Source: Cylindrospermopsis raciborskii Cr2010
GTDB taxonomy: Bacteria > Cyanobacteriota > Cyanobacteriia > Cyanobacteriales > Nostocaceae
Length of the DNA stretch: 32,000 nucleotides
Assembly (NCBI RefSeq): GCF_003367075.2
Contig: NZ_CP065936.1
Coordinates: forward strand, 1,980,001-2,012,000
Reading direction: 5' to 3'
Shown here: one piece after another, positions 1-32,000 of the stretch
How the letters are laid out: each line of letters starts with the position of its first letter
How positions within the stretch are numbered: position 1 is the first letter of the stretch
Position numbers and translations under genes: made by a program
The notes under the pieces: model-generated
Databases searched by the model: none
What the model was told of the DNA's origin: nothing
Seen by the model: the letters and a program-made list of their open reading frames with translations, nothing else

Positions 1-228
1 TAATTCTGAAAGTATGCCTTTAGCTAAAAAATCAGCATCTTCTACTGTACAAGCAAGGTATATATCAGAAGTTTTATCATTAATTTTAGTCAGCAAGAAA
101 TTACCAAGATTATCACCTATCTTGGTCATAGTTTCTTTGTACTGGTCTGGATTGACACCCTTATTGGCTAATGTTTCCAGTAATTTCCGAACGTCTTGGT
201 TGCAAATATCTGTATATAACCTAGTCAT
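1..228 (-). CDS. hypothetical protein, N-terminal part (CDS continues past the left window edge)
   Basis: Absent from the ORF track because it has no stop inside the window. Minus-strand ATG at 228-226, with GGAGG (plus-strand cctcc at 239-243) 10 nt upstream. 76 open codons run to position 1: MTRLYTDICNQDVRKLLETLANKGVNPDQYKETMTKIGDNLGNFLL... I do not recognise the family. I prefer it to the overlapping plus-strand ORF 14..262, which has no RBS. Confidence 0.4.
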   Translation of the reverse strand, partial: MTRLYTDICNQDVRKLLETLANKGVNPDQYKETMTKIGDNLGNFLLTKINDKTSDIYLACTVEDADFLAKGILSEL

Positions 229-338
229 ATCAAGAACACCTCCAAATCTTCAAAGGAAGTAGGGCGATTTTTTTTAATAAGTTCCTGAAATTTTTGAAAC
301 CTTGCTGTTTCGATACTGTAAGGTAATGTTCCTGCATT

Positions 339-1479
339 AGACATCTCCGGAAATAGCCAAAGCGTTACCAATACTACTTTTTAAGGTGAGACACCCCAAT
401 ACAAAAGTAGCTAGCTGGTATGTTAAAATAAGCGTTAGAGATGCCTCTTGTTGGGAATTAACCAAAAGATAACACCTATCTGAGATAATTTATTTTTAGC
501 CAAGTCCAAATCTTGATAACTAAAATAAGTAGGTTCCCATTCGGAAACGAACAAGTCCACAAATAGTCATGATTACCTGTTCATACTTACTTGAATTTAA
601 TCGAAATCTTTCTTGTGCCACTCTGAATATTTTCACTACACGAATTAAATGTTCAACAAAAATTCGTTCGGAAGCTAACTCTTTATTTTTTTCTTTTTGT
701 TCAGACGTTAATTCTTGGTTTTTAGGTTTTTTTGTCGGAGTTTTCATTAACTCCTCTCCTTGATAAGCTTTATCACCACTAAATTTTTGTTTTTTATCAA
801 ATATATTTCTGGTTTCACGGAATAAATTTACATCACTTTTTGGACCAGGTTTACCCGCTACTACATCAACAATATCTTTACCATTTGGTAAAACGATTAG
901 TTGACTTTTTCTAGTATGACAGGCTTTTTTACCTGAATAATATTTTTTTTGTTCTTGGTACTCTCCAGGTCTGTCTATAGGCTGTTCATAGCTATCCACT
1001 ATTAACTCAAATTCTGTTAATATTTCTTTAACGACTTCGTAATCACTGGAGTTTTTTTTTACCTGTTCTAGCAAACTTGGTGGCAATAATTCTCCTATTA
1101 TTGGCAACCAATAGTTAAAGATATCATTTGCAGTTGTTTCACTTACTCCAAATTGAATACCTAGTAGCTGAAATGTTGTTAACTGCCGTAAATATGTTAA
1201 TGTTAAGATTATTTGCTCCGACGGTGATAATTTGGGTTTGCGCCCTCCACCGCCTTGAATAATTCGGGTTTTTTTTGATTCAACCAATTGTTGTTTCTGA
1301 TGATGCAGTTTTATGGCTTTTTCCAAAAGTTGCTGTAACTGCTCATACTTCAGACCCAATAAACGGTGTGATTCGTGAGGATTATTCTGGATATATTCAG
1401 ATATGTTGCTCATAATAAGTTGCCAAAAATACCATTTCATATTATTTTATCACACTTTGATTCTTTTTCGGAGATGTCT
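339..1479 (-). mobile_element. IS element (IS5 / Harbinger-like, DDE_Tnp_4-type transposase), about 1.14 kb
   Basis: Perfect 12-bp terminal inverted repeat: TAGACATCTCCG (338-349) and CGGAGATGTCTA (1469-1480). Imperfect matching continues inward (..CAAAGcGT / ..CAAAGtGT). It encloses a single transposase ORF. A possible 3-bp duplication ATT (336-338 and 1480-1482) appears if the ends are drawn at 339 and 1479. Confidence 0.6.
520..1413 (-). CDS. IS5-family (DDE_Tnp_4 / Harbinger-like) transposase
   Basis: N-terminal HTH region LTYLRQLTTFQLLGIQFGVSETTANDIF. DDE-type blocks IVDSYEQPIDRP, FSGDKAYQG and ERIFVEHLIRVVKIFRV. The ORF track extends to 1440 (MKWYFWQLI-), but the MSNISEYIQ start at 1413 looks more typical for this family. 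Confidence 0.85.
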   Translation of the reverse strand: MSNISEYIQNNPHESHRLLGLKYEQLQQLLEKAIKLHHQKQQLVESKKTRIIQGGGGRKPKLSPSEQIILTLTYLRQLTTFQLLGIQFGVSETTANDIFNYWLPIIGELLPPSLLEQVKKNSSDYEVVKEILTEFELIVDSYEQPIDRPGEYQEQKKYYSGKKACHTRKSQLIVLPNGKDIVDVVAGKPGPKSDVNLFRETRNIFDKKQKFSGDKAYQGEELMKTPTKKPKNQELTSEQKEKNKELASERIFVEHLIRVVKIFRVAQERFRLNSSKYEQVIMTICGLVRFRMGTYLF

Positions 1480-1592
1480 ATTTAGACCGTCGAAATACTC
1501 CCATTGTAAAAACCCTCTGGTTAAATTATATGTGAAACCGTCTATTTTATCAAAGATTTCTTTTATTTCTGGATTTAGCTGTAGTTCTGTAT

Positions 1593-1660
1593 AATTACGA
1601 ATTACGAATTACGAATTACGAATTACAAATTACGAATTACGAATTACGAATTACGAATTA
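1593..1660. repeat. (AATTACG)n heptamer tandem tract, about 9.7 units, one variant unit (AATTACA)
   Basis: Read directly from the sequence. It lies 59 nt downstream of the helicase stop. In minus-strand sense it reads (CGTAATT)n, which carries TAA in all three frames. Confidence 0.97.
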
Positions 1661-1718
1661 TTTTATCCCATAAAATATATGAACAGCACCATGGGGGAGA
1701 TTCCCAAAAATGATCAGT

Positions 1719-4700
1719 TTACAAACTCCCTAAAACCTCCAACCCCTCACCCCAATTCTCATTATACCGTAGAGTTAAAACTTGATAACTAGCATTGTAC
1801 CTGAGATTATCCCGCTCAATTTTATCTTGCTTTTTCTGCTCAGGACTATCATGAACTGAACCATCACAAAAGAGAGCGATCGCATCTTCCTTATACACAA
1901 AATCTGGTTTACAATTGGCTTCAGGAATAAATTCCTGTGCAGCATCAGGTAGTTTATACCCCCGTTGATAAATCTCCTGTAACACTACTCGTTCAAAATC
2001 AGAGTTTGGATCTGTTTGAGAAAGCAACTTTTGATATTTTGCACTGCGGTCTATATCTGATATTTCTACTGTACTTGCTTGCAGTTCATCTAGCAAAGAT
2101 TTAATCAGATGACGATTAATTAACGCATGGTCAAATTGATTCCTATAGGAAAGTAAACACTCATAACAAGCTTGCACACAGGTATCCTTGGGTTCTAAGA
2201 AATGACAGATATCTAAAGCAGCATTGGCGATTTTCTCAAAAGCATTTGCTTGCTGTAGTAGCTGAGATAAAACTCCTGCACCACCTTCTGATGCTTCCCA
2301 AAATAGTAAATATTTTCCTTCACCTAATCTTTCTGAGTCCAGTTCATCTGGTTCTAATTTATAAACTGCTTGAATTGCTGTTTCTAGGGTATATTGGAGT
2401 GTGCCAATAAAACCTTCTTTGTTATCTTGGGGAACATTCAAGGGTTCGATGACAAGAATATTGCAAGTGTCTTCTACCATTAAATTTACTTCCCTATGTA
2501 ACCTTTCTGGAGGTAAATTTGTTTTTGTGTCTCCCCAGATACCTGTTTTCACATCTAATTTAAATCCCCGTTCCTCGGTGTTTCTCTTCAGTCCTCTGTT
2601 AATACGCCAAATAGTTGCTGTAGCTCCATAGGTTAATTTGAATAGTGGTGTATTATCTGCTGCTAAAACTGTAGCTGATTCTTGTTTTTGAAGCGCATAA
2701 CGGAAATGGGTGGTAGTATTATAACCATATTTCAATCTTTCTTCTTCATCGCAGGTAATACGTTCTCTTCTGTGACTAAATACTGTCTCCATTGACAACA
2801 CACGATTTAATTTAGCTAGGTTTTGAGAACTATCAGGTTTAATTTCTACACCGCAATTTTCACAGTTATTCAGTGCTGTATCTAGATGGAAATAACCACA
2901 GTTAAAACAACAGCTTACTCGTTGATATTGACTTTCAATTCCCCCCACAGGTACTTTGGTTTTTGACACCATAAATTTACTACCTTCATAGTAAATAATA
3001 TTACTGGGTGCAAATTCCCGTAAGGCCACAACACGAGGACGAGAGATAAATTCCCCCCCATCATTGGTGGGTACGAATGCTCGTACAGGTAAGCGGGGAA
3101 AGTTAAATCCTGGTAAAAATCCTTCAGCAGCAAAGTAGCGATAGGGATAAAATTCAAATTCGCTATTACTTTTACCTTGGTTGTGTCCTACCAGTAAATC
3201 TATTTGCCGTTCTGCTTCTACTCTTTGAGCTTTAGCGTTTTTTAGTTCTTCCTCTGTAACATGACCAGCAGCATAACGACTGATTATGATGTTAGCCTGA
3301 TCTTTTTGTTTGACTGCACTATCATAAAGTTTACGCCAGCGATCGCATTTTCTATCAAAGGTATTCAATGCATTTTCTAGGGTAAATTCTAGCCCATGTA
3401 CAGAATACCAAGAGGCTTTTTGTAGATCACTTTGACAGAAAGGATCTGCAAGTATTGACTGAGTAGCTTTTAGACATTCAGCTAATTTTGTACGACTAAG
3501 TGTTAATTGTTCACGTACACTATCTTTTAGGGGATAACCAGCAACATCTAAATCAAGAATTTTGTTCATTGAGTCGTCTAAATAAACTCCTGTATGTGCT
3601 AACCAAATTGAATACACATGAGATTCAACTAAATCTTGATTTGCTAATTCTAATTTAGGGGGAGCAACAGCACCAGCTACCATTTGCTGTTGACGTTGGA
3701 AAAAATATTGATCATGTCCACTACCAATTGCAGCATAAGTTATTACTAAAGCCTCCTGACCACTCCTCCCCGCACGTCCGCTACGTTGGGCATAATTTGC
3801 AGGACTGGGGGGAACATTACGTAAGTGAACCACGCTTAAGTCAGAAATATCTATACCTAATTCCATTGTGGGAGAACAGAATAAACTCGCTAATTCTCCT
3901 TTTCTAAATCTTTCTTCCCGTTCTTGACGAGCCTGAGTTTTAACTTGTCCTGTGTGTTCTCGCCCTTCCATTGCTTGAATTTTTTGGGCGCTAGTTTGAT
4001 AAAACTCTTGAAAGAATCTGTTAACAGGTATTTTTACATCTTCTTGACCCTGTAAGCGCTTAGACGAAAGAGGATCAGGGGGAATTTCAGTTAATATTGT
4101 AAATTTCCATACCAAGGAACTAATTTGTAATTGAATACCATTTTTAGTAATTAAAAAACCAGCATCAGCTAATGCAGTAATGAAGGTACTAATTAAAGTA
4201 TTGTACTCTGTTTCTGTTAACAATTCACTGCGTAGTGACCAAGCTTTAGGAGAACGTAAAAACCTTCCAATTTTACTTTTAGTTGTTAATTTTACCGGAG
4301 CTTTGTGTTGAGATTTTGCTTTATAATTACCATCAATAGTGGCAAATTTGGCAAAATGCCATTTCTCATTTTCATCAAATACCCAAGGTTCTTTAATTGT
4401 TTGAAAAACATCTCTAAGTAAAGAATCCTTATTATCAGATTGAAGTAATCTAGCGTCTATTGCTAATTCTCGACGGAGATGATTTAATAAAGCTAAAGCA
4501 GCAGTCAATCTCTCTTGAGGAGTTGCTTGTAATAAAACTGGATGACGGTGTTTATTCCAAATATCTTTATTTGTACAAATTTCCTCTAATCCATCATATT
4601 CAATTACCAAAAGTCCACACTGTTCTAAATTAGGTTGAACAATACGCCATCCTCTGCGTAAGTCTTCATAAAGACGATATTCAATTAAGTCTTGAAAAGC

Positions 4701-6794
4701 CTTTTCATTGCGTGTTTTACCTTTCCCAAATTCTGCCTTTTCTTTAGCATAATCTTTTTGAGATATTCCCATTTGTTTAATAACTTCACCCACTAATTCA
4801 CTATGAGTAAGTTTTCCTTTACTTTGCAATGCACCTAACAAAGCAGCACGTAAAAAACTGGTTTGCACAAAATCATTAAAATGCCCGGCTTGTAATGAGG
4901 CATCCTGGCGATTATCGGTAAAACTGAGAATTTTGGCAGCTTGTGCTTTTTCACCTGTGAAAACTTGTTTGAGACGGCTTACAGTGGATAAACAGAGGAG
5001 GGTGGTAGCGGTACTTCTACCTTCACTACTCAAGCGCGAAAGTTTAGTAAATTCGTTTTTATTTCCATCATGAACCACACCACAATTTAAACACACGCGA
5101 AATGGTCTAGGAACAAACCAACAAGTTGTTCCTTGTAATAGGGAAGTTGTAACTTTTCCGTTGGGGAGAATTTGTAATTTTTGGGGAATGAATTTAGCAT
5201 AATCTTTTCCAGGAACTCGTCCGTTCTTTTTGGTTTCGGTAAACCAGGAGTCAGGAAGTCTTTCTTCGTCTTTATAAGGATCCCAAAGTCCTAGTTCATC
5301 TAAGGTAAGATAACCAGCTTTTGTATCAGCATATTCAGGATTCATATCCAATGATGTGGGGAGTTGGGGAAGGACTACTTGTTTATCCTCATTGTAATGA
5401 ATAACATAATAATCATGTCCGCATTCCCGACAAAAGACGAGGGGATAAAGTAAACGTTCTTCTGTGGTGGTATATTGTCCTTCCAGGGTGAGGAAGCGTT
5501 TTTCGGGAGTTTCAATAGTAGAGTAAACGCTACCACCTTGGGAGATAAATTGATGAAGTCGAAATGCTAAACCTTTAACTTTACTTCCCCATAAAAACAT
5601 CTGTTTAAGGAAGTCTAAACAAGTGTGGTGAGAAAGTTGAGTTTCATCAGCTAATTTTTCTGCAGCATTTTCTAAACTTATAGGTGTTCTCCTGACAAGA
5701 TGACCTTGTTTATCTTCTAAACCAAAGGTCATTTCTATCCAATGACTTAGAGGATGGTTTTGGAAGTTCTCTAATGTTTGTTCTGGTTCTGGTGGTAAAC
5801 CTTGATCTATACTTTCTCCCAGTTCTGTAATGGTAGGTTGAGGACTTTTAATGGAACGTTCTAAAGTTTCGTCAATGACGTTATCAGGTTTAATTTTAAC
5901 ACCAAATAATTTACTTGCCACATCTGCAACTACTTGACGACGTTGTGCGCGTGTTCCTTCTGTGGACATGGTAGCGCTTGTTCCAATACATAATAATTGG
6001 TAATTATTTCCCCATGCTGCAATTTTTCCACAGCGTTGACGTAATTTTCTAATTAATATTGCCACATCTGCACCTTGTCTACCTCTATAGGTATGCAGTT
6101 CATCTAATACGAGAAATTTTAATTCTGGAGAAGCAACGAGTTTTTCTTCTTGGGTGCGGGAAAGCATTAATTCCAGCATCACGTAGTTGGTTAATAATAT
6201 GTGGGGTGGGTTATTTTGAATTTCTATTTTTGTGCTTAAATTTTCTTGTCCAGTATATTTAGCAACCCGAATATGACTATTAGGAACGTTGTTAAGAAAT
6301 TTATTTAATTCTTCTTCCTGGGAGTTAATCAGGGCGTTCATGGGATATACTAAAATTGCCCTAACTCCTTGAATTTCTGGATGACGCAGTAAGTCATCAA
6401 AAATGGGGACAACATAAGTCATGCTTTTGCCTGAACCTGTACCTGTTGTTAATACATAAGGTTCTTGTTTTTTAGCAGTTTCAAAAGCTTGTTTTTGGTG
6501 ATAATGGAAATTAAAAGGATGACCATTTTTAGAGAAGTATTGTGTACAGTCAGGATGGAGAATACCGTTTTTAACTAATTCATTAACTGTTGCACCAGGA
6601 CGATATTTAGGATTTAATTGTACTAAGGGATTTGTCCAGAGTTGTCCTTTTTCTAGTTCTTGATTGACAAATTGTTGTACTCTAGGATCACGAATTTTTA
6701 AGAAACTTTCTATATATCGACGATAATCGCCTATAATTTGATTACGGAAATTGAATATATCGAGATAATTCGTAATTCGTAATTCGTAATTCAT
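1719..6794 (-). CDS. drmA: DEAD/DEAH-box helicase with DUF1998-type Zn-binding region and a C-terminal DUF559/Vsr-like endonuclease-like tail (DISARM DrmA+DrmB-like fusion)
   Basis: Helicase motifs: Walker A LTTGTGSGKSMTYVVP, DExH FLVLDELHTY, motif III GTSATM, helicase-C/motif VI ANYAQRSGRAGRSGQ. Internal CxxC pairs: CRECGHDYY and CLNCGVVH. DUF1998-like block: YPYRYFAAEGFLPGFNFPR, CCFNCGYFH..NNCENCG, CYECLLSYRNQFDH. C-terminal tail: CKPDFVY..ALFCDGSVHD..DKIERDNLR..YQVLTLRY. The symbol is inferred from domain content and locus architecture only. Confidence 0.8.
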   Translation of the reverse strand: MNYELRITNYLDIFNFRNQIIGDYRRYIESFLKIRDPRVQQFVNQELEKGQLWTNPLVQLNPKYRPGATVNELVKNGILHPDCTQYFSKNGHPFNFHYHQKQAFETAKKQEPYVLTTGTGSGKSMTYVVPIFDDLLRHPEIQGVRAILVYPMNALINSQEEELNKFLNNVPNSHIRVAKYTGQENLSTKIEIQNNPPHILLTNYVMLELMLSRTQEEKLVASPELKFLVLDELHTYRGRQGADVAILIRKLRQRCGKIAAWGNNYQLLCIGTSATMSTEGTRAQRRQVVADVASKLFGVKIKPDNVIDETLERSIKSPQPTITELGESIDQGLPPEPEQTLENFQNHPLSHWIEMTFGLEDKQGHLVRRTPISLENAAEKLADETQLSHHTCLDFLKQMFLWGSKVKGLAFRLHQFISQGGSVYSTIETPEKRFLTLEGQYTTTEERLLYPLVFCRECGHDYYVIHYNEDKQVVLPQLPTSLDMNPEYADTKAGYLTLDELGLWDPYKDEERLPDSWFTETKKNGRVPGKDYAKFIPQKLQILPNGKVTTSLLQGTTCWFVPRPFRVCLNCGVVHDGNKNEFTKLSRLSSEGRSTATTLLCLSTVSRLKQVFTGEKAQAAKILSFTDNRQDASLQAGHFNDFVQTSFLRAALLGALQSKGKLTHSELVGEVIKQMGISQKDYAKEKAEFGKGKTRNEKAFQDLIEYRLYEDLRRGWRIVQPNLEQCGLLVIEYDGLEEICTNKDIWNKHRHPVLLQATPQERLTAALALLNHLRRELAIDARLLQSDNKDSLLRDVFQTIKEPWVFDENEKWHFAKFATIDGNYKAKSQHKAPVKLTTKSKIGRFLRSPKAWSLRSELLTETEYNTLISTFITALADAGFLITKNGIQLQISSLVWKFTILTEIPPDPLSSKRLQGQEDVKIPVNRFFQEFYQTSAQKIQAMEGREHTGQVKTQARQEREERFRKGELASLFCSPTMELGIDISDLSVVHLRNVPPSPANYAQRSGRAGRSGQEALVITYAAIGSGHDQYFFQRQQQMVAGAVAPPKLELANQDLVESHVYSIWLAHTGVYLDDSMNKILDLDVAGYPLKDSVREQLTLSRTKLAECLKATQSILADPFCQSDLQKASWYSVHGLEFTLENALNTFDRKCDRWRKLYDSAVKQKDQANIIISRYAAGHVTEEELKNAKAQRVEAERQIDLLVGHNQGKSNSEFEFYPYRYFAAEGFLPGFNFPRLPVRAFVPTNDGGEFISRPRVVALREFAPSNIIYYEGSKFMVSKTKVPVGGIESQYQRVSCCFNCGYFHLDTALNNCENCGVEIKPDSSQNLAKLNRVLSMETVFSHRRERITCDEEERLKYGYNTTTHFRYALQKQESATVLAADNTPLFKLTYGATATIWRINRGLKRNTEERGFKLDVKTGIWGDTKTNLPPERLHREVNLMVEDTCNILVIEPLNVPQDNKEGFIGTLQYTLETAIQAVYKLEPDELDSERLGEGKYLLFWEASEGGAGVLSQLLQQANAFEKIANAALDICHFLEPKDTCVQACYECLLSYRNQFDHALINRHLIKSLLDELQASTVEISDIDRSAKYQKLLSQTDPNSDFERVVLQEIYQRGYKLPDAAQEFIPEANCKPDFVYKEDAIALFCDGSVHDSPEQKKQDKIERDNLRYNASYQVLTLRYNENWGEGLEVLGSL

Positions 6795-7086
6795 AATTCG
6801 TAATTGTGGAAGGTTGGGGTGTGCGTCCTAAACGTTGATCTATATATGCTAATAATTGGTTGGTAAAGGTTTGTGTACAGGTGTCAGAGTTAAAGATTTC
6901 TGTGATGTCTTTATCATCCCATTCTTGGGGAATATGGGTGAAAATTAAATCAAGTTGTTCTGGGGGGAGTTCAGCAATATTTGTACAGTCAACTAATGCT
7001 AATTTTTGTCCCATGAGGGTACTAATTGATAATATTGCTGCTTCTGGTTGTTGGATGAGTTCTTGTAGTTTGACTGGTATTTTCAT
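6742..7086 (-). CDS. hypothetical protein (114 aa); its last ~20 residues are encoded by the heptamer tract
   Basis: ORF track entry. It overlaps the helicase start by 53 nt in a different frame. The C-terminus TITNYELRITNYELSRYIQFP is repeat-derived. I recognise no family. Confidence 0.45.
   Translation of the reverse strand: MKIPVKLQELIQQPEAAILSISTLMGQKLALVDCTNIAELPPEQLDLIFTHIPQEWDDKDITEIFNSDTCTQTFTNQLLAYIDQRLGRTPQPSTITNYELRITNYELSRYIQFP
6767..6805. repeat. heptamer tract, (AATTACG)n in minus-strand sense, about 5.5 units, one variant unit AATTATG
   Basis: Read directly. It spans the 3' end of the 114-aa ORF and the 5' end of the helicase ORF. The variant unit supplies the helicase ATG (6794-6792). 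Confidence 0.97.
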
Positions 7087-7110
7087 AATGTATAATTTTT
7101 AATTAATAAC

Positions 7111-7452
7111 TTAAAATTCTTGAGCAATAATAATTAAAATCGCTGATTTTACAGGACTAATTTTAGTGTGAATGATATCCCAAATAATCTCATCTTCTAA
7201 AGAGAAGTACGCATGAACTAAAATATCTCGTAATCCGGCAATTTTGCGCCATTCAATATCTGGATATTTATTTCTTATTTCTGGGGGAATTTGTTTAACT
7301 GATTCTCCAATAACCTGTAAATTTCTAATTACCGCATCAAATCTTAATTCATCAGCAAAAAAACTCCGTTCATCTAATCCTTGAGTATAACGGAGAATTT
7401 TATCACAACTAATTAAAATATCATCACAATAAAGTTTTAAGCTACGCGACAT
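7111..7452 (-). CDS. hepT: HEPN/DUF86-family toxin (HepT-like)
   Basis: Family-typical start MSRSLKLYCDDIL, then DAVIRNLQVIGESVKQIP and the RX4H motif in AGLRDILVHAYF. The ATG at 7452 overlaps the upstream MNT stop by 11 nt. The ORF track start at 7461 adds MLF. Confidence 0.85.
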   Translation of the reverse strand: MSRSLKLYCDDILISCDKILRYTQGLDERSFFADELRFDAVIRNLQVIGESVKQIPPEIRNKYPDIEWRKIAGLRDILVHAYFSLEDEIIWDIIHTKISPVKSAILIIIAQEF

Positions 7453-7732
7453 AAATAGCATCCTTTTCTACAGCATCAATAATTTGAGGTTTCAACATTT
7501 TTTTCGTGACTAAATCAACGGATAAAGATAAGTTATCTTCTAAGAAAAATTTTAAGTCCATATATTCATCAAAGGTAACTTTACCTTGAAATTCTACTAA
7601 TAAATCAATGTCGCTAGTAGTTTTTGCTTCATCTCTTGCATAAGAACCAAATAAAGCTAAGGAAGTTACACCATAACTTTTTATGGTGGTTAAGTTCTGT
7701 TTGAGAAAGTTAATTAAATATTCTCTGTTCAT
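7442..7732 (-). CDS. mntA: minimal nucleotidyltransferase antitoxin (MntA-like)
   Basis: Nucleotidyltransferase signature LFGSYARDE..SDIDLLVEF. 96 aa, translationally coupled to the downstream HEPN gene. Confidence 0.85.
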   Translation of the reverse strand: MNREYLINFLKQNLTTIKSYGVTSLALFGSYARDEAKTTSDIDLLVEFQGKVTFDEYMDLKFFLEDNLSLSVDLVTKKMLKPQIIDAVEKDAIYVA

Positions 7733-7768
7733 AGTTTTTAATTTTGTTATAAGTTTCTCCTAAATTTA

Positions 7769-7993
7769 TTAATCTTCTGCTATTCCACGGGAATCATAAA
7801 CTGCTTGTAAACAATCTTGAAGATCATCACCTTGCCATTTACCAACATGGCGTAAAATTGATTTACCTGAACCTAGACGTTGAGGAGGTTTTGCTTTTTT
7901 CATTTTCATGTTTTTTACCATCTTTAGCAATTCTGCTATTTCTGCTTCTGTCATGGTTTCAATTTCTGCAACGAGTTCTTCTTTAAATGTCAT
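7769..7993 (-). CDS. small hypothetical protein, antitoxin-like (DUF2281-like N-terminus?)
   Basis: 74 aa. LVAEIETMTEAEIAELLKMVKNMK resembles small cyanobacterial antitoxin-type proteins, and the C-terminal VGKWQGDDLQDCLQAVYDSR is a motif I have seen in such proteins. There is no adjacent PIN-type partner. Confidence 0.45.
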   Translation of the reverse strand: MTFKEELVAEIETMTEAEIAELLKMVKNMKMKKAKPPQRLGSGKSILRHVGKWQGDDLQDCLQAVYDSRGIAED

Positions 7994-8028
7994 TTTTGTT
8001 TCTCCTAGTTTTACTAAACTTAAAAATT

Positions 8029-8259
8029 GTCTGAATCAGGATTTCCAGGATTTGAGGATTTTCAGGATGTTATTGATAATTTATTGGTGAATATCTAAGA
8101 TTATAAAATACAATTATCATTATGGTCAACTCATAAAAGCAGATAATATAAAACTTTACATCTCATTTATTAAATATCATCCCCAAATCTCTATTTTTCA
8201 TAGACAATAAAACACTTACATCCTGTACATCCTCTAATCCTGGATATCCTGATTCAGAC
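8029..8259. mobile_element. MITE-like element, 231 bp, with 41-bp terminal inverted repeats
   Basis: The left end GTCTGAATCAGGATTTCCAGGATTTGAGGATTTTCAGGATG (8029-8069) matches the reverse complement of 8219-8259 at 37 of 41 positions. The core is AT-rich and non-coding. A partial end copy (CTGTACATCCTAATTCCGACAAAA) lies at about 13013-13037. Confidence 0.75.
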
Positions 8260-8264
8260 AAAAT

Positions 8265-8311
8265 AATTACGAATTACGAATTACGAATTACGAATTACGA
8301 ATTACGAATTA
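8265..8311. repeat. (AATTACG)n heptamer tract, about 6.5 units
   Basis: Read directly. In minus-strand sense it is (CGTAATT)n, and the methylase stop codon TAA (8304-8302) and its last codons (..GAT AAT TCG TAA) lie inside the tract. Confidence 0.97.
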
Positions 8312-11300
8312 TCCCACGCTTCTAATACTAATCTTTGGGTTCTATATTCTCCATATTGTTTGATTTCATTGTTCTTTAAAACTCTAAATGTTTCACTAGG
8401 AAAATCTACACCATATACATCCGCAGGATCTAATATATATCTCAGTTCATCACGGGTTAAACCATAAAGTTTAGCGTAATATGCGTCTAATTCTGCTCTG
8501 ATTAATGCACGTCTGTTAGGATTCCAAATGAATGGAGGGAGTTGAGAATCAAAATTCGGGAGTTGTAAGTCAAGTGCAAAGGGTTGCATATCCCAGGATG
8601 TGTATACTAATTCTAATACGCGGGGGGCAATATATTCTATGTCTTTTTCTGTGTATCTTTCTGGGGGAATAACTGGAAGTTGTTTGACTATGAAAAAACT
8701 AAAGCTAGTTCCTCCCAATTTTTGACGAGTGACAAAATCAAAAACTAAACTATTAACATTAGCTAGAAATAAACAATAAAATTGAGGTTTATTTTGTTTT
8801 AACAAAACCAATGGTGCTTTATGATTTACAGCAACTTTAGGTAATAAGCTAAAAATTGCAGTACGTTCATCAGTTGAACGACAAATATCTCTAAAACCTA
8901 ACAACCAATTTTTATCCCATCTCCCACTTAACTTATTTTCAACTTCCTTTTTATCTACCCAATAACGAGGTTTAATAGTAAAAGATAAATCGCTTTTTTC
9001 ATCATCTGTTAAATCACGAGTATCACCATTATCTGTATAAGTCGCCCAACGGTGATCAAATTGATGAAACATTTTCGCTTCATATAATGGGACTTTCAGA
9101 TCCGGGACTTCTTGAAGAAGTCCCGGATCTTGGGTGTGAAATAACCCGCTATCATTAGCCATATCAAACATACGCATAAACGAAAAATTCCAAGGGTTAA
9201 TTCCCGTTTTCTCATTTTCCAAAACTGGCACATTTTGATATATCTTTTTAGTTAATTCCGCATCTTTGCTAGTTCTAAAAACTGGACAAGTGAGAGTATT
9301 AGGATTAATTAATGCTATATCTTGCGGTGCAAGTTGAAACAACCGCGTTTGATTTTCTAATTGTTTAGGTTGAGTTAAGAAAAAAGCAAAATTACCCCGT
9401 TTTATTGCTTGACTAGTCATAGCAAGTAAAGAAAATTTATAACTGCGATGTACAGAAGTGAATATTGCTTCTCTATTTTCAAAATCATACAAACTTGCTA
9501 AATTCTGCTTTTGAATTAAATCACCAAAAAACCGTTTACAAGTATCATCAGTAGCAATACCAGTGGGAACAATTACCCCAACCCTACCATTACTATTAAT
9601 TAACCTTCTCATAGTTTCTGCAAACACAGCATAAGTATTAATATCACCCACAGCAGTTAACGGAAATCTCCCCGACTCCCGAATAAACCTACTTTGTGCT
9701 TCCGCATCATGTTTAGCATCCTCAAAAGCTTGCGCCAATGCTGGATTTTTCTTAGGTAATTCCTTAATCAACTTTTCCCGTGCTGCTTTATTTTGTGCAT
9801 TAGCAATTTCTAAACTGCGAGAGGCGAAAAACTCCTTTTCTTGTAACTTAATTCTCTCCCAAGGAGGATTACCCAAAACACAACTAAAACCACCTTCTTC
9901 AAAAACTTCTGGAAACTCTAAAGGCCAGTGAAAGAAATTATATTTACTAGCTAAATTATTCGCAGCATCAATTAACCCTTGTAATTCATAATTCGTAATT
10001 CGTAATTCGTAATTAGATTGAGAATTGAGGATTTTTTGGACAATTTCACGTTTTAACTCTTCTAGTTTTGCTGTAGTTGGTAAAAGTTGTAAATTATGTT
10101 CAGTCAAATACATAAAAAACGCCGCAGTCCATAAATTACAAGCTGCTTTTTTCAACCACCAATTATTATCTAAAAGATTATCCTGATATTTTTTCTCTTT
10201 TTCTTTAACTTCCTCAGGTGTATTTTCAGAAAAGTTCGCTAATTCTTGCCATAATTTAGCAAAGATGTAATTATGATCAGCAGAAGTTTCAAAAATAGAT
10301 AATTGTCCTTGACTGTCTTTTTCTTTTTTATTCCGCTTTTTCAAATTTGTAGATAATTTCTTATCATCTCCTGTGACAGGTGTAAAAGCATTATCTGGAA
10401 TGCCATCATTTAAACAATCTAAATCTAATACCCCCACCAAAGAATTACCGCATTTAATTCTATGGTCTAAAAAATTCAATGGTTTATCAGTAGAAAACCC
10501 TTCTATCCATAAAGCCACCTTACACAAATCTACCGCCAAAGGGTTTAAATCTACGCCATAAATACAATTTTGAATTACATCTCTAATGGCAATTCTTAAA
10601 TATTCTGGTGCTGGTTCTGCTTCCCCAGTTCTAATTTTCGCTAATTCCTTACCTATGCGTCGTGCTGCTGCTAATAAAAAATGTCCAGAACCACAAGCGG
10701 GATCTATGACTTTAATACTTAATAGAGATAATTCGTAATTCGTAATTCGTAATGCTCCCTTCGGGAGAGCTTCGCTAACGTAATTCGTAATTCGTAATGC
10801 TCCCTTCGGGAGAGCTTCGCTAACGTAATTCGTAATTTCAGACTCCGTATTATTACCCGACTCTCGACTCCCGACTCTCAACTCCCTATTATTCGACTCC
10901 CGTAATTTTTCTTCTATTACTGGTTCTAAAGCTGTTTTAATTAACTGTTGGACAAGTTGGGGAGGTGTGTAATAAGAACCTGTGGTTTTTCTATCAGTTC
11001 CAAAAATTAAGTTAAATTCATAAATTCCTTGGCTGTTATTAACTTGTGGGTGAAAATCTAATAAACTTTCATACACACTACCCAACTCTTCCACATCTAA
11101 AGCAGCATAATTTACCCGTCGTAATTGTCCCTTATCTTCATACAAAGATAAACAACGAATGGCAGTTAATAAATCATAATTATCAATACCACAATCATCT
11201 AAATCTGTCAATGTTTGTGAACCAAACAAACCACCATTTAAAGGCGATAAACCTAAAATTCTACCGCGCCAATCTTCATCAAATAATTTAAAAGTGACTC

Positions 11301-12426
11301 GTAAACCTTGCCAAATATCTTGAAAACCTTCCCGACGATAGCGGGGATGTTCCGCTAATTCTCTTAATCTTTCAATGCTGTAATATTTAAGATAGATTCT
11401 CGCTTTTTCTGCGTCTTCTCCTACCAATAATAAATTACGGGATTCTGCCACCATTAAGAATAAGAGACGATAAATTAATCTTAATAATTGACGATAATAA
11501 ATTAATTCATAATTCGTAATATTTCCTTCGGAAACCCTACGCGAACGTAATTCGTAATTATCCGAGTATCTTTGGCGGAGATTTTCACTATCACGATGTT
11601 GTAAAAAACCATTACCTAGATGCACCAAGGCTTTTTCTACCCCATCCCGCAGTCTGTCGCGTACTCTTCCCCCTTGCTGTAAACTCTCTTGATGGTAATA
11701 TTCTAACCAGCATTTATCCGCATCATCCGCAGTTTCTGGTAAGCGCGAACGGTGGAAAAGCCTATAAAATAAACCAAATTCAGCAAATTTTTCGCCATTA
11801 AGAATCTGCTCTAAGTCAAATTCGATATAAGTAAGGCGAGTCATCAAAGACGAGTCACGTAATAACCGCCAACGAAAACCATTAGTAGTGATAGCCCAAA
11901 GATGCTCAGTCTTGTTGAGATAGTCTTGTACTAAAGCGTGTGCTGATAATCGAGGTGTACCACTAGGAGGACGTTTATCAATATCCAGACGACAACCAAT
12001 AATGTGGATCGGGGGATAATTCGTAATTCGTAATGCTCCCTTCGGGAGAGCTTCGCTAACGTAATTCGTAATTGAAGAGTCGGATGGTAATACTGCACGA
12101 TGGGAGATAGCATAGGTTTGTTCTTCCACTACCTCAGCTTTCGGGGTATATACGGGGATATAACCAAGACTACGTAACAAAGGAACTGCCCACATTTCAC
12201 GGGTAACGCTAGTAGCAGTATCTTCAGCGTTTAACCTTTCTAATTGACGTTGAAATGCGACCCAATAAGACTTAACATCACCCCAAGCGATCGCAATTTC
12301 ATCTTCAAGCTTATCAGTTTTAGATAACCCAAAATCTGATGGTGTTTGTCCTTTGATATTACCTGTTAATAGTTCAGTGGTAATATCAGGTGTTAATAGG
12401 TTGCCTTCAAATTGAATACCAATCAT
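8302..12426 (-). CDS. drmMI: large N6-adenine DNA methyltransferase, Eco57I/type IIG-like (DISARM DrmMI-like)
   Basis: SAM-binding motif I VIDPACGSGHFLLAA and catalytic motif IV VLGNPPWERIK. Size about 1,370 aa. I call the start at MIGIQFEGNLL (ATG 12426). The ORF track start at 12537 only extends through the all-frames-open heptamer tract into the upstream gene. The gene carries four in-frame repeat insertions, listed separately. Confidence 0.85.
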   Translation of the reverse strand: MIGIQFEGNLLTPDITTELLTGNIKGQTPSDFGLSKTDKLEDEIAIAWGDVKSYWVAFQRQLERLNAEDTATSVTREMWAVPLLRSLGYIPVYTPKAEVVEEQTYAISHRAVLPSDSSITNYVSEALPKGALRITNYPPIHIIGCRLDIDKRPPSGTPRLSAHALVQDYLNKTEHLWAITTNGFRWRLLRDSSLMTRLTYIEFDLEQILNGEKFAEFGLFYRLFHRSRLPETADDADKCWLEYYHQESLQQGGRVRDRLRDGVEKALVHLGNGFLQHRDSENLRQRYSDNYELRSRRVSEGNITNYELIYYRQLLRLIYRLLFLMVAESRNLLLVGEDAEKARIYLKYYSIERLRELAEHPRYRREGFQDIWQGLRVTFKLFDEDWRGRILGLSPLNGGLFGSQTLTDLDDCGIDNYDLLTAIRCLSLYEDKGQLRRVNYAALDVEELGSVYESLLDFHPQVNNSQGIYEFNLIFGTDRKTTGSYYTPPQLVQQLIKTALEPVIEEKLRESNNRELRVGSRESGNNTESEITNYVSEALPKGALRITNYVSEALPKGALRITNYELSLLSIKVIDPACGSGHFLLAAARRIGKELAKIRTGEAEPAPEYLRIAIRDVIQNCIYGVDLNPLAVDLCKVALWIEGFSTDKPLNFLDHRIKCGNSLVGVLDLDCLNDGIPDNAFTPVTGDDKKLSTNLKKRNKKEKDSQGQLSIFETSADHNYIFAKLWQELANFSENTPEEVKEKEKKYQDNLLDNNWWLKKAACNLWTAAFFMYLTEHNLQLLPTTAKLEELKREIVQKILNSQSNYELRITNYELQGLIDAANNLASKYNFFHWPLEFPEVFEEGGFSCVLGNPPWERIKLQEKEFFASRSLEIANAQNKAAREKLIKELPKKNPALAQAFEDAKHDAEAQSRFIRESGRFPLTAVGDINTYAVFAETMRRLINSNGRVGVIVPTGIATDDTCKRFFGDLIQKQNLASLYDFENREAIFTSVHRSYKFSLLAMTSQAIKRGNFAFFLTQPKQLENQTRLFQLAPQDIALINPNTLTCPVFRTSKDAELTKKIYQNVPVLENEKTGINPWNFSFMRMFDMANDSGLFHTQDPGLLQEVPDLKVPLYEAKMFHQFDHRWATYTDNGDTRDLTDDEKSDLSFTIKPRYWVDKKEVENKLSGRWDKNWLLGFRDICRSTDERTAIFSLLPKVAVNHKAPLVLLKQNKPQFYCLFLANVNSLVFDFVTRQKLGGTSFSFFIVKQLPVIPPERYTEKDIEYIAPRVLELVYTSWDMQPFALDLQLPNFDSQLPPFIWNPNRRALIRAELDAYYAKLYGLTRDELRYILDPADVYGVDFPSETFRVLKNNEIKQYGEYRTQRLVLEAWDNS
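9981..10015. repeat. in-frame heptamer insertion inside the methylase (encodes SNYELRITNYELQ)
   Basis: Plus strand gtaattcataattcgtaattcgtaattcgtaatt, about 5 units. Confidence 0.9.
10730..10907. repeat. composite in-frame insertion inside the methylase: heptamers, two copies of a 27-nt hairpin mini-element, and a second heptamer family (GGGAGTC/T)
   Basis: Identical 27-mers gctcccttcgggagagcttcgctaacg at 10754-10780 and 10799-10825 (45-nt period), flanked by aattcgt units. A cgactcy tract lies at 10857-10886 and again at 10894-10907. Translation: RESNNRELRVGSRESGNNTESEITNYVSEALPKGALRITNYVSEALPKGALRITNYELS, ending a few residues before MTase motif I. Confidence 0.9.
11504..11559. repeat. composite in-frame insertion inside the methylase: heptamers plus a variant 27-nt hairpin element
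   Basis: aattcataattcgtaat + atttccttcggaaaccctacgcgaacg (stem TTTCC/GGAAA) + taattcgtaatt. Encodes NYELRSRRVSEGNITNYEL. Confidence 0.85.
12018..12073. repeat. composite in-frame insertion inside the methylase: heptamers plus the 27-nt hairpin element
   Basis: aattcgtaattcgtaat + gctcccttcgggagagcttcgctaacg (12035-12061, identical to the two copies near 10.8 kb) + taattcgtaatt. Encodes ITNYVSEALPKGALRITNY. Confidence 0.9.
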
Positions 12427-12432
12427 AGTTTT

Positions 12433-12492
12433 AATTCGTAATTCGTAATTCGTAATTCGTAATTCGTAATTCGTAATTCGTAATTCGTAATT
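12433..12492. repeat. heptamer tract, (AATTACG)n in minus-strand sense, 8 full units
   Basis: Read directly. It fills the gap between the four-helix-bundle gene stop (12493-12491) and the methylase ATG (12426). Confidence 0.97.
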
Positions 12493-12889
12493 ATTTTTCT
12501 TTGAGTTTTTTGGTAGAAGCGACCAAGATTTTCCCAATTTCGTTAGCTTCTTGGAGAAGAGAAGTAAATTTTGGTTTACTCACCAACTCTGATTCTATTA
12601 ATATTTCTAACCAATATTGAGTTTCTCTAGCTTCTTTAAGAGCTATTTCTAATTTATGAATAAAGTCTTTATCAGATTGAGCAGATTGAGATTCTCTAAC
12701 ATTTGCACCAATGGAAGTACCAGAACGAAGTAATTGTTTAGATATTGTCCGATAAACTCCTGATTTTTCATCAAGAAAGTAACAAGCCTTAATAATTCTA
12801 ATAGCAAATTGTTTTGTTCTATCTGTAATCGTGATATGATTGTTGGTTTTGATATTTACATTTGCATTTGTGTTTGTCACCTTTAACAT
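12491..12889 (-). CDS. four-helix-bundle protein (23S rRNA intervening-sequence protein family, PF05635-like)
   Basis: FAIRIIKACYFL...LLRSGTSIGANVRESQSAQSDKDFIHKLEIALKEARETQYWLEILIES matches the family pattern (..SIGANI.E...R.S.KDF..L.IA..E..ET.YWL.L). Confidence 0.8.
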   Translation of the reverse strand: MLKVTNTNANVNIKTNNHITITDRTKQFAIRIIKACYFLDEKSGVYRTISKQLLRSGTSIGANVRESQSAQSDKDFIHKLEIALKEARETQYWLEILIESELVSKPKFTSLLQEANEIGKILVASTKKLKEK

Positions 12890-12910
12890 CCTCCCTTGCT
12901 TCTTCTTTCT

Positions 12911-12970
12911 TAAATTACGAATTACGAATTACGAATTACGAATTACCAATTACGAATTACGAATTACGAA
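12911..12970. repeat. (AATTACG)n heptamer tract, about 8.5 units, one variant unit (AATTACC)
   Basis: Read directly. It lies between the SNF2 gene stop (13038) and the four-helix-bundle gene start (12889). Its orientation is inverted relative to the 12433-12492 tract. Confidence 0.97.
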
Positions 12971-13037
12971 TTCAGTTTTCATGACAATTTTGGTAACGGG
13001 TAATTAATAATTCTGTACATCCTAATTCCGACAAAAA

Positions 13038-15932
13038 TTATAAACTATTTTTACGTTTCCCTGGTTGTAAAATGTACACACCTAATAAATCCATCGGTAA
13101 TTGTGGTGTAACCTTAACATCCACCTCTTTAGTAATTTTCCTCACTCGTTGATGCGATTCATATAAAGAAAACGATCGCTCTTTGGCAAACACTTCTAAA
13201 TCTGCTTTTAACTCATCAAAAGAATTTAAAAAATCCTCAATTTCCTGTTTAGGATTAACAGCATTCCCCACAGGGTTAGCTTGTTCCAAAAAAGCTTTTG
13301 CTTCCAGTGGTGCTAACCAAACCGGGTTAGATGGTGGACCCGTAAACCCAACTACTACACATTCTTCTCCTAATAGTTCATAATTTCGCTTCTCAGAATT
13401 TCCACTTTCACTTAACTTACGATTACTAACTTTCTGTTTTAATAAATGTCGCAATCTAAATAACAATAAGGTAGTCCGTTTACTCACAGTATTCGTAATT
13501 GTAAAACCACATCTAGCAACTAAATCATTCTGATTATTCAGTAAAGCTACCTCTAAAATGTGCCGTGCTAAACCTTCAACCAAAAGATGATTTCGCCCTA
13601 CATATTCCACCCCCTCCGGTGCAGGAGTAGTGAAAGTAATTAGACGTTTTTCATTACCTAAAACGGGTTGTAAAAAACTGGGAATTGACGGTAATAACCA
13701 TGCTCGCTTTTTTTCAATCAAACCACAATTTAACTTTTCACAAGCATTTTTAACAAACCTTTCTACATCTTTTTCATTACCTAAAATTTCATCAGATTCT
13801 AATAACTCCTGTTCAACTTCTGTAGGTTTAATTGCCTTTTGGGCAAAACGAGTCCGACTGATCTTCTCCCTTTCTACGGCCTTATCCCATTGTTTATGCA
13901 CCTGTTCAACAGCAGATCCATCATCTAACAAATCCAATAAAGATAACTGTTGTGCATCCGTACTTTTATCAAATAAAGACTTAAACACCGCTTCCGAAAC
14001 AGTGATACTATCCACTGGCACTGGAACAGTAATTCCCAGAGTTTTATGTATTTGTACTGCTTTGCGAATTAAAACCTCTAAAACCGCCCCATCTACAGGA
14101 TTATCTTGACCATAAAGTAAACAACTTTTCACCTTTTCTGCTATTTGTCCATAACGGTCAATTCTCCCTTCTCTTTGTTCTAAACGGTTGGGATTCCAAG
14201 GTAAATCATAATGAATAACCGCACTAAAATGAGATTGTAAATTTATCCCTTCACTCAAACAATCAGTTGCCACTAATATCCTTTGAGGATAGGATTTTAA
14301 CTCGTTTAATTTTACTTCTCTCTCATCTTCTGACTGTTCCCCATGAATGGCAATTACCCGAATTTGAGAACCTTTCTTTTCTAACTTCTGCTTTAAATTT
14401 TCAGCCACATAATTAGCTGTATCAACATAACGACACCAGATAATTGGATGATGATTATTTGCTAAAAGATTCTGCACATAAATAGCACAAGCTTGTAATT
14501 TTTGGTCTTTATTACCCTGTAATTTTTCCGCAGCTTGAATAAAACCCCGCAGTTTGCGTTTATCAACATCTTTATAACTCCGCTGTCCCTGTTCTACGAC
14601 TACAGTGGGTGCAGCATCTACCGCTTGTTCCAAGTCCGTAGGATCATAAACATAAGAACTGAATAATTCGTAATTATTATTTTCCGACTCCCACATTTCC
14701 CCCAACTCCCGACTCCCAACTCCCAACTCCCGATTTAAACTACGATTTAAAGTAGAGATCGCAGCAGCAGGGGAAGACATCACACACCGAATTAAAGCCA
14801 AAGCTGACCAATAACGCCCCTGACGTTGGCCATAAGTCATATCTACCGTAGTATTTCTTACTAACCCCCGTGCAAAATTATAAACTTCCTCAAATAGTTC
14901 TTTATATTCCTTAGATAATTTATAGGGTTCCTCATCAGATTGACGTTCTGGAAAAGGTGTTTGATTACCCAACCACAATTTTACATCTGCACGTCGTCGT
15001 TGGATAAAATGACCAGCTAAATTATCTCGTTCTGTTTCTGTGAGTTTATCCAAAGTCAAATCAGCAAACTCTGCTTTTAATAAACCCAATAAAGATAAAA
15101 AAGATTCCTCAATTCCACTATGGGGAGTAGCAGTGAGTAATAATAAATGACGGGATCTTTTTTCAGCTATTTCGGTAATTAATTGATGTCGTTGTTGTTG
15201 GGATGTAGTCTTATTACTAGCACGGGTACAAGTATGAGCTTCATCTACAATCACAAAATCTGGGCAATGTTCAATAAAACTGGCTTTTCGCCGTTCTGAT
15301 TTGGCATAGTCTAAACTAACAATTATATGACGATAATAACTAAAAATATGAGAACCATTAGGTATTGCCCTTTCTAATTTAGAAGCTGTACCAGAACGAA
15401 CTACCACAGCATCAATATGGAATTTTTCTCTTAATTCTTGTTGCCATTGATCACATAAATGGGGAGGACACAATACAGCAATTCTGGCAATTTCTCCCCT
15501 GTCTAATAATTCTCTGACAATTAAACCAGCTTCAATAGTTTTACCAATGCCCACATCATCAGCAATTAATAATCTGACTGTTTCTAACCTTAAAGCCATT
15601 AACAATGGTACTAATTGATAGGGACGAGGACGCAAGGACAACCTACCCAAACAGCGAAAAGGACCCGCCCCACTCCGTAATAAATGCCTTGCAGCATCCA
15701 TCAATAATAAAGCTGCACTGTGGTCTTTTATACTGTCAGCAGTAGGTTTAGGAAAGGTAGCTGGTTCTAGGGTTTCTAGGTTTAAGTGCCGAAAAATACC
15801 AATAATTTCCTCTTCGTTGCCACTCAGGGGACAAAGGCGGATTAAGTCTGGGTTTTCATCTGGTAATACTACCCATTGCCGACTACGACAGCTGACAATG
15901 AAACCAGGGCTATAATTTAATGTATCTGTCAT
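13038..15932 (-). CDS. drmD: SNF2-family helicase (DISARM DrmD-like)
   Basis: Motif I LIADDVGIGKTIEAG, motif II FVIVDEAHTC, motif III LLLLTATPHSG, and helicase-C LVATDCLSEGINLQ / WNPNRLEQREGRIDRYGQ. 964 aa. It is the first gene of the minus-strand train. Confidence 0.85.
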   Translation of the reverse strand: MTDTLNYSPGFIVSCRSRQWVVLPDENPDLIRLCPLSGNEEEIIGIFRHLNLETLEPATFPKPTADSIKDHSAALLLMDAARHLLRSGAGPFRCLGRLSLRPRPYQLVPLLMALRLETVRLLIADDVGIGKTIEAGLIVRELLDRGEIARIAVLCPPHLCDQWQQELREKFHIDAVVVRSGTASKLERAIPNGSHIFSYYRHIIVSLDYAKSERRKASFIEHCPDFVIVDEAHTCTRASNKTTSQQQRHQLITEIAEKRSRHLLLLTATPHSGIEESFLSLLGLLKAEFADLTLDKLTETERDNLAGHFIQRRRADVKLWLGNQTPFPERQSDEEPYKLSKEYKELFEEVYNFARGLVRNTTVDMTYGQRQGRYWSALALIRCVMSSPAAAISTLNRSLNRELGVGSRELGEMWESENNNYELFSSYVYDPTDLEQAVDAAPTVVVEQGQRSYKDVDKRKLRGFIQAAEKLQGNKDQKLQACAIYVQNLLANNHHPIIWCRYVDTANYVAENLKQKLEKKGSQIRVIAIHGEQSEDEREVKLNELKSYPQRILVATDCLSEGINLQSHFSAVIHYDLPWNPNRLEQREGRIDRYGQIAEKVKSCLLYGQDNPVDGAVLEVLIRKAVQIHKTLGITVPVPVDSITVSEAVFKSLFDKSTDAQQLSLLDLLDDGSAVEQVHKQWDKAVEREKISRTRFAQKAIKPTEVEQELLESDEILGNEKDVERFVKNACEKLNCGLIEKKRAWLLPSIPSFLQPVLGNEKRLITFTTPAPEGVEYVGRNHLLVEGLARHILEVALLNNQNDLVARCGFTITNTVSKRTTLLLFRLRHLLKQKVSNRKLSESGNSEKRNYELLGEECVVVGFTGPPSNPVWLAPLEAKAFLEQANPVGNAVNPKQEIEDFLNSFDELKADLEVFAKERSFSLYESHQRVRKITKEVDVKVTPQLPMDLLGVYILQPGKRKNSL
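14662..14733. repeat. in-frame composite heptamer insertion inside the SNF2 gene (AATTACG units plus a GGGAGTY tract)
   Basis: aataattcgtaatt (14662-14675) and ccgactccc..cccaactcccgactcccaactcccaactcccga (14684-14733). Encodes NRELGVGSRELGEMWESENNNYELF. Confidence 0.85.
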
Positions 15933-16453
15933 TGTTTTCCCGTGTTACCAATGTTAACAGTATTGACGCTACCATCGCTAAAAGCGAGGGATTCCCTGTT
16001 CATCCAGTTACCTTATCTAGGAGACCTTTGAGGGTATTAGGGGGAATGTAAATGGTCATAGGTTTAAATTTGCACAGACTTATCCTACCACTCGACTCTT
16101 AGCTGCAGCTACTTGGTTGGGTGAGTCTGAATTGGCACGAACTGAGATCATATAGACCGTCAAAGCTCAGAACCTTATTGTTCAGTTTGTGTCTCATTTA
16201 GATGTGATCGGCATTGACCATTCTGTATCAACATAACATGGTATCAGGTTTTTTAAAAAAGTCAAGGGCTAGAGTTTAGGTTGGATTGAGAAAACCCAAC
16301 AAGGAATTCCCTCTAGTTTGGCAGATATTAAACAAGAAAGGTAATTCCAACACGGACCAATGATTAGAACTTAGTACAGACAAAACAAATCCTAAAATTG
16401 AAAGACTTGAAACCCAAACTCTCCCAACAGTTCCTCAGTATTAATCTCAAGAA

Positions 16454-16488
16454 GGCGATCTCCCCTAGGGAGTGCTTCGCAATCGTCC
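16454..16488. repeat. small hairpin dispersed-repeat copy, same family as the 27-nt element in the methylase
   Basis: ggcgatCTCCCctaGGGAGtgcttcgcaatcgtcc. Compare CTCCCttcGGGAGagcttcgctaacg at 10754, 10799 and 12035. Confidence 0.6.
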
Positions 16489-16770
16489 TAAAATTCCTGT
16501 CACTTTTTTATCTATACACAACTTAACTATATCATATCCCATCCTGGGTACTTTAACTGGAGTTTAGACTAACAAAATGAGCGATCGCATTTTTTATCAT
16601 AATTCCCATAATAGTGTATATATAAAAATAATCAAATCAAATTCTATTCAATATTCTACCTAATACAAACAATCAGTAAAAAGCTAACTTGAGCGTTAAG
16701 ACTAGTAACTTAATACCCGGAAACCCCTACCACATATAGGAAAATCCTCAATTGGCAAAATTATGAAAAA

Positions 16771-16814
16771 TTTTGTAGAAACCCCTTTACAAAACTAAAC
16801 ATCTGTCTTAATAT
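16771..16814 (+). promoter_or_regulatory. psbA copy 1 promoter: -35 TTTACA (16786-16791), 17-nt spacer, -10 TAATAT (16809-16814), overlapped by an imperfect 9-6-9 palindrome
   Basis: Near-consensus sigma-70 hexamers with 17-nt spacing, about 70 nt upstream of the ATG. Palindrome TTTTGTAgA-N6-TTTACAAAA at 16771-16794. The same arrangement is conserved at all three psbA copies. Confidence 0.6.
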
Positions 16815-16882
16815 AAGTTCATAAAGTAGAAACACCTACCTGAACATACATAAACCTCCGGTTAAACCGCATTTATAAAACC

Positions 16883-17965
16883 ATGACCACTGCCATTCAA
16901 CAGCGCCAAAGCGCTAACGTATGGGATCGCTTCTGTGAATTTATCACCAGCACCAACAACCGCCTTTATATTGGTTGGTTCGGTGTATTAATGATCCCCA
17001 CCCTACTTGCAGCTACCACTTGCTTCATCATTGCTTTTATTGCTGCTCCTCCCGTGGACATCGACGGTATTCGCGAACCCGTAGCTGGTTCCTTGATGTA
17101 CGGTAACAACATCATCTCCGGTGCTGTGGTTCCCTCCTCCAACGCTATTGGTTTGCACTTCTACCCCATTTGGGAAGCTGCATCCTTAGATGAATGGTTA
17201 TACAACGGTGGTCCTTACCAACTAGTAATTTTCCACTTCTTGATTGGTGTAGCTTGCTACCTAGGTCGTGAATGGGAATTATCCTTCCGTTTAGGCATGC
17301 GTCCTTGGATTTGCGTAGCTTTCTCCGCACCCTTGGCAGCTGCTACCGCAGTATTCCTAATCTACCCCATCGGACAAGGTTCATTCTCTGATGGTATGCC
17401 TTTAGGTATCTCTGGAACCTTCAACTTCATGATTGTGTTCCAAGCAGAGCATAACATCCTCATGCACCCCTTCCACATGTTAGGAGTAGCAGGTGTATTC
17501 GGTGGTAGCTTGTTCAGCGCTATGCACGGTTCCTTGGTAACATCTTCCTTAGTAAGAGAAACAACTGAAACCGAGTCTCAGAACTATGGTTACAAGTTCG
17601 GACAAGAGGAAGAAACCTACAACATCGTAGCAGCACACGGTTACTTCGGACGCTTGATATTCCAATATGCTTCATTCAACAACAGCCGTTCACTACACTT
17701 CTTCTTGGCAGCATGGCCAGTAGTAGGAATCTGGTTTACAGCACTGGGTGTAAGCACCATGGCATTCAACCTGAATGGATTCAACTTCAACCAATCCATC
17801 ATTGATTCTCAAGGACGGGTAATCGGTACATGGGCGGATGTAATCAACCGCGCTAACCTAGGTATGGAAGTAATGCACGAGCGTAACGCCCACAACTTCC
17901 CCTTAGACCTAGCTGCTGGTGAAGTAGCACCTGTAGCATTAACCGCTCCCGCAATCAACGGTTAA
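16883..17965 (+). CDS. psbA: photosystem II D1 protein (Q(B) protein), E130 form, copy 1
   Basis: Unmistakable D1 sequence, 360 aa. Residue 130 is Glu (..ACYLGRE130WELSF..). It has a 16-aa C-terminal extension after Ala344 (..[21 protein letters not shown]). Confidence 0.99.
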
Positions 17966-17987
17966 TAACCAATACTATTAAATGAAA

Positions 17988-18017
17988 AGCTCCTCACCTA
18001 GTGGGGGGCTTTTTTTA
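17988..18017 (+). terminator. rho-independent terminator of psbA copy 1
   Basis: Hairpin GCTCCTCAC-cta-GTGGGGGGC followed by TTTTTTT. Confidence 0.8.
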
Positions 18018-18042
18018 TGGCATATTATTTGAGTAATGCCAT

Positions 18043-18082
18043 GAGTTGAGGGTGTTGGGTTTCGTATTAAACTCAACCTACG
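18043..18082. repeat. small hairpin repeat (GTTGGGTTTC..CTCAACCTAC family), present only in this copy of the psbA-ATPase spacer
   Basis: gagttgagggtgttgggtttcgtattaaactcaacctacg. Related copies lie at 19758-19787 and, degenerate, at 16278-16300. It is absent from the equivalent spacer at 25548-25611. Confidence 0.65.
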
Positions 18083-18158
18083 TTAATCTTATATTTAATT
18101 CCACTGACCCACTTAGAATAAAATCGGTAAGGTTATTTTTTAAAAACTCCTTCTCACC

Positions 18159-19706
18159 ATGCCTAAACACTTTAACACTGCTGGTCCTTGCCAATCTGAC
18201 ATCCACTATATGCTCTCCCCCACGGTTCGACTACCGGACTTGAAAGCACTAATTGATGGTCGCAATTACTTTATCATTCATGCACCGCGACAAGTAGGCA
18301 AAACCACCGCTATGATAGCCCTAGCTCAAGAATTGACTGATAGTGGGGAATACACCGCCATCATGCTTTCTTTAGAAGTAGGGGCACCCTTCTCTCAGGA
18401 TCCGGGTATGGCTGAACGTGCAATTTTGGATGAATGGCAAGAATCCGCTTGTGTTTACCTACCAACTAATCTTCACCCACCCCGTTGGCCACCATCTCAA
18501 CCCGGGCGGCAAATTGGAGCCGCATTAGCCAGCTGGGCTAAGGTTGCTACTCGTCCCCTAGTGGTTTTCCTGGATGAAATTGATGCTTTAGCAGATGAAA
18601 CATTGATTTCTGTTCTCAGACAATTACGCTCAGGTTACAATCGTCGTCCCCGGGCGTTTCCCCATTCGGTGGGGTTGATTGGTATGCGGGATGTGCGGGA
18701 CTATAAGGTGAAATCCGGTGGAAGTGAACGACTCAATACCTCTAGTCCTTTTAATATCAAGGCTGAATCCTTGACTTTAAGTAATTTTACCTTACCTGAA
18801 GTAGAAGAACTTTACTTACAACATACACAAGCTACGGGACAGGTTTTTACCATAGAAGCAATTCAACAGGCATTTTATTTAACTGATGGACAACCGTGGT
18901 TAGTAAACGCCCTAGCTCGTCAAGCTACTCAGGTCTTAGTGAAAGATACCACCCAACCCATTACTGCTGAAGTGATTAACCAAGCCAAGGAAATTCTGAT
19001 TCGACGCCAGGATACCCATTTAGATAGCTTGGCAGAAAGATTACGGGAAGATAGGGTCAGGGACATTATTCAACCTATGTTAGCTGGTGAAGACTTAGCT
19101 GATACACCAGAAGATAACTTACGATACGTGTTAGATCTGGGTTTATGCCGTCGCGATCGCGGGGGTGGACTAGAAATTGCTAACCCTATTTATCGAGAGA
19201 TTTTACCTAAAGCTTTAGCCTCCGTGGCGATCGCCTCTTTAACTTCGGTGGAGCTCAACTGGTTAAATCCTGATGGCACACTCAACCCTCAAATCCTATT
19301 AGACTCTTTCTTAGAATTTTGGCGACAACATGGGGAACCACTACTCAGAAGTGCACCTTACCATGAGATTGCTCCCCATTTAGTGTTAATGGCATTTTTA
19401 CATCGGGTAGTAAATGGTGGTGGCACCTTAGAGCGGGAATATGCCATTGGTTCTGGAAGGATGGATATTTGTTTACGCTATGGCCAAGTGGTGATGGGCA
19501 TAGAGTTAAAGGTGCGGAGGGAAAAGTTAGATCCGTTAACCAAGGGTTTAACCCAACTGGATAAATATCTGGATGGTTTAGGATTGGATACAGGTTGGTT
19601 AGTGATTTTCGATCGCCGTCCCGGATTACCACCCATGGGAGAGAGAATTAGTACGGAGGAAGCTATTAGTCCGGGGGGACGCACTATTACCGTCATTCGC
19701 AGTTAG
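18159..19706 (+). CDS. AAA-ATPase-like protein with C-terminal PD-(D/E)xK nuclease-like domain (DUF1703-type 'ATP-binding protein'), paralog 1
   Basis: Walker A HAPRQVGKTT and Walker B VVFLDEIDAL. C-terminal GSGRMDICLRYGQVVMGIELKV fits a D..E.K nuclease motif. The N-terminus MPKHFNTAGPCQSDIHYML is typical of this family. Confidence 0.75.
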   Translation: MPKHFNTAGPCQSDIHYMLSPTVRLPDLKALIDGRNYFIIHAPRQVGKTTAMIALAQELTDSGEYTAIMLSLEVGAPFSQDPGMAERAILDEWQESACVYLPTNLHPPRWPPSQPGRQIGAALASWAKVATRPLVVFLDEIDALADETLISVLRQLRSGYNRRPRAFPHSVGLIGMRDVRDYKVKSGGSERLNTSSPFNIKAESLTLSNFTLPEVEELYLQHTQATGQVFTIEAIQQAFYLTDGQPWLVNALARQATQVLVKDTTQPITAEVINQAKEILIRRQDTHLDSLAERLREDRVRDIIQPMLAGEDLADTPEDNLRYVLDLGLCRRDRGGGLEIANPIYREILPKALASVAIASLTSVELNWLNPDGTLNPQILLDSFLEFWRQHGEPLLRSAPYHEIAPHLVLMAFLHRVVNGGGTLEREYAIGSGRMDICLRYGQVVMGIELKVRREKLDPLTKGLTQLDKYLDGLGLDTGWLVIFDRRPGLPPMGERISTEEAISPGGRTITVIRS

Positions 19707-19735
19707 TCGCGAAGCACTGGGTATGCGAGATCGCC
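19707..19735. repeat. copy-specific small dispersed-repeat insertion just after the ATPase paralog 1 stop
   Basis: tcgcgaagcactgggtatgcgagatcgcc. Its reverse complement resembles the 16454-16488 element (..gatct....tgcttcgc..). The paralogous site (23990-23999) has only ggcgattgcc. Confidence 0.5.
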
Positions 19736-19757
19736 ATTGTTGTTTAAATCATTAATG

Positions 19758-19787
19758 TTGGGTTTCCTAGCGTCAACCCAACCTACA
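19758..19787. repeat. small hairpin repeat with a perfect 8-bp stem: GTTGGGTT-N10-AACCCAAC, followed by CTAC
   Basis: gttgggtttcctagcgtcaacccaacctac. It sits exactly where homology between the two ATPase downstream regions ends. Confidence 0.7.
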
Positions 19788-19884
19788 AACTTAAAAACTC
19801 GTCTATATACATATAAAATACCTCCAGGAGGCGAAAACCCCCACCATTTATGGCAAAATCCCTAATTGGCAAAATTATTAAAAA

Positions 19885-19928
19885 TTTTGTAAAAACCCCT
19901 TTACAAAACTAAATATTTGTCTTAATAT
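19885..19928 (+). promoter_or_regulatory. psbA copy 2 promoter: perfect 9-6-9 palindrome TTTTGTAAA-aacccc-TTTACAAAA, -35 TTTACA (19900-19905), -10 TAATAT (19923-19928)
   Basis: Read directly. The hexamers are 17 nt apart. Confidence 0.6.
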
Positions 19929-19996
19929 AAGTTCATAAGGTAGAAACACCTACCAGAACATACATAAATCTCTCGTAAAACCGCAATTATAAAACC

Positions 19997-21079
19997 ATGA
20001 CCACCGCCATTCAACAGCGCCAAAGCGCTAACGTATGGGATCGCTTTTGTGAATTTATCACCAGCACCAACAACCGCCTTTATATTGGCTGGTTCGGCGT
20101 GTTAATGATCCCCACCCTACTTGCAGCTACCACTTGCTTCATCATTGCTTTCATTGCTGCTCCTCCCGTTGACATCGACGGTATCCGCGAACCCGTAGCT
20201 GGTTCCTTAATGTACGGTAACAACATCATCTCCGGTGCTGTAGTTCCCTCCTCCAACGCTATTGGCTTGCACTTCTACCCAATTTGGGAAGCTGCATCCT
20301 TAGATGAATGGTTATACAACGGTGGTCCTTACCAACTAGTAATTTTCCACTTCTTGATTGGTGTAGCCTGCTACCTGGGTCGTGAATGGGAACTATCCTT
20401 CCGTTTAGGCATGCGCCCTTGGATTTGCGTAGCATTCTCCGCTCCTTTGGCAGCTGCTACCGCAGTATTCTTAATCTACCCCATCGGACAAGGTTCCTTC
20501 TCTGATGGTATGCCTTTAGGTATCTCTGGAACCTTCAACTTCATGATTGTGTTCCAAGCAGAGCATAACATCCTCATGCACCCCTTCCACATGTTAGGAG
20601 TAGCAGGTGTATTCGGTGGTAGCTTGTTCAGCGCTATGCACGGTTCCTTGGTAACATCTTCCCTAGTAAGAGAAACAACCGAAACCGAGTCTCAGAACTA
20701 TGGTTACAAGTTCGGACAAGAGGAAGAAACCTACAATATCGTAGCAGCACACGGTTACTTCGGACGCTTGATATTCCAATATGCTTCATTCAACAACAGC
20801 CGTTCACTACACTTCTTCTTGGCAGCATGGCCAGTAGTAGGAATCTGGTTTACAGCACTGGGTGTAAGCACCATGGCATTCAACCTGAATGGATTCAACT
20901 TCAACCAATCCATCATTGATTCTCAAGGACGCGTAATCGGTACATGGGCTGACGTAATCAACCGCGCTAACCTAGGTATGGAAGTAATGCACGAGCGTAA
21001 CGCCCACAACTTCCCCTTAGACCTAGCTGCTGGTGAAGTAGCACCTGTAGCATTAACCGCTCCCGCAATCAACGGTTAA
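19997..21079 (+). CDS. psbA: photosystem II D1 protein, E130 form, copy 2
   Basis: The protein is identical to copy 1. By my manual alignment the DNA differs from copy 1 at about 27 positions, all synonymous. Confidence 0.99.
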
Positions 21080-21109
21080 TAATTTAATAACCAATACTGG
21101 TAAATGAAA

Positions 21110-21138
21110 AGCTCCTCACCAGGTGAGGGGCTTTTTTT
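21110..21138 (+). terminator. rho-independent terminator of psbA copy 2
   Basis: Hairpin GCTCCTCACC-a-GGTGAGGGGC followed by TTTTTTT. Confidence 0.8.
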
Positions 21139-21294
21139 ATGGGTAAGATCAGGAGAACTTGTCAAGGAAGAAGTTGAGGGTGCGGAATGAGGAATCGGGT
21201 CAGGTTAGGTTAATTTTTGTCAACTTTATTTCTTCAGATAAATATTTTTGATTACAATAATACCGTTCATTGAGGAAAAATACTGAGGGAAATA

Positions 21295-22770
21295 ATGACT
21301 CAAACTACAGAAAAACTCAAAAAGTTTACGATTTTGCATTCCAATGATATGCACGGCGACTTTTTGGCGGAGGCTAAAAGCGGAGAAGGTAATTTGGTTG
21401 GTGGGTTGTCATTACTTTCTGGTTATATTAATAAAGTGCGTCAAACGGAAAAAAATACTCTTTATGTTATTGCTGGTGATATGCTTCAGGGTTCGATGAT
21501 TGATACCGAATTTAAAGGCTTATCAACCATGGAAATTATGAATTACTTAGCGCCTGATGTAGTAACTTTAGGAAACCATGAATTAGACTATGGCTTTCCC
21601 CATTTATTATTCTTAGAAAAAATGGCCAACTTTCCCATTGTTAATGCCAACTTGTATATTAAAAAGTACAGCAAAAGATTGATGAACCCTTATATCATCC
21701 TTAATGTAGATGGATTTGATATTATGTTTATCGGCATTGTTACTGAGGAAGTTCTTAGTTCTTTAAAACTAGATACAAGTATCGGTACATTTGTTGGACT
21801 GGAAGATGCAGCGGCCGAGGTGGGCAAAATCTGCAACACTTACAAAAATGAGGATATTGATTTGACAATTCTCCTCACACACATTGGTTTTGAAGAGGAT
21901 AAAAAGTTAGCTGCTATGTTAGATCCTGAGTGGGGGGTAGATATAATCATTGGTGGACACTCTCATACTGTTTTAGAACAGCCCGCCCAAGTAAACAACA
22001 TCTTAATCTCCCAAGCTGCTGTAGGTACTGATCAGATTGGACGTTTTGACATTACAGTAGATGATGATACTAATAGCATTGTGGAATGGAAGTGGCAGCT
22101 TGTTCCTATCAATAATCAAGTAGCTACCCCTGATGTGGACTTGCAAAACTTTATCGATGCTTATAAGGAGCAAGTAGATCGTAAGTACAATCGTATTGTT
22201 AGTCGTTTGAGTCGGAAATTAATACATCCAGTACGTGAACAAGAAACTGAACTGGGTAATTTAATCGCCGATATCTTTTCCGAAATCGATATGATTGATG
22301 TGGTTTTAGCAGGAAGTAGTGGTATACGAGGCAAAGAACTAGGACCTGTTGTTACACTTGAAGACCTTAAAAAAGTTTATCCTTACGATGGTGCTCTTTA
22401 TAAAATTAGAGTAAATGGGACACAATTGACAAAAGTGTTCGCCCACATTCTGCGACCAGAAAACAGAAGGCCAGATGAAAGTCAATGTTATCAAATCAGC
22501 AAAGGTGTTCAAGTAGTTTATAACGATACTAAAAAGACAATCGAGTCTTTAAATATTAATGGACAATCTGTAGAAGCTAGTCGTCAATACATAATGTGTG
22601 TGGAAAATTATCATTATCAAAATTCACTCAAGAATTTGAACCTTACATCTGAAGAGGTAGCTAACGCTAAAGTTGTTGCTACCTCTGCCCAAAGTATTCT
22701 TGAAGAATATTTAACTACTCATCAACTTATTGACCGTCATGTAGAAGGACGATGGACTTTTATTAACTAG
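21295..22770 (+). CDS. bifunctional metallophosphatase / 5'-nucleotidase family protein
   Basis: Calcineurin-like phosphoesterase motifs ILHSNDMHGDF, GDMLQGS, GNHELDYG and GGHSH, plus a C-terminal 5'-nucleotidase-type domain. No obvious signal peptide. Confidence 0.85.
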   Translation: MTQTTEKLKKFTILHSNDMHGDFLAEAKSGEGNLVGGLSLLSGYINKVRQTEKNTLYVIAGDMLQGSMIDTEFKGLSTMEIMNYLAPDVVTLGNHELDYGFPHLLFLEKMANFPIVNANLYIKKYSKRLMNPYIILNVDGFDIMFIGIVTEEVLSSLKLDTSIGTFVGLEDAAAEVGKICNTYKNEDIDLTILLTHIGFEEDKKLAAMLDPEWGVDIIIGGHSHTVLEQPAQVNNILISQAAVGTDQIGRFDITVDDDTNSIVEWKWQLVPINNQVATPDVDLQNFIDAYKEQVDRKYNRIVSRLSRKLIHPVREQETELGNLIADIFSEIDMIDVVLAGSSGIRGKELGPVVTLEDLKKVYPYDGALYKIRVNGTQLTKVFAHILRPENRRPDESQCYQISKGVQVVYNDTKKTIESLNINGQSVEASRQYIMCVENYHYQNSLKNLNLTSEEVANAKVVATSAQSILEEYLTTHQLIDRHVEGRWTFIN

Positions 22771-22780
22771 AGGTTGCTAG

Positions 22781-23535
22781 CAGTTAACAGTTTTTAAAAA
22801 CCTTAATCAGTTGTTCATACTGCCCCTCATTGGATTGGCGATCGCAAAGCTTGTACCCATGCAACCTGCGATCGCTACAGGTTTGATGATTTTGGCCTTA
22901 TGTCCGGGGGGAGTTTCCTCAAATTTGGTGACATTTTTGGCAATGGGTGATGTAGCTTTAAGCGTCACACTGACAGCTTTAAGTAGTTTAATTACTGTAT
23001 TTACCATTCCCATTTTTGCAAATTTGGCCAGTCAACATTTTTTTGGGCAAGGTGCAGTGGTGGAGTTGCCAATTTGGACGACTATTGGGCAAATTTTGCA
23101 ATTACCTTCTTACCGATCATCATTGGTATGAGTATTCGGCAATTTGTGCCAAAACTATCTACAAAAATAGAAAAGATAACTAGTATCTCCGCTACCGTAT
23201 TATTAGCAGTAATTATTTTGTTGCTGATTATTAAAGAGTGGAGTCGCCTACCGAATTTTATTTTTCAAGTTGGGATCGGTGTTTTGCTGTTAAATACTCT
23301 TTCAATGGCGGCGGGATTCTATTTGAGCAAACTTTTTAATCTTAATTACAAGCAACAAATTTGTATCAGCATTGAGGTGGGTATGCAAAACGGAACTCTG
23401 GCGATCGCCATTACTGCAGGGTTATTGAATAATCCAGATATGGCGATTCCTGGAGCAATTTATAGCTTGTTGATGTATTTGACGGGATGTATAGCGATCG
23501 TCTATGGGCGTAATTTTTCTACATCCAGAGTATAA
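22781..23535 (+). pseudogene. bile acid:Na+ symporter (BASS/SBF) family gene, 5'-truncated and frameshifted
   Basis: Two overlapping ORFs in different frames (22811..23131 and 23074..23535, both with TTG 'starts') together give BASS-like TM segments: GLMILALCPGGVSSNLVTFLAMGDVALSVTLTA and IEVGMQNGTLAIAI. The frame switch lies near 23090-23103 (caaattttgcaatt). Roughly 70 N-terminal residues are missing, because the reading frame opens only 8 nt after the nucleotidase stop. Confidence 0.75.
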
Positions 23536-23555
23536 GAAGGAAGGTGGCTAGTATT

Positions 23556-23618
23556 TTATAGAAAAGCCCCCCACCAGGTGAGGAGCTTTTCATTTACCAG
23601 TATTTATTATTAACCGTT
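23556..23618 (-). terminator. relic of a psbA 3' end: stop codon, last two codons, 3' UTR and terminator hairpin
   Basis: tatagaaaagccccccaccaggtgaggagcttttcatttaccagtatttattattaaccgtt aligns with the region downstream of psbA copy 3 (25611-25672) as far as ttaaccgtt (stop-Gly-Asn), then diverges. The palindromic hairpin with T-runs on both sides could also terminate the plus-strand BASS remnant. Confidence 0.7.
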
Positions 23619-23671
23619 CCTAACTATTTCCTATTTCCAAGAATAGATCCCACCCCGACGCAAAAAGGCAC

Positions 23672-23977
23672 TTATATTACAAAAGTTGACATATTTTCTT
23701 GATAGTTTAATCGTGTAACTACTGTATTAAGTTTAACGCGAATACCATATAGATGTAACTTATCAAACAAGATAATCGACCGTAGAACATGATCACCAGT
23801 TCCTCGTCCTAAATGTTTTTGAATCACTTCTGAAGCGGAATCTACTGAGAGTGCAACCCAATCAATTTTATCGGGGTGTTTTTCTAGTAATTGAGTCATT
23901 CGCGCACCATTACTCACAAGACTGGTTATAAATCCCAAACGATGTGATTCAGCTACAAGTTCATCAATATTAATCAT
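23672..23977 (-). pseudogene. viperin-like radical-SAM gene fragment (central portion only)
   Basis: Fragment motifs align with the human viperin segments [31 protein letters not shown] and RVAFKINSVINRFNVEEDM: SLVSNGA, IDWVALSVDSASEVIQKHLGRGTG and IRVKLNTVVTRLNYQENM. The CxxxCxxC cluster region and the C-terminal domain are absent. Confidence 0.6.
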
Positions 23978-23999
23978 TTAAACAACAATGGCAATCGCC

Positions 24000-25547
24000 C
24001 TAACTACGAATGACGGTAATAGTGCGTCCCCTTGGACTAATAGCTTCCTCCGTACTAATTCTCTCTCCCATGGGTGGTAATCCGGGACGACGATCAAAAA
24101 TCACTAACCAACCTGTATCTAATCCTAATCCATCCAGGTATTTGTCCAGTTGGGTTAAACCCTTGCTTAACGGATCTAACTTTTCTCTCCGCACCTTTAA
24201 CTCTATGCCCATCACCACTTGGCCATAGCGTAAACAAATATCCATCTTTCCAGAACCAATAGCATATTCTCGCTCTAAGGTGCCACCACCATTCACTACT
24301 CGATGTAAAAATGCCATTAACACTAAATGGGGAGCAATCTCATGGTAGGGTGCACTTCTGAGTAGTGGTTCTCCATGTTGTCGCCAAAATTCTAAGAAAG
24401 CATGTAATAGTTTGTCAGGATTTAAAGTATTGTCAGGATTTAACCAAGTGGGTTGAATTTGGGGTAGACTATCCTGACTACCCTGGGACAAAACACGAGG
24501 AATCACTTCCTGATAAATGGGATTGGCAATGGTTAGTCCACCCAAAGGACTGCGCTTTACCAAGCCTAAATCTAGCAAGAACCGGCGATCATCCTCCGGG
24601 GTATCTGGTAGATCGGATCCAGATAACATGGGTTGAATAATGGCTTTGACCCTATCTTCCCGTAATCGCTCTGCTAAACTATCTAAATGAGTATCCTGGC
24701 GCTGAATTAGAATTTCTTTGGCTCGGTTAATGACTTCAACGGTAATGGGTTGGGTTATATCTTTCACTAAAACTTGTGTAGCTTGACGAGCTAGGGCATT
24801 TACTAACCACGGTTGTCCGTCAGTTAAATAAAATGCCTGTTGAATTGCTTCTATGGTAAACACCTGTCCCGTAGCTTGTGTATGTTGTAAGTAAAGTTCT
24901 TCTACTTCTGGCAAAGTAAAATTACTTAAAGTCAAAGATTCGGCCTTGATATTGAAAGGACTAGAGGTATTGAGTCTTTCACTTCCACCGGATTTAACCT
25001 TATAGTCCCGCACATCCCTCATACCAATTAACCCCACCGAATGGGGAAACCCCTGGGGACGACGGGGAAAACCTGAACGTAATTGTCTTAAAATAAAGAT
25101 TAAAGCTTCGTCTGTTAGGGAATCAATTTCATCTAAAAGGATTACAAGAGGTCTTGGAGATTGGGTAGACCACTCACTTAAAGTTTTGCCTATTCCTGAG
25201 TCTGTTTCACCCTCTGGCCAATAGGATGGTTGTAGTTCTTTGGGTAAGTAAAACCTAATTGCCTGTTTCCATTCTTGTAAAATAACCTGCTCCGCTTGCT
25301 GGGGATTATGGGAAAATCCTGACCCTACTTCCACGGATAGCATAACTGCGGTGTATTGACCACTATCAGTCAATTCTTGAGCAAGAGCTATCATAGCCGT
25401 GGTTTTCCCTACTTGTCGCGGTGCATGAATGATAAAGTAATTACGACCATCAATTAGCGCTTTCAAATCCGGTAAGCGAGCGGTGGGGGAGAGCATATAG
25501 TGGATATCAGATTGACAAGGACCAGCAGTGTTAAAGTGTTTAGCCAT
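24000..25547 (-). CDS. AAA-ATPase-like protein with PD-(D/E)xK nuclease-like C-terminus, paralog 2
   Basis: Same length (515 aa) and motifs as 18159..19706. Long stretches are identical, interrupted by two strongly diverged blocks. Confidence 0.75.
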   Translation of the reverse strand: MAKHFNTAGPCQSDIHYMLSPTARLPDLKALIDGRNYFIIHAPRQVGKTTAMIALAQELTDSGQYTAVMLSVEVGSGFSHNPQQAEQVILQEWKQAIRFYLPKELQPSYWPEGETDSGIGKTLSEWSTQSPRPLVILLDEIDSLTDEALIFILRQLRSGFPRRPQGFPHSVGLIGMRDVRDYKVKSGGSERLNTSSPFNIKAESLTLSNFTLPEVEELYLQHTQATGQVFTIEAIQQAFYLTDGQPWLVNALARQATQVLVKDITQPITVEVINRAKEILIQRQDTHLDSLAERLREDRVKAIIQPMLSGSDLPDTPEDDRRFLLDLGLVKRSPLGGLTIANPIYQEVIPRVLSQGSQDSLPQIQPTWLNPDNTLNPDKLLHAFLEFWRQHGEPLLRSAPYHEIAPHLVLMAFLHRVVNGGGTLEREYAIGSGKMDICLRYGQVVMGIELKVRREKLDPLSKGLTQLDKYLDGLGLDTGWLVIFDRRPGLPPMGERISTEEAISPRGRTITVIRS

Positions 25548-25611
25548 GGTGGAGTTTTTAAAAAAATAACCTTAACAACTTTATTCTAGAACCTCTTCAC
25601 TTGTTACCCCA

Positions 25612-25642
25612 TAAAAAAAGCCCCCCACTAGGTGAGGAGCTT
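25612..25642 (-). terminator. rho-independent terminator of psbA copy 3
   Basis: Plus strand aaaaaaagccccccactaggtgaggagct. In minus sense this is a hairpin followed by a U-run. Confidence 0.8.
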
Positions 25643-25663
25643 TTCATTTACCAGTATTGGTTA

Positions 25664-26746
25664 TTAACCGTTGATTGCGGGAGCGGTTAATGCTACAGGT
25701 GCTACTTCACCAGCAGCTAGGTCTAAGGGGAAGTTGTGCGCATTACGCTCGTGCATTACTTCCATACCCAGGTTAGCGCGGTTGATTACGTCAGCCCATG
25801 TACCTATTACACGACCTTGGGAATCAATGATTGATTGGTTGAAGTTGAATCCATTCAGGTTGAATGCCATGGTGCTTACACCCAGTGCTGTAAACCAGAT
25901 TCCTACTACTGGCCATGCTGCCAAGAAGAAGTGTAGTGAACGGCTGTTGTTGAATGAAGCATATTGGAATATCAAGCGTCCGAAGTAACCGTGTGCTGCT
26001 ACGATGTTGTAGGTTTCTTCCTCTTGTCCGAACTTGTAACCATAGTTCTGAGACTCGGTTTCAGTTGTTTCTCTTACTAAGGAAGATGTTACTAAGGAAC
26101 CGTGCATAGCGCTGAACAAGCTACCACCGAATACACCTGCTACTCCTAGCATGTGGAAGGGGTGCATGAGGATGTTATGCTCTGCTTGGAACACAATCAT
26201 GAAGTTGAAGGTTCCAGAGATACCTAAAGGCATACCATCAGAGAATGAACCTTGTCCGATGGGGTAGATTAGGAATACTGCGGTAGCAGCTGCCAAAGGA
26301 GCGGAGAATGCTACGCAAATCCAAGGACGCATGCCTAAACGGAAGGATAGTTCCCATTCACGACCTAGGTAGCAGGCTACACCAATCAAGAAGTGGAAAA
26401 TTACTAGTTGGTAAGGACCACCGTTGTATAACCATTCATCTAAGGATGCAGCTTCCCAAATTGGGTAGAAGTGCAAGCCAATAGCGTTGGAGGAAGGAAC
26501 AACAGCACCGGAGATGATGTTGTTACCGTACATTAAGGAACCAGCTACGGGTTCGCGGATACCGTCGATGTCAACGGGAGGAGCAGCAATGAAAGCAATG
26601 ATGAAGCAAGTGGTAGCTGCAAGTAGGGTGGGGATCATTAACACGCCGAACCAGCCAATATAAAGGCGGTTGTTGGTGCTGGTGATAAATTCACAGAAAC
26701 GATCCCATACGTTGGCGCTTTGGCGCTGTTGAATGGTGGTGGTCAT
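25664..26746 (-). CDS. psbA: photosystem II D1 protein, E130 form, copy 3
   Basis: 360 aa. It differs from copies 1 and 2 only at residue 4 (Thr instead of Ala). Its synonymous sites form a mosaic of copy-1-type, copy-2-type and private variants. Confidence 0.99.
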
Positions 26747-26814
26747 GTTTTTATAAATGCGGTTTAACCGAGGGTTTATGTATGTTCAGGTAGGTGTTTC
26801 TACCTTATGAACTT

Positions 26815-26858
26815 ATATTAAGACAAATGTTTAGTTTTGTAAAGGGGTTTTTACAAAA
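26815..26858 (-). promoter_or_regulatory. psbA copy 3 promoter: -10 TAATAT (26820-26815), -35 TTTACA (26843-26838) and a perfect 9-6-9 palindrome (26835-26858)
   Basis: Reverse complement of the copy 2 arrangement, with 17-nt spacing. Confidence 0.6.
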
Positions 26859-27063
26859 TTTTTAATAATTTTGCCAATTAGGGATTTTCCTATATATGGT
26901 GGGGGTTTTCGCCTCCTGGAGGTATTTTATATGTGTGTAGACAAGTTTGTAAGCTAAGATAATAATTAATTTATATGCAAAGATATGCAAAAATATGCGA
27001 TCGCACAATTTTCCACAAATCTATAATCGAAAAAACTGATGGAAAGGGTGTTGCTGCAAGCGC

Positions 27064-28194
27064 TTAATCCCATAACCTTCTGCTGCTTTTGCCATTTAAT
27101 GTTTCATGGGCATTTTGTAACAAATGGGGAATGTCTAAACTCTCGGGACATTTGGGTAGGCAATCACCACACTCTGTACAGCGGTTTCCTCTCATTCCAG
27201 AAAACCAATGACCAGCATTTTCCAACATTCCATAACGATACTTGCCATAATCAATCATATTGTAGGCAACCGATAAATTTCGTAACCTTAATATCTCGGG
27301 GATGTTGATATTTTCCGGACAGGGTAAACAATCATAACACTGACTACATTTATCAGTTCCCAAAATTTGGGTTTGGTAGTTTTCTAAGTTTTTAAAAACT
27401 TTGACCTCTGCTGGTGTTAAATTACTAGTATTATCAGAAACTGCCAAGGGTAAAGTTAATTCCTCTGGATTTCCAGCACCTACACTTAGGGTAGTAATTC
27501 GCGAATCACTCAACAAAAACCGATAGTTCAATTCCAGAGGGGTGAAGGGTTGACACAGTTCCTTTAATTTATCCGATGGCGTATACAGTCTCCCACCCTT
27601 ATCTGCAGGAGAAATAATAAATACACCCATATCTTTTTCTGCTGCTACTGTAACCGCTAAATTGTTGCGCTGGAAAAAATAATAATAATGCAAATTCACA
27701 AACTCAAAATAATCTGTATTAATGGCATCCAAAATAATCTTTAAACTACCATGGGTAGAAAACCCAACATGTTTAACTCTACCATCTTCTATTGCTTTCT
27801 GTATAGCTTTCATACAGCCATTATTAGACTTTACCCATTCCCAATGCTGCTCTGTATTTAAGCCATGAATACCCAAAGCATCTAAATAATCAACATTTAG
27901 TTTTTGTAAAGACTCATCAATATGTCGCTCCATAGTGCTATTATCTGCACAAGGAGGGATTTTAGTTGTAATATAAAATTGACCTCGGGGTACTGATAAA
28001 CCTGTTTTAATAGCCGTACCTAAATACTCCTCACTTTTACCGTAACCCCTAGCAGTCTCTAAATGATTGATTCCCCATTCTAAAGCCTTTTCTATAGTGT
28101 GATGGAAAGTTTCCACATCAGTTATACACCGCATTGTCCCCAAGGAAAACACGGATAAGTCTAAATTAGTTTTACCAAAACGACGGTATTTCAT
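27064..28194 (-). CDS. aldo/keto reductase with C-terminal 4Fe-4S ferredoxin-like Cys clusters
   Basis: AKR-type N-terminus (MKYRRFGKTNLDLSVFSLGTMR, GINHLETARGYG). The C-terminus carries CSQCYDCLPCPENINIP and CTECGDCLPKCPESLDIP. Confidence 0.85.
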   Translation of the reverse strand: MKYRRFGKTNLDLSVFSLGTMRCITDVETFHHTIEKALEWGINHLETARGYGKSEEYLGTAIKTGLSVPRGQFYITTKIPPCADNSTMERHIDESLQKLNVDYLDALGIHGLNTEQHWEWVKSNNGCMKAIQKAIEDGRVKHVGFSTHGSLKIILDAINTDYFEFVNLHYYYFFQRNNLAVTVAAEKDMGVFIISPADKGGRLYTPSDKLKELCQPFTPLELNYRFLLSDSRITTLSVGAGNPEELTLPLAVSDNTSNLTPAEVKVFKNLENYQTQILGTDKCSQCYDCLPCPENINIPEILRLRNLSVAYNMIDYGKYRYGMLENAGHWFSGMRGNRCTECGDCLPKCPESLDIPHLLQNAHETLNGKSSRRLWD

Positions 28195-28270
28195 GACCTA
28201 AATTTAGAGAGTAGTTCCACTATAGAAATGGCTGTAGAAGAAGCATGATTAAAAATGGTCAGTGAACACC

Positions 28271-28768
28271 TTAACCATCACTATTGCCAAATCGTTTAAT
28301 TAAATCCTCCGGACGAAGATTGGAAACAAATTCCCGAAATGCTTGTTGTTCAGCTTCGTCAGCATCACGGTTCACAGGAATAGAAGCATCCGCCACCACT
28401 TCTTCCATCACCCAAATAGGCGAATTGGTACGTAAAGCAATGGCGATCGCATCACTTGGACGAGAATCAATCTCCTTTTTCACATCACCTTGCTGAACAA
28501 TTAAAGCTGCATAGAAAGTATCCTTTTGTAAAGAATGAATAATGACCTTTTCTAGGGTCATATCCCACACTTCCAAAATATTGACCATGAGGTCATGAGT
28601 TAAAGGTCTGGGTGGTTTTTGATGCTCCATAGCACCCATGATAGCTCTAGCTTGCTCTTGACCAATGTAGATTGGTAAAGCTCGACGATCTGAACTATCT
28701 TTCAGGAGTACGATCGGACTGCGGGTTATGGCATCTAATGCTATACCAGCGACTCTCATTTCAATCAT
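28271..28768 (-). CDS. bifunctional nuclease family protein (DUF151/BFN domain)
   Basis: PIVLLKDSSDRRALPIYIGQEQARAI..RPLTHDLMVNIL..YAALIVQQG..IDSRPSDAIAIALR is characteristic of the family. Confidence 0.85.
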   Translation of the reverse strand: MIEMRVAGIALDAITRSPIVLLKDSSDRRALPIYIGQEQARAIMGAMEHQKPPRPLTHDLMVNILEVWDMTLEKVIIHSLQKDTFYAALIVQQGDVKKEIDSRPSDAIAIALRTNSPIWVMEEVVADASIPVNRDADEAEQQAFREFVSNLRPEDLIKRFGNSDG

Positions 28769-29168
28769 TGGCTAACCCTCTAAAATCCTTGTCTAGCGTG
28801 AGTGCTAAGTGGTAAAAATTACCCTTGAGCCAGTTGTGTGAGACAGAAGTAAACATAAGGTTTTTCTTCTCTATAATGACTTGTATTAGACTGCTGGATA
28901 AAACCCAGACCATCTGGACTTTATCTAGACTTTATTGTTGCTAATGACCTAGGCCAAATTATGCTCCTCCACAATTATTATCTTAATCAAGTATGCCTTG
29001 AGATTGATGGGAATGTGTGAATTTTAATCGGTTGGGAAAATTTGATCAATTGTCTGGAAGCGTCTGGAAGATTGAAGAAGTTTTGAAGATTTTGATGGGC
29101 AATTATTGCTTTTTTCTCCTCAAAACCGCAGATTGTGACACAATTAGAGTTAATTTGGCAGGTTAATT

Positions 29169-29843
29169 ATGTTTACAGGCTTGATTCAAGGATTAGGTAG
29201 GATTAAACCTTTATCAGGAGATTTATGGCAGATTACACTTATTAATTCGTTAGAAAGTCCTACAGGTACAATTATGAAAGATTTAAGTTATGGTGATAGT
29301 GTATCCGTAGATGGTGTATGTCTAACAGTAGAAGAACTTCTCCAGGAAGGCTTTATTGCTACTGCTTCACCGGAAACCCTACAGCGAACAACTTTAGGCA
29401 CAAAGGAGGTTCAAAGTAGATATGTGAATTTGGAAACCTCCCTGCGCGTGGGGGGTAAGGTAGGGGGTCACTTTGTTATGGGTCATGTGGATGGAATTGG
29501 TGAGTTAGTTTCCTCAGCACAAACAGCCAGCTCTTGGGAAATGACCTTTATTGCACCACCTGACATAGCTCGCTATATTGTCCCCAAAGGTAGCATCGCT
29601 ATTAATGGCATTAGTCTCACGGTGGCCAGATATCAACCTGAACACTACCAGTTCACTGTGGCTGTAATTCCAGTCACATACTCAGAAACTAATCTTAACT
29701 GTTTAGTCCCGGGGAGTTGGGTGAATCTGGAAGCTGATATTCTCGGTAAATACGTAGAAAATTTCCTTTATATGTCACACCAAGAACATCAAACTTCAGA
29801 GGAAATCACACCAGCGTTTTTAATGGAACATGGTTATGTCTAG
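29169..29843 (+). CDS. ribE: riboflavin synthase (alpha chain)
   Basis: MFTGLIQGLG start and the duplicated lumazine-binding repeats GDSVSVDGVCLTV and GSIAINGISLTV. Confidence 0.9.
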   Translation: MFTGLIQGLGRIKPLSGDLWQITLINSLESPTGTIMKDLSYGDSVSVDGVCLTVEELLQEGFIATASPETLQRTTLGTKEVQSRYVNLETSLRVGGKVGGHFVMGHVDGIGELVSSAQTASSWEMTFIAPPDIARYIVPKGSIAINGISLTVARYQPEHYQFTVAVIPVTYSETNLNCLVPGSWVNLEADILGKYVENFLYMSHQEHQTSEEITPAFLMEHGYV

Positions 29844-29867
29844 GCTTGTACCATTTTAGAAATAGCT

Positions 29868-31520
29868 TTATCGTAGTTGTTTGCTTTGGGAGTTGTAGTT
29901 ATAGGCAACTCTATTATAAAGACTATTCATTCCGGCCTGTAACTGCATACTAGGATCCACAGCAACCCAGCCATTGGCAGTCAGGTGACGAACCTCAAAA
30001 TGAAGGTGGGGACCCGTGGAGTTGCCTGTACTACCCACACGACCGATGATCATTCCTGGCTCTACCCATTGTCCAGGACGCACTAAAATTTCTGACATGT
30101 GACCGTAAAGGGTTTGTTGTCTCTGGTCATGATTAATGGTTACTGCTAAACCATAACCACCCATCCAATCAGCCATCTCTACTTGTCCCTTCTCTGCTGC
30201 TAAAATTGGTGTTCCTGTGGGTGCAGCAATGTCCATCCCAGCATGGAAACGGCGATCGCCCGTGATAGGATGTGTTCTCCAACCAAATAGGGAGGTAATA
30301 GGCGCTGCAAATGATAATGGGTATGTAATACCAGAGACACTACCGGAATTAGTACCATTATCAGCAAAGGAACTAATATAAGGGACTTGTGGTAAAACCG
30401 ATGCTAGGTCAAAATCATAAGCAACCTTACTGGGACGGGGTGCCACCTTTCCTTCTATCATTGGTGGTGGTAGGGTGCCAAAACTGGGAGTAATTGGGGT
30501 CACCGTTGTGTTAGAGGAAAATTCTCTGGGGTCGCGAGGTCGATTATAGCTAGTCTTTGTGGAAATTCTTCCCATATAACCCCCCGCGCTGGTATGACGA
30601 CTACTGGAATTGGATCCTAGACTGTGCCAATTTTGGGAATTATTCACAGTAGCAGCTAAGGAATTGACAACCTCCTCAGACTTCTGACCTTGGGGCCTGG
30701 GACTGCTATTATTAGTGCTTAGTGCATTTTCATTGGGTACTGTTTTAAGCGGGCTTTTACCTAAATTCACAGCTGCACTTTTCTTTAGCCAAGTAGGTGC
30801 TGACTTTTGGGTAGAGTTTGCTACGGATGGATTAGTGGGATTTTTGCCACCACAAGTGCCAACAGATTTCCCTGGCTGGGAGATTACCGCTTTACAATCT
30901 TGAGTTCTTCCTGTAACTTCCACGGAACTAGGTGCATCATATTTAACGGTACTATTTCCGTTATATTCCGTGGGATCAATTTGAGTGCTATTATAATCCT
31001 TACCTGTATTCCCGTTGTCACTATTATTGGGTTGACTAGTCACTGGAATTACTAGTGTGGATGTTTCTGGGATGGGTTGAGTACTAGTAGGCAATGTTTC
31101 AGGTTGGGACTTTAGGACCGGAAGTGCGGGAACTTTCAAGATTACTGAAGTTGGAGAACTTTCTGACCTAGATTCAGAATTCCCCTCTGTTGCAACACTT
31201 TCAAGATTTGAGTTAACTTCTGAATTCTTCCCCTGGGTTTGCACACCAGTTTTCAATTCCGTCACCTTGGATTCCACGGGTAGGGATACCTGACCATTTT
31301 GCCCCTTGTCTCCCAATGTAGTTGGTTGAGAAACTTCCACTGTAGAGACAATATTATCTACTGGCAATTCGGTTTGGGCAAATACAAAACCCCCACTTAG
31401 TAGGCTAATACTGCTCAACCAGGATAAAGTTTGAGCAGGTACTGTAGAAGCAAAGCGTTTAGCTGTTAAGTCTTGATTATACTGTCTTTGCTTTTTAGTA
31501 GATTTATGGGAATAGGGCAT
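29868..31520 (-). CDS. M23 family (LytM-type) metallopeptidase with a long low-complexity Ser/Thr/Pro/Asn-rich N-terminal region
   Basis: C-terminal HAGMDIAAPTGTPILAAEKGQV and GSTGNSTGPHLHFEVR. The N-terminal hydrophobic segment LSWLSSISLLSGGFVFAQ looks like a signal or anchor. Confidence 0.85.
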   Translation of the reverse strand: MPYSHKSTKKQRQYNQDLTAKRFASTVPAQTLSWLSSISLLSGGFVFAQTELPVDNIVSTVEVSQPTTLGDKGQNGQVSLPVESKVTELKTGVQTQGKNSEVNSNLESVATEGNSESRSESSPTSVILKVPALPVLKSQPETLPTSTQPIPETSTLVIPVTSQPNNSDNGNTGKDYNSTQIDPTEYNGNSTVKYDAPSSVEVTGRTQDCKAVISQPGKSVGTCGGKNPTNPSVANSTQKSAPTWLKKSAAVNLGKSPLKTVPNENALSTNNSSPRPQGQKSEEVVNSLAATVNNSQNWHSLGSNSSSRHTSAGGYMGRISTKTSYNRPRDPREFSSNTTVTPITPSFGTLPPPMIEGKVAPRPSKVAYDFDLASVLPQVPYISSFADNGTNSGSVSGITYPLSFAAPITSLFGWRTHPITGDRRFHAGMDIAAPTGTPILAAEKGQVEMADWMGGYGLAVTINHDQRQQTLYGHMSEILVRPGQWVEPGMIIGRVGSTGNSTGPHLHFEVRHLTANGWVAVDPSMQLQAGMNSLYNRVAYNYNSQSKQLR

Positions 31521-31572
31521 TTTTTCCTTATTTGTGGGTAAGTTTAAAATAGTATGGACAGATTAAAAACAA

Positions 31573-32000
31573 CTAAACAGAGAATTGAGTGTAACCCAAA
31601 CTGATTGTACCTGGTTCAAGAGAAATTTCTCCTTGGATGAGTTCCTCTCTATTACCGGATGTTTGTAGGCGCAAATGACCTTGGGGTGTAACCCCGACCA
31701 CGGTAGCTAAAACACTAGTTTCAACTAAATTATCCTCATTTTTACCTGAAAATGGGATATTGACACATACTTGATCACCCAAATTGATAAGTAAATCCAG
31801 ATAACGGGACAAAACAATGCTTATTCCTTCGTCTTGTAAACAATCCAGACCGGACTGTATTCCCAGTAAAACCTGAGCAGCAAGCATTTCCAGTCCAGAA
31901 ATTGGCCACAAATTCTCGTTTTGCCAAGAATGTAGGTTAATACCTGTTTCTGGCACGGGATTTTTCCAGTTGACACCTACGCCAATGACCACCTGGGTAA
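31573..32000 (-). CDS. birA: biotin-[acetyl-CoA-carboxylase] ligase, C-terminal part (CDS continues past the right window edge)
   Basis: VIGVGVNW..ETGINL followed by a C-terminal SH3-like segment (GVTPQGHLRLQT) resembles BirA. The frame stays open to position 32000, so the Met at 31992 is probably internal. Confidence 0.55.
   Translation of the reverse strand, partial: TQVVIGVGVNWKNPVPETGINLHSWQNENLWPISGLEMLAAQVLLGIQSGLDCLQDEGISIVLSRYLDLLINLGDQVCVNIPFSGKNEDNLVETSVLATVVGVTPQGHLRLQTSGNREELIQGEISLEPGTISLGYTQFSV

Follow-up and report, generated by a model that had tools for sequence, protein, structure and literature searches.

A highly probable ARMADA Type I anti-phage operon with a frameshifted helicase gene in Cylindrospermopsis raciborskii Cr2010

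Which anti-phage system do three large neighbouring genes of Cylindrospermopsis raciborskii Cr2010 encode, and could it still act in that strain? The genes lie in a stretch of 32,000 nucleotides (the window) as collinear minus-strand ORFs at 13038-15932, 8302-12426 and 1719-6794. A preliminary description of this DNA had recognised in them an SNF2 protein, an N6-adenine methyltransferase and a DExH helicase, with which our coordinates and Pfam matches agree, and had suggested an undescribed DISARM subtype. From sequence comparisons we predict, with high confidence, an ARMADA Type I anti-phage operon whose genes follow the order known from cyanobacteria, armA-armB-armC. ARMADA, a phage-defence operon akin to DISARM, was first reported in 2025 (Bell et al. 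2025, bioRxiv 10.1101/2025.09.15.676423; PMC12458937).

Identity and linkage of the three genes

The window helicase (WP_115539040.1) shares a 90%-identity cluster with QNP30886.1 and UJS04812.1, two proteins that Table S1 of PMC12458937 enters as "ARMADA Type I helicase". Because of these two cluster-mates, the ARMADA Type I system at this locus must be considered already known: it is ordinary as a system, its lineage was catalogued by the defining paper, and the Cr2010 copy is one further Type I locus. The features which had suggested a new DISARM subtype are those given as hallmarks of Type I (fused helicase-DUF1998, absence of PLD, a Vsr tail and extra CxxC pairs; PMC12458937), and the same paper points out the ArmA-ArmB-ArmC order for cyanobacteria.

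The armA gene (13038-15932, minus strand) encodes a SNF2/RapA/BrxHII-like helicase of 964 aa, with motifs GIGKT at 15537-15551 and DEAH at 15234-15245 and Pfam matches to SNF2-rel_dom (1.1e-13), which bears out the earlier SNF2 assignment, and Helicase_C (1.9e-21). By blastp it aligns with ArmA of E. coli EDL933 at 30% over 420 aa (2e-33), starting at residue 5-6 in both proteins, and it matches RapA in the PDB at 1e-23. PADLOC returned BrxHII (7.5e-61), DrmD (1.4e-100) and, best of these, 'DpdE' PDLC02853 (1.4e-196), which appears to be an ArmA-type model. The DrmD-type SNF2 family is common to DISARM and ARMADA. Common tools mislabel the locus, PADLOC calling ArmA 'DpdE' or 'DrmD' and ArmC 'DruE'.

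The armB gene (8302-12426, minus strand) encodes a PglX-like N6-adenine DNA methyltransferase of 1374 aa, in which motif I (DPACGSGHF) lies at 10678-10704 and motif IV (NPPW) at 9859-9870. Pfam matches are to Eco57I (3.6e-22), MmeI_Mtase and N6_Mtase, PADLOC matches to DrmMI (7e-73) and type IIG models; NCBIfam PglX models match weakly, at 1e-11 or weaker and under their cut-offs, and blastp against E. coli ArmB gives 3e-26. In-frame, repeat-derived inserts are found within the gene, among them a 45-bp unit present 2.3 times at 10734-10837. The listed methyltransferase ORF (8302-12537) begins at a TTG within a repeat array, and the start previously chosen at 12426 (MIGIQFEG) agrees with the 1374-aa orthologue. 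The window proteins each match only their own E. coli ARMADA II counterpart, the helicase matching DruE too.

That the three genes co-occur beyond the Cr2010 genome, as the preliminary description supposed, was seen in a survey of 80 loci from different species: helicase, SNF2 protein and methyltransferase stood together in 41, most of the remaining loci being cut by contig ends. The order helicase-SNF2-methyltransferase was found in 32 loci and SNF2-methyltransferase-helicase in six, all of them cyanobacterial. The three-gene linkage is conserved across many phyla. Nine window proteins were scanned with Pfam, PADLOC and NCBIfam, comprising the products of the three large genes, of the five small ORFs that separate these and of a downstream transposase ORF; none matched a PLD family, in line with the earlier statement that a PLD gene is absent. 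The window likewise contains no homologue of ArmD (tblastn with E. coli ArmD) or of DruH.

Domains of ArmC and a proposed mode of action

The main armC ORF (1719-6794, minus strand) encodes a YprA-family DExH helicase-nuclease of 1691 aa. The helicase and DUF1998 modules do lie in a single polypeptide, as had been described: Pfam places DEAD (4.6e-24), Helicase_C (9.4e-14) and MZB/DUF1998 (9.6e-07, above the Pfam cut-off; residues 1466-1547, at 2154-2399) in this one ORF, and MZB is present in 28/28 full-length members of the helicase family. Walker A (GTGSGKS) lies at 6423-6443, DELH at 6093-6104 and helicase motif VI at 3765-3788. The two extra CxxC pairs noted before, CREC (5421-5432) and CLNC (5082-5093), are both invariant, and the putative zinc module that they form falls where the AF2 model is rich in beta structure. 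Judged by sequence, a single CFNC...CENC pair between RecA2 and DUF1998 marks a putative second zinc module in the OB region (2853-2909).

In the ARMADA helicase family, RecA1 is described as being followed by a BrxA-like helical domain and RecA2 as containing a MarR-like one (PMC12458937). Both inserts are unconfirmed in ArmC, because Foldseek searches of the PDB gave nothing significant for either model: neither the insert model (residues 285-945), including the fold of its CxxC zinc module, nor, at E<=0.001, the C-terminal model (residues 1400-1691), for which only MrfA (probability 0.97) and PvuRTs1I (0.77) stood out.

A Vsr/DUF559-like nuclease is predicted at about 1722-2012, ArmC probably ending directly after it, and includes the motifs KPDF (1899-1910), CDGSVHD (1848-1868) and ERDNL (1803-1817). 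The tail itself matches Pfam MTES_1575 at E=0.0015, under the Pfam cut-off; among 28 family members DUF559 is matched in six, down to 7.8e-10, and MTES_1575 in four. A tail profile found 3hrl in the PDB at E=0.007, and the top BFVD matches of the tail structure are DUF559/Vsr endonucleases, with a probability of ~1 and E-values of only 0.004-0.04. Across 34 diverse tails the residues E, D, D-G, H and D do not vary. Sequence and model together point to a conserved C-terminal domain of Vsr/DUF559 type which is a predicted active nuclease, and the earlier placing of the tail in this branch of the PD-(D/E)xK nucleases holds. PF27116 occurs in precomputed Pfam lists of some homologues, and was absent when two of these, P0019 and P0023, were scanned with Pfam.

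We propose, by analogy with ARMADA II, DISARM and Druantia III, that ArmB would methylate adenine in a host motif and so contribute to self/non-self discrimination; Type II defence is reported to require the catalytic NPPW motif of ArmB, and Walker motifs (PMC12458937). ArmA could be a RapA-like translocase or remodeller. ArmC would then be the effector: it might load on exposed single-stranded or forked phage DNA, translocate like MrfA beneath an OB-CON-DUF1998 canopy, and cut the phage DNA with its Vsr-type nuclease. Protection of this kind would be direct and non-abortive.

The armC frameshift, heptamer arrays and cargo genes

The preliminary description gave the helicase as one 1,691-aa polypeptide, overlooking that its gene is frameshifted. 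Aligned with the near-identical loci L001 and L002, the armC heptamer tract of Cr2010 (6766-6805, minus strand) is longer by exactly one AATTACG unit (+7 nt). Upstream, an armC 5' fragment (6742-7086, minus strand), whose product is almost the same as the start of the orthologue P0001 (1786 aa), encodes a 95-codon N-terminal extension before continuing in the wrong frame as far as a stop; the main ORF starts at an ATG inside the tract, where the gene of relatives encodes 1786 aa. The 1691-aa ORF is therefore the 3' part of a truncated, split armC gene, and full-length ArmC cannot be made in Cr2010. The 114-aa protein of the armC fragment and the 964-aa ArmA are both present as sequences in the protein collection. 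In the NCBI PGAP annotation the truncated ORF of 1691 aa passes for an ordinary helicase.

Because armC is frameshifted, activity of the system in Cr2010 is doubtful. The alternatives are that the system is off, or that translation from the internal ATG yields a 1691-aa ArmC. Such an internally initiated protein would retain all canonical domains, its one loss being the N-terminal extension, which is carried by many cyanobacterial ArmC proteins and missing altogether in many ArmC proteins.

A serious possibility, to which we stop just short of giving our preference, is that the Cr2010 locus, its ARMADA Type I identity granted, is an inactivated remnant in which the +7-nt change is a loss of function and the operon is decaying. 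The frameshift is unique to the Cr2010 allele among 14 Cylindrospermopsis/Raphidiopsis sequences inspected, the tract being shorter, in frame and of a single length in 13/13 others. Relatives have broken armB genes: those of C. curvispora GIHE-G1 and D. flos-aquae are frameshifted independently, each at a different AATTACG array, and that of R. curvata NIES-932 is destroyed by an ISL3 element. Cr2010 itself has an IS5-family element 240 bp downstream of armC. Against decay stand the retention of full-length armA and armB in Cr2010, and a 1691-aa ORF that holds all canonical ArmC domains; since many ArmC proteins lack the extension, the internal product could work.

The AATTACG heptamer is not confined to armC. 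Arrays flank each arm gene and the inserted cassettes in inverted orientation: just 3' of armA (12913-12972; 8.6 units, antisense to the operon), directly 5' of armB (12432-12492; 8.7 units, sense), at the 3' end of armB (8265-8311; 6.7 units, antisense) and 3' of armC (1593-1660; 9.7 units, antisense). Heptamer tracts inside the genes lie at 6766-6805, 12060-12073 and 11546-11559. Such inverted flanking arrays could be relevant to RNA processing or recombination. ARMADA genes with in-frame AATTACG arrays are found in the bloom-forming Nostocales Cylindrospermopsis, Raphidiopsis, Sphaerospermopsis and Dolichospermum, where they may mark hot spots of mutation or serve to turn genes on and off. 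As a general marker of ARMADA the heptamer was rejected: 0/80 metagenome loci with (AATTACG)5 arrays encode ArmA, ArmB or ArmC. A literature search on STRR heptamer repeats in Cylindrospermopsis returned nothing useful.

It is unlikely, in our estimation, that the in-gene arrays are contingency tracts, with armB or armC switched reversibly by slipped-strand changes of +/-7 nt. That explanation would suit the three independent frameshifts, which affect a different array in each of three genomes, as well as the strain-to-strain variation in array copy number and an in-frame 21-nt variation in armA. Yet the tracts are short, with 2-5 perfect units; the heptamer is widespread outside ARMADA; an exact-pattern metagenome scan of the armC tract gave no length variants, and no within-population polymorphism was seen; and plain irreversible mutation fits the data equally well. 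At the armC tract, rapid phase variation is unlikely because all the other sequences (13/13) share one tract length. A phase-variable defence/methylation system, working through slippage-prone arrays across the ARMADA loci of bloom-forming Nostocales, is accordingly a speculation that we hold to be improbable.

Two further insertions accompany the operon. A four-helix-bundle gene of the 23S_rRNA_IVP family (12491-12889, minus strand; Pfam PF05635 5.7e-25, TIGR02436 9e-31) sits between armA and armB; it occupies the same position in four other loci (Cylindrospermopsis L001 and L087, Sphaerospermopsis and Dolichospermum) and was not found in the Nostoc and Tolypothrix loci. Between armB and armC lies a minus-strand cassette (7111-7993) of a 74-aa ORF (7769-7993), an MntA nucleotidyltransferase antitoxin (7442-7732; Pfam NTP_transf_2, NCBIfam MntA_antitoxin) and a HepT RNase toxin (7111-7461; Pfam HepT-like, NCBIfam HepT_toxin), matched by PADLOC as PDC-S09; the cargo at this position varies among cyanobacterial loci. 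Neither the four-helix-bundle gene, which is accessory or cargo, nor the HepT/MntA pair belongs to the core; both are insertions confined to particular lineages.

The Cylindrospermopsis lineage offers natural alleles for tests of Type I, namely intact, as in C. raciborskii KLL07, armC-frameshifted, armB-frameshifted and IS-disrupted. Heptamer-array frameshifts recurring in a defence operon of toxic bloom-formers could affect strain-level phage susceptibility and the methylome.

Relation to known systems

The alternative first put forward for this locus, a non-canonical Class 1 DISARM with a DrmA-DrmB fusion and a Vsr-type tail in place of DrmC, we regard as very improbable. Class 1 DISARM (DrmD, DrmMI, DrmA, DrmB, DrmC) does have a related SNF2 helicase and N6-adenine methyltransferase, and a YprA-family helicase and DUF1998; the first two components are the same, as the PADLOC matches to DrmD and DrmMI reflect, and DISARM_DrmD is the best NCBIfam match of the SNF2 protein. 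That match, however, reaches 366.5 bits against a curated cut-off of 610, and for ArmC the PADLOC DruE models score from 1e-93 to 1e-65 (best 1.7e-93), whereas the best DrmA model (5.3e-13) covers only residues 966-1036, about 70 residues of Helicase_C. In DISARM, DrmA belongs to another clade, DrmA and DrmB (DUF1998) are separate genes and the PLD protein DrmC is separate too; in Cr2010 the helicase is fused, DruE-like and ends in a Vsr-type tail, and its cluster-mates are filed as ARMADA Type I. A helicase-methylase operon related to DISARM was thus rightly recognised; membership of Class 1 falls.

It is scarcely credible that the locus is instead a Druantia-type system in which DruE is the central helicase and the other two large genes, for the SNF2 protein and the methyltransferase, are mere neighbours. 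In HMM and PDB sequence searches the closest helicase family is indeed that of Druantia type III (DruH-DruE), and DruE would share with the Cr2010 helicase the domains predicted between RecA1 and RecA2. DruE models are the top PADLOC matches, and the closest PDB sequences are two large helicase chains, probably DruE: 9tu7_Y, with 2108 aa, and 9wae_A, with 1970 aa. By blastp the match of ArmC to E. coli ArmC (1e-31) scores nearly equal to that of DruE, and only the profile separates them: the helicase family HMM gives E. coli ArmC 381 bits and DruE 292 bits, 89 bits in favour of ArmC. Type III DruE, moreover, has tandem PLD domains where the Cr2010 protein has a Vsr-like tail, and a DruH partner, absent from the window; Druantia III has no SNF2 or methyltransferase partner, whereas linkage to both is the rule for the family of the window helicase. 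DruE is reported, in the part of its literature available to us, to combine helicase and nuclease and to act on phage intermediates that contain ssDNA.

More distant systems share single components. ArmB resembles PglX and ArmA resembles BrxHII of BREX; BREX itself was rejected, with no PglZ, BrxC, BrxL, BrxA or BrxB among the PADLOC matches listed for the nine proteins. Dpd was also rejected, the NCBIfam scores being 214 bits for DpdE (cut-off 500) and 61 for DpdJ (cut-off 800), with no DpdA, DpdB or DpdC among those same listed matches. The DNA-repair helicase MrfA/YprA (PDB 6znp; phmmer 8e-27) has the helicase core and MZB/DUF1998 module in common with ArmC, but it is only about 750 aa long, has neither the inserted domains nor a nuclease tail, and works in repair together with MrfB.

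E. coli ARMADA Type II (ArmABCD; NCTC 12900, and EDL933 z5899-z5902) has homologous ArmA, ArmB and ArmC in the same gene order, although sequence identity to Cr2010 is only about 22-32%. Type II adds ArmD, a RelE-GajB/UvrD fusion which the Cr2010 window does not encode. Its ArmC (2113 aa) has extra inactivated EEP and Vsr domains and two zinc-binding inserts in the OB region; the intact ArmC of the Cr2010 lineage (1786 aa) appears to lack those domains, and Cr2010 ArmC to have one such insert. Defence by E. coli Type II has been shown experimentally (PMC12458937), and in the portions of that paper available to us experimental tests concern Type II in E. coli only, with none on Type I.

The available main text of PMC12458937 mentions none of four features seen in the Cr2010 copy: the +7-nt armC frameshift, the four-helix-bundle gene, the HepT/MntA pair, and the AATTACG arrays around and inside the genes. 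With the Type I systems which that text describes, the locus has in common the three genes, the lack of ArmD and the reversed cyanobacterial order, and a fused YprA-type helicase with a putative CxxC zinc module where RecA2 begins, one further such module in the OB region, DUF1998 and, at its C-terminus, a nuclease of Vsr type.

Identity and gene content of the locus

The locus at 1719-15932, which the preliminary description took for a Class 1 DISARM-like operon, perhaps of an undescribed subtype, belongs to ARMADA Type I, which is already known. Exact protein matches assign the window to the Nostocales cyanobacterium Cylindrospermopsis raciborskii Cr2010. Eight minus-strand ORFs lie within the locus. 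The domains first read in the three large proteins are each borne out by Pfam, and the quoted motifs are all located where expected: armA (13038-15932; UJL32378.1) encodes a 964-aa SNF2 helicase with SNF2-rel_dom and Helicase_C domains; armB (8302-12426; UJL32376.1) a 1374-aa methyltransferase matching Eco57I, MmeI_Mtase and N6_Mtase; and the main armC ORF (1719-6794; WP_115539040.1) a 1691-aa helicase with DEAD, Helicase_C and MZB/DUF1998 domains. The absence of a PLD gene also held, as Pfam, PADLOC and NCBIfam gave no PLD-family match among the nine proteins scanned, those of 1719-15932 and the transposase downstream.

DISARM has a DrmA-type helicase, whereas the window helicase resembles DruE: PADLOC DruE models match it across most of its length (1e-93 to 1e-65), while DrmA models match only ~70 residues of Helicase_C (5e-13). 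By these models the helicase is not DrmA-like, and the SNF2 protein scores 366 bits against the NCBIfam DrmD model, below the curated cut-off of 610. These results speak against Class 1 DISARM; the suggestion of a related helicase-methylase system was right as to kinship with DISARM, the system being ARMADA Type I and not DISARM itself. Nor is the subtype undescribed, having been published in 2025. In the account of Bell et al. (PMC12458937), ArmA is a BrxHII/RapA-like SNF2 helicase, ArmB a PglX-like methyltransferase and ArmC a YprA-family helicase nearest to Druantia DruE, with BrxA-like and MarR-like domain inserts and, where RecA2 begins, a beta-barrel zinc module (at least two CxxC). ArmC also includes OB-CON-DUF1998 as a fused module and ends in a Vsr-type nuclease, predicted to be active; an extra ArmD marks Type II. 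Under this definition, the supposed deviations from DISARM (fused helicase-DUF1998, no PLD gene, nuclease tail) and the extra CxxC pairs are defining characters of ARMADA Type I. In Table S1 of that paper, "ARMADA Type I helicase" is the entry for QNP30886.1 from C. curvispora GIHE-G1 and for UJS04812.1 from C. raciborskii KLL07, both of which share a 90%-identity cluster with the window helicase.

ArmA is matched end to end by PADLOC PDLC02853, labelled DpdE (1.4e-196, 653 bits), and scores 214 bits against the curated NCBIfam DpdE model, whose cut-off is 500. By these scores PDLC02853 probably represents ArmA-type proteins, and it could mislabel ARMADA loci as Dpd.

The gene between armA and armB (12491-12889, minus strand) encodes a 23S_rRNA_IVP-family four-helix bundle; this Pfam family is also that of Avd, an accessory protein in diversity-generating retroelements. 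The gene has an equivalent position in two further Cylindrospermopsis loci, in Sphaerospermopsis and in Dolichospermum, and none was seen in the ARMADA loci of Nostoc and Tolypothrix. The armB-armC junction carries, also on the minus strand, a 74-aa ORF (7769-7993), an MntA antitoxin (7442-7732) and a HepT toxin (7111-7461). Such cargo varies among cyanobacterial ARMADA loci (window 7111-7993; 8933-9656 in L085, from Dolichospermum flos-aquae; the gaps of related loci L004 and L009-L012): HepT/MntA recurs in Sphaerospermopsis, Dolichospermum has a PIN-domain gene and other ORFs are found elsewhere, among them, as read from sequence, one in L009 that is DUF559-like and one in L012, from Pseudanabaena, that would encode a UvrD-type helicase with a RelE-like N-terminus, matching E. 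coli ArmD.

Downstream of armC, at 240 bp, is an IS5-family element (339-1479; transposase ORF 520-1440), which is missing from the otherwise collinear L001, a related locus. On the other side, three copies of psbA (D1; 16883-17965 and 19997-21079 on the plus strand, 25664-26746 on the minus) and a 515-aa AAA-ATPase gene in two diverged copies (18159-19706, plus; 24000-25547, minus) form large inverted repeats (16718-26953; arms of 1303 nt, 96% identity). The enclosed segment includes a 5'-nucleotidase gene, and an SBF (sodium/bile-acid symporter) gene, split across two ORFs that overlap, with a short radical-SAM fragment nearby (22811-23535 and 23672-23977), which are probably pseudogenes.

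The split armC gene and the AATTACG arrays

Close homologues of the window helicase are all ~1780 aa, compared with 1691 aa here, and the 114-aa minus-strand ORF at 6742-7086, a 5' fragment of armC, corresponds to their N-terminus. Alignment of the armC junction with two loci that are nearly identical, one in a second C. raciborskii genome and one on a contig from a public sequencing run, gave a sole difference: the window has one additional AATTACG unit in the tract at 6766-6805. These 7 nt put the first 95 armC codons out of frame. Since all 13 other Cylindrospermopsis/Raphidiopsis sequences inspected in the same protein cluster have the shorter, in-frame tract, the +7-nt allele is either peculiar to Cr2010 or an assembly error. 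One contig from a public sequencing run also encodes the identical 114-aa ORF. With its ATG within the tract, the 1691-aa ORF keeps the conserved LDIFNFR segment where shorter ArmC proteins begin, and the 95-aa extension is missing from many family members, including all non-cyanobacterial ones inspected; this suggests that a functional, internally initiated ArmC of 1691 aa is possible.

AATTACG arrays are frequent here, with 42 matches in the window against 0.05 expected (two-unit pattern, at most one mismatch), all within 1593-12968 and none in 13-32 kb. The arrays (1593-1660, 6766-6805, 8265-8311, 9981-10014, 10729-10837, 12017-12073, 12432-12492 and 12913-12972) are antisense directly 3' of armA, armB and armC, and sense directly 5' of or within armB and armC, so that inverted arrays flank every arm gene and every inserted cassette. 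Related loci of further Cylindrospermopsis/Raphidiopsis, Sphaerospermopsis and Dolichospermum share this pattern, which was not present in the ARMADA loci of other cyanobacterial genera returned by our genome scan; the heptamer is likewise common on unrelated contigs from metagenomes.

Frameshifts recur at these arrays. The armB of C. curvispora GIHE-G1 is frameshifted at a 4-unit array (L087 5008-5035), where the window has 2 units, and that of D. flos-aquae CP051207.1 changes frame within a 5-unit array (L085 5287-5321), both events being independent of the one in armC. In R. curvata NIES-932 (L086), armB is truncated or destroyed by an ISL3 transposase insertion. Within genes, other repeats contribute in-frame inserts: a CCCAACT array in armA (14701-14731) explains the 957-aa and 964-aa strain variants (exactly 7 aa, or 21 nt), and a 45-bp unit in armB, present 2.3 times at 10734-10837 and encoding SEALPKGALRITNY, lies just upstream of methyltransferase motif I. 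ArmB ranges from 1366 to 1402 aa among strains. These repeat-associated changes are consistent either with inactivating mutational hot spots or with reversible on/off switching of arm genes at the heptamer arrays. The armC tract is uniform in 13/13 other sequences, which speaks against rapid switching there. Interest in the locus lies in its frameshifted armC and in the recurrence of repeat-associated disruptions of ARMADA genes within the lineage.

The nuclease tail of ArmC

The preliminary description read the C-terminus of ArmC as a DUF559/Vsr-type nuclease, and several comparisons agree. In Pfam, the last 100 residues match MTES_1575 with E=0.0015, short of the gathering threshold; among 28 relatives, six match DUF559 (best 7.8e-10) and four MTES_1575. 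Catalytic-type residues are conserved: across 34 diverse aligned tails E1601, P1616, Q1620, D1631, F1632, G1645, H1648 and D1657 are invariant and D1644 nearly so. Searched against PDB, the profile of these tails matches 3hrl, a DUF559 structure (E=0.007), and 3r3p, a Vsr-like homing endonuclease (E=0.16). An AF2 model with pLDDT ~80-90 in the tail had no significant Foldseek match in PDB; its best matches among viral models are DUF559 proteins and very-short-patch-repair/mismatch endonucleases (probability ~1, 100-113 residues aligned, rmsd 3-4 A, E 0.004-0.04). Taken together, this evidence supports well the assignment of the tail as a Vsr/DUF559 nuclease domain, from which we infer nuclease activity.

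Linkage, possible mechanism and known ARMADA systems

The linkage of the three genes is conserved beyond Cr2010. Scanning one genome per species gave 80 loci from many phyla, with helicase, SNF2 and methyltransferase genes all visible in 41 and most of the remainder cut by a contig boundary; the order is helicase-SNF2-MTase in 32 of the 41 and SNF2-MTase-helicase in six, all cyanobacterial. In an exhaustive search with the C-terminal 591 residues of the helicase as query we obtained 554 clusters (50% identity; E<=1e-30), and most of the matches listed are ~1700 aa and align almost to the query C-terminus.

By analogy with MrfA, DISARM and Druantia III, ArmB would mark host DNA, and ArmC would recognise and unwind exposed ssDNA or forked phage DNA, which its Vsr domain might then cut, with ArmA as a possible translocase or remodeller. 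Protection by E. coli ARMADA II is reported to depend on each of its four genes, on the Walker motifs of both ArmA and ArmC and on the ArmB NPPW, and to be non-abortive (PMC12458937); the same motif requirements and non-abortive protection may carry over to Type I.

Homology to this validated system is evident from comparison with the E. coli EDL933 genes for ARMADA II and Druantia III, which have been studied experimentally. ArmA and ArmB match their E. coli counterparts (2e-33 and 3e-26) and no other reference, and ArmC matches E. coli ArmC over 1122 residues (1e-31 plus 1e-30) and also DruE; a family profile of 28 full-length relatives scores E. coli ArmC at 381 bits against 292 for DruE. 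The window holds no ArmD or DruH homologue and so differs from E. coli ARMADA II, which has ArmD. By tblastn, E. coli ArmD has matches of 148-343 bits in six loci found via a Type I-like helicase (L007, L012, L021, L060, L062 and L070), and thus the boundary between Types I and II may be less sharp by gene content than by helicase clade.
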